From positions 434,806,001 to 434,870,000 of the forward strand of contig CM097882.1 in NCBI GenBank assembly GCA_044892505.1: a DNA stretch of 64,000 bases, given 5' to 3'. Below the pieces are notes generated by a model. It saw only the letters and a list, made by a program, of their open reading frames with translations, made no database searches and was not told the origin of the DNA. Position 1 is the stretch's first letter. Each line of letters opens with the position of its first letter. This DNA comes from Schmidtea nova. Lineage: Eukaryota. The position numbers and the translations under genes are program-made. This document shows positions 1 through 64,000 of the stretch, piece by piece.

Positions 1-2620
1 CAATCTCTCCTAGAATGTTACGACAACGCAAATATTAAGACGAATAATTCGGTAAATAACACTGGAGTGTACCAACATTCAATAGTCACAACATCAACAT
101 TATCACTTCGCGAAAAGGTACATCCTCTCACCAATGAAAAATTGGAATATGTCTGGAAAGAATTTTCGGAACTAGAGGAAAATGGAATTGTCAGAAAATC
201 TCAGTCACCATGGGCATCACCAATACATTTAGTACTCAAGAAAGACGGTACCTACCGACCATGTGGCGACTACAGTAGACTCAACAATGTAACCGTTTAT
301 GATTCTTATCCAATGCCATTAATAAATGAAGTTTTACGCCGTTTAAAGAACGCCAAAATCTTTTCAACAATTGACTTACAGAAAGCATATCACCAAATCC
401 CAATGAATCTCATGGATGTATGCAAAACAGCAGTAATTACACAAATAGGGTTATACGAATATCTCTACATACCTTTTGGACTAAGGAACGCAGCACAAAC
501 CTTCCAGAGACACATCGACAACATACTTGTAAAATTCAACTTTGTTGTCGCATACGTAGACGATATCTTAATAGGGTCCAAAAATACCACTGAACACGAA
601 AAGCATCTTAATTAAGTCTTTAATGCACTACATTCCAATAACTTACAAATGAAACATAAAAAATGTTCGTTCTTTCAAGAAGCCCGTTTTTAGGACACTT
701 CATTAGAAGTGATGGAATTAAACCTTTTCAGGAAAGACTAGATTACATCAAAGATTTTGAACTACCCAAAACGGTGGCACAATTCCGAAGTTTTCTTTGT
801 ACAATAAATTACTGCCACAAATTCATACCTAAGATCTTGGAAATCTTAGCACCAATGACAAATTTGTCGAATGGAAAGAAAAAGGAACTAGTTAGATGGA
901 GCAACGAAGCTCTACACTCTTTTAATAGAGCTAAAGAGTCACTAATATAAATACAAACATTGGCATACATAAAACCAGATCTTCCGATCACCTTGACGAT
1001 GGACTCATCGAATACAGCAGTCGGAGCTGTTTTGCACCAAATCAATCAAAGAACTTCGAACCTTTAGAATTCCATTCACAAAACCTGAACGCGGCACAAC
1101 AGAAGTACTCAAATTTCGACCGTGAACTCTTGGCAGTTTACCTTTCCATTAAACATTTGTCACATATTTTGGAAGGACGAAACTTTACTATATTCACAGA
1201 CCATAAACCTTTGGTACATGCCATAACTATGAGAAACCCATCTCCTCGACAACAGAGACAGATTTTATATATTGCTGAATACAGTCGCACGATCATGTAT
1301 ATGGCTTGCAGAGAAAAAGTTGTTGCAGATTGTCTTTCAAGAAGTTCTTGCGCAAAAGCTCACCATCCACTCCTTTCAGTTGACGAACTCAAGAGGAACA
1401 AGCCAACAGAAAAAGACATATCTGTTTTCTCATCTGGGCACCTCAATCTCGATGACGTCGACTATGACATTTCAATTCCAGGCTGCATGAGACCTATACT
1501 CGCAGTCCCATTACGTAAACTAGCTTTTTCAGCAATCCACGACTTACACCACCCAGGTTCTTCATCAACATATGAATTCTTGAGAACCAGGGTCGTGTGG
1601 CCTTTCATGAGAAAAGATATAAAGATTGGGTATCACAATGTTTGTTTTGTCAACAAAACAAAATAAGCAAAAACACTATACTGCGAATAATGAATTTTCC
1701 AACTGGAAATCGATTTGATGTTGTACACATCGACCTAGTAGGCCCATTACCAATTGATAACGGATTAAGTCACACACTGACTATGATTGACAGAAAAACA
1801 CGTTGGTTTGAAGCAATCCCATTAAAAATAATTAGAGCCGAAAACGTGGTTGTTGTTGGTTGTCCTATTGTTCTTTCACGTACCCAATATGCGAAATATG
1901 TCTTTTTGGATCTTGTATTTGATGAAGATCTGTCTTGTTGGTTGTTTTTTAGAATCGATATTTTGCTTGATTGTTTGTTCTTTAAGTCTTGGGTTTCAAT
2001 TGATGTGTTTGGTTTGTATGTTTGTTCAATGTTGTTTGGTATTGTTGTATTTGTCTCAAAATCATTCGTTTGATTTTAATTTTGGATATTGTTTTGGTGA
2101 ATGTAGCCGTCATTTTGACTTCAAGACATATTTCGCATATTGGGTACGTGAAAGAACAATAGGACAACCAACAAACATCATAACAGATCGCGGAGCACAA
2201 TTTGAATCCCAAATCTTTAAGCATCTCACTAAAAGACTAGGAATCAAACATTTAAGCTCTACAGCATACCACCCGCAGACAAATGGTTTATTAGAACGCT
2301 TTCACAGGACTTTGAAAACCTTTTTGAGAATACTCTCCATCTACAACTTCAGGATCAAATCCTTTTCAACGTCTTTCGGAACACAAACTTCATTACGTTC
2401 CAAGATCATAGATTTTAGAAACAGTCCAACTTTAGAGGAACTCGAGACAGCAAAAGCACACTTCTTCACTATCAACTCAGACCCTCAATTCACAACAAGT
2501 ACCACATACAAACCTTATATCCCAAGAAGCTTTGAAAAAGCAACTCACGTTTGGATCAGAACAACATCTGATTATGGTTTAAAACAGAGATACCTAGGCC
2601 CACACTAACTTGTAAAGATC
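1..2620 (+). pseudogene. pol: Gypsy pol pseudogene (RT 67-950, RNase H ~960-1330, integrase ~1500-2620) with stops, frameshifts and an internal rearrangement
   Basis: ORF fragments 67..615, 663..950, 1130..1666, 1597..1850 and 2165..2608 carry consecutive Pol motifs. Confidence 0.92.
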
Positions 2621-3262
2621 ACTGATAATTACGCACATGTGATCATCGATGGACAAAAATCAGACAATAAACTTAAGTCAATTAAAACCAGCATTAGGTA
2701 TCATCGAACTAACAAATTCACAAGACCATGAAGTCGAACACGTCATAGAAAAAAACCACGATTTCATGGACAATCAAGATTTTAGTACAAGTCAAAATGA
2801 CGGCTACATTCACCAAAACAATATCCAAAATTAAAATCAAACGAATGATTTTGAGACAAATACAACAATACCAAACAACATTGAACAAACATACAAACCA
2901 AACACATCAATTGAAACCCAAGACTTAAAGAACAAACAATCAAGCAAAATATCGATTCTAAAAAACAACCAACAAGACAGATCTTCATCAAATACAAGAT
3001 CCAAAAAGACATATTTCGCATATTGGGTACGTGAAAGAACAATAGGACAACCAATAAATATCCCTACATGGTTGATACGCACCATAAAATAACCTAAAAT
3101 CAGCTATAATAAAATAAACCTATAATAAACCTTTTTTTTCTTATTCTCTACCTCCTCAAAATTGTCGCAAATCTGTAAACATCTGTAAATAAATATGTAA
3201 TTAAAAAGTGTGTTCGTTCAGACAATGGTTTCCACATGCTCCGCCTTTTCCGGGGGATTATA

Positions 3263-3449
3263 TGTAAGTAACTCTTGTATTTACTATATTTTATGTTTTC
3301 GTTTTGTTTTAATGTAAAAAGAAATGCTTGCAAATATTTAAAGCGAAAACTAATTACAAATTAAATAAATCGATTTTTATAAATTCTATAATTCTAAATT
3401 CTTTATTAAATATTATTCTTTATTAAATATTATCTACAATTATCTTACA
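3263..3449 (+). repeat. Putative 3' LTR of the first Gypsy element
   Basis: Starts TGTAAG and ends CTTACA (6-bp inverted termini); preceded by ttttccgggggatta (PPT-like); internal AATAAA. Confidence 0.6.
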
Positions 3450-4104
3450 ATTATCCTATGGACAATATTATTAAAAATATTTCCTTCATTGTCATAACAA
3501 AATGTTAATATATTAAGTCTAAATTATATTTATCTAGTATTGAATCTTTAGCGCCCATTTATGAATTTAACGAATAAATCGCAATTATAGCTGATAATAT
3601 TAATGGAATTAATGTACCTAGGGAACCGCCACTTTGTTTATAAATGATCTTTTGCAAATGTTTACGATTTTTAATATTGACTAGTGATAAAAGAGATATT
3701 TTTTGTTTTTGTAGTACTAATCTTTTGGCTTACATTGCCACAAATTACACTGAAAATAACCTTGAGCAAATCATCAATAACAAAAAGGGGAAAACCATGT
3801 AAAATTGTCATATGTTTATTACAGAGCCTTTATCAAGGCATTAAATGCTGTAAACTGCGTTCAATGTTTATTATTATCAACTTTTGCAACTTTTTTTGTT
3901 TATAATTTAATCCATTTCTTTTTCTTTATCAATTTCTTCTTAATTGATTTCTTTTTAATGATATCTTCTTTAATGATATCTTTTTCACATTGTTTAATAT
4001 GTTTTGTTGTTTATCGAATTTACCAATAACGGGTTGAACAATTAATTTTTTAAATGACATTTTAATTAATTAATTTTATGATTTCAACTTTGTTTATAAA
4101 TTGT

Positions 4105-4480
4105 TATTACTCTTTTATTGAAAAGATCAGTTCTTATACGTAAATCATCAGGAAATTTCTGTGTTAAGTCGAAAAACAAATATCATGTCAAATCATGTAA
4201 AGATTTTAAAAAAATAGGGTAAGCCTGTCTTGGAAGAAAATCAATAATTGTTGCATCTCTAGGGATTTTGAATATAACCAAGTATTGTACATATAAATTC
4301 CAGGTTCTATGATTACCTCCTTGATGGAATAAATTTGTGCAATGAAAATAACTGTATTTTTGCAAAGAAAATGTTGAAATCCTTTTTTATAGGCTTCCTG
4401 ATAAAAATCATTGATAATTAAAATATCATCTTGTCGTAATCTAGATGACCTATTTTTATAAAACCCTTTTATGATGGTCA
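4105..4480 (-). pseudogene. Maverick/Polinton packaging (A32/FtsK-like) ATPase relic
   Basis: Frameshifted fragments NLFHQG..RTWNLYVQYLVIFKIPRD..RQAYP and YLFFDLTQKFPDDLRIRTDLF match the Polinton ATPase C-terminal consensus (QNLFHQG..RTISLN..Y.VLFKNPRD..RQ.YP). Confidence 0.7.
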
Positions 4481-5593
4481 ATTTTAATTTACAAAACTAA
4501 CTTTAAGTCAATCCATGTTCTTCATCGGCTCTCCTGTTCTAATACATTTTATTTAAATTTAATTTAAACATGTTGAATTTTTAAAATTTGCATACAAATA
4601 AAGTTTTTCCACTTCCGCTAAGTCCTACTATTTGATGAACGGCTTCATTTCTAAATTCCATTTTTAATTAATTAATTATTATTGTTTATATTTGTTTCAT
4701 TAATGAAAATTGTGGAGCAAAATCAATTACAAAGGTAAAGATTTAGTCATTGGCATGATATTTCTAAACAGGAAATCGAAACAGGTTGTAGACAAAAGCT
4801 GAAAGTACTTTTCATCATCTTTTTAAGATCTGGCAAGTTTCGGGTAATATGATGCAGGCAACCGGTAAAACCGAGGGATTTTAAATTGAAAATTAAAAAT
4901 GTAGAGATTCAATCAATTATCGTGACGGTCGTTGCCGGAAAAGTCATTAATTTTTACGAATTACAAAAGAAATGTTGCTGGTTCGAAATATTTCCATTAT
5001 TACGCCTACAGAAATTTGATCCAGTATGTGTCAATATAATTTTTAAGGGGCAAAGTTGTTATGCTTGGAATTAAAATTTTGGATTATAAAAATTATGTGT
5101 AAAATATTATTAACAAAATAAATATGATAATTAATTAAATAAATTTTGTTTGCATTAATTGTTTTACCTTGATTGTAAAATTTGAAAATGTCTAGAAGGA
5201 AGAGTATACTTATTTTTTATTTTTTATTTAATTTATTGTTTAGTTTATTATTTTGAAGTTGCCCTTAAAAAGATACAAGAGTTTATCCGACTATAAAAAG
5301 TAGTCGAGATTGTTTTGCCACCCGAATTGTTGATGCATTAAATATATATAATAGTACGGATAATATGTTTTTTATATTTATTTTAATGTTTATGTAGTGA
5401 ATGAATACGTGTGTAAAGAAATTATTGAAAAGCCCGAAAGAGTCCTCCAAAATTATGTGGAGACAGTCGGGATGTATGCTTATATAGTGCAGGGTACTAC
5501 AATAATTCAAAATAAAGATAGAGAACAAATAAATGAATTCCAACATTCAACTATATTTTATAAACAAACAGTTACTCACCTACCAAATTTTCT

Positions 5594-5797
5594 TGGGATA
5601 TCCTTGTAAATGAAATGTGTCTGGGATAACAATATTTGATATGTTAATGTTATTATCTTCTTTGAGAATAGAGATAATTTATTTATTGGTAATTTGAGTA
5701 AAGATAATTCGATTATTCTGGGATATTCTTGTAGATGAAATGTGCCTGGGATAACAATATTTGATAAGCTAATATTACTGTCTTCTGTGAGAATAGA
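5594..5797. repeat. Diverged direct duplication, period ~125 bp
   Basis: tgggatat(c/t)cttgta(a/g)atgaaatgtg(t/c)ctgggataacaatatttgat at 5594 and 5719. Confidence 0.8.
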
Positions 5798-6122
5798 ATT
5801 GTCTTCTCAAATTTGTTTGCCACAATAGTTTAAAAAACTAATCGCTATCACCAATTTGTCTTCTTGTCTTATAATTCCAGTATTAATTTTTAAATACAAA
5901 TTTTTGCTTATTGATTTTTTTTGTTAATAATATATTACTATAGTTAGTAATTTTTTAAATTCAAAAATCAAAATTATATAATAATAAGAATAATAACCAT
6001 GCAAAAATCACAAATGGGGGGGGCACAGCGCACACCACAATCACAATAAAGAGGAAAACAATAGATACTGTACTAAAATTTACACACATATTTCAACAAT
6101 AATAAAAAATTAACAACTCATT

Positions 6123-6125
<3 letters not shown>

Positions 6126-6178
<53 letters not shown>
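6126..6178. repeat. (TA)n microsatellite
   Basis: Perfect TA run. Confidence 0.98.
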
Positions 6179-6180
<2 letters not shown>

Positions 6181-8104
6181 ATTTTATTGGCATTAATATC
6201 GAAGAGCTGCTTGAAACGCACCCCGATATGGTGCTTGGGGCTGGCGCCAAATACGTCGAAAACTGTGTTGTATGCAAGAATACAATGACAGCAATCAGCC
6301 CATATTTTGATTGCCGAAATGAGGAAGGTGTACCATTCAGATATTTAAAACACTAATAAATTCTGAAGATGTTGTCTGTGATACCGAATATTTTATTTAA
6401 ATAAAATTTTATTTAAGATTGATGTGTTTTTCTTGGAGGAAAGTTATTTTTCATGATGTGAGATTTTTAGATTTTTGGAAATTGTGAAAGTCGATTTCTT
6501 TTCGTGGGAATTAGTTCATGGAGAACTGGCCTTTAAAATTCATAATGTTTTTTCTACATTTATTGAAAAAATTTATAAATTATCGAAAAATTTAATTAAA
6601 TTCAAAAGTTTTGAAAATATTTTCAAAAAAGTTAAAATTTTTTTAAAATTTCCCTATATTACACTATCGATTACGGAATAAATATTATTATGTCATTGAT
6701 TAAGAAATAAAAATTTGATATAATCGATTATATAATTGATTATGTGATTATAAATAATTTCGTCATTTTGAAGTATTAAATAATTTTTCTAAACCCCCTA
6801 GAAATTCTGGTATTATCTGTATATTTATTACGTATCTTATACAGTTTAGGAATAAATGGCTTGTTCCAGACCGCTTTTTTCTCTCTACGTGTAAAAATTG
6901 TTTCTATCTGTTTCGAAATTAAGTGATATAATAATCAACAAATTTATAAATTAAATAAATCTTTGCAAAAGGTGTTAAATGAAAATTTTCTACTTAAAAT
7001 CTGTACATTAACTAAGATTTCAAAAAAACAATTTTAATGAAAAAGAAAGTTTTATAAAAATATCTTCTGTTTAAATATTGACAAAATATTTCTGATCGGT
7101 TTAATTGTCTTTATTACAAAGAAATTTCATTAAAACAAATTTTAAAAATGTAAGCATAAATACTCGACATTTTTAATTTTTGATTAAGTATACCTATAAG
7201 GAATTCGATCAATTTCCATTCAAAAGATTTGTAGAAAGAATTTGATCTTAAAATCTATGAAAATTGAAAATGACTTCAAAATGACAGAGTTGATAAATCT
7301 AAAATTTTTACCGTGGAATAACTTATCAAAAACCTTGAATGATCGAAATTGACCTTGAATAATAGATTATTTTCTGGAGAGTTTCTCTTTAATTCCTAAT
7401 TTTATTTTCAAAGAGAATCATATAAACTTGAGGCAATTGTGGAGAAACTGCCAGTTGGTTGAATAGTGAGAAATCAAAATAAAAAGAGCGGAGGCGAATT
7501 AGGAAAAGAAAGCGAACAAAGAATATAAAGAGTTTATAAAGGCGATCTCCCTTTGGGTTACATACCTTGCCATAAAAATAATAAAAGTGCCAATCAAATT
7601 CGATGGAGTTGTGACAATATTGTTTAGAATTATTTTGAATTATAAATAAATTTATTATGTTGGGTGTCTTTATTTAATTTGCATAGAAAGCGCGAGGAGT
7701 CAGGTTACAATACCGACTTTCCAGGTATAACCAATCGCCATTAATTGTGATGGACCCCACTTCCCATGGACGAGTTTACTTGGGATGTACAATTAAGGAG
7801 TTATATAAACAATTAAATATGTTCCGTTTTTTAAAACACAATTAAATTTTTTCATTCATATCAAAAGAAGTTATGGGGTTCGTTTGACAAATGTGAAAGC
7901 CGAGAAATTCATTGTGCTGGAATACACACATTATCTACAACTAATAACCATAGCAACTGTAACAATATTATTTCGGTTTTATTGGTTAAAATTCTTCAAC
8001 TTATATTCTTATTTTAAATTAATTTTTTTTTAATTTGCATTATGTTTTAATATTTTTAAATTTTAATTTTTTTTAAATATATTTCCTTTTTCAACCTTGC
8101 TCAG

Positions 8105-8271
8105 ATGGGTTGGCCTTATTCCACGATTATCTAAAATCCGAATATAGCGAAGAAAACATTGAATTTTGGATAGCATGTGAAGAATTCAAAACGATTACTA
8201 ATCCAAAGAAAATGGCATCGAGAGCTCAGAAAATAATAAAAGACTTTGTGACTACTCAGGCTCCTAAAGAA
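8105..8271 (+). CDS. RGS (regulator of G-protein signalling) domain protein, internal exon
   Basis: [28 protein letters not shown]...[14 protein letters not shown]; acceptor tcag at 8104, donor gtacgc at 8272. Confidence 0.9.
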
Positions 8272-8315
8272 GTACGCTTTTAATATTGGGTAAATTGATG
8301 TTATTCTAATTCTAG

Positions 8316-8774
8316 GTGAACATCGATTCCAAAACCCGACAAATTACATTAGAGAGTATCCAACACCCTAACTCAAACATGTTCGACATGGCCCAGAAAA
8401 GGATCCAGTCTCTAATGGAAATAGATTCTTATCAGCGATTCTTACGTTCCGAAATGTACCAAGCTTTAATGCAAGATATAAAAAAAGCAAGTATTCCAGA
8501 ACCAATCCCAAACTCATTGCCTCCTTCTGCAAAACCGTCTAGTATGATACAATCTGCTCAGAGCAGTGTTGATGTACCAGACTACGATAGCCTACTCTCA
8601 TTAAGAGATATACGCTCTTCGTGTTCATTCAGAAAGAGTAACAAGTCTGAATCAACAACGGCGACGTCAATTATCAGAATAAGCTCTGTCAGATCAACGC
8701 GATCAGATGCAGTGGCGGAAGCTAGCATTCCTCCGAGTTCGTCCGAAAATTGTTTGAAGCATAGCATTAGATAA
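8316..8774 (+). CDS. RGS domain protein, terminal coding exon (end of RGS box plus Ser-rich tail)
   Basis: VNIDSKTR...FDMAQKRIQSLMEIDSYQRFLRSEMY; 44-bp intron 8272-8315 (gt...ag) in frame; TAA at 8772-8774. Confidence 0.9.
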   Translation: MNIDSKTRQITLESIQHPNSNMFDMAQKRIQSLMEIDSYQRFLRSEMYQALMQDIKKASIPEPIPNSLPPSAKPSSMIQSAQSSVDVPDYDSLLSLRDIRSSCSFRKSNKSESTTATSIIRISSVRSTRSDAVAEASIPPSSSENCLKHSIR

Positions 8775-11238
8775 TGACTAGCGGGAATATTATCCTCATT
8801 ATCAGTTATTATGTACTCAAAATTTTGTTTTCGTACGAATTCGGTATTGAATTAAAAGTTAAGTTCGAGTTTAGTTTCATAATAATCATAGAAATTAAAT
8901 CACCACTAAGACATGCAACCGACCTACCCCTCTTGGCAGCATTCAGAGGCGTGAGCTTTTAAACTCAAGCTAAGGAACCGTTTCCCTGGATAGATTCCTC
9001 TATTACGAAATGTTCCAAAAATGTTGTAAAAATTATTATGAAGTAATAAATAGATAAAGTATTGTCCCATCGATGATGTAATAGTTACGCAGAAATGGGT
9101 TTTGTTTAAATGAATTTAAATTCCTAAATCAATGTTAAAATAGTCCAAATATTTTGTATTTATCATTTTACAGTGATGGGTTACAAATTGTATGGAATCG
9201 TAACATATATGCTCATTGCTACCCATAATTTTGTTTATCATTGGTTACCCTGTGATATGCAACGTTAAAACTGTAGCACTACTCGGTGAATGTCCGCAAA
9301 AGGTGGGCATTGTTGCCAATAATGTAGTTACTCAGACATTCATTGGACTATCAATAGCAGCTACAGCACTTTGTACTTCTTCCACTCCTTTAATTATTCC
9401 CTTCTTGGCTTTATAAATAAAGAAATTTATTTATTCCTTATTAGTTAATCTTAGAAAAAAATTTAATTCTTTCGCTATTCTCAAGAGTGATTAGACTGAT
9501 AATTCTATAGTCATAATTTGATAATCAGAAATAATCAAAACCAAAACTTAAATAAAAATAAAATCGAAAAAAACCATTGATACCATTTAACAATGAAAGA
9601 GAATAAGATTCACAAATAAGAATGAAATATACTTTATCCCTGTTATTCTGAGTCACATAGATCAATTTCTACGGCGAGTTTCGTACTTTTCTTTTAAAGC
9701 TGACCAATTATGCTAGTTTTCTTTCTTCGCTTCATCATCACCATTATCCTTTTGCTATACTTCCGTTTTTGTTCATTTTGTCGACTCCAGCAGCTTTCTT
9801 TTTCTCGGACTGGATCGTGCTCTGAGCTTTTTTCACTTCTTCTCTGGCGGAAAATAACTTTTTTCTGGGTATAAGTCAAGGGAGAGAGAACAACAGCTAT
9901 GATTATATAATCCGCTCGCATTTTGTTGTAATTAAAAGTTTTAACAACAATTAAATATTTATTTAATATTTTGGTGAGGGTTAGTCGTAAAAAAATATAT
10001 AGCAGTCACATGTAATTGTTACGACATACATTCATTCAAATAATCAATCGCGCACACTCAATTAAGTCATCAAACACTCATCATTCAATACATGGAAAGA
10101 TAATACAACTTGATTGCATAATAAGCTTCCTCTTACACCCCATTCGCTTTAAACATTTTAATCTATTCAACGTTTCTTATCCTCCTCCGTCTGTTGAAAA
10201 TGATAGCTTCTATTATGTTCTTTTTAATAAATTTTCTTGGTTCTTTGTTTCGATCATCATTTTCTGCTAACTCTCTTTTAATTAGAACAGTATCTTTAAT
10301 TTTAAATGTTCTATTTATTCGTTTCCTTGTACAAGTAGCGTATTATGTTCCAGTTTTCTGATATACTATATTTTAACCGCTGACTTTCATTTCTCTGTTT
10401 TTCCATAAAATCTTTTCTATTTCTTTTTCATATCATTCTCTATCGAATCATTTTTCAAAAATGATTTGTGCGGTATTCATTTAAGTTTTTTTCTAAATTG
10501 TGGAATTTACCTTAAATTCAACACATGTAAGTGTTTCGACTCAGTCTTCACTTTCTTGTCTTTCAATGTAATATCGTTTACATTGATTTGTACATTTGAT
10601 GAATGATAGCAAGAACTATATAATACCTATTTAATACCATATTTGTCTGCTAATTACTTAATTAAAGCAGATATAAATAGCTTTTAGTATTTTTAGTACT
10701 TTTAGTATTCATTTATCTTTGATTACTGATCTCAAGGTTTTTTCGTCTTATTTTGTTGTTGCATACAAAGAGATATATTTACTAAATTAAATAAACTATT
10801 AAATTAAAATTGCAATTTATTCAAATAAATAAAAGAATACCATTTTTTAAAATATATTTTTGCAATATATTTTGTCAGCTCAGCTGTCATCATCAGACTA
10901 TAAGCAAATTCAACAAAATAAAAATTCATCTTATTTATTAGTTTTTACATAATCACACGTGCACGATCCAATTTTGTATGTTTATTTTAGTATTAAATGA
11001 TTTAATCATCAAAGCCTCACAATTCACGTGTTTATAATAATTTTAAAATCCCTTGACAATTTTTTGAAATTGGAAATATGTAATCACTAATAAACGTATA
11101 AATAAGATCAATTTTTACTTTCTCTATATTAACTTCGCGTTTGATTGATTGATTGTGCCACTCAAATTTTGCGACGGCAGACTAACCTACTTCCTCAAAA
11201 AAAAATCAAGCTAATATTTGGCAGGCAGATTTGATGTA

Positions 11239-12516
11239 CGTGGTGCGTTCAATAAGTACAAATGACAAATTTTAGTTTTTTTGTGTAAATAAATAAATAA
11301 ATATAGTTTTTGATTTCAGTTATTGTTTTATTTTATCAAACGCATTAAAATTTTTATTGTGACATTTTGAATTTTCGTCGGTGTAATGATTTCAGACGTT
11401 GAGTATCGCAGCGATATCAAGTTCTTTGTGTTGCAGAAGAAGACGTACAGTGAAATCTACGATCTTTTGCAGTCAACTTACCTACATGACTCCCCATCTC
11501 TGACAACTGTTAAATATTGGGTCAGAGAGTTTAAAGGTGGTCGCACCTCCGTTTTTGATCAAGAAAAATCAGGTCAGCCACAAGAAATTTTTGACACAGT
11601 TGATGAAAAATTGGAGAAGATTGTCCAAGAAGATCGTCGAATCACCATGAAAATGCTGTCAATGAAGCTCAACATCAGTGTTGGTACAGCTCACGCCAAA
11701 TTGAAATACATTGGTATCAGAAAACTGTGCTCCAGATTCGTACCCCGCTTCTTGACTGGTGAAATGATGCGAAACCGCTTGGAGTGCAGTCAGAACAACT
11801 TGAACCTGTGGGACCAGCATGGTGAGACTTTCCTGGCAAATTTAATAACGGAGGATGAAACCTCACTCAGTATGTATTTGCCGGAAACAAAGCGTGAGTC
11901 AGCAGAGTGGAAACTGCCTGGAGAGAAGCCATCTTTGAAGATGCGAACGGGGACAAGTCATGGGCGAGCGATGATGCTTTCCATTTTCTGGGATCATAAA
12001 GGTGTTATTCTCATTGATTTCGCGGATAAAGGCATCACCATCAACGCTGTCTATTACAGCCAACTCGTGGCAACCGCCAGAAAGAATAGACGGAAGCAGA
12101 AGAATACGCCACTATGGTTTCTCCACGACAATGCACCAGTGCACACAGTGGGCTTTTCTCGGGCCACAATTGAAGGTGCTGGACTAGTGCTTGTGGATCA
12201 TCCGCCTTACAGCCCAGATTTGGCACCAAGCGATTTTTACCTCTTTAGACACCTAAAGAAGCATTTGAGAGGCACCCAGTTTGGATGCAAAGACGATTTG
12301 AAGGTTGCCGTGGAGGATTTCTTCAATGCATGTCCCCGAGATTTCTTCAAAAATGCGTTTTCTGAGTTGATTATTCATTGGCGGAAGTGTGTGGAGCGAA
12401 ATGGACATTATGTTGAAAAATGATGCCAACATACGTTAAGCTTGTTGTTTTATAAAAATGGCCCATTTTGGAATTCGTTTTCTTCGTCAGGTCGGGTACT
12501 TATTGAACGCACCACG
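11239..12516 (+). mobile_element. Full-length mariner (DD34D) DNA transposon
   Basis: 21-bp TIRs cgtggtgcgttcaataagtac / gtacttattgaacgcaccacg; TA target duplications at 11237-38 and 12517-18; 1278 bp. Confidence 0.97.
11386..12423 (+). CDS. Mariner transposase, 345 aa, uninterrupted
   Basis: FVPRFL, ITEDET, FLHDNAPVH, YSPDLAPSD; 34 residues between 2nd and 3rd Asp. Confidence 0.97.
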   Translation: MISDVEYRSDIKFFVLQKKTYSEIYDLLQSTYLHDSPSLTTVKYWVREFKGGRTSVFDQEKSGQPQEIFDTVDEKLEKIVQEDRRITMKMLSMKLNISVGTAHAKLKYIGIRKLCSRFVPRFLTGEMMRNRLECSQNNLNLWDQHGETFLANLITEDETSLSMYLPETKRESAEWKLPGEKPSLKMRTGTSHGRAMMLSIFWDHKGVILIDFADKGITINAVYYSQLVATARKNRRKQKNTPLWFLHDNAPVHTVGFSRATIEGAGLVLVDHPPYSPDLAPSDFYLFRHLKKHLRGTQFGCKDDLKVAVEDFFNACPRDFFKNAFSELIIHWRKCVERNGHYVEK

Positions 12517-12834
12517 TAAGGAACACTGCGTGCTATCAAAATTTCAGATTGATCTGATAACGGAAAATGGGTTAATTTAAAGAAAGAATTGATATGTCAG
12601 ATCTAGTGTTATTTCCTTATTTCAATATAAATTCTTATCTATTCATTAACTTCGGATTAAAGAGATAACGTAATTATATCTAAAATATGTTATATAAGTT
12701 TGAATAAATATTTCATAGCATTGAGAACGCATATTGAAATTTCAGTTTTGATAAAAACGTAGAGAGTGAAATATAGAGAGTTTTAAAAACTAGGTTTTTA
12801 CGGTTAAATTATTATTTTATTGAATTTGTATAGA

Positions 12835-14520
12835 GCCTGATGATGATAGCTGAGCTGTCGAAAAAATAAATTTTAAAAAAATGAAAAAACTATCTACTTC
12901 ATGAAAACGAAAACTTTTTTATTCATAACATTAATTAGCAGTTACAATTTGTATTCTCGCAATTAACACAAAACGTCCAACAATTTGTCTGGATTTTGTG
13001 GTTCAGTCGGGATGAGGGTAATATCATTTGCATCGGCTGTACAATATTTTGACGTTTAAATCATATTTGCAACTACTTGTGCATTTTTTGTTTTGCTTTG
13101 CTTCTTTTTGAAAAGGCCATAAATGTCCCCAATTACTTAATTTTCCGGATTATTCAGGTAAAGAAAAATGTTGGAACTGTTCGTTCTCCGTTACTTTATC
13201 CGTTCAATCAAACCATCTTTCAGAGAATCTCTTAGAACAGTATTTTGAAAACTTAACTCGTCCAGCATGAATTTCAGTGCGACGTCGGCAGTGTAAAAAT
13301 TAGTATTACGAAAGCAAAGTTTTCCACAGTTTCTTGATTCGATAAAGTGCGTCTCGGAATTGTAATAGAAGTATAATTACGTCGTATGTATACTGTATAT
13401 CTAAATTTATATCAATCAGAAATTTGCGAACACAATATTTACGTCTAGAAACCGACCCAAAATGTCAAACAAACTATTCCATTTAGTTTTGGTATCCTTA
13501 ATTAATGACAGATTTATACCTAATTCTTCCAAGACATACTTTTGCAAAATTTTATCGTTATATAATTTCACCACTTTTCTGACTTTCAATACCAATGGCT
13601 GAAAGCAAATCAAATTTTATTTTATTCGTTTCAATGATGAGCTCAAATGATTGTCATCGTCCTCCAACGAATCACCATTTGAATCGTCATTATCCTTGAA
13701 ATCTGACAGTGCATCATCATCATCATCATCTTGTTCCTCAAGAATGACATCTGGAAATTCTGAAAAGGCTTTTTTGACTTTCTTATACGGCACGTCCACT
13801 ACCACTAGCTGAATACCATGCGCCATACATAATTGCTGACATCAATTATTACCAATTTGGTCTTCTGCTTTCAGAATCTTGCCAACTTTAACCATTACTG
13901 AAGCTCTGTCCGTCGTCGTTCAGACTCTTTGGTCCATTTGTAGACCAAAATGTGATAATTTATTTTCGAGCAGCTTGACACATCTTTTTTGACAGGTATC
14001 GAATTAAACACGGGATAAACCCGTATTCTAGCATTGTGAGCTCATATATCGGCGATTGCGAAGTGACGTCCATTTGTCGAATCAAATGAAAACTATATTT
14101 TCTTCGTTTACTTTGTCAGGCAATTTTTTAAAAAGTTTTTCTCACATTTTCTGCGTTCTTTATGACATAATCTTTAATTGTTTGGCCAGATTTCTGTAAA
14201 TAATGGCCCTTACCAGCAAATAAAGATCTCAAATCAGCTGAATTATCAAACGTTTTGATAGGTACACGGTTTAGTGTAACCATACACAATACAGCCTCTA
14301 AATAATCATCCACAGTTTTCGAGAAATAGGATGTGATTTTTTTCATCGGCACTATGGATGTTAGTACCATTTCCGGCAATTGCAGCCACCGAATTTCTAT
14401 TCAACAAAATGATGCTGTGTTGACTTTTGAAGTGACTGTGAAATCTTGCATTTTCCTACAACTCAGACGCCAGATTTCCATTTTTGTGGACTTTTGATTG
14501 TTGATTTACAAAAGTAAAAA
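12835..14520 (-). mobile_element. Degenerate hAT (Ac/hobo-type) transposon relic
   Basis: Frameshifted motifs FDKWTSLRNRRYM, TTDRASVMVKVG, QQLCMAHGIQL, DTKTKWNSL; TIR-like end tagagcctgatgatgatagctgagctg at 12835, with an inverted relative at ~10872-10900. Confidence 0.75.
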
Positions 14521-14602
14521 TTCAAAAATATGGAAGAAACAATTTTTAATCAAATGGAACAATTATATCCGAAATTGAAAAATGCTTTTTCATACTGCGC
14601 AC

Positions 14603-14885
14603 NNNNNNNNNNNNNNNNNNNNNNNNNNNNNNNNNNNNNNNNNNNNNNNNNNNNNNNNNNNNNNNNNNNNNNNNNNNNNNNNNNNNNNNNNNNNNNNNNN
14701 NNNNNNNNNNNNNNNNNNNNNNNNNNNNNNNNNNNNNNNNNNNNNNNNNNNNNNNNNNNNNNNNNNNNNNNNNNNNNNNNNNNNNNNNNNNNNNNNNNNN
14801 NNNNNNNNNNNNNNNNNNNNNNNNNNNNNNNNNNNNNNNNNNNNNNNNNNNNNNNNNNNNNNNNNNNNNNNNNNNNNNNNNNNNN
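14603..14885. other. Assembly gap (N run)
   Basis: Ns. Confidence 1.
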
Positions 14886-14899
14886 CCTTTGATCTTTTT

Positions 14900-15082
14900 T
14901 TATTATTATCAATAATTCTCATAATGACTATAGATCAAAATTTTTTTTTATAAACAATAACACAATATTTCGGCACAGCCTTTATCAAGTGTGTATTTCA
15001 CTTGATAAAGGCTGTGCCGAAATATTGTGTTATTGTTTATAAAAAAAAATTTTGATCTATAGTCATTATGAGAATTATTGAT

Positions 15083-15120
<38 letters not shown>

Positions 15121-15200
15121 ATCAATAATTCTCATAATGACTATAGATCAAATTTTTTTTTATAAACAATAACACAATATTTCGGCACAGCCTTTATCAA

Positions 15201-15210
<10 letters not shown>
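14900..15210. repeat. Foldback: ~95-bp perfect inverted repeat with 7-nt spacer, then (TA)n and a third copy
   Basis: ...cctttatcaagtg tgtattt cacttgataaagg...; the unit recurs at 15115-15208 and at 20530-20757. Confidence 0.85.

Positions 15211-15280
<70 letters not shown>
15206..15280. repeat. (TA)n microsatellite
   Basis: Long TA run. Confidence 0.95.
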
Positions 15281-16840
15281 GTGGGTGTGGGTGAAATTGT
15301 AGCACCCAGCCGAGTCGACTTTAAAATTGCTTTGGGACAGCTGTGGTACGTGTTGTGTTAGAATACTGTATGTATGTTTGAGTGCTTGTGTTTTTATTTA
15401 TTCACAAATAATAAGCCACTATCAAAAACTAACAATTAAATGTTTATTTAAAGAAAAGCAATACTAACCAGTACTCACTGATTGAATAAATTGAATTTTA
15501 ATTTTTAAAATTGTACAATCTAACAAACAAAATCTTTGTTAAAAAATTGCATATTTTTATAACAATTACTATATTCATAATTAGTCTATTTATTTTTTTT
15601 CTAATTTTTCAATTTTTATATTTTTGAAATTTCTTAAGTTTATTTTTTTATAGTTATAAATAATATTTTTCTATAGATTTTCCAATATATCCATTTGAAA
15701 TTTAATTCTTTATTGTTTAATTCTGTTTAATTTGAAATTGAATCTTTTGTCATTTAATTCCAAATGAAAGAAAAATAAAATAGGGAGAACCATCATCGCC
15801 GACAACAAACAACAAAATAAAAATTGAACCTTCATTGAACTTTATAATCTCATTACAAAAATTTATTTGTATTTGGTTTAAAATTTTAAAATAATTTAAC
15901 TTTAAATTAATTTAATTTTTAAATTTTACTCCATCTCAGATTTCTCAAAACTTTAGTACTTATTTATTAAATTTGTTTATTATGTCATTCATAGACATTA
16001 ATTATAGTTAGTTTTAAATTTCTAAATATTATGCCATTAAAACTCTCAGCTTGCTCTATTTTATCTTTTTCATTACTTTTTAATAACTATGTCATTTTTT
16101 GTCTTTGTAAAGTTCTCCATGCTTTATTGTCTGTTCAAACTATTTTAATTTAACCACATGTTTCTTACTTTTCTAAAATTTATTAATTTGAAATCTCAGT
16201 ACAAAAAATGACCTTTTTAATTGTAAGAGTAGAAATTTAACCAATTATATTTTACTTGTTTAAAAAATTTCCACGTGTTTACCAAATAATCTCTAATAAA
16301 AATTTAGTTCAAAAATATCAGTGTTTTTATACATGAAGAAATTGTGAGAGTTGAAAATCCTATACAAAAGATCGACAAATATTTCAAAAAAGCCTGGAAT
16401 TTTTTTTACATCAACTCCCTTTAAAATTCTATCTAAAAGATCGAGGCCAAAATCCTATTCAAAAAATCATAAAAAGTTTTTTTCCCGTCATATTACTTTT
16501 TTCTATGTTGGGAGGGGCTGATTAAAAAAGCCATTGACTACCTACTGTTATATATTTAAAATTTTATAATTAAATTTTATATTTGATATTTCTTAATATA
16601 TTTGGAACAGCAAAGTATGGCGAGTTTACGAGGTCACTTTAGGAATACATTTAAGTCAAAAATAATTTTCAAAATTTTCTATGTCATAATTAAATAACTC
16701 AAATATAAAAAACTTGAAAATTTTTCTAAGTCAGAATAAACTATTAAGTGACACAATACTTTGTGACTCACATGACATTGTAAGTGAAATTTTAATAAAG
16801 GCAATACAATCAAGCTGCAAGATAAACAAAGGTAAGTAAA

Positions 16841-16994
16841 NNNNNNNNNNNNNNNNNNNNNNNNNNNNNNNNNNNNNNNNNNNNNNNNNNNNNNNNNNNN
16901 NNNNNNNNNNNNNNNNNNNNNNNNNNNNNNNNNNNNNNNNNNNNNNNNNNNNNNNNNNNNNNNNNNNNNNNNNNNNNNNNNNNNNNNNNNNNNN
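16841..16994. other. Assembly gap (N run)
   Basis: Ns. Confidence 1.
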
Positions 16995-17904
16995 AAAATT
17001 AACACTGGTTATAAATCGAAACTCTAATAAAAATTTGGACATGAAAAAATAAAATAAAATATCAAAATTTATTAAATAACACTTTAAATAACTACTGAAT
17101 AATTATATTAATGAACAAGTGTTTTTGATTCTCGTATTCGATTGATTGGAACGCATCATGGAAACGAGTTTGTCTGTTGTTGATGTAAATTGTTTCTTTG
17201 CAACTTAAATTTTTATTGATTTTCAACTTTAACTTAATTTAAACTTTATTTATTTATAACTTTATTTAGTGCAGCAACATCTTCTTTAGATATATTTGGA
17301 GCTAAATTATCATACAATGATTGTTAATTTGACCGGATACGATAATCTAAAAAGTTCTTCTACCAAGAAATAAATTTTAAAGTCATTATACATTTGGACT
17401 AGTTTGACTTCTGTCTTGATTTTTCTTTTAATTTATTCTTTTTTTGTTTTCTTCCCTATTTATTGGGTTGCTAACAATTTTATCGTAAGTAGGAAAAGTT
17501 GCTTTGTGTGATTGCATTTTATTAATTATGACATTATCTAAAAAATGGCTTTGTATTTATAGTCACGAGTTTATGTCCAATGAAAATTACGCATTCAAAA
17601 TGCGTATGTTATGCATGTGTGTATGTCTTTGTTACATGTGTAACATTGTCACATGTTATAACAAATTATGCTTGTGTGCGTCTTTTATGTAGTTAAAAGT
17701 TTTTTTTTTAATGTCCTTATTTAAAATATTTATGTATTTAGTTAATGTTTAGATGTCTTTATTAATTTGTCAAATTATTTAAAAATTATTTTAATAAAGA
17801 AAACCTTTTTATTAATAAAAAAATATTACTATTTAAAAAAAACTAAAAATCAGAACTTTAATAAAAACTTATAAACAAACTAAAATACAAATGATAACAC
17901 ATAA

Positions 17905-18700
17905 AAACCACTCAGTTACCTTTTCCTCTTTAAAGTCTTTTTCCATTTGTATAGCAGCGAACTTAGTAGTTTCTGCTTGTATCTTTTCAATAAATAACTA
18001 TTTTTCATTTCGTCCTCTCGTTTGATATTAATAATTCTGACTTCCAGGGTTTCTAATAATCCAACGAATGCTTCTATTTCAGCATTTCATTTTCACGAAC
18101 GGGTCGGAATCTGTCTATGTCTTCAAGATCAGTTAAATAAATTCTTTCTTCACCGCCAAATTTTCTATCGAGCTTTTCCTTTGCCATTTGGTAACTGGAG
18201 GAAGAAAACTCTAAATTTTTGATCAACTTTAACGGCTCACCTTTCAGATATCATCATCATGTTTCATCATCATCACCATGTGCACTATCAACACAAGCAT
18301 GGAAGGCAGCTTTCCAAATTTTGTATTCTTTCTGTTTTCCATCAAATATCTGGATTTGTATCCTCTGCATTTTATCTAATTTTTTCTTTGTTACATTCCA
18401 ACCAACCTCTTTAATTGTGTTGTTGTCATCCCACCTAACTGACTGATTGGCCTTTGACGAAATTAGCTCTTCCACTTTCTCATTTTTTCTTCAATCTCTT
18501 TTAAGTCCGCTTCTAGCACAATTGTTATATTTGGGCTTCCTAATCCTTTGCTTATGTCCAACAGTTTATCAAAACTCTCTATGGCACTTTCAATTGCTTC
18601 TTGAAATTCATTAGGCATATGTGACGCATCTTCTGCCAGCATCTCGTTTATCCATTTGTTTCTCAATCTCGTCAATATATATTTAACACTCCTTTTCTTT
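17905..18700 (-). pseudogene. gag: BEL/Pao Gag (DUF1759-like) relic
   Basis: IQIFDGKQKEYKIWKAAFHACVD...LKGEPLKLIKNL...YQMAKEKLDRKFGG...IDRFRPVR across frameshifts. Confidence 0.8.
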
Positions 18701-18732
18701 CTTTATCCTTCATCTAATTCTTCCTCCTCATT

Positions 18733-18956
18733 CCCTCCACACAATCTCAATGATAAATGAATAGTGGACCCATCCTGTATAATGTAATCCGATAACTTTG
18801 GGCTTCCTTCTAAATGCTTGCCAACATAAATTAACCTTTGTTGCACAGGCTGAGATCCTTTTTGTCTTGGATTTTTTCTTTTACCTTCGCAACTTTGTCA
18901 TTTATTACCACTTCAAGAGTGATAGTTTTCCTTGTCAATGTCTTCACAAACATCTG
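18733..18956 (-). pseudogene. Ubiquitin-like domain (one frameshift), in frame with downstream BEL/Pao Gag
   Basis: [29 protein letters not shown] / [39 protein letters not shown]. Confidence 0.85.
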
Positions 18957-19392
18957 TCTTACCTCTCTTGATCGCCCAACCACATGCGGATACCTATCAC
19001 GAGTGCCTTCCCTACCCATATTCTCCAAGAATTTAAAAGAATGCTGGGGCCCATAGCAGCACCTTTTCCCAATATCTTGTGGCCAAGCCATTCCCCTCTT
19101 CACCTCCATTTTATCACACAAACTTAAAATCTTAACTTTCTTTCCACCTCTAGATTTCTCTTTATCCCTCGTCTTGCACATTACTCCCTTTTTTAAACCC
19201 CCCTAACATATTTCCTCTTTCATAACGCGTTTCGAATGGAAGGTTAGTCAATTCCGCACTCACAACCCCGTAAACAATCCACAAAAGTTCACACAAATTA
19301 AACTCAAAATAAAAAAATTGTCAAATAAAATGTAATAAAAAACTAACAGGCTAGACCCTGAGTTTCCAAGTTGTGCGTTGTCCCCCAATGGG

Positions 19393-19410
19393 AACCACGC
19401 TCTACTACCA
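19393..19410 (-). promoter_or_regulatory. Primer-binding site (tRNAi-Met type) directly after an LTR 3' end
   Basis: Minus strand ...ggatctggACA c TGGTAGTAGAGCGTGGTT, closely resembling the TGGTAGCAGAG...GGTT tRNAi-Met PBS. Confidence 0.7.
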
Positions 19411-19779
19411 GTGTCCAGATCCAGGTCAGTTCTGATTGAGCAGGATGTTGAGAAACGAAAGAATGCCGCATTTCAAAGAGAGAGCGATTTGTTGAAGGAC
19501 TCGAATTCCAGTGTGTCGTGCTTACCAGGATTTCTCAGGTGATGAAGTCAGTGTGACAAAATCATATAGATGTGCTTAAAAATGTTTGGCATAGACTTTG
19601 AAACGATCTGCAGGTAGATTACCGCCAGAGAAACGTGAAATAATTATTACGATTAATGGATTCCATGATTCTCTGTGCTTTTCCGGTTTCAAGTACCTAA
19701 AGGAACATTAAGACAATGCAAATATTCCAACTCCAACACAATTTGTCCGGAATAGAACCGAGAGATGCTATCTAGAACA

Positions 19780-19990
19780 CACAAATGATTCCTCAACTGT
19801 GATGCGAAAAGCGGATTGAAAATCCAACGACATTCATATATTGATATCACCTTTTCGATCTTATAATAATCTATTACTAGATTCTTGATTTGTGAAGTTG
19901 TCCCAACAAAATTTGTTTCATTGTCAGATAAAATAAGCTTCGGAATTTCTCTGCGTGCTGTAAATCTTAAGAACGCATCAGTTTCCAGTC
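19780..19990 (-). pseudogene. BEL/Pao integrase fragment
   Basis: LETDAFLRFTARREIPKLILSDNETNFVG and RWIFNP match BEL/Pao integrase (RRFIARRG.P..I.SDNGTNFVG; W.FNP). Confidence 0.7.
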
Positions 19991-20544
19991 CCTAATTTAT
20001 CTTGAATATTTTCCAAACTCTTTTTAAAAATCGAATAGCTTTGTCTATTTGAACAATTAAAAATGAAAATACTCAAGGCAATAGACATGCCAGTAGTGGA
20101 TCTGTTAGATAGAGGAAAAATAGTCGACAAATTCGAAATTAATGGTGACTTACAGAATATGAAGAAAAATATATAGAATAAATGTACATGTGGACGGCAA
20201 TCAGGATCAAACAATGATTCGAATGCCAATTAATTTTTGACAATATAATTATGACAATTTATCAATTTGTGATCTTGCGAACATTTATTGACATTTTTTA
20301 TGGTGATGGGCACAATTAATGATAAAATTTTATGTAATTTTGAAAGAATATTTTGTTGTGAAAATATTTTATGTAAATTAATTTTTTTTAACTATTTGGA
20401 AAATGGTTTATATTGTGATTTATATTTTGATTTATATTTTGATTAATATTTATATTCGATAAAATAAATTATAACAATAATAATAAAAATAAATATATAA
20501 TACTGATTATCATAATTATCTTTTTTCACCTTTGATCTTTTTTT

Positions 20545-20757
20545 TTATTATTATCAATAATTCTCATAATGACTATATTTTTTCATCCAATAAAATCATT
20601 ATAAAATATTAAAAAAATAATTAAGGCTACTATTTAGGATTAAGTAAATATAACGATAGAAATACACACTTGATAAAGGCTGTGCCGAAATATTGTGTTA
20701 TTGTTTATAAAAAAAATTTTGATCTATAGTCATTATGAGAATTATTGATAATAATAT
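20545..20757. mobile_element. MITE-like foldback of the same family as 14900-15210
   Basis: Arms tattattatcaataattctcataatgactata / tatagtcattatgagaattattgataataata. Confidence 0.65.
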
Positions 20758-22429
20758 AATACTGATTGTTTAAATAAATTAAAATTAATTAATTAATGTT
20801 TGTTTAAATAAATTATATATATATGACCTACAAAGGTCAGCAAAATGAAATATTTCCAAGGTTAAAAAAATTCGGTTTTGAAAATAGTTCTATTTTGAAA
20901 ACAATTTTAATCAATTCAAGTAGAAAAATAACAATCATTATTGACAGATTTAGTGCCTCAAAAATTATTAAATGAACTGACTAATTTTTCAGTCAAACCA
21001 CCCATTAAAACTTATAATCAATTAGTTGTAATCGAGTTTGAAACTTAAACTCGAGCACAACGTATGTTGAGCTCAGAGACGCATTTGAGCACACACGCAC
21101 ACATACATAATAAAGAAATTGAAATTGAAATTTTAACATTTTATCAGGTCATTGTAATTGTTATTGTAGAAAAAGAATCAATTTAATATAAATCGGATAA
21201 AAATAACATATATTTGACATTGATGATAAAATAGTTGTTGAATGAGTTCCTTGGTTTTCGTCATCACTAGTCTTTGACAGTCTAACCCATTGATTTTGAT
21301 TGATTGTGCTGGGATTCAGCATTGTCTGAACATTACATGTATAGTGTTTGGGATTCGATAGTTTTTGGTTGAATTGCTAATTGGATTCACTATGCATAAA
21401 CGATTGCTGGGTCTTATTGTCATCCATAGGGCTGACATCGGAAAACTCATATTGCAGCTACTAACAATCGAAGTCACATTGCAAATGTTTAGCAACGAGA
21501 AATATTGGGAATTGTTTTGAAATTGTTGAAGTAAATTATAGCATTTGCCCTTCCATGTGGAGGACATAATTGAGATGAGGATGAGATAATTTCCGTATTC
21601 AATGATTGATGATTGCTACTAACACAATTCGATAGTTTATAAGTATTAGTATTGAATTCAGATAGCTTCTTTTCACTCGATGTTTCCGTAGATCTCTGAT
21701 TCGTTGCCTCATTTGAATTTAAAAACATTTCATTGTATTTCATTTCTGATTTTGATTCTATAATTGTAAATTCTTTTGGGAGCATGTTCCTCATGTTGGT
21801 TTTTTTGAAAGTGAAAAAGTGCATTTTTTGCTTATTTAAAACAAAAAGAACAAAGGTTCAATTAATATAATATTACATTAATAATTTAATTATTAAATTA
21901 ATGTCTGAGGCACTACAGTTATATATTGAATAAAATCATTGAACCAGTGTTATCAAATTTATTTATATAAAATTCCAAGTTGAGATTCTAGATTTAGCAC
22001 TAGATTTGACAATTAAATTATCATTATTTTACCTTATTATGTACTTTATTTATTATATTATCGTATAACTGTATACCAATTTTAATCTTTCTTATTTTTA
22101 CTCAATAGTGAATTTATTAATAACTGATTTACTTCGAAGAGTTCGAAAAGATGCGATTTTCCTTATATTAAATTAACCGTTCGTGTAAGTGGTTGAAAGG
22201 TTTGGTTAATTAATTATTAAAAAAACTTGAAATTTAAAATTATACCACATTTTCTTTTCAAGTAAATTTTGAGTAAGGTGAACTCAAATTGAATAACTAA
22301 AATGGAGATTAAATTGAGAAGTACTCGTAATAGTTTTTCTTTGATCATAATGATTCTCGGGTAAAGATATAGCAATTTACAATGAATTTCGAGGATAATG
22401 TGGGACAACTAAAATGGGCATTATACCTT

Positions 22430-22545
22430 CTATCGGTCACCCTTGAACCCAACCACGATATCAAATCAAATATAGTTCTGAATTACTCGGAGCTCACCTT
22501 TTGCGAATATCTATATCTTTTGTTACAGTAACAAAGGGAAAAAGG
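22430..22545 (+). repeat. Unclassified dispersed repeat (copies at 22430 +, ~25130-25250 -, ~31460-31590 +)
   Basis: Shared ggt(c/a/t)acccttgaaccc...gcgaat...cattttt...caac/gttac. Confidence 0.6.
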
Positions 22546-25500
22546 TATCAATATAGTTTGTCAATATTTGTACGCATTTACTAAGGTTTAAGTCAAGGTC
22601 AGTCGATACATAGTTACCCACAAATAATAAAGACAAAACTGGCACATTCACATCATCCAACGATCAGAGTGCGATGAAATTCAGCCACAGACAGATATAA
22701 ACCTAGGTTCTAGGAAATTCAATTGCCAGAGAAAATTTCACTGAAAAAATGACCAAAATCGCCAATGACAGACAAGGAGGGAGGAAAAAGTCGTTTTGTA
22801 CAAGAAATTAAAGTCACCAGCCAAAACAATTAGGTCATTGACACCTAACTCTTTACCAGGATAGTTGATCATTAACTAAATTTTGTGAATAAAAGTTTTT
22901 GCCATGCCAAGAATTAAATTTTGTTTTACTAATCTTTTATTATTATTGATTTATTATTTATTATTTTGTTTTGAATACAGTGACTAATATAAGTGATTGA
23001 GATATGATTACTAATTGAGGAAGTATAGTTTAAATGTTTTGTTTTTTAGAAAATAGAAAAGGTCAATGAAGAAATACGTAATTGAGTTAACCAAAGCTAT
23101 TCAACAAAGATCGAAGCCGAACTGCGAGTCATAAACTTAATAAAACGTTGCCATAAGTTCAAAAGTACTTAGTTTTATCCTGACAATATAAAGAACGCGC
23201 ATTTACGGCTAACTTAATTCCAGGAACAAGCTAAGCGAGATGAGTTGGAAATTCACACTTTAAAAGTGCGATTCAAAGATAAACATCAACAAAACAAATC
23301 TACAACCCGTTTATACATTAAGGGCATTATGGCTTTTAGATTATGGGAATATTTAGCTGTTTCCTGCTGGATTTGGAATTATTGAGTCAATAACCAACCC
23401 TACACTGTTTTAAAAGAAGAAAATCCCATGTCGCAAGGAACGCAAGAGAAAACAATGTTAGAAATAGGCCACAATAATTGGGCGTTGATATGATAGAAAC
23501 AACACTTAAAATTGTTATGTATAAAGGAATAAATTATCTTGAGTAGCATTTAGTTTATTCATTTTATGTAAAAATAGTATTTTGGCTTACTAAATTAACT
23601 CACTGGAGATATTAATGATGTTTATTAAAAACAACATTGAATCTAAGAATTATCTTATGTCTTAAATGTTTATTTATGAATAACATGGGTGATAAGTGAA
23701 AGTTCCAGTGAAGGGACTTAGAAATATAAGAGTGATGGTGGTACATGAAATTAATAATTTTCCTGGGTATTAGGAGTCGCGAAGACGCAACTCACCTTTT
23801 TCCAGGCATGTTCAACCACTTTATTATATCGATCACAATATTAAAGTTGCCAAAGAACGGTGACAAGATGAGGAGTGTAATTTTATGTTGCTTGTAAGTG
23901 GATCAAGTGACATTCAGGAGAATAATATAGTTTTGTCGAATCAGACACCAACAATAATTTTGGGATAAGATTTACAAGTGTCTTTGAAAATTGAATAAAT
24001 AAAATTATAAACTCAGTTTTTCTTTTCAATATTTTAACAAATGACTGAGTCCTTTTTAAAGTCACTATAAAAAGCTTTCCAATTTAAATGCTTATTTATA
24101 TTAAAAAATTATGACATTATAGGTTAATGATAAAAGTTTTAAACTACTAATATTTATTTTTCTTTATTATTTGAATTTGTTTTAGTTTTCGAATAATTTG
24201 TTTAACTTAAACTTTATTTAAATGAACTTATTAATATTTGATTAAATTTCAAAAAATAATAGACGTAAATTTTCAGAGTTTGTTGATGTCTCCTATCGCA
24301 AATCTTGTAATTTCACATAACTATTTTTGTGTTTTGTACGAATTTATTATCCAATTCTTCTCAGTATAACTAAGAAGGACTTACTAACTTCCCATCAAAC
24401 CGTTTGTTAGTAAGTAGATTTTTATTTGTTAACAATAAAGAATATAATAATAAAAGTTAACAATTTTAACTTTTTATTAAACTTATTAATAAATCATATT
24501 AAATCTTAAAATCTCATTAATGAATAATGATTATTGATTAGTTTGATTAATACAAGCAAGTTGGCAAAGGTAGAGAATACATGGTTTGAATAGGTCGTAC
24601 TTTAAAAAAATAATTATCTTTATTAAGAAAAATTTGGGATTAATGAAAAATGTACGTAACAAAGAATAAAATATAATAAAAATATCAATATTAATTAACA
24701 TATTCTGTTATGTAGAAACATTTCATAGTATTGTCTTCATTTACGTCAATATCTACTACTATATTTTAAGCTATAAATTTAAATTATTTTGATGATAGCA
24801 TATTGATAGGACATTCGCTACCGAGTGGAATAGCGAGGTCAGCATTGTATGGCCATTTGGGATTCAATGAGGATATGTAACTTTACAACTTTTGTGCCCT
24901 GACAGAGACTCGCTGAGACATTTTTTAGGTGTTATTATGAGTCAAAATAAGACACAACCCCAAAATCACGGGCAAAAAATAAAATATCCATAGTGAATTC
25001 GACGATGAAATGAGAGAACAAAATGCATTATTAATTATTAGATATTTGTAGGTTATTGACAATAAACGGAAACTAATTACTATGGTTTGAATCCTTTATA
25101 ATCTCCCATATAAACCTTGCTTAATCTTATTGCTACCCGTTTCCTAGTAATGTTGGAACTGTAAAAAATGGGTGGAAATTCGCAAAAAGTAAGCACTTTC
25201 TAGGGCTATAATTAATCGAATGTCTCGGTTGGGTTCAAGGGTAACCGATAACATTGTCCTATAATTTGTCATCAGACTTCTAATAGACGTCAACATTCTC
25301 CGGGCAAAACGCAAAAATATTAATGGCGTAAGATAAAAACAGTTTATTTATATTAATACTACATTTTTTATCTGCCATAGTAGTCGCTTATTACCGACGT
25401 TTACGCTTGACACAAACTACTTTGCTTAGCTTGAATTTCTTGGCTTTGGTTGGGATCAAATTAGACTCTTTCACCAGCTCCAAATGGTTTTCAGACAAAA

Positions 25501-27386
25501 GTTTGAGTTGTTTTGTGTTCGACAATGGTGAATCAAGCATTTCCCATTATTTTCAGTTCTCACCATTCAAGTCAGAAGCATCGCAGCAAACATTTACATA
25601 CTCACAACATTCGAATTTTGAAAAGCATTGCTATAAGTCTCCCGTATAGACATTGGTCTTTAATATCACCAACAGACGCCCCATCATGTGATACTTCGCT
25701 ATCCTGATTAATACTGGGGTTTCTTTTTTTATCTAGGCGATGTAGTCTGATCGAACGATATACGGAAACTGCTAGTTTATTTAGTTTATTTAAATGACGG
25801 ATTCAGACCGACAAGAAAATTTATTTCTAGGATCCTTAGAGTAGAGTAAGCGTGTGAAATTCATTCAGTTCATGTGTACTATATGCATCGCACATTGAAA
25901 TATAAATGAATATATACTTAATGCTTGAAAATATAATGTAACCGAGTCAAAAGTTTAAGAATGTAAATGGGTCATAAAATACAAATAATACAAAAATGAG
26001 AGAAATAAAATAAAATAAATTTAAAGTAACATTGTTGTGTGGTAGTCATGATAGTCTCTTAAGGTGACGATGATATTCAGATACTTGAGTTTCGATATAC
26101 CAATTTATGAGATATACATAGCGTATTCCGTTGATTAAAATATATAACAGTAAGTAATTCCAATAGTTTATTATTTATTAATTTTTTCTATTTTTATATA
26201 ATAAGATTTCATTTGTTTTGATGAATTTTAGTATGGGAAGTTTAATAAAATTTTTCTTCGAGATTAAGAAATTGCGTATTTTATCGAAATTAGATTATAT
26301 TTTTACTAGATTACTGCGTTCGATACATTTAGCTAGATATTGGGTACGAATCTCTAATTCAAAAAATCATTTGAAGATTTCATCAAGTCGCAAATACTGA
26401 TTAGTATATTTTTTCATTTAATAATTTCTTTCCATTTATTCAGTCCCTTTTTGTGCATATAAAATGGTTTTGTTAATCTACTTCCTGAATTAAATAGTTA
26501 AAAAAATTTAATGAAATTTCAATAACAATATAAAGTTGTTGATTTATCTTAGTGCGATTCAGTGGATATTTTCCAACGAAAGAAAAATATATCTGCCAGG
26601 AAATATCTGCCTTTAATTGATCAACAAGTTGGACGGAAATATATTTTTGCCGTTATACTAACGTTAATCCTCCACTTCGAAAGTTTCAAATGTAATTAAT
26701 TAAATCTCGAGGGGAATCAATTTTTAGAATAAATATTCACATGATAAATAATTCGTAGATTGTCAAATATAGTCCTGGAAAATCCGTACCAATTTACGAG
26801 AAAACTTTGAAGTAGGAGTAAAATTCGATCCAATTGACTTTGATATTTAGCTTTGGTTCTCATACGGAATGTGATCGAATATTTTTGGTAATAAACGGAT
26901 TTCGGAGTTTGTAATATAGATGCATTTCCGTTAAGTGCGTTCATAAGAAAATTAAATCGTCAGATTGATGATTTTTATATATTGATATGAAAATAGTAAA
27001 CAAAAAAATTGATCATTCAGGTTTTTATGAATGGAGTAATTGTCGAAAATTGACTACTTTTCTAATAAAACGATAGTTAAAAATTATCCCTTCATTTTTA
27101 CTGTAAGCTCGATTTTGGTTCAAAATGTGTAATGCATGCTATGCAATTTGATCAATTTAATTTACAATAATAAGTCGCTAAATTCATATAAAAATATGAA
27201 TTAAATTTGAAAATTTCTTGCTCTTGACCAAGTCACCATTGTCTATGCATCATCGCAATAGAATAAGGTGGGCGAGTGTATGAGCGCTGTCATTATTACG
27301 CTACTTTCCAGCGGTCTACACAGGCTACTTAGTCGATACGGGACTCACTTTTCGCAATACTAGTATCGACTTAGGAAGGTATAGAC

Positions 27387-30154
27387 CAGGCCTGGCCAAC
27401 CCAAATCGCTCTGCGGGCCAACTTTTTTATCCAAAATTTTATGCGGGCTATATAATATACGAAAACCCCAATTTTTATTGAAATATTTGTTTGAATTATT
27501 TCAGTACATAGATTTATTTGAACCATTCCAAGAAAAACATCTATTTTTATATTTACACTAGATTTTTTTTATTGTTTCAAGAACATTTTTATTGAACCAT
27601 TTATTTTTATTATTTCACTACACTTAAGTATAATATTTATTAATGAGATGTTTGCTTTTCTTTGCGATCGCTCAATGCTTTTAAATCTACATCAATTTGG
27701 GTAGTTGCACATCGTAATTGGCTTTCAAGGTTTTCGTCTGTTAATGAAGCGCGAAATTTACTTTTGGTAAATTTCATTTTTGAAAAAAAGGCTTCACAAA
27801 CATATGTAGATCCGAAGGCGCTTACAATTTTTTGAGCGAATAATCTTAAGTTAGGATACCTTTCTGCTGTTATATACGTGTTGTAGAATTCGATTTTTGA
27901 TGTCGTCTTATGAACCTGCTTCAACTCATTGTTACACTGCAAATTAATTATTTCCATCTGTAAAGCTTCTGGAACAGTGAAAGCGTCAACTTGAAATGGT
28001 GAAGAAAATATCTCAAACGTTTTGTCATATTTTGTAAGTTCTGAGAAACGACGAGTAAATGCAGCTGAAAGTTTTATAATTTCATCAGCGTACTTTGCAA
28101 AATTAATAGCTTGACTGCTATTAAATTCTTTTAATAACGGAAAATGGTGAAGATTGTTATTTCGAAGTTGGGACTCAAATAAAATTAGCTTGGTTTGGAA
28201 TGCTTTGATATGATTACAAGCATCAATAATTAAATTATCTTGCCCCTGTAACTCCTTGTTTAGCTGGTTAATTTTTTCGGTTATATCTACTAAAAAACAC
28301 AGGTCCAACAACCACATATCGTCATTTAAATTTGAAACTGGAGTTCCCTCTTCAGCCATAAAATTTTCTATTTCCACCCGTAATTCAAAAAATCTTTTTA
28401 AACATGTTCCGCGACTCAACCATCTAACTTTGGTAAAATAGACAATATCGCCGTATTCCGAACTTAATTCGTCAAGGTATGCTCTGAACTTGCGATGCTG
28501 AAGCGCATGTGATTGATTATAGCTAACTGTTTTTATTACCACATCCATGACATGGTTCATGGACAATACCTGGGCACATAAATTTTGCTGATGTATCAAA
28601 CAGTGTATTACAAATATTTCACTGGGTTTAACAGATGTAGCTTCAAGTTCATCCATAAACAACTTTACGGTTCCTTTATTTTTACCAATCATAGCAGGCG
28701 CACCATCCGTTGTTAGTCCAGAAAGCTTCTCTAAATGTAAAGAATTACAGGATAAACATTTTTTTATAGCGTGGAAAACATCCTCTCCTCTAGTGGTGTC
28801 TTTCAAATTTAAAAGATTTAACATTTCTTATGTCACTCCGAAAGAATCGTTAACTCCACGAATAAATACAGCAAGTTGTGATGTATCTGAAATATCTGTA
28901 CTTTCGTCGAAAGCTAGAGAATATGCTTTGAATTGTTGAATCCGCTCTCGTAAAGTCACCACTATTTCATCCGAAATATCATTAATGCGACGACAAATAG
29001 TTTGACGCGACAAACTTATGCACGAAATCATTTTATGTTTATCTGGCATAACATCTTCTATAACAGCTGCCAAACATTCTTTTACAAATTCTCCGTCCGA
29101 AAATGGTTTCATTTTCTTAGCGATTAACATTGCGACAGAGTAGCTTGCTTTAACAATATTAGAAGGTAGTTGTAATGAAGAACTAAACATTTTCTGCTGA
29201 GATTTTAATTCGGATTTTAGCTCGGCCAATTTAATTTTTCTCAATTCACTATTAAATTTCACATACACGTCGTGTTTCGTTTCATGATGTCTTTTAACAT
29301 TGTATTCCTTAAAAACAGCTATTGTATCTCGGCAAATCAAACATGTTAATTTTGAGTACTACATTATAAAGAAATAATTTTCTTCCCAATGATCGCTGTA
29401 TTTTCTGTTTTCTTCTGAAACTCTTCTTTTTTTGGAATTCATTCTAAAGGCCATGTATAATTATTCAAAATAAGTGCATTTACTGTTACTTACTTATTTA
29501 TTTAATTTTTCTGGTATAGAAATATAATTAATTAGATTTTTTATATTACTTTTTTTGTGTTATATAATTTGATATTGTTTATCACTTAAAAATACGCCAC
29601 TTCATATCTTAACAAAAACAAAGCCAAACTAAAAAGGTTTTTCAATAATTGTCGCCATCTTTAGTTATATTTTTCTGGCAAAGCCTACTATATAAATATT
29701 TTTGAATTACTCGTTTAAATCTTTTACTTATGAATAAATATATATGCACGGAAAACGGATTTTTCTGCCAACTGAGAAAACTGATTTTTTCCAAAAAAGT
29801 ATACTGTGTGTCCATTTCATTACATAAAACAAAAATGTTTACAACAATTTTATTACACGTAAAAATATGCAATCAAATAAAAACCAATGAAGATTATGAA
29901 TATAAACTTTTCACAAAACAAAAATTATAATGAGACGGACTAAAAAACATAACAAAAACTTTTTAATATTGAATTTTGTAGTCAATTTTTTTCTAAAAAG
30001 TCTGTATTTAATAATTTGGGTAGATTTTGTAATATATTTATTTTTTTATAGATTCTGTAAAAAAATTTTACCGCGAATAATAATCATGCCACGGGCCGCA
30101 AAATATACACAAAGGGCCGCATGCGGCCCGCGGGCCGCGGGTTGGCCACGCCTG
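27387..30154 (-). mobile_element. Full-length hAT transposon, SPIN/Buster/Charlie (GTF2IRD2-like) group
   Basis: TIRs caggcctggccaacc / ggttggccacgcctg; 8-bp TSD gtatagac / gtatagat with central TA; 2768 bp. Confidence 0.95.
27640..29454 (-). pseudogene. SPIN-like hAT transposase with two in-frame stops
   Basis: CLICRDTIAVFKEYNVKRHHETKH, LAFDESTD, TTDGAPAM, HCLIHQ, VRWLSRG, FGSTYVCEAFFS; stops near 29360 and at 28828. Confidence 0.93.
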
Positions 30155-30183
30155 GTATAGATGAATAATTTAATTAATGTATG

Positions 30184-30219
<36 letters not shown>

Positions 30220-31575
30220 ATAATAATTAATTTTAATAATACTTCTAGTTAAGTTTAGTAGGAATCGAAAATTAGTATGAAATATAAATTTTTATTTGAA
30301 AAACATTTTTGCATATGACAATAATTTAAGAAATTCATATATTATAATAAAAAATTGGAATCATGAATATAATTATGGTGTAAATTTAATGATACAACAA
30401 AATACCTAGTGTGGTGCGATCGGGGGCATTATCCGATGCACCACACTAAAATTCAAATTCTCCTTACATAGAATTCTGTTAATAATTTCAGTAAAAGCTC
30501 TGATCTGTCTGAATATGGATTTTGTACTTCTGTTTTCTGGTCGGCCATAATGTGATTGATAGCTGTGCTTGGTCGTTAAACTAAAATTATTTAAAAATGA
30601 AAACCAAATAGAAATAAAATCGAAATCGAAATCAAATGAAATAGATATATAAAAATGTGACCCAGCACAGAATTGATAGCAAAAGAAATAATGATAGAAA
30701 CAGAGTTGAATGGGTTTTACAAACCCAAGTTTTCCTTTTGGCTATTAGCTATAACCGTTGCCGTTACTAAGGCCTCGGCAAAATTTTAAAATCTAAATGT
30801 TATATTTTTAATAAAAATTTTATTATAATTTGTAGAACAAGATAGTCAATAGGATTAGGATATAAATAAAGTTTTACTTGAATTTTAAATATTAAAAACA
30901 TAATAATTTGAAAAAATTACGAAAATAATAATCATTTAGATAAAAATAATGGCTATTGAATATCCCCGAATATATATCTCTAAGGGAATAGTTGACCCTT
31001 GAATTGAGTTGCGATGATATGTTTGAGTTCAGGCTTGTGAATAAAATAAATGTGAGAAAATGCTTGTCTTTGTATAATATAATGTATAGCGGATGATTGA
31101 AATAATTGATGTTATTATGCTTTAGATTTTGATTAGGAAAATTTGAAGGAAAAAACTATCGGAAATCTTCGCTGATCCGCTTGATCGATACCCGACTTGA
31201 ATTAAAGTTTATATAATCAAAAGTGGGAACGCTTGTTGGAGTTCTTCGAAATGTTTGAATTGATTTTATCTTGCTCATGGTTTGTGTGTATTTTGAACAT
31301 AATTTTTGAATGATGCTTCAAACTGCCTGTATTTTGTTATTTAGAATGATTGATTGGGACAAATTAACAAATTTTTATTGATGCAATCTATTTTATCTTG
31401 CTAATTTAACTTGATTATCCGTAGTTAAATCGTTGAATAATGGACAAAATGGGCATCAAACCTTCTACCGGTAACCCTTGAACCCAGGAGATGTTCGGTC
31501 AATCATAGTTCCAAGTTTTTGACGCTCACTGACTGCGAATGCCCACCCATTTTTTGCATTACCAACGTTACATTG

Positions 31576-32583
31576 TGTTGGGCAAAAACTGAGATTTGTT
31601 TAAATAGCGCGGTATTATAAAATGTAGAGAGCGCGCGAGGAAGTAGACTTGAAATTTATAATATGTAGAGAGCGCGCAAGAAGTAGACTTGAAATTCTAC
31701 AAACCTAAAACATCAAGTACAGCTCAGTAGCAACAGAACATACGAAATAGTCAATTAAAACACGTCGAAAAATTGAAACGAACAAAAGCGCATTGAGTTT
31801 ATACGTGAAAAACACATGTATAGCGTGAGAACATCAATTGTGTAATAGAATAGCACACTAAAAAAATAAACATCTTTTCGGGAGGAAATTTTCAAATTTT
31901 AGTGTAAAAATTCGAATAACATGAAAGAAAATTGTTTTAGTCAGAAATTATGATAAATTAATTAAATTGGGAAAAACTTTGATTTAAAAATAAAATTTTA
32001 GATCAAAAATAAATTATTTAGAATTTATTTAAAATTTTATGCAAAAATAATAATTCAATTTTGCGTAAAATAATTGAAATTAACTTTCAAGAATCAGAGA
32101 TTATCTTCTAAAACAATTTGTTATAATATCTCAACGAAAATGAAAATTTGAGCAACTATATATACCGCCATCAAAATGGATACAATTTACAATTTCATCA
32201 GAATTTCTGGAATTTTGTTGCTAAAAATTTTGAAACATTTTTAGCAGATAAAATTTTGAAGAGATAACTTTGCTTAAAATCGTTTGAGAAAATTCTCGGA
32301 AGGCGAACCCCTCGAAAAAATTTTAGAAGTCATATCTGAACCTAGCGGAGAAGCTATCTGAATATGTAAGAACCATGAATTTTATGTTATGCAGGCTAGC
32401 AAATCATGCCATGTTACCCTGACGTTGGTACTCTGATTTGATTTTTCCTTTTTATTCAATGTTTGATAAAGCGTTATCTTGTGGTAAAATATGTAATGAT
32501 TATTATAACTTTTTTATTCAAGTTTTAATTTTTACTTTGATCATATTTTCTCACAACCTAACATGCTTATATTGATATTCATC

Positions 32584-32638
<55 letters not shown>

Positions 32639-33770
32639 AATTAAAACTATTTCCATACGTCTGATGATGGTCCATTTTTTGTTGTACCGTCATTAGTCGC
32701 TTTGGTGAATCATTAGTTCTGTTGGGCAAAAACTGCAAATTGTTTTAATAAAGCAGTAACCCCATAAGTAGAGAGCGCGCAAGATTCAATTTTAATCCAA
32801 ACACCCATTAGAACCCGAAGCGATTAAGTGGAAAACGTCAAAAAGGTGATGTGGACTCAAGCACATCAACCAGTAGAGAACGCGCTAGCTGTGGATTTGC
32901 AAGTCCTTACACTGAAATCTCGAGAAAAATTAAAAGTCGTCAAAAGAAGAACGTTTGAAAGTTAGAATAGGCGGAAAACCCATTGAAAATGCCCATAAGA
33001 AACAGAATTGTGTTATAAAAATTCAGTGCAGAAGAATTTAGCAAGATTTTGGCAGAAAAATGTGATTTTATCAAAAATTTCACATTAACAATAAAAAGAA
33101 CTAATCTTGATCGAAATATCGTAAATTAAATCAAATCGAACAAATTTCGATTCAAAAATAAAAATTTTGAATTAAAATAAATTATTTATGGTTTATAAAA
33201 AATTATTACATAAAAATAAGGATTTAATTTTTCGGAAAATCATTAGAATTAATTTAGAAAAATTAAAAAGAACATTCTAGAACAAATTGTTTTACTGCAC
33301 TAGTGAAGGTAACGCAAAATCGATGGTATATATACCGCCATCAAAATGGCAATAATCAGAATTTGTGGAAAATTTTCCTTAAAATTATAATTTGGTGAAA
33401 ATTTTCTAACTTGTAGAATTTGAAGAATTTTATTCGGAATTTGGGGAACAAATTTTTCAGGGATTTTCCAGAGTTTAGAATCAATTTAAGAAAGAACTTA
33501 AATTTCAGCAGAGAGAATTTTTCCGAGATTTTCGAGAAGAGAAATTTTCAGGAATCTTTCAGAAACTCGAATTTTGAATTTGTGAGAATTTGCTCCGAAG
33601 AATTAGAAGATTCTAAAAGTTTTTGCGAACCCTGTTAAAGGAAATGTAAGAATTATTTTTCTTTTAAATTTGTTGTGAGGGGTTTGGGATCATCGGTCAT
33701 CATGCCTGACGAGCATTCCATTCCTCGCGCTTTATTGATTGATAATGTATTTGTTATTTTTATTTTTCAA
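31576..33770 (+). repeat. Two diverged ~1-kb copies of an A-rich unclassified repeat separated by (TA)n at ~32587-32636
   Basis: Shared anchors tgttgggcaaaaactg (31576, 32720), agagagcgcgcaag, tatataccgccatcaaaatgg (32159, ~33330). Confidence 0.7.
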
Positions 33771-33785
33771 TTTAATGCTTATACA

Positions 33786-34143
33786 TTATTATGATATCAT
33801 TAAAAATAAATATTTAATTCATATTCTATTTCGTTAAAAAATTTTTTTTTGTTGTTACTATTATCATAAATTCCTAAAAATAATTAAAATTTCATATAAA
33901 CATTTGTCTAAATAAAAATACGAAAAATAAATTTTTTTTATTCCCATATCATCTGACGATTCGTTATTATTATGATATCATTAAAAATAAATATTTAATT
34001 CATATTCTATTTCGTTTAAAAAAATTTTTGTTGTTGTTACTATTATCATAAATTCCCAAAAATAATTAAAATTTCATATAAACATTTGTCTAAATAAAAA
34101 TACGAAAAATAAATTTTTTTTATTCCCATATCATCTGACGATT
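33786..34143. repeat. Near-perfect tandem duplication, unit ~179 bp
   Basis: attattatgatatcattaaaaataaatattt...catctgacgattcgt repeated twice. Confidence 0.92.
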
Positions 34144-36210
34144 CGTCCAGCCTTGCGTTGTGCGGATTTGTTAGTAGCCTGGGTGGATCGTTGTCTGATT
34201 GGTAATCGGCCAGCCAATTTGTCCACCTTAAGGCGAGGCTCATACATCCATAATCACGTCATCCCAACTGGGGAAACGTGGTATGGCCTAGAGCAAGGAT
34301 TTTTTTATATTAATGATTTTTATTATAATATAGTAGAATATTTATACTACATTACATAAGCAATTCGTAACATAACATAAATTCTTCCAGCTCATGTCTT
34401 GAGATCTAAAATAGGCACTATATTACTAAATAAAATCGACTCGCACTCACCTTCGCCTTCACAGAAACTTTTTCGTCTTATTAGAATTCATTATATGTGG
34501 AATCAGAAATCAATAAAAATTGCTCAATCGAAAACCATTTATTAAATAATGAACTAGGTGAAGGAGCGACGAATTGTTAATTGAAAGATTATGATTTTTT
34601 GTAAATTTTTAGGTAAAGAATTCGAACTCGTGGAGAATTTTGACGAAGATTAGTATTAAAAATTTTTTAGTCTTTTATATGAATTTATTTTATTTAATTT
34701 ATGAAAATTTAATTTTTACATTTTTTTTGCATATTTAGTTTTAGGTACTTGATTTTAGCATAAAGATTATTTATTTGATTTTGTATAAAATTTATAACTG
34801 ATAAAGTAAAAAATGGGATCATAAAATCAAGTCAATAACTGAAAAAGATCTATAAAAATAATTGACAAAATTTAAACTTCCAAACCTCAATATTATAAAA
34901 ATTTTAACATAATTATAAATTTGAAATATTATAAAGTTATTATTATGATCTTGATGTAAAATATTATTTCATATATTAATCCCATGGAACGCAAATTAAG
35001 AGAAAAATTCTAATTCTACTTATTTAGATACTTATAATATAAAAATTTAAAATTTAAAATTTTATTATAAAATTTTTATTAAACGTTAAGAAAGTGTAAA
35101 CCTTAAATTACAAAATTTTTATTATTATTTTGATTTAGAAATCATAAAAATTGATTATTATTATTTTAATTTAGGAATTATAAAATTTACTATTACATTA
35201 ATCTAGAAAGTATAAAATTTAATTTTATTATTTTAATTTAGAAATTTTAAAAGTTTGTATTTTTATTTTAATTTAGAATTTAATTTATATATTATGTCTA
35301 TTATTCATAAAATACCCCCTAAAAATCACATACAACCCTATTTGCAAATCATAACACCCATACCATTCAATAACATCATCCATACTAATGACACAAGCAA
35401 CATCTAATTTAAAATACAATACACACACCTCGCCGTATCACTCAATAACATTCATTAACAACATACACCCAAACAATTCATACCGAAAATCTGCACAGTT
35501 AGGTTGGTTAGCATCATACATCCAGTCAAACTCACAAGCACTCAATCGTTTTCAGTCACCCATCTTAAAAATCGCACGCAAACACGCAAACACGATAACA
35601 ATAAAATCAGCCAAACCTATAATAATATTACACTCAATCATTCTATCTCACCTCACTCATCAATAAATCATTTGTTTTCCATCCAACATTCTAATCAACA
35701 CACAAACACATACAACTACAAAAATCGCATTCAAACTCCTACATTCAAATTATCTAAATACGATCTGAAAATTTATTTATAAAATACCTAAAAATGCCTA
35801 AATTGGTAGTTCGCAGCAACTCAGGGAAGTATCACTGTTGATGAAAGCTAAAGGAAAAACCATTTGATAATCTTTCGTACTCATAACCAACCCAGTACAG
35901 AAAAATTTTCTTCGTAAACCCCTTAATACTAATTTGGAAGGGGAGTTAAATTTATTTTATTTATGTAAACTAGAAATTATTTTCAGAAAGGATTGCGAGA
36001 ACATAACACCAATTGCTGTAGAACATATATGCTATACTTGAGTTGAGTGTTCATTAAAATCCAATTAAATTACTAATATACATAATTATTATTTAAAACT
36101 AAAATCCTAAAATACTAATATACATAATTATTATTTAAAACTAAAATCCTATTACATCATTAATATGCATCAATATTATTTAAAGCTGAAAATCTACTGC
36201 ATTACCAGTA

Positions 36211-36780
36211 CAGGTAGTCCTTGACGACGGCTCGACTTACGACGGTTCGCACTTACGACCAAAATTATTTCCTAAAATTATTTTTCCCAATGGGCCTGAT
36301 TTTTGTTTCAAACCGAACTAAAAAATTAAACCAATTAATTTTCCTTAATTAAACACTATTAATTTTATAAGTTATCTACTATTTTAGTGTTTAACAACAA
36401 AAACAAATTTAGAATTAGTAAAAAATTAATAAAAAATTAAAATCAAAAAATTAAATTAGCAAGCCTTAAAAATATTCAGCACTTTTAATTTGCTTATCTA
36501 CAAATAATTTAAAAACAAAACGATAGCATAAATTTATCTGTCATATCAAAAATTTAAATAAAATTAAAAGACTATAAAAGGCCCAATTGAGTTAGCCATT
36601 TTAATTTTTTAAAAGTGAATAATTTTTTATCCCAAAAATGTCTGTGAATAATAGAAGTAGAAAAAATAAGAGAAGTGTTATAGATTTAGAAATGAAACAT
36701 AAGTTAATTAGGTAAAAAGGTGAAAGGCATAGCGCATGCCTTTAAACTATCCCATTCAACAATCTCAACTGTTGAGGTTC
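36211..36780 (+). mobile_element. 5' end of a pogo/Tigger transposon
   Basis: TA + caggtagtcc...cgacttacgac TIR; ATG at 36638, KRSVIDLEMKHKLI / IAHAFKLSHSTISTV (CENP-B/psq HTH). Confidence 0.75.
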
Positions 36781-37179
36781 CAAATATTTGTTATTTGCAA
36801 TCTCAACTTGTTATTTGGGTGGTTCCTATATAAATATCAAAAGACTAAACTTGTTTTCAAAATTTTATTAATTCAACAAAATTACTTTTTATTTCCTTTA
36901 CAATTAACTAGAGATAGTTCAAATTCTTTATTTAACAAATTGTTTTAAATCAGTTCTTGTAATTGAGCCTATTGGGTGAATGCTATATAGTGCGTGTTAA
37001 ATAATTTATTGTGGATCCAATATTCCTGATCCGGGTTTTAATAAGTTTTTCAAGATTGCCTTGAAAACTCAATTTGCGCTAATTTTAAATCTGGATTTTA
37101 CACTAGATTTTAAAGCTAGGATTTTTTTGGGCGTCTTTACTGATTTTTACATCAGTTTATATAGTAAAATTTGGTATGG

Positions 37180-37430
37180 ATTTTTATAAATAATTTAATT
37201 TCCGGTCTGATATTAAAATATTATTAGATTTAATTTTCAAATTATTCCATACTCTGCGATGATATTAAAATAATTATATTTCAATTTCCGTTCTTATCGT
37301 GATATTAAAATTTTCAAATTATTCCATACTCTGCGATATAATTATATTTTAATTTCCGGTCTTATCACGATATTAAAATTTCCAAATTATTTCGTACTCT
37401 GTGATATTAAAATATTATTTAGATTTAATT
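37180..37430. repeat. AT-rich imperfect tandem repeats in the 3' UTR region of element 2
   Basis: Recurrent gatattaaaa...caaattatt(c/t)c(a/g)tactctg and atttccg(g/t)tcttatc units. Confidence 0.7.
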
Positions 37431-37599
37431 ATTTTTAAATAACTGAATTAAATTATTTTATTTATTAATCTGTTTATTTTATATGTATATACAACTCATA
37501 AAATAAAATAATAAAAGGAATAAAATACACATCAAGATACACTAAAAGAAAACAATTGTTTGTTGAGAAATGTCACAATAATAAAATGTCACAATCATA

Positions 37600-39417
37600 T
37601 TAATTTTCTTGATTTCTGTGATGGGAGTTGCAATCATTATTGTGTGGCTTGGATTGGGGTTCTGTGTATTGGGATTCCGCGTAAATGTTGATCTTATAGC
37701 TGTTAGGCCCTGTCCTATAATATTTATTTAGGACAAATGCTTGGATGGGCTTCCCTTGATCATCCAACATTCCTCCCAGGGCCGTCAAAGTAATGTCCTC
37801 ATTACCTTTTTCATTCAGGACCATTTCAATTTCTTTATCCTTCAATTTCATTACTGTTCTCTTGAATCCTTTCTTGATAGCAAGATTTAGGGTATCATCT
37901 TCCTCAATTCGTCTTCCAAAATGGGTACATAATTGTTTTTCCGTTATCTCGTTTTGATCGGCGCCTATAATGAAGCTAGGTTCCTCATCCTCTTCTATTT
38001 CCATTTCAATGTTTGGTTCTTTTCCTAATTCGTCTTCTGCTTTTATTTTATTCTCCATTTCTTTTGTGACATCTTGCTCATCGTCTTCCTCCACTGAGAA
38101 ATATTCTTCGTCCGAATCTAAGTCGCAAATGTCTTCGCTTTCTTTGTATCTTTGTATCAGTTGCCGTTCGTTTTTAATCATTATTTGATTTTCCGGTGGT
38201 CCTTCTTCTTTTGTAATCATTAGTTCGTCATCACTATCTTCATGTATTGTTTCTTCCGTATCTGATTTTTCATCTTTTATCATACTTTCATCTTCACTTT
38301 CCTCCAACTCTTCCATAAATGATTTTTTGTTTTGCATCTGGTATAGATCTCCTTTCATTTCGATATCGTCTGTTATTGGTGTATCACTTTGTAACGATGT
38401 TGAAGCTCCTGAATTCCATTTTATTATAGGCTCCCATTTGTCTTCTACTATTCCATGTATTACTTTCAATATTGTTGTTGTTTTTCTGGCAGAAAATGGC
38501 TCACTTTCTAATAATGCTTCATTCAGTCTCTTATCTTTGTACCATCTCTTATGGTATTTAATCACTTGGTAAGCTAAGTTAGATAGCCTAATTTTAAGTG
38601 GATCTACGTTCTTTACGAATGAACACATAAATTTATCTCTGGCCATTTCTCTCATTCCTGCGATGTTGTCTAGACCAAATGTTAGCATTTTTAATTTATC
38701 TATCATGTCAAATCCATGATTATTTTTCCCCACAACAGCTTTCTGATATCCATTAGCGCCTGATACTCATCTTCATTTCCAACGATACTTTCTTTATTAA
38801 TCATTGTTTTTTCTGTGCAGAAGTTTTTTATTTTCGTTCTTGGGGTTATCTTTTTATTGTATATAATTTCACCGTTGTACTTTCTTATACATACTTCTAC
38901 TGGTCGCTTGTTGTCGTTTTTATCAATTGCAAATTTTGCATCCATGAACACAATTAGTTGGTGCCTTTCTTCTGTAGATAGTTCATTGTGTGTGAAAGAG
39001 ATTTTTTCATTTATCCAGCTTTGATCATACCAAGGTTTTGAAGGGATTGGCGGCATTGATTGGAATGGATTTGATATTAGAGGGATATAGAGTATCTCGA
39101 TTCCTGACACACGGTAAGTTGTTCATTTGGATTATGAGGTGATTAAAATCGTCTGGCATACTTCTGTTGTTTGTAATTGTTTTGATGATGATTGAACAAT
39201 TAATTGTTGTGATTATTGGTACTTTATGTTGGCAAATTGATACCTCGGTTTTTGTCATGTGGAATAGGATTCTATGTGGTAACTTTTTTCCTTCGATTAC
39301 CGCTTTGTCGACATTAAGATGTTTTTCAAATGTGCCGATTAGGTCTTTTAGTTTTGTTCGTCGGGCTTCATTAAATTTGATAATATGTAGTTCTTTTTCT
39401 TCAATTTCCACTCTCAT
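37600..39417 (-). pseudogene. Frameshifted accessory ORF with a REX4/ISG20-like DEDDh exonuclease fold (38460-38960), an acidic tract and an unknown C-terminal domain
   Basis: VFMDAKF..VCIRKYNGEIIYNKKITP..IKNFCTEKTMIN..IRKLLWGKII/GFDMIDKLKML aligns by eye with REX4 ALDCEM..VSIVNQYGKCVYDKYVKP..VTDYRTAVSGI..AEMLKGRILVGHALHNDLKVL. Confidence 0.7.
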
Positions 39418-39922
39418 ATCATTTGGGATGCATACTTGGTTTGGGAAGCTTCTGATTGTGATTGGATTTCAATCGGTACATATTTTGTTTTGTAGGGTTT
39501 TGTAAAAGTTTAGAGGGTGTTTGTTGATCATAGCCACATAGTTCATAGATCGAGAATAATTTGGTTCTGATTGCATTGTTAATTGAAGACACAAGAATCG
39601 GGATATTGATCGATAAGTCAGTAAACAATAAAACACAAAGAATATAGATTGATAATGAGATCGAGATATGATTTTACGACTTGATTTGTGATTGGATTGA
39701 AGATTGGAACGATTTGATTGGGAGTTGGTTTGATTGTTTTTGATTGTGCTGAGGACTTGATGTAAAACTGGCTTTATTGGTTGTTTGCCAAATGGGTGAC
39801 TCTTTTTTCTAAAAATAAAATGTAAATTTTTATGTTGAGCGCGTATTTCAGGTTTAACCTTATACGCTATTTTATAAATACAGATATATGTGATTTTAAT
39901 ATATATTATTGACCAATTTAAC

Positions 39923-40693
39923 TTATACCAATGTGGACCTCGTATATTCACCTGGTATATATTTACCCAAATGGAAATGCCCTACATTTCGGCTCCGATA
40001 CCGCTGCCTTTTCCATTTGTACTTTTTGTAGATTTGTATGCTAGTTACTAAAGCTAAGACTACTAATGTTATTACTGATGCTGTGATGATATAATAAGGT
40101 CAATGTGGCTTTTTATCCTTTTTTTGAAATGCTTGTAGTTCCTCTAAGTTATGTATAATTGTTGGTTTTCCTTGCTCTATTTTTATAGATTCTTGTTTTA
40201 GTTTTTGTTTCTTAGCATAGTATTGTTTTTGGAATTTTGTTCGTCTAGTGTTTGTTGGTATATGTGGTGTGGTATTTACTATATTATTTGATGTCGTTAT
40301 TTTTATATTTATTTCTTTTATTTTTGTGTTTTCTATTCTATCGGGTGTTGTTATTAGGTTTTTGGATAATTGTTCTGTTCTTATTTTTTTGCATATCCAT
40401 ATTGTTGTATCTGTGTTTCTTTGTATGCAGATTCTGTATGTTGTATTAGGTGTCAGTTTTGTGAAGTTAACATAGTTTCCTATTTTGATTTCGTTGGTTG
40501 TTCTATCATCTTTTTCTTTTATCATCTTTGGATTTTCGTCATCCGTTGTTTGCATGTATATGTCAATTACTCCTCTGTTTATGATAAGTACTCTAACTTC
40601 ATTTGTTGATATTTTTATTAATACTTTGTCAAATTCTATTCTTTCGGTTGAACTAGCAAATGTTATGATTGTTAAGAAGATAGCCGACATCAT
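39923..40693 (-). pseudogene. Type I membrane module (signal-like segment, FN3-like domain, Thr-rich stalk, TM, short tail) in frame with integrase
   Basis: MMSAIFLTIITFASS; FTKLTPNTTYRICIQ..WICKKIRT; after in-frame TGA 40100-40102: YYIITASVITLVVLALVTSIQIY-KK; stop 39923-39925. Confidence 0.75.
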
Positions 40694-40699
40694 TAGTTT

Positions 40700-43215
40700 G
40701 TTATGCGATCTTCGATTATATTTATGGGGTTTCTCTACCGTGACCTCTGTTTCTGCAAGTTTGCATCTGTTAACATGTACTACTATTGGGTCTTCATTTT
40801 TCTGCTTTTGTAAATGTAAATTCTCATTTATTACTTTTACTACTTCATATGGACCTTTTTATGGTCTTACTAACTTTGTTGTTTTTCCTTTTCCTACTTG
40901 TGGTGACATAAGTCTAACCTTATCACCTACTTTAAAGTTATGTGGTTTACTGTTTTTGTCATAGTCGGCTTTGTATTGTTCTTGTCTAAATTTGACTTTT
41001 AAGTTAGCTACTTTATACACTTCTTGCAGTTTTTCCTGCATTAGTGTGACATAATCGGGTGCGTCTAGATATTGTGATACTCGAGGTTCAAAAATTGTAT
41101 CTATCGGTGTTGCTGGTTCTCTTAAAAACATTAAATAATACGGTGAATACCCTGTTGTTTCGTTTGGAGTGATATTATGAATGTATGTGCATTGACTTAT
41201 GTATTCGTCCCAATCATTTTGATTTTTTCCTACAAAAACAGCTAGTCTGCTTAGTAATGTCCCATTAAATCTTTCTACTAGTCCATCCGTTTGAGGGTGA
41301 TACGCTGTTGTGTTGATCTTTTGCATGTTAAAAATATTAGCTACTCGTTTTATTAATTCACTAGTAAAATTTGTTCCTTTATCTGTTAATAATCTTTTGG
41401 GTGTGCCTATCTTGAAAATTATTTTTTCTATAAGCAATTTAGCAACTGTTTCTGCTGTTTCGTCTTTTGTTGGAAATGCTTCTGCCCATCTAGTAAAATA
41501 ATCACTAAATACTAGTATATGTTTATTCCCATTAATTGTAGTAGGTAATTTACATAGAAAATCCATTGCACATAGTTCCATTGGTGATGTTGTTGCTGGA
41601 ATGGGGTGTAACGGCGCTTTTGTTTTTGTACCTGTATTTTTTCTTGTTGCACATATTGTACACGCGTTACACCATCTCTTAACATCTTTCTTTAATTCTT
41701 CCCAGTAATATTTTGTAATAATCTACTTGCTGTCTTTCTAGATGATAAGTGACCTCCTAATGCTCCATCGTGATATTGTAGTAGGAGTATTTGTCTTAAT
41801 TTCTGAGGTACTACTATTAATTGCTTACCATTGAAATCTTCTATTACTACTAATTTCTTTGATATTTTATACTTTGAATTGTTTTCTTTTCTGATTTCAT
41901 TCCTTATTATACTGATCTCCGGGTCTTTCATCTGTTCCTCATATATATCGATTTGCTTTTCTGCTACTAGTGCAAATATTTCAAGTGCTCCTAATTCTGG
42001 TATTCTTGATAATGCATCTGCGTTTTTATTTATTCTACCTGGTTTATATATAATTTTTAGGTGCATGTCTTGTATTTTCATTGCCCATTTAAGTAATCTA
42101 CTTGATGTATCTTTATGTTTCCATAAGCCTTCTAATGGTTTATGGTCTGTTCTTATTATCACTTCAGTCCCATAGATGTATGGTTTGAATTGTTTTAGGG
42201 CGAATACTATTGCTTAACATTCTTTTTCTATTGTTGAATACCTCAGCTGTGCTCCTTTTAATGTTTTACTGGCATATGCTATTACGTAATTTTTCCCTTT
42301 CTCTTCTTCTTGGCCTAAGACTGCTCCTACGACTTTCCCGCTGGCATCCGTCATTACTATAAACTGTTTTTCGAAATCTGGGTATCTTAACACTGGTGCT
42401 GTTATCAATCTTTCTTTTAGTTTGTCGAATGCTTCTTGATGTTCTTTTGTCCACTTCTTTTGTATCTTGTTAACTTTATTGTTAATTTCTTGTACTATTA
42501 ACACGTCTTTGCATTCTCCTTTTGTTTTAATTCCCTTTGTTAGTTCTATTATAGGTGTTGCTATCTTTGCATAATCTTGTATGAATTTATGATAGTATCC
42601 TGTTAAACCTAAAACCCTTGTACTTGTTGTACTGTTTTAGGTATTGGGAATTTCTTTACGACTTCTATTTTTTCTGGATTTGGTTTTATCCCTTCTACTG
42701 TAACTATATGCCCTAAAAATAGTGCCGAAGACTCTGCCCATTTACATTTGGTTGGTTTAATTTTTATCCTTGCTTTTCTTAGTCTCTCAAGTACGTTTGT
42801 TATATCTTTTAGATGTTCCTCGAATGTCTTTGATGATATTAATATGTCATCCATGTATACTGCACAGTGTTGTACATTTATTAATATTGTGTTCATTAGA
42901 CGTTGAAATGTGGCTGGCGCATTAGTTAATCCGAAGGGTAATCGTGTGTACTCATATAAACCATCCTCAATAACAAATGCTGTTTTCTCCGCATCCCCTT
43001 CTTCCATTTGAATTTGCATATACCCCTTATTCGCATCAATGACTGAAAAATACTTAGCATCCCTAAGTTTATCGTATTGCTCTTGTGCTTTTGGGAATGG
43101 ATATGAATCTTTTACTGTTACACCATTTAATTTACGATAGTCAATGCACATTCTTATTTCTCCGTCTTTCTTTTTGACGGGTACAATGGGTGATGCCCAC
43201 TGTGACAATGCCTTT
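40700..43215 (-). pseudogene. pol: Element 2 pol (RT 42609-43205, RNase H ~41990-42500, integrase ~40760-41780)
   Basis: RMCIDYRKLN, PFGLTNAPATFQR, YMDD, TDASG, DHKPL, YHDGALGGH, AMDFL, LTDKG, VERFNG, KGPY. Confidence 0.93.
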
Positions 43216-43244
43216 ACGAAAGCAAGTCTCTGTAGCATCTTACT

Positions 43245-46012
43245 GCCGTACTATCAACACCGCAAACTCTCTTCCGGTACGTTGTAAAGTACGCCCTCTT
43301 TCGAACGAAAAACTAGATTTTGTTCGCTCCGAATTCGCTACTTTGTTGAACGAAGGCATTATAAAAAGATCTAAATCTCCATGGTCTTCACCACTTCATC
43401 TCGTACCAAAGAAAGACGGAACTTTCAGACCTTGTAGAGATTATCGTCGTTTAAATATGATTACGGTTCACGACTCATATTCTATGCCTTTAGTAAACGA
43501 CATTTTGTACAGACTTACCGAGGCCAAAATATTTTCAACTACCGACTTAGTTAAGGCCTATCACCAAATCCCAGTTAAAGAATCTGACGTGGAAAAAACC
43601 GCAGTTTTAACACCTATCGGACTTTTTGAGTACGTTTTCATGCCGCTTGGTCTTAGAAATTCCGCTCAAACCTTTCAAAGACACATCGACCATTTTTTAA
43701 TGGATTTACCATTCGCAATTCCTTATATTGACGATATCCTCATTGGTTCTAAGGATGCGGAAACACACAAAAAACATTTAGATGCAGTTCTTTGCGCACT
43801 TTCTTCCAATAACCTACAGATTAATTTAGATAAGTGTTTATTTTTTAAAGAAGAAGTCCGTTTTTTAGGTCACATTATCTCGGGCCAAGGCGTCAGTTCA
43901 CCATCTGACAGACTAGATACTATATCTAAGTTTCCTCTTTCACAAACTGTTACTCAACTTCGGAGTTTTCTGGGAACAGTAAACTATTGCCACCGTTTTA
44001 TTCCTAAAATTTCAGAAATTCTTTCACCTCTTTCTGGTTACTGTTCTAGACCAAAGAAATCTATAATTCCTTGGATCGATACTTCGTTGCTCGCTTTTGA
44101 GCATGCTAAAACAGCCCTTTCAAACATACAGACTTTGCATTATCCACGAGGAGATTTGCCATTACGTTTAACCACAGACGCGTCAAACATAGCAATCGGT
44201 GCCGTTTTGCACCAGATAAACGGTTACATCCCAGAGCCACTAGAATTTTACTCAAAGAAACTTACCTCACCACAACAAAAATATTCAGCTTTCGACCGCG
44301 AACTTCTCGCTATTTTCCAGTCGGTTAAACATTTTAAGCATTTACTCGAGGGCCGTCTTTTTAGCATCCATACAGACCATAAGTCACTTGTTTACTTGTT
44401 CTCAATGAAAGACCCTTCTCCGAGACAACAACGCCAGATTAGCTATAGTAGCGAATTTTCTTGCCAAATATATCACATCGCCGGCAGTGATAACATTATA
44501 GCTGATTGCCTCTCACAAAATGTAAACGCAATTATCCATTGTCCTTTATTTTCTATCGACGAACTCCAAAATAATCCTCCAGATGCCATTGATATTTCGA
44601 AATTTGGCGACAAACATATAATCAAAGACAAAATTCACTACGACTCATCTCTTCCTGGCACTCTTCGCCCAATCTTGAACGACTCCATGAGAAAACCGGC
44701 TTTTCTATCTATCCACAACGAGCACCACCCAGGTTCCTTAGCCACTTTTAATCTATTACACACGTGTGTAGTTTGGCCAAACATGAGACATGATGTTAAA
44801 CTCTGGGTTGCACAATGCATAGGATGCCAACGTTTTAAAATAATTAAGCACACAAAACCTCCAATAATTCATTATCCCACTGGCAACCGTTTCGAAAACT
44901 TACACATTGACATCGTCGGCCCAGTCCCAAGTGACTGCGGTTTTTCTTACTTAACCATGATCGACCGCAAGACTCGTTGGTTCGAAGTCATTCCTTTACG
45001 CACCATTTCTTCTAACACTATCGCAACTTCGCTAATTCAAAATTGGATTTCACGATATGGAGTTCCCAAGTCGATCATCAGTGATCGCGGAACACAGTTT
45101 GAATCTAACTTATTTCAAGCTTTGACCGCTAAACTTGGGATACAACATCTTCGTACGACCACATATCATCCACAAACAAACGGGTTAGTCGAACTTTTCC
45201 ATCGTACTTTAAAAGCTTCTCTTGGCATTCTTTCTGAACAACAAGGTTGGACAAAGGTTTTACCTTTCGTATTATTAGGTTGGCGAAATACACCTTCTAG
45301 GACTACAGGATCATCACCTGCTCAATTACTTTTCGGTACAAACACATCGTTACCCGGTCAACTTGTCGACTTTGATAACTCTCCTACTTTGGAAGATCTC
45401 GCGATTGCCAGAGACCATTTTTTATCAATCGACACTAATCCTGAATTCTCTTCCGCGACCACCTATAAACCTTACATTCCAAAAACATTCGAAAAGGCAT
45501 CACACGTCTATATTAGAAATATAACTGATGCAAGTTTAAAGCCAAGATATTACGGACCTTACAAGCTCGTCGAGATTAAAGAAAACAACGCGAAAGTGAT
45601 CGTTAACGACGCTACACAAACATTTAACCTCTGCCGTCTTAAACCAGCTTTAGTTTTGCTCGATGATGAACCTCCATCTGACAATTTCTCGACCCAAACC
45701 GATATAATCCCGAACTCTCACATAAACGATAATGACCCTATCAATTCCACTGAGGACGATCTTTCCAACAACTCACTTTCATACCCGATTGTTCAAATAT
45801 CAGACGCAGAAAACAAAATTACGGAAAAATCTGAATACATACCGTTTATCCCAGAACCAAATGACGTACTTCGTTTACCACCCATTTTGAGGAAAGCAAA
45901 TCAAACACAAAATAAACCAAAGTCCGTCACTTACAACAAATGGGTTCGTGTCCGTTCTATTAATCAAAAACCGGATTCACCAACCAGACTAATAAAAATC
46001 TATTCAAATTAA
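43245..46012 (+). CDS. pol: CsRn1-like Ty3/Gypsy pol (RT-RNaseH-INT), open frame but 5'-truncated (no gag or protease)
   Basis: SPWSSP, PLGLRNSAQTFQR, YIDD, TDAS, DRELLA, DHK, HNEHHPG..CIGC, HIDIVG, ISDRG, VELFH, YYGPY. Confidence 0.93.
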
Positions 46013-46212
46013 CTGCATCACTTTCCACCAAGTTCTATTAGTTTTTTTTCTCGGTTTCCTAAATTTCTTTCGCAATTCTTTCTCAGGTTCTTCCATTTCA
46101 TTCACAAATCTTTCCAAATACTTTCTGGACACTACAAAATACCATATTATTATATACTAAACTACTATATTACGTATCTACATTATAGTATTTCAAAATG
46201 TCCTCCGCATCT

Positions 46213-46290
46213 TCCTATGGGGGCTGATGAAGTGGTCTAGAAAGCCGATATCGAAGATTCTCTCAAATGATATTAGATTTTCAACAAGTC
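46213..46290 (+). promoter_or_regulatory. PPT-like G-run and start of a truncated 3' LTR
   Basis: tcctatgggggctga then TGAAGTGG at 46228; same arrangement as 3247-3263. Confidence 0.5.
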
Positions 46291-46536
46291 AAATGACGAT
46301 TTACCTCCAAAAACAATCTTAGTAAAAAAATAATATAAAATTTTAAACTGTGATAAAATTGTAAAACTTTTATTAATATCCTTGTACAAAAACATTTTGT
46401 TTTAATTAAAGGTATAAATATTGGGATTTTTAAAATAGATAGTTTGAGAAGTTTATTCAATTCGTTAAATTTTTTGAAATAGAAATTTTTGAAATTTATT
46501 ACATTTTCAAAGATTATAATATTAAAAGCATTAATT

Positions 46537-46888
46537 ATGATTCTTTTATGCTTCTTTATCAGTGTTCTGCTACAGACAAACAACTAATGAATGTCCATGT
46601 TTTATATCGACATGGCGATAGAGCACCTGTTATTATATATCCAACTGATAAGAATAGGGAAGACAAGTGGCCCAATGGGATTGGAGGATTAACAAATCGA
46701 GGAATTATGCAGCATTTTAATTTGGGCATGTGGCTACGACGTCGTTACAATGACTTCCTTGGGCAATATTTAAACTATTCATTAATAGAGCATTAATGTC
46801 TGCCGAATCAAATCTAGCAGGTTTATTCAACAACCTATCTAAAGAAGTGATCAACGGTCTAAAGTGGCATCCTTTCCCGATTCAAACT
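46537..46888 (+). pseudogene. Intronless fragment of a histidine acid phosphatase (ACP2/ACPP-like)
   Basis: Signal-like start, VLYRHGDRAP, WPNGIGGLTNRG, LGMWLRRRY, RALMSAESNLAGLF, WHPFPI; frameshift and internal deletion. Confidence 0.85.
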
Positions 46889-46961
46889 CGATCAAGACAT
46901 TTGTGTTTATCACCACCAAAATTTGCCTTTCTTCATTCCTTTGGATTTTTATTAAACGTAT

Positions 46962-48137
46962 TTATTTATCATGTTTTGCCGTAATCAGGTATTTGGCTAC
47001 AAACGGGCATAAACATGCTAGTAATTTATATGAATTTCCGAATACTTGTTTCAGCTGTCGTAGTGATTCTAAGGAAGAACAAATCATTTTTAGTAAAAAC
47101 AACCGTATAGTAAATTCCCAAAATTGTAGAGAACATGTTTCCAAGGACTGCAAAATATCCCCATATACTATATAATACTTTATATACTACTTTTTTGAAA
47201 TATTCTTTTGATAACACCACGTCAGAGTTGTAATTTCCTCCATAACTTCCTTCGATAACTTTGTTCACCATTATTGACAGTATTCCTTCTTTTTCGTTTG
47301 GGAATAACATGTGTTTTCTTGCACTTTCTATAGCTTCTCTCGTATATATGCCATTGCTATCCATATCGTTGATTTCTTTAAACTCCAATCTTTTTTCAAG
47401 CTCTATGAGTTTTAATTTGAGGGGTTTCATCGCCTCTTTCCTATCTGACATAGATATCCACATTTCGTCATTTATCTTATATAATGGATTAGTACATTTT
47501 TCTATTTTTCTTGGTACATAAGTTTTTTCTGTTAGTATTCTCGTAATCGGTTGAAGGTATACTCTTTCTCCTTTGTATACTACAGGTAACTCGTTTGTGC
47601 ACTGATTGTTTGTTGCTAATGATACACTAACAGGTTTACATTGGAATGTCTGTATTACTTCCCCTACTATTCTAGCAAATGTTCCCTCTTCTGAAAAGAT
47701 TATTGGGGCCATTAAATCTTGGTTTGTTACTGCGACTGCCATTTTTGTTCTTAATATTTCTCGGTTGAGTTTGCAATCGCTCATAATTGTTGATTGGTAC
47801 ACTTTATCTAGTTGCACTAACTGATTATGATAGAAGAAATCGATTTTATTGTTAAAATACGAAGCGAGTTTGACGTTGAATTTGTTTACTTTCTGTTTTG
47901 CATCTTTAACTTCTTCCTTACTTACGTATATCCCTTCATAATTAGTTCGTATTATTTCCTTACCGCATTTTACACTTTTTCCTTTACTAACAAACCTCAT
48001 TTCTTCATTTTCGGATTCTGACATATATATTGTTGGTGTATCTTTTTCTTGTACAATTGTTGTTTTTCTTTTCTGATCTCTTACTCTTTTAGAATCTACT
48101 TCTGTGAACTGCTTCCCTTTAATTTCTCTAAATTCTC
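46962..48137 (-). pseudogene. env: Chuvirus-like class III fusion glycoprotein (env-like), C-terminal two-thirds with TM
   Basis: CGKEIIRTNYEGIY..YFNNKIDFFY..DCKLNREIL..GTFARIVGEVIQTFQCKPV..CTNELPV..YLQPITRIL..WGYFAVLGNMFSTILGIYY; frameshift near 47080. Confidence 0.8.
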
Positions 48138-48265
48138 GTTTCAAAAATTTAGGAAACGAGCGAATTTACAAAATGTAAAAATCTCTGGAGAGGCAGGCAG
48201 TGCTGATAATAAAGCTGCTGAGGATTTTGTAGCTAAATTCGATGATTTCCTTAAAGAAGAAAATC
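48138..48265 (+). mobile_element. Internal pogo/Tigger transposase fragment
   Basis: FQKFRKRANLQNVKISGEAGSADNKAAEDF matches the Tigger/pogo motif RFKKR..L.NVK..GEAASAD. Confidence 0.75.
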
Positions 48266-49400
48266 TATTTATTACCCAACTCATCCATCCTTCTTCGGAT
48301 TCTTCTCTTTCTACTCTTGTTAAACGGTTTATTTCTACTGCTTGTCTTTGATTGATGTTACTTATAGTTTGATTTTCTCTGGTGAGCTCAGTTATAACTC
48401 TTTTTTGCTCTTCTGTTCTATGCAATTGTTCAAAACAGTTGTTATAACTCTCTGATAATAGAATTTGTCTTTCCGCTAGTTGGTTTTGTAATGAGTTGAC
48501 TGTTCGTACTAGTAAATCACATTGCGCTTTCCATCTCATGGCCATAGTTATTTCAGTTGTTTCGTCTTGTTCGTTCATTTCTAAATTATATACATCAATT
48601 ACTTTCTCGTTTTCTCTTTTTATGTATTTTATAATATCGATACCCATACTATTACGGTAATGCTTTATTATTTATACTATTATTTACAGTCATAATCCGC
48701 CCCTATACTCTCATTACTTTCCTTTCGTCGTATCTCTCTTCATCTTCTATTTGCTTCCAAAATTCTTTACCTTTCGTTCTTCTTTGAAATTCTTTCTGTA
48801 TTTCTTCTGGTATTTCTATTCTTTGATTCGTAATTTTAATATCTGGCCATTGTATGGCTGTCGCTTTATTTCTCCTCCTGTACATCCAACATACTATCAT
48901 GCTCGTTGTCAGTATTCCACCTGTTATTAATATTCCCATACTAATTACTCCTATTACTATTTTACCAGTGTTTGTTTCTTTGGTTTTATTCTGATTCACC
49001 CTTATCTCATATTTGTCTTGGATTTGAGCCTCCGGCTTCCTCTCCTTCTGCGCTTGGCTCTTGACTTTGTTCATTACTTCTTGTGTAGACCAATGGTGGT
49101 TTAGTATTTGTTTGGCGTAGTTTTCCGTTGTTCGGTTTCTCATGTTTCCTGTTTCGATATGTTGATTCAGTTTCTCCGAGATCTGGTATGATCCGCACTC
49201 TGTCTCCTCTGAATTTTTTCCTGTAAAGGTACATATCGCGTATGTCTCATTTACCTCCTTTTGCCTTAATTCGACTTTTCCCTTGTTCCCTGTTTCTTTA
49301 CAATGGGTTAGGTTATCTTCTTCTACTTCTGGGTTATGTTTTATCCAACATACTCCTTTCACAGTCTGTTTGAGTCCTATTAATGTTAAATTATTATTTC
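48264..49400 (-). mobile_element. Fragment of a sister copy of the giant element (last FN3-like repeat, TM, tail, spacer and coiled-coil ORF)
   Basis: Collinear with ~56177-57310; proteins 48703..49362 and 48264..48578 closely match 56622..57280 and 56137..56493. Confidence 0.93.
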
Positions 49401-49953
49401 CTAGCGATTTTTCTTTTGAGCGCGTTATTCACTAATATATAACGAACAACTGTTTTATAACTAAGTTTTATTAATATATTACAAATGCTGGGTTCATGGA
49501 GGGGTTAGATGGAAAATGCTCTAACAATGACTAGGGATCCCTCATCCATGATCATGCATAAAATTGCAATTCTACACTCAAGCGCCCTTGATTATTTCCC
49601 TATATAATCAAGTTGGTGATGCGCAGGGTGGTTAAACAATGATGGGCAGGTGAGCACTATCGCTAGTACTACTCCCCATTTATGTTTACGGGTTCATCGC
49701 TGCCGTTAGAAGGACTTATGCTTTAATCATCTACTTATGTATTCCGCGTTAATCTTTCAGAAAATTTATTTTTATCATTGCTCAGTCTGCGAGAAGTATT
49801 TCAACGAATGCTCGCTTAATGATTTAATTATCTCTATTCGATATTTTGTAAAATGAATTTATACTTTTGTTCTATCTTTATCTAATCATTGGTAAAGTTA
49901 ATTAAATCAATTTAAATGAACGATAAAATTCTTAAGCCAATACAACAATTTAT

Positions 49954-50550
49954 TTAATTTTTAATTAGTTCGGTAAAAACTCCCGCCGGAGGAAAAATCT
50001 CCGTCAATAATGCCTCCTCGGTCATCTGATGTAGACCATCTACTTGGCTTTGTAATCGCTGGGCAAATAATTTTCTCCGTCTCCGCCGTTTCTGCCCAAT
50101 GCGCTTGCGTTTCTGGTGCGCATTTGCCGATGAGGTGGTTGAATTTGCTGCAGGAGCGGTCTCATTCCGACTTTCGATTAGATCGGCGACATCCGTGCCA
50201 ATAGAGGTTACCGTCTTCTTTTCTGATGTCCAAGCTTGATACGTAACCGGACGGATTTGCTCTCTGAGCTCTTTCTCAATATATGAGGCCGTTACGGAAT
50301 GGAGGCATTTTCGGAGTTCTATCTTTGTAGCCTCCCATTCCTTTTGATAATCGGCTGCCGTCTGTTGGGCGCGCTCGGTTTTACTGATTTGCTCCTTCAT
50401 TCGGGCCGGAGCAAACCAGCTTTTGCGCAAGTATGCAATCTGTGCCTCTGCTTTGATCAATTGTGCCTTGAGGAGACCCAATTCCTTGTCCTGGGCTCTC
50501 CGAATCCGCCACATCTTTTCCAATTCTCTCTGCATCAAATCGGTGTTCAT
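49954..50550 (-). CDS. Hypothetical coiled-coil protein with basic NLS-like tract, inside the putative LTR
   Basis: 198-aa ATG ORF; KRKRIGQKRRRRRK; TAG-a-ATG context. Confidence 0.55.
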   Translation of the reverse strand: MNTDLMQRELEKMWRIRRAQDKELGLLKAQLIKAEAQIAYLRKSWFAPARMKEQISKTERAQQTAADYQKEWEATKIELRKCLHSVTASYIEKELREQIRPVTYQAWTSEKKTVTSIGTDVADLIESRNETAPAANSTTSSANAHQKRKRIGQKRRRRRKLFAQRLQSQVDGLHQMTEEALLTEIFPPAGVFTELIKN

Positions 50551-50727
50551 TCTATAATTTGTTTAGGATATTTACTCTATGATTTAATTATATAAAAATT
50601 AAAATCTGATCATAGGATTATTAGGTTACGAATATGAACTATTAAAATGCGAAACAAAACTCAAAAACAAAAATTCACTAATGAACTCTAATATTTTAAC
50701 ACAATTTCAACATTTGTTAATCAGTTT

Positions 50728-51204
50728 TCATCTCCGAAACAAACTATGCAATTCACTGTTAATCGGTTTCTGACGAAGACGAGCCCAAGAGAATGAGGGT
50801 TGTCCTTTCTGGCACTCCTTGCCGAACGGTTTTCGTGGTAAGAATTCGTACAGACCCAGTTGGCATAGCTCTCGACGAGGGATATGCCCCCAATAAATTA
50901 CACGGCTTGTCCGTCCATCTGTGTCCTTGATCAGTACGACAAGTCGGCCAAATTTGTTTGAGTACGGCCTTTGGGAAATCGGCCAGTTCGGTCCTCCTCG
51001 ATAGAGTATTTTATCGTTTCCTCCGTCCCAGATGGAAAACGGGCACTTTCGACCAAACCCTTGCCGCCACTTGTATGCTTGGGCGTTAATGGTCCGCAGA
51101 ATTGGCTGGGGCAACTCCTTGAGCTGATTGGCCCATCCATTCGCCCTGTCCTCCTTTCCTGAGTTCCGAATCCGCATTAATCTTTCGTTCAACGATGTCC
51201 GCAT
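50728..51204 (-). CDS. Hypothetical basic protein inside the putative LTR
   Basis: 158-aa ATG ORF, relatively GC-rich island flanked by AT-rich spacers; CAG-ATG context. Confidence 0.5.
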   Translation of the reverse strand: MRTSLNERLMRIRNSGKEDRANGWANQLKELPQPILRTINAQAYKWRQGFGRKCPFSIWDGGNDKILYRGGPNWPISQRPYSNKFGRLVVLIKDTDGRTSRVIYWGHIPRRELCQLGLYEFLPRKPFGKECQKGQPSFSWARLRQKPINSELHSLFRR

Positions 51205-52841
51205 CTGTCATTTTATTTTATTCAATAAAGAGTTGAATGTAAATTATATTTAATCTCCATCGTTTTAGTTAATTCCATTTCGTGATTAAACCATTGCCGC
51301 GATATACCACGGTCGAATAAGATATTTGTTTTCCCTGCGCCATGTACGACGATCAGGATAAGATTAATCTGAGTTACCGCGCTATGTACAGCGATCGGCA
51401 TAAAAGTATTTTTAGAATTTACAGATTTTTAGTTTTATTTAGAATGGAATTTAAAGTATTTTTAGAATGTACCAATTTTCAGTTTTACTAATCTCTGTCA
51501 TGCAGTTGCGATATCCTGTACCTTGACCTCAATTGAAAATCATCAGTTTGATCGATTTACTTGGAAAATTTTTATAACTTGTCATGCTACGCCGGCTCTC
51601 TCGTCCTCAAATTTAACCTCAGCGTGTCAACCCATTTGTCTCGGGTACCTGACACTTATCGGGTACTTTACCCCTTCCTGGTATCTCCTTAGACCTTCTC
51701 TACCGCCGCTGCGCTACGTCCCCTGTACAACCAAATGATGACTTTTTACCTATCGCCAGAAAACCGTCTGGACGTATTCGCATTATTGATATTTCGTGAC
51801 TGAAAATTTACTCGACTAAATAAGCATCAAAATTCTCTAATCTCGCTGATAAATATCTGGTTAACTTTGAATGATTTACTTTAATTGTTTCAACTACCAA
51901 ATTAAAAATGAAAACCAAAACAATAAAAAGGTTGAACCGCCATGTGAGACCGTGAGGCCCCACAACGACGACTCGGACTCCCTCGCCGCGTGAGCAGCAT
52001 AGGAAGTATAACTATATGCATTAAAAATAATAAAAAAAATAAAAAATAAAAAATAACGTTTACATATAAGATTTTAATTAAATAAAAATCATGGGTACAT
52101 CATATAAGATAACATAAAAAAAATTACTTCCGTACTTGAATGTGTGGTTCCTTGTATGAAATTCGGTTCTTTCAAAAAATTTACTCAAATCAAAGTTTAG
52201 TCTTGATTGTGAGTGAAAAGTAAACGTCTAAGTCTGTGATTTTTGGATCGGTATTTATACTGATCCGTCTGGTTGGATTGACCAATCAGGATCAGGCCGT
52301 CCTTCAAAGTATTTTTATTATTTTAATCTAACCTAAACATTATTTTGTTTCCTTTTCCGGTTTCTCGCTGGGTGGTCCTGATTTTCCAAGTAATTAATTA
52401 ATTATTTGTACTATTATTTTATTTAATTCTATTTTTTCTTATTTCAGGCCCCCTTTTGCGGTTGTTTACCGGTTTATTTTCAAAATTTCCTTTTACTGAA
52501 AATTTATCAATTATTATTTGTCGTTTTATTGTTATTTTTAATTTGTTTTTCTTGCTATTTTTATTTTTATTATTTCTTTATTGTTTCATGCTTTTGTTCG
52601 TTTTATTGTGTTTTTAGGTGATTTGGCGGGCCCAACATCACCCGGGGACCCCTAAAATTGCGTCCCGCAATTAATTATACATAAATACTTATATTCATCA
52701 TCCATAAAAAGTTTTATAAAGTTATACATGCAAGAAAGAAAATCACATAAGGTGATCGAATTTATACATATCATAAAGTTTGTCACTAAATAGTCAAAAT
52801 GTAATGATTTGTCACAATAGTTCGATAAGTTATCATAATGT

Positions 52842-53411
52842 TTATACAATTTGTTCGATCGTCTGGCTCGCTTGGGGTTGAGTTCGGGTCCTCTCGTTGA
52901 TTATTTGTAGCTCGTAGTGGGTTTGAATGTGGTTGAGATGGCTCCTTATTCGTCTTTGAGCTCGGTTATCTCGTCTGGAGGTTTGGTTGTAGATTTTCTG
53001 CTTTTGTTTTAGGATTTTTATTCTATATGAGGCAAGCAGGATTGTGATTGCGATGATAGTTGTGCTGACTGCTAGGATTATGATGATTGCTATGATCCAT
53101 TTTCCTTGATATTCTATTTCAGCTTGGGATAGGCTTTTTATGGGTTCTCTACCTTCTTTCAGGATTTTTCGGGTTTCTTCTAGTTTCAGTTGTTGTTTAT
53201 CGAAGATTTGTTGGATTTGATGGTCTTGATTGTGAGGGTATTTCTGTCGGAATTCGTTGATTTCTTTAATTACTTCTTCGATTAGGCTGTCTACTTTCTG
53301 ATAGGTTTTGTCGGGTAGAACTCGTAATTGGGTTTCGGTTAGTTGTAGATCTTCTCTCTGTAGGGTAATGGTTGTTAACCATAGGAGTGTTGCTATTGCG
53401 AGCTTTCTCAT
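52842..53411 (-). CDS. Small type I membrane protein (signal peptide, helical ectodomain, TM, basic tail)
   Basis: MRKLAIATLLWLTTITL; WIIAIIIILAVSTTIIAITILLASY followed by RIK. Confidence 0.7.
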   Translation of the reverse strand: MRKLAIATLLWLTTITLQREDLQLTETQLRVLPDKTYQKVDSLIEEVIKEINEFRQKYPHNQDHQIQQIFDKQQLKLEETRKILKEGREPIKSLSQAEIEYQGKWIIAIIIILAVSTTIIAITILLASYRIKILKQKQKIYNQTSRRDNRAQRRIRSHLNHIQTHYELQIINERTRTQPQASQTIEQIV

Positions 53412-53486
53412 CTCTTTTATACATCGGTCAATACAGCTTGACACTTTTTATTTTACATAATTTATTTACACTTGGTTTCCGCACAT

Positions 53487-54548
53487 TTATACAAGGGTTT
53501 CGTTGGGTTCGTGACAACCTTCGTCTTGAGGTTCCACTTGATTTATGGGGAGTGGCATCCATATTACCGTGCTCCTCCACATTTCGACTTCTTCTCGGTA
53601 TGTGTGGGATATCTGGATCTCTTCATCTAATAAGTATTCCAGATAGTTCGCCTGTTCTGTTAGGGTTTCAATTTGCTTTTCTAGTTCTGCCAATTTTTTC
53701 TCTCTCTCTTCCTTCTCCATCATTTCGGTTACTGCTGCTGTGATACTTGTTTCTTTTATTGGTATTGGTTTTTCTGCCAACTTCTTTCTCAGTTCTTCGT
53801 TTTCTTTTGTCAAATTTGTTATGTTCTCTTCATAGCTCTGCCTCGTTTCTTCCAGTCTTTCTTTAGTTCTTTTTAATTCTATTTTCTTCTGGGTGATCAC
53901 TCCTTGATATCCATTTATGTCTCTTTTCATGTTTTCCTCCTTGTGATTCCACATTCCGGTCAGCATACCTTTTAATTGTTCTTGATTGGCTAAATCTTCT
54001 CCCATTCTTTGTACTTGATAAGTTAATTCTTTTATTTTCTTGGCTTGTTCTCTGATAAATTGTTGTCTTTTCTTACTCCATACTTTATTTGACGCTTCTT
54101 GACTGATCTTTTGCCCTAATTCCTCTTTTAATTCATCGATCTCTTTAAACAGTTTCCAATCATCGCTGTACGCTGTTCGTTCTATTATCTCCCTTGCTTC
54201 CTTGTAAGAGTCTTCTGCCTCTTTCTTCCAATATCTTGCTTGTTCTGTGATTGACTGAATCTTATGGTCTGTTTTTATTTGTTGTCTATCCCTATCCTCT
54301 CGTCGCTCTTTCATCATCTCTTTGTAGTATTCGTTTTGTTGTCTTAGCAGTTTGTAGACTTCTTCTATTTTTTCTCGACTTCTTTGATTCGTTTTCTCGG
54401 CTTCTCTTAGTGCTTGGGTTTGTCTTTCCAATTCCTCCTGTTTTCGATAGTAGGCATGAATCCATATCCCAATCCGCTCCATGTGATTTCTGATCATTTC
54501 GTCTTGATGTACTGTTACTTCTTGTAAGGTTACTTCTATATTTCCCAT
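53487..54548 (-). CDS. Long coiled-coil protein, 353 aa
   Basis: E/K/R/Q-rich heptad-like sequence; uninterrupted ATG ORF starting MG. Confidence 0.75.
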   Translation of the reverse strand: MGNIEVTLQEVTVHQDEMIRNHMERIGIWIHAYYRKQEELERQTQALREAEKTNQRSREKIEEVYKLLRQQNEYYKEMMKERREDRDRQQIKTDHKIQSITEQARYWKKEAEDSYKEAREIIERTAYSDDWKLFKEIDELKEELGQKISQEASNKVWSKKRQQFIREQAKKIKELTYQVQRMGEDLANQEQLKGMLTGMWNHKEENMKRDINGYQGVITQKKIELKRTKERLEETRQSYEENITNLTKENEELRKKLAEKPIPIKETSITAAVTEMMEKEEREKKLAELEKQIETLTEQANYLEYLLDEEIQISHTYREEVEMWRSTVIWMPLPINQVEPQDEGCHEPNETLV

Positions 54549-54667
54549 TTCTATAATTACAGATAAAACGAATATTTAATCATTTTTTATTTTTATTTTT
54601 ATTGTTTTTGATTATTTGTTAATTCATATTGTTTCTATACATTTTATTTACATGGTTACTTCCTTCA

Positions 54668-56044
54668 TTACGCCAACCATCCTTTTCTGTCTGTTTTCTC
54701 ATGCCTCTCCATCTCTATGTATAGCGTGTCTGCATATAGTTGCTCCCATAGGTTTTCTTTCCTTATAAACATTGGTTCTCCTGCTGCTAGTCCGCATTCT
54801 GTTGTTGGTTTTTCGCTCGTACTCGTATGTTTGTCTGTTTCAAAGAACTTTTCTACTGGTTTTCCCATACTTTTGATTCTTATAATGACTCCTACTTTCA
54901 AGGGCCATTCTATTAGGTCATCGTATTCTCCTTTACATAGCGAGAAAAATATTGACACGTGTGTTCCTTGTCCCCTTCCGTCTCCATTTGGGTATACTTT
55001 CAATCTTATTTTAGCCCCGTTTTTCCATAAATAAAATGGTGGGCTTATTACTGCTGTTTTCGTCATATTTCTGGCTTCTGCTAGTTTGTCTCTGAAATCT
55101 GTTACTTTCCATAGGTAAGGTGCGATTGGTAAGTCCCTTCTTTCGTCAATTTCTCGTATTAATTGATTATATTGTATTTTCATTCCTTTTCCTAATTCTT
55201 CTATGGCTATTATTTTCTTTTCCATTCTTTCGCGAGTTAGTTCGAACTGCTCTCTTGTTTCTAGTAGTAAACTCATCATTATCTTATGTGATTCTACTTC
55301 TTTTTCTAATTTCTGGATTGTCTGTTCCGTTTCTTTTGTCGTTTCGTTTGTCATTTCCACATGCGTTAGTGCTGCTTCTTCTAGATGTTTGTTCATTGTT
55401 TGTCGCGTCCGCTTTTCCTTGCATCCATGCTTGTTATATGGGCATTCTCTTGGCCTTTCGGTACATACTTTCCAATGTTCATGTAACTTTATTTCTTCTG
55501 TTATTTCACAATTGTTTGGACATTTACTTGCATATTGTCCGCATACTTTCTCCTCTGTTATATTCAAATGTTCTTCTTTGATTTTTCTCCTTGTTTCTCG
55601 GGCTTCACAATACTCGCATGCGATTTCTTTTTCTTTACATTCTTCCTTGTGTTGTTCTCTCTTCTTTAGAATTATTGTCTGTTGGCACTTCTCGCATTCG
55701 GTTCTTTTCTCCTCGCACTTTTCCATATGGTTTTCTAGATTACTTATTTGTCCTTGCCATGTACAAGGTGTATTTACGCACTCCGTTGTGGTGCTCATAA
55801 TTTCTCTTTGGGTTGCTTTGTCCGTTCGGGTTTCGTCCAACGCTATTCCTCCTTCTTTACATTCTGGGCATGTTGTTATTCCTGTTGCATCTAATTCTTG
55901 TATACATTTTGTACATATTCTACATCCACATATCGTTTGTCTGGGTTCTCGTAATAAATTGTTACATTTTCCGCATGTGAGCCTCTTGCTCCATTTTCTG
56001 TTTTCCAATCTCAAAATTTCGATTATTCGTTCTTCTCTGTCCAT
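54668..56044 (-). CDS. TRAF: Intronless TRAF2/3-like protein (RING, TRAF zinc fingers, coiled coil, MATH), retroelement cargo
   Basis: CGKC..LREPRQTICGCRICTKC..CPEC; multiple C..C..H..C fingers; YLWKVTDF..SPPFY..LKVYPNGDGRGQGTHVSIFF..GEYDDLIEWP..AGEPMF..DTLYIE. Confidence 0.95.
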   Translation of the reverse strand: MDREERIIEILRLENRKWSKRLTCGKCNNLLREPRQTICGCRICTKCIQELDATGITTCPECKEGGIALDETRTDKATQREIMSTTTECVNTPCTWQGQISNLENHMEKCEEKRTECEKCQQTIILKKREQHKEECKEKEIACEYCEARETRRKIKEEHLNITEEKVCGQYASKCPNNCEITEEIKLHEHWKVCTERPRECPYNKHGCKEKRTRQTMNKHLEEAALTHVEMTNETTKETEQTIQKLEKEVESHKIMMSLLLETREQFELTRERMEKKIIAIEELGKGMKIQYNQLIREIDERRDLPIAPYLWKVTDFRDKLAEARNMTKTAVISPPFYLWKNGAKIRLKVYPNGDGRGQGTHVSIFFSLCKGEYDDLIEWPLKVGVIIRIKSMGKPVEKFFETDKHTSTSEKPTTECGLAAGEPMFIRKENLWEQLYADTLYIEMERHEKTDRKGWLA

Positions 56045-56136
56045 TTTCTACAATAATATATACATTCGACTTGTCATTTATTTTTGGTTTTTCTTGTTTT
56101 TATTTTTACATATTTACAATTTTCCGCTTTATTTAT

Positions 56137-56493
56137 CTATGGCTCATTCGTTGAATCTGGTTCCGCTTCGTTGTTTAGTCTATTTATTACCCAACTCATC
56201 CATCCTTCTTCGGATCCTTCTCTTTCTCCTCGTGTTAAATGATTTATTTCTATTGCTTGTCTTTGATTGGTGTTGCTTATTGTTTGATTTTCTCTGGTGA
56301 GTTCAGTTATCGCTCTTTGTTGTTCTTCTATTCTGTGTAATTGTTCGAAACAATTGTTATAACTTTCTGATAATAACATTTGTCTTTCCGCTAATTGGTT
56401 CTGTAATGAGTTGACTGTTCGTACTAATAAATCACATTGTGCCTTCCATCTCATAGCCATAGTTATTTCAGTTGTTTCGTCCTGTTCGGTCAT
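56137..56493 (-). CDS. Small coiled-coil protein, 118 aa
   Basis: ATG ORF conserved in the sister copy at 48264-48578. Confidence 0.7.
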   Translation of the reverse strand: MTEQDETTEITMAMRWKAQCDLLVRTVNSLQNQLAERQMLLSESYNNCFEQLHRIEEQQRAITELTRENQTISNTNQRQAIEINHLTRGEREGSEEGWMSWVINRLNNEAEPDSTNEP

Positions 56494-56621
56494 TTTCTAA
56501 ATTATATACATCATTTACTTTGTTTTTCTAGCTTTTTACAAATTTTTTTATAATATCGATACCCATACTATTACGGTAATGCTTTGTTATTTACACTATT
56601 ATTTACAGTCATAATCCGCCC

Positions 56622-58070
56622 CTATACCATCATTATCGTCTTTTCTTCGTATCGTTCTTCATCTTCTATTTGTTTCCAGAATTCTTTACCTTTCGTTCTT
56701 CTTTGAAATTCTTTCTGTATCTCCTCTGGTATTTCTATTCCTAGTTTCATGATTTTGATATCTGGCCATTGTATGGCTGTCGCTTTGTTTCTCTTTCTGT
56801 ATCTCCAATATACTATTATGCTTGTCGTCAGTATTCCATATGCTATTAATATTCCTATACTCATTAATCCTATTATTGTTTTTCCACTGTTTGTTTCTCT
56901 TTTATTCTGGTTCGCTTTTATCTCATTTTGGGTTTGAGCCTCTGGCTTCTTCTCTTTCTGTATTTGACTCTTAACTTTGTTCATTACTTCTTGTGTAGAC
57001 CAATGGCGGTTTAGTAGTTGTTTGACGTTATTTTCTTTTGTTCGGTTTTCCATGTTTCCTGGTTCGATCTGTTGTTGTAGTTTCTCTGAGATCTGATATA
57101 ATCCGCATTCTGGTTTTTCTGAACCTTTTCTGGTGAAGGTACATATCGCGTATGTCCTATTTACTTCCATTTTCTTTAATTCGACTTTTTCCTTATTCCC
57201 TATTTCTTTACAGTGGGTTAGGTTGTCTTCTTTCCCTTCTGGGTTATGCTTTGTCCAACATATTCCTTTAACTGTTTGATCGAGTCCTGTTATTGTCAGA
57301 GTTCTTTCTGTCTTTGTTAATTCTTCTTCATCGAATTTCAGTATCTCTCCTTTTTGGAATGTCTTGCAATGCTCTATTCCCTCTTGGATTCCTCTCTCCC
57401 AGATACATATACTTCCTTCTTCATTCATTTGTATTTCTTGTATTTCGATTTCCTTGTTTGTTCGTGATTCGTCGCTTGTCTGAACTTGGTATTCCTTCCT
57501 TGGTTCGTTGTATGTTCCCCAGCATAGTTTGTTGCTGCTTGTTTTTCTTATTGTTATGGCCATTTGTTCTATTATTATTCCTTTATCGATACGTTTGGAC
57601 ATTGCTATTATCAACGCTATGCATACGCACTCTTGTTGGGGTGATGTTCTTTCTCTCGTGTTATTGGTGCTTTTCTCCCCTTCTCCTGGTTTATCCGTTG
57701 TGTTTCTTATCTGAGTTGCTGGTTGATCTATGGTGTTTTTGATTTCTTTCTTTGTTGGTTTTACTCTATACCATTCAAGTCTAGGTGTTTCGTATTTTTG
57801 GCATACGACTGTCTTAGGTAGCCCCGACTTCTTTTCCTTTCCTATTATGCATATCCGATGCATGATTCCTCTATCCATCCCTTCTATTCGTACTATATCC
57901 TGGTCGGATTTTCTGATTATGCATTTTAGGGGGTTATCTTTCCCAATTGGTTCATCCTCTCTATTCCAGCATATTTTCTCGACCTCCTGGACATTTACTA
58001 TTTTTATCCCTGCTTGTAGGTTTGTTGCTTCTTCCCTATTGATTAATGTCAATATTATTGTTAGACCCAA
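56622..58070 (-). CDS. Type I membrane protein with three Cys-type FN3-like repeats; paralog of the polyprotein C-terminus; lacks an ATG
   Basis: WLGLTIILTLI signal-like segment; ICW..C..I.I..(Y)..IC..C..Y repeats; IIGLMSIGILIAYGILTTSIIVYW-RYRKRNK. Confidence 0.8.
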   Translation of the reverse strand: MGLTIILTLINREEATNLQAGIKIVNVQEVEKICWNREDEPIGKDNPLKCIIRKSDQDIVRIEGMDRGIMHRICIIGKEKKSGLPKTVVCQKYETPRLEWYRVKPTKKEIKNTIDQPATQIRNTTDKPGEGEKSTNNTRERTSPQQECVCIALIIAMSKRIDKGIIIEQMAITIRKTSSNKLCWGTYNEPRKEYQVQTSDESRTNKEIEIQEIQMNEEGSICIWERGIQEGIEHCKTFQKGEILKFDEEELTKTERTLTITGLDQTVKGICWTKHNPEGKEDNLTHCKEIGNKEKVELKKMEVNRTYAICTFTRKGSEKPECGLYQISEKLQQQIEPGNMENRTKENNVKQLLNRHWSTQEVMNKVKSQIQKEKKPEAQTQNEIKANQNKRETNSGKTIIGLMSIGILIAYGILTTSIIVYWRYRKRNKATAIQWPDIKIMKLGIEIPEEIQKEFQRRTKGKEFWKQIEDEERYEEKTIMMV

Positions 58071-58107
58071 CCATTTTGAACTCTGCGGTAGGCTTCTGGT
58101 TCGCCTT

Positions 58108-61100
58108 TCATATTTTTTTCTCTTCGCCTTTAATCTCTTTTAGTTCCTTGTCTTTGTTGTTCATCCCTAGTTTTGCGATTTTTGCTTCTTTCTTATTCCT
58201 GGTCGATTTTGGTTCTTCTCGTGCTTCTAGTCTTTCGACTCCATGGCTTGTATTATCTATATTTAGCCATTGGGTTGTTGATTTTCTTGGGCTTATCTTG
58301 CGTATCCATATAGCTGATAACGCGATTATTACTGGTATGGTCGCTGTTAATATTCCTAAGCCAATTAGTTCTTTAATTTCTTTATTCTCGTCTGTTTGTA
58401 TAGATTCGCTTTGGTTGAACATTATTCCGTATTGTCCCTTTAGTTTTCTCATTAATTGTTCCCGTTCCTCCTGCTTTCTTTTGACTTCCTTGATAACTTC
58501 TTCGGGTGTCCGTTTTGCTTGAGGGTCGGTTATTGTTTTTTCTGCGTTCATTTGTTCATTCGTTTGGCTTAGTTCCCTGAATTCGAGTTTCCTTGTTATT
58601 CCTTTTGATGTTGCGTTCGCTGGTGTATAGTAGGTTTCGCATCTTTCTTGTTGGTTTCCTAGTGCGTCCGTTTTTTCTATTGTACATACTTCGTATTCGC
58701 TATTAAATTGTAGTTTTTCGATCTTGATTTCTTTATTTGTTTTTCTGCACTTTCTTGATTGTCTTCTTATATGTTTCTGGACTATTATCCAACATATTTC
58801 CAATGTTTTATTCTCTATTTTCCATAATGTCAGAGTTGCTGATGTCTTTCTCTCGGGTTTTGTCGTAACTTTTTGGTTTGTTGGTTGTTTGTCGCTTTTA
58901 AGGGTAGTGGTGTACTTCGGTTTTCCTTTGTTTCGTTGTTTCCTTTTATTTTTCCGTGTTAACGTTTTGGTTCTTGTTCCGGATGAAGTGGTGTATATTC
59001 CGCATTCTAGGTCGTTTATCGTTATCTGATCATTTTTCTTTACCAGACATATTTCGTAAGTTTGTTTACTTTCTAAACCTTTTATTTGTATCGTCGTTGC
59101 TCCTGTGCTTGTTCGACATTGTGGTGTCTTTCTTTCATTCGTCTCTTTTTCGTACTTCCTCCAGCATACTCCTTTCACATTTGGTTCTATTTCTTTTATT
59201 TCTAATGTTATGTTTAGTTTCTGCTTGATTTGTTTATTTCTCTTCCTCGTTCTCCTTCTGAACTTTATTACTTCTCCAGGTTGGAATGTTTTACATTTTG
59301 TGGTACCTTTCTTGTTTGTCTCTTTTTCTAGTAGGCATAGTTTGTACGTCTTATCTGCTTTTACTTCGGATACTTTAATTACTTTATTCGTTGTTGGTTT
59401 TCGACTTTTCCTTATTTCATTTACGCCGATTTCCTCGTTATTCCTTGCCCAACATTTTATGTTAGTATTCTGTGTATCTTCTACTTCTGTTATTGTCATA
59501 GTTTCAATTTCTATTCCTTCCTCTAATCGTTTTATCATTATTAGTATGAGTGCTAAGCATAATACTTCCATTTGGTAAGACACTCTTTCGGTTTCGTTTG
59601 TGGCAACTCTTGCTTCGGGCCTCTTTATTGTAATTCGTATAGTTGGTGTTGTTTGCTTATCTATTACCTGGGGTTTTTTGTTTTCTGTTCCCTGTGTCTC
59701 TGTTCTTCCACATTTTCCGAGGATGTAATCTCCTTTGGGTGACTGTTGTATTGTCATGGCTGCTTTAGGTGTTTGGTATTTTGCACATGCGATTGTGTTG
59801 TGTGATCTTGGATGCTTTTGTTTTCTAACGGTGCATATTTTGTACCAGGTATCTAGATCTAAGTCATTGATCTCTATGATCTCTTGCTCGTGTTTTGAGA
59901 TTCTGCAATCCATCGGGCTATTTTGTTCCGTGGTTTTGTCCTTTTTCGACCAACATACTCGTTCGATTCCTTTTGCGTTTTTTATTTGTATTATTGCCCT
60001 TTCTTCACATGTCATTCCCTGACTTGGATTAATTAACGTTATAATCATTGTTAGTAATAGTAATTCTGGTTTGAAGAATGGTTTTATGGTTGATTTATAA
60101 CCTGTTCTTTGGGTGTCATTTTTATCTCCTTGGTCGTTTGTTCCTTGTTCTCTCCCTTCATCTCTTTGTTTTTCATCTTCACCTTTCTTTCCTTCCTTGT
60201 CTCGTTTCTTGTCTTTTCTCTCGTTTTCCTCTTTATCGGGTGGTTCGTGATCGCTTGAATTTTCTGAGTTGTTACCGTCGTCACTATCTGTGTTGTCATC
60301 TCCCCCTGGCTCGTCGAAAATGTCGTCCTCGACATTGATTTCTTCTATTAGTTTCGCATACGCTAATGTCGTTAGATTACTTGCCTCAAATTCTTGTGTT
60401 TCTACCTGCTCCGGTATTACTTTGTTAGTGGATTTATGTTCCAAGATTTCCTTTTTGGCCTTGATCCAATTGTTGATGTATGTCTTCATCAATTCTTTCC
60501 ATTTGCCTGTGTATTTTTCCTCTTTCGGGCTGGTTGTGATTTTTAGATCTTTTCTTTCCATAAACATCTTCAATATCTCTGGCCATTTATACGTTATTAA
60601 GGCACTTCTTATACACCAGTTTTGGTTATGTTCTGTAAACTTATTAATCCTGAATGCTGGTTCGTTAGTATTAGGATTTATCCACGTAAGTATTGATTCT
60701 GTTAGTTCGACGTTGTTCATCATTGCTAGTACACTGGGTTTCTTGACCGTATCAGTTAGGTGATCTATTTCTTCCTGATTTGGGACGGTTTTAATGAAAT
60801 TGACCATTTCCCAATTGTGTGTTAATAATGCTACATCCAATATCGAATTATCTTTATCTGTCTTTCCTGTAAGTCCTGCACCTGCTTTGTATAGTTCTTC
60901 TAATACCTTTGTTTTCGTTCTGGCCCTTGCTGCAAATACCATAAGTGTATCTCCTTTCTCGTCTATCATATTCATATTGCTTCCGCAATTTAGCATTACT
61001 CTTGCAATTTCCATTACTTTTCTATCTTTGCCATTTCGTAAAGCTCTATGTATGGGCATTATTCCGTCTTTTGGTAGTAAAAACGCTACTGGCATCTCCT

Positions 61101-64000
61101 TTTTTATAGTCGTTATATCGTTACCATTGTATGTTCCTTTTGCGTATGCGTGTACTTTTTCAACTAATGCACCGAGTATTTCCAGTGCATGTTTACTATT
61201 CTCGAATTCCGGTAACAATTCTTTTGCTTTTTCTTGTATCGCATCTAGTCTAGCTTGGTATGGTGCTTCTGCTTTGAAGAGTGGTGTGAGTTTCTTGTTA
61301 CTTTCTCTTTCTTTTTTCTCTAAAACCTGTTTGCATTTTTCGGGATGGTTTAAGATTTTTACTAATTCCTCATATTCGCTTACTATCGTCTGGTATTTCT
61401 CGTTAAAATTGTTTATGTCTTTGTATGTTATTAGTTTATCAAGTGGTTTCGCACACCATTTCCTAATCTTATTGAATAAGGCTTCCTTCTCTTTATCGAA
61501 TTTGTATTCTTCTTCATTCTTTGTGATGTTTATGTTTCCTCTGTCTAATAAGGTTAGTAATGTCTTCTGATCACAAGTAAATTTCAAAAGGTATCTTAAC
61601 AGTGCGTTTTGTCCTTCGCTGTATACTTCGTTTATGTCTAAGACCCATGTATCATCTTCTGGTCGTTTCCATTTGATTAACTTACGGATCGTGTTGCATT
61701 TACCAATTTTGATTGCCTCTTTGATAATGTCTCCTTTAACTAGTTCGTCTATCTCCCAAGTGGAGTTAGCTATTATGTATTTCAGCATTGGTTGGTGAGA
61801 ACTCCATATTACGTGATTTAGCACTGTTTTGTCTTCTCTATCTCGTTCTGTCCAACTGAAATGAGCTTTTATCAATAGGTCTATCATTTCTTTATCTGCT
61901 TGGTGGATTGCGGCTGTCATTAATGGAGTTTCTTGTTCCCGATTCCCTACGTCCAAGTTTTGGTTTGTTTCTTTTGCGATTTTTAGGAATTCTTTTGCTC
62001 TTTCAATGGTTTTACACTCTATCGCATTATGTAAGGCTGGTTGTCCTCCTACATCTTTCAATAAGAGTATTTCAGGGATTTTTTCCAATAGTTCAGAAAT
62101 AATTGGTTCGGTTGGTAATCCTTGTGCGTAACGGCTAATTATATGTCTAATATCCCTTGATATGTCTGCTTCGTCTCTAACATGCCATCTTCCCATTATC
62201 TCTCTCGCCTTCAATATGATTTCTTTATTTCTGATTTCTTTTTGCCTTATTTCTGCTTTGTCGTCTTCAGTTGCATTAGCTCTGAGCATATTTATCCTGG
62301 CTGTTTGTGATCTAGTTATTATTCGATTTTCTGGTGTTGTAGTTATCGTTTTAGGCACCTTCTTACATCTGCAGGTGTTTACATATATGGGTCGTATTAA
62401 CGGTCGATTTATTAGCTTAACTTTGACATTGTTGTCCTTTTTGTATATAATTTCATAAGGTCCTCTTCCAGGTCTTTGGAGTTTCTTAACAGTTCCTGGT
62501 ATTATTTCGGGAGTTTCTATTATCACCCAATCTCCTGGTTTTAGGTCGTTCGCTTTAACATTTTTCTTCTGGTCGTGTAAATCCTTATAACTTTCCTGAT
62601 AAAATTTAATGTTGAGTTCTGCCGTTTTCCATATCTCCTGCATTCTTTCTTTGAATTTGGTTACGTAGTCGTCATCTTCCATATATTGCGCTAATGGTGG
62701 CTGATACTCTAAATCTATGGGCATGTTGCATTCTCTTCCATACATAAGTTGAAATGGGCTTAGTTTTGTTGCTGCATGTATCGACATTCGGTATGCCATT
62801 AAACATAATTTTATATATGCGTCCCAATCAGTCTGATGTCTGCTGACGTAATTTGATAACATTCTGATCAATGTACCATTGAATCGCTCCGTTTGTCCAT
62901 TCGTTTGCGGGTGATATGGTGAAGTTCTCAATTTTGCTATTCTGAAATAGTTTGTTACCTCGTTCAATAACTCACTCATAAAATTAGTTCCTTGGTCTGT
63001 GAGTATTTGTTTTGGAGTTCCGTATCTGCAACATATTTCTTCCACTAAAATTTTTGCTACAGTTTTTGCTTTTTGGTCTTGCATGGCAAATGCTTCCGGG
63101 AATTTTGTCAGATAATCTGTTATCACCAATATATAAATATTTCCGTTTAGACTTTCCGGTAATGGTCCTATTACGTCCATTGCTATAGTTGTCATTGGCT
63201 CTGCTGGTATCGGCATTGGTTGTAGCGGGTTTTTCCATTTCCTCCCACTATCCTTTCTGGTTGCACAAGTTAGACAATTTTTAATCCATTCCTTTATATC
63301 TTCTTCCATTGTTCGCCAATAATATTTTTGTCTCATACGATTTATTGTCTTCTTCTCGGACATATGACCTCCTAATTTCCCATCATGGTACTGGATCATT
63401 ATCTCTTTCCTTCTGTTTTCCGGTAAACACATCAATCTCTTTTCTCCGTCTTGTATTAACAACCATCCTTTATTTATTATGTAGCGATGTTGATATTTCC
63501 CTATATGTTCCTTTAATTCCTTATTATCCTTGAATACCTCCATATTTCGAGACGTTAGGAACTCTATGATCTGTCCCAATTCTTTGTCTTCCTGTTGATC
63601 TTTCTTTAACTCACTAAAATCTAAATCCTCCGCTATTAATACACAAATTCGTTGTACATCAGGATCGGTTAATTCCGGAAATGTCAGTCTTGACATACAA
63701 TCTGCATTCGCATTCGCTCGTCCTGATTTAAATTTTATGTCTGGTGAGTACTCCTGTAACTGCATTGCCCATCGCATTAATCTACTGGATGTTTCCTTGT
63801 GCTGTCCTAACCATACAAGTGGTTGGTGATCTGTTGTTATGCAGATGATGTGTCCCCATAATAGGTATTTAAAATGTTTAATTGCTAATATAATCGCTAA
63901 TGCTTCTCGCTCTGTCACTGAATAATTTTTCTCATGCTTTTTGAATGTCCGGCTATAATATCCGATTACCCGTTCCTTTCCTTCGTCGTCGTATTGTCCT
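58108..64000 (-). CDS. pol: Pol polyprotein: RNase H - integrase (HHCC, DDE, GPY) - ankyrin clusters - acidic linker - signal - 4 FN3-like repeats - TM - tail; open to the window edge
   Basis: EREALA, TDHQPL, YHDGKLGGH..CLTC, AMDVIGP, LTDQG, TERFNG, GRGPY; GQPALHNA, ETPLMTAA, IMPIHRAL, GDTLMVFAA; LLLLTMIITLINPSQG; LIGLGILTATIPVIIALSAIWI-RK. Confidence 0.93.
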   Translation of the reverse strand, partial: GQYDDEGKERVIGYYSRTFKKHEKNYSVTEREALAIILAIKHFKYLLWGHIICITTDHQPLVWLGQHKETSSRLMRWAMQLQEYSPDIKFKSGRANANADCMSRLTFPELTDPDVQRICVLIAEDLDFSELKKDQQEDKELGQIIEFLTSRNMEVFKDNKELKEHIGKYQHRYIINKGWLLIQDGEKRLMCLPENRRKEIMIQYHDGKLGGHMSEKKTINRMRQKYYWRTMEEDIKEWIKNCLTCATRKDSGRKWKNPLQPMPIPAEPMTTIAMDVIGPLPESLNGNIYILVITDYLTKFPEAFAMQDQKAKTVAKILVEEICCRYGTPKQILTDQGTNFMSELLNEVTNYFRIAKLRTSPYHPQTNGQTERFNGTLIRMLSNYVSRHQTDWDAYIKLCLMAYRMSIHAATKLSPFQLMYGRECNMPIDLEYQPPLAQYMEDDDYVTKFKERMQEIWKTAELNIKFYQESYKDLHDQKKNVKANDLKPGDWVIIETPEIIPGTVKKLQRPGRGPYEIIYKKDNNVKVKLINRPLIRPIYVNTCRCKKVPKTITTTPENRIITRSQTARINMLRANATEDDKAEIRQKEIRNKEIILKAREIMGRWHVRDEADISRDIRHIISRYAQGLPTEPIISELLEKIPEILLLKDVGGQPALHNAIECKTIERAKEFLKIAKETNQNLDVGNREQETPLMTAAIHQADKEMIDLLIKAHFSWTERDREDKTVLNHVIWSSHQPMLKYIIANSTWEIDELVKGDIIKEAIKIGKCNTIRKLIKWKRPEDDTWVLDINEVYSEGQNALLRYLLKFTCDQKTLLTLLDRGNINITKNEEEYKFDKEKEALFNKIRKWCAKPLDKLITYKDINNFNEKYQTIVSEYEELVKILNHPEKCKQVLEKKERESNKKLTPLFKAEAPYQARLDAIQEKAKELLPEFENSKHALEILGALVEKVHAYAKGTYNGNDITTIKKEMPVAFLLPKDGIMPIHRALRNGKDRKVMEIARVMLNCGSNMNMIDEKGDTLMVFAARARTKTKVLEELYKAGAGLTGKTDKDNSILDVALLTHNWEMVNFIKTVPNQEEIDHLTDTVKKPSVLAMMNNVELTESILTWINPNTNEPAFRINKFTEHNQNWCIRSALITYKWPEILKMFMERKDLKITTSPKEEKYTGKWKELMKTYINNWIKAKKEILEHKSTNKVIPEQVETQEFEASNLTTLAYAKLIEEINVEDDIFDEPGGDDNTDSDDGNNSENSSDHEPPDKEENERKDKKRDKEGKKGEDEKQRDEGREQGTNDQGDKNDTQRTGYKSTIKPFFKPELLLLTMIITLINPSQGMTCEERAIIQIKNAKGIERVCWSKKDKTTEQNSPMDCRISKHEQEIIEINDLDLDTWYKICTVRKQKHPRSHNTIACAKYQTPKAAMTIQQSPKGDYILGKCGRTETQGTENKKPQVIDKQTTPTIRITIKRPEARVATNETERVSYQMEVLCLALILIMIKRLEEGIEIETMTITEVEDTQNTNIKCWARNNEEIGVNEIRKSRKPTTNKVIKVSEVKADKTYKLCLLEKETNKKGTTKCKTFQPGEVIKFRRRTRKRNKQIKQKLNITLEIKEIEPNVKGVCWRKYEKETNERKTPQCRTSTGATTIQIKGLESKQTYEICLVKKNDQITINDLECGIYTTSSGTRTKTLTRKNKRKQRNKGKPKYTTTLKSDKQPTNQKVTTKPERKTSATLTLWKIENKTLEICWIIVQKHIRRQSRKCRKTNKEIKIEKLQFNSEYEVCTIEKTDALGNQQERCETYYTPANATSKGITRKLEFRELSQTNEQMNAEKTITDPQAKRTPEEVIKEVKRKQEEREQLMRKLKGQYGIMFNQSESIQTDENKEIKELIGLGILTATIPVIIALSAIWIRKISPRKSTTQWLNIDNTSHGVERLEAREEPKSTRNKKEAKIAKLGMNNKDKELKEIKGEEKKI

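Follow-up and report, generated by a model that had tools for sequence, protein, structure and literature searches.

The window analysed, a 64,000-nucleotide stretch of Schmidtea nova DNA (contig CM097882.1), carries on its minus strand, as do all features given below, a large part of a 29.8 kb retroelement with LTRs of 3.15 kb, an internal region of 23.5 kb and a 4-bp target-site duplication. The 3' LTR occupies 49486..52637, and an identical 5' LTR lies about 12-15 kb past the window end. The family has a high copy number (4,030 first-look candidates, of which 90 were scored, at 89-100% identity). It encodes a single polyprotein of about 5,500 aa, natural copies having frames of 5,657-5,682 aa, in the order Gag–Env–PR–RT–IN–ankyrin–FN3 modules; the Pfam order in natural copies is zf-CCHC, RVP, RVT_1, RT_RNaseH and rve. 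The part of the polyprotein within the window (58108..63999) comprises RNase H, integrase (H2C2 finger and core, 62740..63429), two ankyrin-repeat blocks (60787..62046, Ank_2 E 2e-12), an acidic linker and the first of two repeat modules, here called A and B. Accessory ORFs encode a separate TRAF protein with RING, TRAF zinc fingers and MATH (54668..56047, MATH_2 E 8e-21), a coiled-coil protein with a class I PDZ-like C-terminal motif (53487..54575), and a protein whose signal-like N-terminus and hydrophobic TM-like segment were read by eye (52842..53447). An older fragment of the same family, 86% identical, occupies 48703..49428 and holds an eighth repeat (49174-49401) as well as a TM and a tail. 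Env (PF24664, E 2e-71) is found in the same frame upstream of the protease, between Gag and protease; the element's true env is, judged by this match, a Monjiviricetes-type fusogen far upstream of the repeats, and the claim of an earlier, sequence-only reading that the repeats are not a recognised env class is supported.

By the published description of Burro, the element is to be classed as a Burro-like giant Ty3/gypsy. Burro and GYPSM1 are described as high-copy planarian gypsy-like giants whose internal region reaches up to 25 kb and whose full length, LTRs included, is about 30 kb (PMC6431247); Burro1 is de-repressed when PIWI is knocked down (PMC8532177). The likeness, compared by description, extends to the ~30 kb size, one polyprotein of about 5,000-5,700 aa, a CCHC Gag, an env of mononegavirus type placed in frame between gag and pol, ankyrins and a TRAF/MATH accessory. 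Sister families here contain BIR and BCL2, neither of which was detected in the main family: its scanned ORFs showed no BIR, and no Pfam match at E<=0.05 was obtained for BCL2-like, ubiquitin-like or dUTPase-like domains; a Bcl-2 match in family 2 (E 3e-5) is below the cut-off, and the main family resembles that region weakly (E 0.001). The main family differs from Burro in that TRAF is a separate downstream ORF, in the lack of a BIR match in the ORFs scanned, and in the two membrane modules, together holding seven FN3-like repeats, that close its polyprotein; in the section on Burro in PMC6431247, no post-integrase module of FN3, signal-like, TM or PDZ type is named.

That the array consists of seven Cys-type repeats was confirmed. 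R1 (59764-60006), R2 (59275-59511), R3 (58981-59220), R4 (58615-58848), R5 (57777-58022), R6 (57348-57575) and R7 (57084-57311) gave pairwise z-scores of 2.0-25.4 against 500 shuffles, and a loose CW..C..C pattern occurs in all seven. The four-Cys consensus first proposed holds for five of the seven, R1 and R4 among them, and fails in the three-Cys repeats R2 and R6, where the second Cys is missing; even one four-Cys match arose in 5 of 2000 shuffles. The strongest pairs, R1~R5 (25.4), R2~R6 (15.1) and R3~R7 (14.8), point to a duplicated module in which R5, R6 and R7 are the paralogues of R1, R2 and R3. A related domain had also been claimed for element 2 (family 2), and a single FN3-like domain (40370-40642) does occupy the same slot after the integrase there, but it has no CW and resembles the repeats weakly (best z 4.7, profile iE 0.22, hhalign probability 25.5%); intact family 2 copies continue past it into a stalk, TM and tail ending STLV.

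The same reading had placed four repeats in Pol and three in the next ORF, a division that reflects a frame break in the window copy, at the overlap of two window ORFs (58108..58139): the frame crosses this point (about 58,110-58,140) in 88 of the 90 scored copies. All seven repeats are in one frame in 66 of the 90, frames of at least 5,600 aa occur in 21, and six have a stop inside the match. The repeat modules are under purifying selection. From shared variants in 48 copies, dN/dS was 0.26 for the repeats, 0.27 for the signal-like segments and 0.28 for the TMs, with 0.16 for TRAF and 0.02 for the integrase in the same copies; linkers gave 0.35 and individual repeats 0.16-0.38, all values coming from site counts uncorrected for mutation bias. 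No repeat Cys or Trp is lost in more than one of the copies that cover it. Contigs from three runs of unknown kind contained no interpretable splice joints.

We predict an FN3-type fold for the repeats with high confidence. The confident AlphaFold models are those of R1 and R3 (pLDDT 84 for R3), the model of R2 is not confident, and the fold of R4-R7 is assigned by similarity to R1 and R3. Both models have six strands matching FN3 B–G, with strand A missing; in R1 and R5 the signal segment leaves no space for that strand, and the region before R3 is of low confidence. The best 50 structural matches of R3 were all FN3 or FN3-type (Z 6.7-7.9, rmsd 2.3-3.1 A, 65-74 residues aligned), values that by the tool's own guidance (Z <8) may reflect only a common arrangement, and the best match of R1 reached Z 8.4 (rmsd 2.4 A, 71 residues aligned). 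The superposition of both models on FN3 supports the beta-sandwich that had been proposed, as a prediction. Atlas neighbours of R3 were fn3 clusters at 0.90. A profile built solely from the element's repeats matched 147 proteins, with Pfam fn3 in 28 of the 29 scanned, at per-domain scores that are low (about 3-18 bits) and summed over repeats. No single repeat reached the Pfam cut-off of 25 bits, the best fn3 scores being 12.7 bits (R3, E 0.15) and 13.4 bits (element 2); Foldseek gave no match to PDB or BFVD at E<=0.001, and a profile search of PDB sequences returned only five weak FN3 matches (E 0.25-1.1).

The data do not single out the LRRN/LRFN/FLRT receptors suggested earlier as specific kin. 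The weak Pfam matches are scattered over Fn3_ELFN (R1, E 0.1), Fn3_Dep-1_1st (R5, E 0.09) and fn3 (R3), FLRT, LRRN and LRFN chains are absent among the listed structural matches for R1 and R3, and the FN3 modules contain no LRR or Ig Pfam domain. A genome search with Fn3_ELFN for a host ELFN-type donor yielded nothing over cut-off, and no host FN3 donor was found among six long frames taken from 141 genome Pfam fn3 matches, these being Robo-like or otherwise host-like by eye and scoring nothing against the repeat profile. When module B was used in a word-based protein search, none of the 4,534 candidates (267-851 aa) proved to be a relative. The G-x-C-W repeat type, common to 139 of the 147 profile matches and possibly convergent, raised a bacterial origin of the repeats, which we do not claim; the 147 matches were picked by the same profile, so that an hhalign probability of 89% is circular.

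The repeats are laid out with signal-like segments (SP) and two TMs, as SP-R1 and SP-R2-R3-R4-stalk-TM-tail in module A and SP-R5 and SP-R6-R7-stalk-TM-tail in module B. SP1 (60016..60084) is an internal signal-like segment with a short h-region and basic residues upstream, and SP2 (59515..59571) is a second hydrophobic segment with a conserved Cys; SP3 (58026..58079), signal-like, and SP4 (57579..57632), the second hydrophobic segment of module B, are their respective paralogues. TM1 (58303..58368) leads into a basic stop-transfer and predicted cytosolic tail 1, and TM2 (56805..56876) into tail 2 (56625..56804), the polyprotein C-terminus, whose last residues fit hydrophobic-x-V, a class II PDZ-like pattern. 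TM1 and TM2 score about 0 on a simple insertion scale, with basic residues after each, and SP1-SP4 score 4.9-9.4 as 19-mers, their cores of 9-12 residues resembling the Env signal (3.1); by the signal-peptidase rule, SP2-SP4 have non-canonical -3 residues. The hydrophobic segments, TM and basic stop-transfer noted before are present, as two 19-aa TMs with basic tails, and the segment order predicts the receptor-like type I layout; the statement that each unit is framed by a signal and a TM does not hold for every repeat. Processing by signal peptidase, also proposed, is plausible at SP1 and less so at the second segments, which have a luminal domain before them, no stop-transfer and those non-canonical -3 residues.

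This layout is not confined to the main family. A signal-ectodomain-stalk-TM-tail series follows the integrase in 10 of 10 env-bearing relatives, which include families 2-4 of the same genome, all ending in signal-ectodomain-TM-tail, and six polyproteins from public metagenome sources, where the same ending was seen in six of six. The ten env-bearing elements form one RT clade (SH-aLRT 99, quick tree search) in which RT-RNase H is only 48-58% identical to that of the main family. When 11 domains of the six metagenome relatives, anchored by hand, were made into a profile, R1-R7 scored no higher than shuffles; the relatives' ectodomains thus lack detectable homology to R1-R7, and the shared layout may hide replaced domains. 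In family 2, dN/dS was 0.35 for the FN3 and 1.49 for the stalk. The ectodomain of one relative, P0157, lies near fn3 clusters in the Atlas (0.90) with low recognition, a lead only.

The tails have a common kind of ending. With PDZ classes taken from PMC4810129 (class I being S/T-x-hydrophobic-COOH), a class I S/T-x-V C-terminus is found in 8 of the 10 env-bearing elements (6 of 8 after merging near relatives), compared with none of six other gypsy proteins and three of the 147 FN3 matches. Tail endings are of the -MMV, -TIV, -STLV and -ETFV types. In the main family tail 2 ends -MMV, and 29 of 46 frame ends read KTIMMV; V or I is last in 45 of the 46 and T at -2 (class I) occurs in five. By sequence, the tails point to PDZ scaffolds rather than to TRAF.

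We tentatively favour a reading of the FN3 modules as a lineage-wide type I surface accessory, an attachment or contact protein beside the fusogen. The repeats likely become cell-surface type I membrane proteins via internal signal sequences, and small secreted FN3 units are possibly produced as well. In the topology scheme, which we hold to be probable, the Env TM would return the chain to the cytosol for PR, RT, IN and the ankyrins, SP1 would send module A into the ER lumen until TM1 stopped transfer, and SP3 would re-enter the lumen before TM2 left tail 2 cytosolic. Cleavage by signal peptidase at SP1, which seems rather likely, would separate module A from the preceding ankyrins. SP2 and SP4, being too short for a membrane span, may either be translocated to the lumen or release R1 and R5 in soluble form, the latter option being suggested by the TM-less FN3 of family 5. 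The C-terminal tail would then dock on PDZ scaffolds, probably so for the lineage, with the balance even for the main family and its -MMV ending. Made one-to-one with Gag and Env, the module might gather at the membrane where particles bud and aid the attachment of particles, or of the cells producing them, to neighbouring cells, steps that we offer with slightly less assurance than an even balance would give.

A less likely explanation is that the ectodomains, along with the secreted FN3 of family 5, act as decoy or immune-modulating receptors that bind a host ligand or receptor and so blunt defence or cell death together with accessories of the BCL2, IAP, TRAF and ankyrin types. In family 5, RT, IN and Env are gone, none of its 150 scored copies having a frame above about 1,070 aa, yet a signal and FN3 without a TM are kept beside TRAF and BIR-RING ORFs, as a decoy function would favour; the fast, arms-race-like turnover of ectodomains between families and the relation of Burro accessories to apoptosis and ubiquitination given in PMC6431247 also fit. 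However, no ligand-binding family matched, the per-repeat dN/dS values show no excess of amino-acid change, and a pure decoy needs no conserved PDZ-type tail. Family 5 in turn bears on the idea that the modules assist Env as a chaperone or structural partner, within the ER or the particle envelope, as a second subunit for folding, sorting or budding with no outside ligand, since there signal and FN3 are kept without Env; the ectodomains moreover range from one to seven domains among elements in which Env is conserved. We consider this improbable, even with the module in the same frame as Env in all ten elements and with six-stranded models that could leave an edge for a partner.

More improbable still is a constitutive signalling receptor that recruits the co-encoded TRAF, on the model of EBV LMP1. 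Here the sequence-only reading had suggested that the modules could feed TRAF, and the TRAF ORF is indeed directly downstream and under purifying selection (0.16), the core of tail 2 does not vary among 13 aligned copies, and the relative P0151 has a PxQxS-type motif. When the tails were checked for TRAF-binding motifs, there was no enrichment: the single minor motif of tail 1 is what chance would give (P 0.31), and neither tail 2 nor 8 of 9 other tails contain any. TRAF and TM-anchored FN3 also occur apart, families 2-4 having TM-anchored ectodomains with no TRAF ORF and family 5 having TRAF with TM-less FN3, which argues against the proposal. Captured host-gene debris, passive cargo behind the integrase, is largely refuted and very improbable, for although constraint is far weaker than on the integrase (0.26 vs 0.02) and one copy (L162) has a natural in-frame deletion of SP2-R2-R3, purifying selection is significant, the cysteines are near-invariant, the frame is open in most copies and the layout is kept across so divergent a clade.

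The favoured attachment protein would share with FN3 surface receptors (RPTP/LAR/DEP-1, NCAM, Dscam, Tie2, ELFN, LRRN, LRFN, FLRT) an FN3-type fold, stalk, single TM and short tail, and the F-G strand cysteine pair of the repeats is also seen in three RPTP-ectodomain-like profile matches. It differs in its domains of about 80 aa, six-stranded in the models and with an extra CW and partner Cys, in the absence of LRR, Ig or enzyme domains, and in being encoded within a retroelement polyprotein. The HCV/flavivirus and bunyavirus M polyproteins are cut at internal signal sequences, and an in-frame alternation of signal-like and TM segments would here likewise put glycoproteins in the lumen and enzymes in the cytosol; unlike those viruses, the element is reverse-transcribing and has its RT and integrase flanked by two membrane-protein sets, and SP2 and SP4 break the simple alternation. 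According to PMC4810129, HTLV-1 Env and rabies G have C-terminal PDZ-binding motifs, and HTLV-1 Env uses its class I motif at virological synapses; the elements' motif is instead on a non-fusogenic FN3 protein, not Env, and is class II-like in the main family. Errantiviruses are likewise Ty3/gypsy elements, with F-type or chuvirus/gB-type env (PMC13524379), but their env is typically a separate ORF (PMC6431247), and the passages of PMC13524379 drawn on here, a paper whose main text does not mention Burro, planarian or fibronectin, describe no second membrane protein after the integrase.

A broader and more speculative reading, which we think unlikely as it stands, is that Burro-like elements are endogenous enveloped viruses that combine in one polyprotein a chuvirus-type fusogen and an FN3 adhesion receptor with a PDZ tail building cell-cell contacts; such an adhesion receptor would be the first one encoded by a retroelement, with duplication having raised its short six-stranded FN3 domains to seven here. 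Burro-like elements account for a large share of their hosts' genomes, and much of the giant polyprotein had previously been unannotated. A conserved surface protein after the integrase would be a second membrane component besides Env, and the placement of RT and integrase between two membrane-protein sets in one frame indicates an unusual expression strategy. If the attachment reading is true, surface FN3 repeats would give the elements a means of attaching to neighbouring host cells, and the modules may offer a handle on whether the elements move between cells in a virus-like manner (e.g., from soma to stem cells) or tune host contact and death pathways.

The C-terminal end of the main element's polyprotein carries seven repeats of about 80 amino acids each on the minus strand (R1 to R7: 59764-60006, 59275-59511, 58981-59220, 58615-58848, 57777-58022, 57348-57575 and 57084-57311), spread over an upstream frame (58108-63999, -) and a second frame (56622-58139, -). 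Pairwise similarity among them ranged from z = 2.0 to 25.4 against 500 shuffles, and since the three strongest pairs were R1 with R5 (25.4), R2 with R6 (15.1) and R3 with R7 (14.8), a single module underwent duplication. The sequence-only reading had called seven Cys-type repeats: all seven are real and match a loose CW..C..C pattern, while the full four-cysteine pattern is found in just five (in shuffles of the region it occurred once in 5 of 2000 and twice in none). The related domain it had seen in element 2, a copy of family 2 (40370-40642), has the final two cysteines and a motif of FN3 type in common with them, but lacks CW and resembles R1-R7 weakly.

The reported split, with four repeats in Pol and three in the next ORF, turned out to be particular to the window copy. 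Searching the genome with the second frame yielded 4,030 candidates, and 90 of these (89-100% identity) were scored; 88 had an open frame of >520 aa that thus crosses the break, so that the two window ORFs are one ORF. The frame was long enough for all seven repeats in 66 of the 90 and exceeded 5,600 aa in 21, with a stop inside the match in 6. Together with the neighbouring 30 kb, the window shows the main element to be 29.8 kb long, bounded by identical LTRs of 3.15 kb and flanked by a 4-bp target-site duplication. Natural unbroken copies encode, in order, a CCHC Gag, a Monjiviricetes-type Env, protease, RT, RNase H, integrase, ankyrins and the repeats, followed downstream by a TRAF ORF, a coiled-coil ORF and a small membrane ORF. 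The window copy has three frame breaks in the polyprotein despite LTRs (49486-52637; loci L031-L032) that are 100% identical over 3.15 kb; it is either a young copy from a defective template or marked by assembly errors. Its primer site resembles a tRNA-Pro site. ORFs of 202 and 159 aa inside the LTR (49954-50562 and 50728-51207, -) recur in other copies and had no significant Pfam match. In one natural deletion variant (L162:5037-6017) the R1 linker is fused in frame to R4, with SP2-R2-R3 gone, and in another (L116:2248-2478) a region upstream of env is fused directly to R6.

The claimed FN3-like beta-sandwich was supported by modelling of R1 and R3, at middling structural scores. An AlphaFold model of R3 (29-row alignment) had six strands at pLDDT 84, and its best 50 structural matches were all FN3-type (Z 6.7-7.9, rmsd 2.3-3.1 Å over 65-74 residues), several of these alignments starting near residue 14-18 of the target and so covering strands B-G; Foldseek likewise ranked FN3 scaffolds at the top, none at E ≤ 0.001. 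In a second model, covering SP1-R1-linker-SP2-R2-R3, R1 and R3 were folded (pLDDT about 70-84), SP1 and SP2 were low-confidence helices and R2 was unfolded; R1 also matched FN3 (best Z 8.4, rmsd 2.4 Å). From its sequence, the CW could alternatively lie in strand B, strand C then being shortened, and under either placement the repeat falls short of a standard FN3 in length. A repeat profile matched 147 proteins among 1.84 billion, with Pfam fn3 present in 28 of the 29 of these that were scanned. Nothing specific emerged for the proposed LRRN/LRFN/FLRT likeness: weak Pfam matches of the repeats were scattered over fn3, Fn3_ELFN and Fn3_Dep-1, none passing the cut-off. The F-G cysteine pair is shared by three of the 147 profile matches, which resemble receptor-phosphatase ectodomains.

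Selection was gauged from variants common to at least two of 48 main-family copies, by simple site counts uncorrected for mutation bias. The repeats had a dN/dS of 0.26 (235 N, 218 S), the signal-like segments 0.27 and the TMs 0.28; linkers stood at 0.35, TRAF at 0.16 and integrase at 0.02. Every repeat cysteine and tryptophan was missing from at most one of the copies covering it. Simple site counts in family 2 (23 sequences) gave 0.35 for FN3, 0.17 for the tail and 1.49 for the stalk.

The two paralogous modules run SP1-R1, SP2-R2-R3-R4-stalk-TM1-tail 1, and SP3-R5, SP4-R6-R7-stalk-TM2-tail 2, SP denoting signal-like hydrophobic segments. When 19-mers were scored with a simple insertion scale, the values were about 0 for TM1, TM2 and the Env TM and 4.9-9.4 for SP1-SP4, but the latter have hydrophobic cores of 9-12 residues, as does the pre-Env segment (3.1); basic residues follow TM1 and TM2. 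In the proposed route Gag would be cytosolic, and the chain would enter the lumen at the Env signal and leave at the Env TM, putting PR, RT, IN and ankyrins on the cytosolic side; it would re-enter at SP1 and exit at TM1, then re-enter at SP3 and exit at TM2, leaving the C-terminus in the cytosol, where PDZ motifs work. Since membrane-spanning SP2 and SP4 would orient the paralogous modules oppositely, these segments more likely pass into the lumen or are cut, which would release R1 and R5 in soluble form, comparable to the family-5 product. The conserved cysteine of SP2/SP4 could pair with the odd cysteine of R2/R6.

The family-5 product comes from a non-autonomous family whose frame, protease-like and ankyrin-like by eye, ends in a signal and one CW repeat, then a stop, with no TM (held-out profile iE 1.5e-10). 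Family 5 is high-copy and about 25 kb long, with terminal repeats of 4.2-4.7 kb that are 99.98% identical; its copies (G000:C1:139135502-139160131, L131-L133; G000:C1:369550127-369576170, L135-L137) had no RT, IN or Env ORF and also carry TRAF and BIR-RING (IAP) ORFs, among 1,295 BIR candidates genome-wide. Its coiled-coil accessory ORF (L132:6826-8406) and that of the main family (53487-54575, -) end in E-T-x-V, class I PDZ-like.

Three more families of this genome that carry env (with frames 3,073, 3,401 and 3,393 aa long) and 6 of 6 env-bearing polyproteins from public metagenomes all finish, past integrase, with a signal-like segment and a beta-rich ectodomain followed by a stalk, a TM and a short tail; these six were among 12 search matches, the remainder being named arachnid gypsy predictions without env. 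RT-RNase H sequences placed all ten env-bearing elements in a single clade (SH-aLRT 99 in a quick tree search). The relatives' ectodomains show FN3-like motifs by eye; profile comparison detected no homology to R1-R7, and the Atlas tie of one to fn3 was weak. S/T-x-V C-termini were found in 8 of the 10 elements (6 of 8 once near relatives were merged); by comparison, such an end occurs in 0 of 6 other gypsy proteins and in 3 of the 147 FN3 matches. As the ten elements are related, these ends reflect conservation rather than ten separate origins. Of 46 main-family frame ends, 29 read KTIMMV, with T at -2 in 5 and a terminal V or I in 45, which is class II-like by published PDZ-motif classes (PMC4810129). 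Four relatives (P0152, P0154, P0155, P0156) have additional aspartic-protease-like domains, one post-integrase and directly before the signal segment, and in P0151 the ankyrins precede the protease rather than following integrase. The second ORF of families 3 (L125:2350-3798) and 4 (L128) is DEDDh exonuclease-like by eye, with no Pfam match at E ≤ 0.05.

Nested insertions occupy 37600-49428: a plus-strand gypsy (43178-46012) splits element 2, whose env fragment lies at 47026-48165 and which abuts a main-family fragment of greater age (48264-49386, 86% identity). A domain scan of the window also found a broken gypsy pol (1-2608, +), an RGS-domain stretch that is likely a host exon (8316-8774, +), a mariner-type transposase (11371-12423, +) and a hAT/Spin-doc transposase (27640-29358, -).

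The element class is already known: the main element matches the Burro-like giant gypsy elements described in PMC6431247, whose section on them lists ankyrin, MATH/TRAF, BIR and BCL2 together with an in-frame env that separates gag from pol, and mentions neither an FN3 nor a membrane module past integrase. The main text of an errantivirus survey (PMC13524379) mentions neither Burro nor fibronectin. Among titles and abstracts we found no description of such a module (original Burro/Repbase figures or supplements may bear on it), and no paper pairing Burro and Schmidtea with fibronectin, or a gypsy retrotransposon polyprotein with a PDZ-binding motif. The post-integrase membrane FN3 module, its clade-wide spread and the PDZ-type ends thus appear undescribed in the literature searched.

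As to cellular role, the main rival to the reading we prefer is that the FN3 module acts as a decoy, which we consider rather unlikely. That it recruits the element's own TRAF, as the earlier suggestion of receptors feeding the co-encoded TRAF implied, seems improbable, as a motif search found one chance-level TRAF motif in tail 1 and none in tail 2, families 2-4 have no TRAF ORF between their LTRs, and family 5 pairs TRAF with a TM-less FN3. We tentatively predict attachment or contact, because the membrane protein would be synthesized one-to-one with Gag and the fusogen, is built like an adhesion receptor, and carries at its C-terminus a PDZ-type motif like that of HTLV-1 Env, which acts at virological synapses (PMC4810129).

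Follow-up and report, generated by a model that had tools for sequence, protein, structure and literature searches.

Opening of the Integrase Frame into Ankyrin Repeats

The locus analysed here raises the question of why the integrase of a very large LTR element continues in frame into ankyrin repeats, and of what such repeats would do for the element that carries them. The window, by which we mean the whole stretch of 64,000 nucleotides from Schmidtea nova that was analysed, contains on its minus strand (58108-63999) a single stop-free frame of 1,963 codons, which grows to 3,405 codons when the sequence beyond the window is included and which carries RNase H, integrase, the GRGPY motif (62469-62455) and then both ankyrin clusters without a stop anywhere. 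The continuation of the integrase after GRGPY, as proposed in a preliminary description of this DNA, was thereby confirmed.

The frame belongs to a minus-strand LTR element of approximately 29.8 kb that lies partly in the window and partly in the neighbouring genome, of which 30 kb were examined. The 3′ LTR lies within the window, the 5′ LTR, with the same sequence and the same length of 3,152 bp, lies 12-15 kb past the window end, and the internal region between them comprises about 23.5 kb. A target-site duplication of 4 bp was located at 49482-49485, and immediately internal to the 5′ LTR there is a primer-binding site that matches the tRNA-Pro genes of the genome at their 3′ end. In the window copy, the large reading frame (ORF1) is interrupted at three places, none of them between the integrase and ankyrin cluster 2. 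When unbroken, ORF1 of this family (family 1) comprises ~5,660-5,740 codons (5,657-5,736 in the eight of 20 sampled copies in which it is open) and encodes, in order, Gag, an in-frame Env, protease (PR), reverse transcriptase (RT), RNase H (RH), integrase (IN), two ankyrin (ANK) parts, an acidic linker, a likely signal peptide, FN3-like repeats and a transmembrane (TM) segment. Beyond the window, upstream, the same frame encodes an Env matching PF24664 (mononegavirus-type fusion protein; E 3.9e-72), located upstream of RVP, as well as PR and RT, and Gag with CCHC knuckles was found in the upstream ORF1 piece. The features of the element within the window are as follows:

58108..63999, minus strand: window part of ORF1, with RH, IN, two ankyrin modules, acidic linker, signal-like stretch, FN3-like repeats and TM
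62908..63423, minus strand: integrase zinc-binding (H2C2) and core (rve) domains
62455..62469, minus strand: GRGPY, C-terminal part of the integrase, which we take to be a GPY/F-type motif
62281..62316, minus strand: TRSQTARINMLR, integrase end and likely protease cleavage site, the cleavage being a prediction
61318..62280, minus strand: ankyrin module 1, ~330 aa (Pfam Ank_2 core 62034-61765)
60370..61317, minus strand: ankyrin module 2, ~316 aa, tandem duplicate of module 1 (Pfam core ~61068-60793)
60100..60354, minus strand: acidic, charged low-complexity linker (36% D+E)
60016..60069, minus strand: hydrophobic stretch resembling an internal signal peptide, with small residues at its end (by eye and hydropathy)
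58309..60015, minus strand: four FN3-like repeats, then a TM helix (58365-58309); a second hydrophobic stretch lies near 59570-59520
56622..58139, minus strand: more FN3-like repeats together with a TM segment and a cytoplasmic tail; in the window copy this is a frame of its own, in unbroken copies the in-frame ORF1 end
56137..56496, minus strand: ORF of 119 codons
54668..56047, minus strand: separate TRAF ORF with RING-like part, TRAF zinc finger, coiled coil and MATH (MATH_2 E 7.7e-21)
52842..54575, minus strand: two accessory ORFs (362 codons and 201 codons) that match no Pfam family above the cut-off and are retained in most copies
49486..52637, minus strand: 3′ LTR of 3,152 bp with TG...CA ends, identical to the 5′ LTR

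The acidic linker behind the ankyrins and the TRAF protein on the same element, both of which had been noted from the sequence, are present at these positions. The 505-codon frame at 56622-58139 was considered as a separate ORF or the product of a programmed frameshift, and this was discarded, given that unbroken copies read from ORF1 into it without a change of frame. For other domains, the similarity was lower or absent: the PR-RT stretch matched dCTP deaminase/dUTPase at E 0.18-0.49 only, the SUMO/ubiquitin-like family PF11976 was matched at E 0.028 by the family-4 homologue of the region, and no Pfam or PDB match to BIR or BCL2-like domains was obtained in the ORFs of the window element, BIR being present in family 4.

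With high probability, the element belongs among the Burro-like giant LTR retrotransposons. It shares with Burro/GYPSM1, as far as the excerpted account goes (PMC6431247), a size of ~30 kb or more with long LTRs and an internal region within the limit of 25 kb, a single giant gag-pol ORF (~5,000 aa) with CCHC knuckles and the order PR-RT-RH-IN, an in-frame env-like fusion protein between gag and PR, ankyrin repeats, MATH/TRAF (here in an accessory ORF), RING, a tentative SUMO-like part and a high copy number.

Identity, Fold and Duplication of the Ankyrin Module

Profile searches placed both ankyrin clusters where they had been described, at ~62060-61765 and ~61075-60795. When the two clusters were scanned separately, each scored above the Pfam Ank_2 cut-off of 27.3 bits, with 36.4 bits for cluster 1 (E 8e-9; 62034-61765) and 35.0 bits for cluster 2 (E 2.2e-8; ~61050-60793, with an Ank match from 61068). 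A phmmer search of the PDB returned 58 sequences at E<=0.001, nearly all of them ankyrin proteins or DARPins, and the language-model atlas gave a score of 0.98, with all ten of the ten best matches being ankyrin. Aligned with each other over 211 aa, the two modules share 22% identity (E 2e-7), and lying one directly behind the other they cover the stretch from an INMLR motif to the acidic linker; these alignments show that a single ~330-aa module was duplicated in tandem to give the two clusters. The helical region said to separate the clusters exists as a stretch, but it does not form a separate spacer; it combines the C-terminal half of module 1 with the N-cap that opens module 2. In a tree of the modules, each family-1 module pairs with its counterpart in the related family 2 (support 100/100), and the duplication is therefore older than the split between these two families; families 3 and 4 were not placed with confidence in this tree.

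Single-sequence folding of both modules gave a pLDDT of 37 and was discarded, and a 14-row alignment was used instead, from which module 2 was modelled with a mean pLDDT of 89 and a pTM of 0.81. In agreement with the preliminary description, for which structure prediction had been suggested as a check, the model is an extended ankyrin solenoid with helical caps, and the predicted fold reaches beyond the Pfam matches. It aligned with ankyrin stacks over ~185-210 residues (about 46-280) at Z 13-13.7, the best rows being FEM1B (Z 13.7), a bacterial ankyrin (13.6), Bcl-3 (13.5), DARPins and IkB-beta (13.2), which are ties. Searches of protein databases, limited by length and word size, gave 1, 1,486 (of which the best 150 were considered), 23 and 29 matches and included no full-length relative of the module, only generic multi-ankyrin proteins. 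Likewise, a genome-wide Ank_2 search identified no donor gene, its matches being mostly short host-type frames.

Copies of Family 1 and Selection on the Module

The search with the ankyrin region yielded 3,590 candidates, and 20 copies were obtained by taking every fourth of 80 scored matches. From the integrase core to the end of cluster 2, 18 of these 20 were open and fully aligned; one contained a stop and one was partly unaligned. LTR pairs, recovered for 15 of the 20 (two of the 15 partially), were 98.7-100% identical, and family 1 is young and numerous. A search with the integrase only gave 113 matches, 45 of which were not in the ankyrin-region list; 40 of these were fetched, and the five left out had frames of at least 5,640 codons. 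Among the 40 integrase-selected copies, cluster 1 was found at one fixed offset in 38 and cluster 2 in 36, and in the four copies missing a cluster the similarity to the element breaks off abruptly. The frame was open up to the end of cluster 2 in 24 copies, and the first stops in the other 16 were scattered, except for four that coincide close to where cluster 2 begins. No shared stop marking the C-terminal end of the integrase was found among the 40, and the scenario in which other copies end after the integrase, which had been named as grounds for rejecting the observation, does not apply to either set.

Regarding selection, omega was estimated from variants shared among 21 copies, and since the copies are related, the following figures are variant counts and not independent events: cluster 1 carried 10 nonsynonymous and 25 synonymous variants (omega 0.10), the stretch between the clusters 9 and 28 (0.08) and cluster 2 6 and 22 (0.07), to be compared with reference values in the same copies of 0.00-0.01 for RT and the integrase core and 0.24-0.26 for the acidic linker and the FN3-like block. 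The ankyrin module is under purifying selection in family 1.

Related Families in the Genome

Searches of the genome with the Env, BIR and MATH families were followed by the examination of six, four and four elements, respectively. In family 2, the integrase is 86% identical to that of family 1, and the two modules, present in three of four elements, are 39% and 50% identical to their family-1 counterparts, with saturated dS. Family 3 has an integrase ~75% identical to that of family 1 and one module. Family 4 likewise has one module, and its LTR pairs are 99.8-99.9% identical in three elements. Between the LTRs of these three elements, no match to RT, IN, env or gag was obtained at E<=0.05; they do retain the SUMO-like part, PR, one module, the signal-like stretch, TRAF and a BIR-RING ORF. 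For the module, three pairwise comparisons among three family-4 ORFs gave a pN of 0.007-0.013 versus a pS of 0.067-0.092.

Other elements dispense with the module. For instance, in a family with an env-bearing frame of ~3,400 codons, whose integrase is 52% identical, the integrase is followed directly by the signal-like stretch, and the same arrangement was seen by eye in an old element within the window (40100-43250). Because six of the ~3,400-codon env-bearing elements have spread without ankyrins, replication as such can proceed in the absence of the module. Since the ankyrin-less elements run from the integrase into the signal-like stretch, the module looks like an insertion between the integrase and a membrane-protein tail, made in one sub-clade.

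Junction Motif, Predicted Processing and Membrane Topology

The border between integrase and module carries the motif INMLR, which occurs three times in the ORF1 pieces versus 0.003 expected. In its longer form, ARINMLR, it is kept in 60 of 61 family-1 copies and is identical in family 2, despite modules that are only 39-50% identical; the junction reads QICMLR in family 3, and QVCMFR stands ahead of the module in family 4. A related motif is located at the borders Env-tail/PR, PR/dUTPase-like, RH/IN and IN/ANK, and the 3,405-aa frame holds five motif matches, four of them at domain borders, versus 1.5 matches in shuffles, although the motif was defined after the borders had been inspected. 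The fifth match falls inside the protease, and the PR/dUTPase site is absent from family 2. The junction INMLR is likely to be a protease site between the integrase and the module. It could also be a conserved C-terminal motif of the integrase that is not cut. For comparison, the protease sites of Ty1 follow a different, hydrophilic P1/P1′ pattern in the excerpted source (PMC6952103). The motif VLAMM after cluster 2 was considered as a second protease site and rejected, as it aligns with the start of a degenerate ankyrin repeat in other families.

On the C-terminal side, a hydrophobic stretch ending in small residues follows the acidic linker at the same place in all four families, as judged by eye and hydropathy. 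The FN3-like repeats behind it received an atlas score of 0.91, which is taken as a lead only, and the fn3 profile matched the family-3 homologue at E 2.9e-5, just under the cut-off. From this arrangement we infer that the element's own protease would cut INML|R and thereby part the module from the integrase, and that the freed product would be ~750 aa in length, comprising both modules and the acidic linker and ending in the internal signal sequence. Such a product would be kept on the cytosolic face of the ER or another membrane, and the FN3-like repeats would go to the lumen or the cell surface. On this prediction, the ankyrin protein would reside in the cytosol and be held to a membrane by its C-terminal end.

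Possible Functions of the Module

We consider it probable that the ankyrin region is a duplicated accessory module of ~330 residues, likely freed from the integrase by the protease, that likely serves as a separate cytoplasmic binder of host factors and not as an integrase tether. Together with the TRAF and RING ORFs of the element, the module would likely damp host immune or cell-death signalling. The polyprotein carries genuine ankyrins, as had been claimed, and the host-interaction role assigned to them is likely. The preliminary description had also raised the possibility that the ankyrins tether the integrase to chromatin partners, which would place them at the position occupied in chromovirus integrases by a C-terminal chromodomain. 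The module does follow the integrase directly in families 1-3, with the frame open through cluster 2 in 18 of 20 copies, and EHMT1, whose ankyrins read methyl-lysine, is among the fold and profile matches. However, this proposal did not hold up well: a protease-site-like motif is conserved at the junction, the predicted product ends in a hydrophobic, signal-like anchor, and family 4 keeps the module under purifying selection without RT or integrase. Because of the likely cut site and of this retention, chromatin tethering is quite unlikely; moreover, the EHMT1 match was no better than those of generic ankyrins, and no Pfam match to a chromodomain was found in the ORFs of the element. The family-4 module could, as another reading of its retention, be supplied in trans to the integrase of a helper.

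A separate host-factor binder, as favoured here, might have several kinds of target. Polydnavirus vankyrins are viral mimics of IkB, and IkB-alpha carries a PEST stretch after its ankyrin repeats. The module could be an IkB-like inhibitor of Rel-homology (NF-kB-like) factors; in that case it would stem from an RHD-ANK gene of the host and be a relative of the ankyrin domain of PSCNV, the planarian secretory cell nidovirus. In a BFVD search with the model, which returned at least 500 matches, PSCNV supplied the top match, namely chunk 9 of its polyprotein (E 6.2e-5, TMq 0.52, 248 columns, 18% identity), a chunk that likely spans ANK 11394-11555 if chunk numbering starts at 1. Host RHD-ANK proteins are nearest to the PSCNV ankyrin, for which IkB mimicry has been proposed (PMC6211748, in excerpt). 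The top fold matches include Bcl-3 (Z 13.5) and IkB-beta (Z 13.2), the repeats of the module region lead into an acidic stretch, and TRAF is present on the same element. In spite of this, the margin in favour of PSCNV is small (the next BFVD match has E 2.0e-4, and other rows TMq 0.45-0.48), PDB IkB chains lie within 1 Z unit of FEM1B, the bacterial ankyrin and DARPins, and no IkB protein is among the best 60 of 429 sequence-profile matches. The sole RHD_dimer match found in the genome looks NFAT-like, an assignment that we presume from its motif, and the genome gave no match to PF00554, for which the controls were blank as well. Furthermore, the RHD factors of S. mediterranea are described as highly divergent, and the best NF-kB candidate had no effect on transgene suppression (PMC13563047, in excerpt). 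On balance, the IkB reading is doubtful.

A role as a ubiquitin-ligase substrate adaptor of the poxvirus ANK/PRANC, ASB or FEM1 type is unlikely. FEM1B and ASB chains do appear in the fold search, the elements bear RING, TRAF, BIR-RING and SUMO/ubiquitin-like parts, and functions in ubiquitination and apoptosis have been suggested for Burro elements (PMC6431247). Nevertheless, these fold matches tie with other ankyrins, F-box, PRANC and SOCS-box are absent among the 22 Pfam families matched by 14 module sequences at E<=1, and a scan with simple F-box/SOCS-like patterns, which a highly diverged box could escape, was empty in six modules. The three breaks in ORF1 of the window copy might suggest that the ankyrins are a functionless captured passenger or an assembly artefact. 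We regard this as extremely improbable given the omega of ~0.1 over both clusters, the fixed offset of cluster 1 in 38 of 40 integrase-selected copies, the conservation of the module in four families with saturated synonymous sites and the high-confidence predicted fold.

Comparison with Known Systems

Ankyrins together with MATH/TRAF on Burro/GYPSM1 elements are already published (PMC6431247). The excerpted account of these planarian elements lists ankyrin repeats, MATH_TRAF, BIR, BCL2-like, SUMO-like and dUTPase-like parts and an in-frame env, and it suggests interference with host apoptosis and ubiquitination, leaving such interference as an open question (PMC6431247). BURRO1 transcripts increase after smedwi-2 knockdown (PMC8532177). 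In contrast to Burro/GYPSM1, ORF1 has ~5,660-5,740 codons here versus 4,873 aa (PMC6431247), TRAF is a full separate downstream ORF and not a MATH domain inside ORF1, and BIR and BCL2-like parts gave no Pfam or PDB match, with a BIR-RING ORF in family 4. The Burro-like element of Dugesia tigrina resembles ours in carrying MATH/TRAF outside ORF1 in an accessory ORF and in an ORF1 of more than 5,000 aa; its accessory ORF is upstream and not downstream, and its ORF1 comprises 5,140 aa versus ~5,700 (PMC6431247). The tandem duplication, the cut site and the signal-FN3-TM tail are not mentioned in the excerpted Burro/GYPSM1 text (PMC6431247), and the excerpts of PMC11410931, PMC7586133 and PMC6952103 contain nothing on the ankyrin module. 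In the literature consulted, we found no account of a duplicated ankyrin module, of the likely protease site, of the signal-FN3-TM tail or of module retention in a pol-less family, some of which may be shown by Grohme et al. 2018 or Jurka 2007.

Among more distant systems, PSCNV is similar in having divergent ankyrins within a giant viral polyprotein, with a proposed modulation of host immunity, but it is an RNA nidovirus with three repeats in ~100-160 aa, and the comparison was made by predicted structure, at 18% identity and with a small margin (PMC6211748). In the IkB family and Bcl-3, as in the module, a comparably long ankyrin stack precedes an acidic stretch, and the fold matches reach Z 12.5-13.5; in contrast, the module shows no special affinity to them over other ankyrins, is duplicated, and has large helical caps and a likely membrane anchor. 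As in chromovirus integrases, an extra protein-binding domain is encoded right after GPY/F; unlike there, a likely protease site precedes the domain, and the domain persists without the integrase.

A more far-reaching reading would join these observations: an enveloped LTR retroelement and the unrelated nidovirus PSCNV would share homologous IkB-like ankyrins derived from host RHD-ANK genes, in the retroelement these would have become a duplicated, protease-released, membrane-anchored inhibitor beside an FN3 receptor-like protein and TRAF, and pol-less satellites would spread the cassette by the hundreds as a mobile immune-signalling kit. We hold this combination to be speculative and improbable as a whole. 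If the link to the PSCNV ankyrin is true, a single antiviral pathway would be the target of two viruses that differ greatly, and NF-kB signalling in the animals concerned is described as unresolved (PMC13563047, in excerpt).

For the Burro elements, the analysis narrows the ankyrin part to one foldable unit of ~330 aa with a predicted N-terminal cut site and a likewise predicted membrane anchor, and as the module is defined as one such unit, it can be expressed and pulled down alone. A high-copy family that has lost RT, integrase, env and gag still keeps the module and the protease, which suggests that cargo acting on the host can be of greater value to such elements than the genes for their own replication.

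ORF1 tail and small ORFs of the window element

The accessory coding regions of the window element and two related LTR families are listed below. The end of ORF1 likely encodes one or more surface proteins; it evolves faster than pol, with omega values of 0.24-0.5.

Features of the window element and of related families
Window 56622-60069, minus strand: end of ORF1, comprising stretches that resemble signal sequences, FN3-like repeats whose cysteines are conserved, and a pair of TM helices
Window 49954-51207: two ORFs in sense orientation within the LTR (159 and 202 codons), retained in most copies
L014:1334-1795 (a genomic locus): RING ORF of 153 codons, between the 5' LTR and ORF1
Loci L116-L133: env-bearing LTR family of 15-17 kb, with an ORF1 of ~3,400 codons and LTRs of ~860 bp
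Loci L134-L153 (e.g., L136 and L151): family 4, a non-autonomous LTR family of high copy number

Genomic surroundings

The target into which the window element inserted is an older relative at window 47026-49428, which is adjoined by an Env fragment (PF24664) and is 86% identical to the window element across the FN3-TM tail and the small ORF. Elsewhere in the window, by visual inspection, we tentatively take 8316-8774 to be an RGS-like exon, 11371-12423 a mariner-type transposase, 27640-29358 a broken hAT/SPIN-type transposase, and 46443-46796 an acid-phosphatase-like exon with an RHGDR motif. MATH-domain genes are densely clustered at about 405-455 Mb of the genome sequence G000:C2; this cluster is probably a host TRAF expansion and a possible source of the TRAF of the window element. 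Additionally, a large tandem array with a period of 308 bp and containing tRNA-Pro genes was found at loci L195-L197, its pattern giving 1,105 matches genome-wide.

Deletion and probable exchange and spread among related families

The second ORF of the env-bearing family (330-480 codons) had no Pfam match, and by eye it resembles a DEDD-type exonuclease. For family 4, at least 150 BIR matches were scored, mostly in ~399-codon frames. Besides the protease, an ankyrin module, and TRAF, this family retains a BIR-RING ORF of IAP-like type and further accessory ORFs; no RT, integrase, env, or gag was found between the LTRs of three elements (E<=0.05). In family 3 (L174-L193), a stop at one common position within integrase occurs in 11 of 18 copies, and many of 107 matches lie in ~1,345-codon frames; a defective sub-lineage has apparently propagated in trans. 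A family-2 derivative (L165-L167; LTR identity 99.4%) has lost the entire pol and the ankyrin modules, and its Env is joined in frame to the C-terminal half of TRAF. Finally, Env of the window element (family 1) is 98% identical to that of family 2 (L160-L161), with a dS of 0.36, whereas dS between their pol regions is saturated throughout; env was likely exchanged recently between these two old families.
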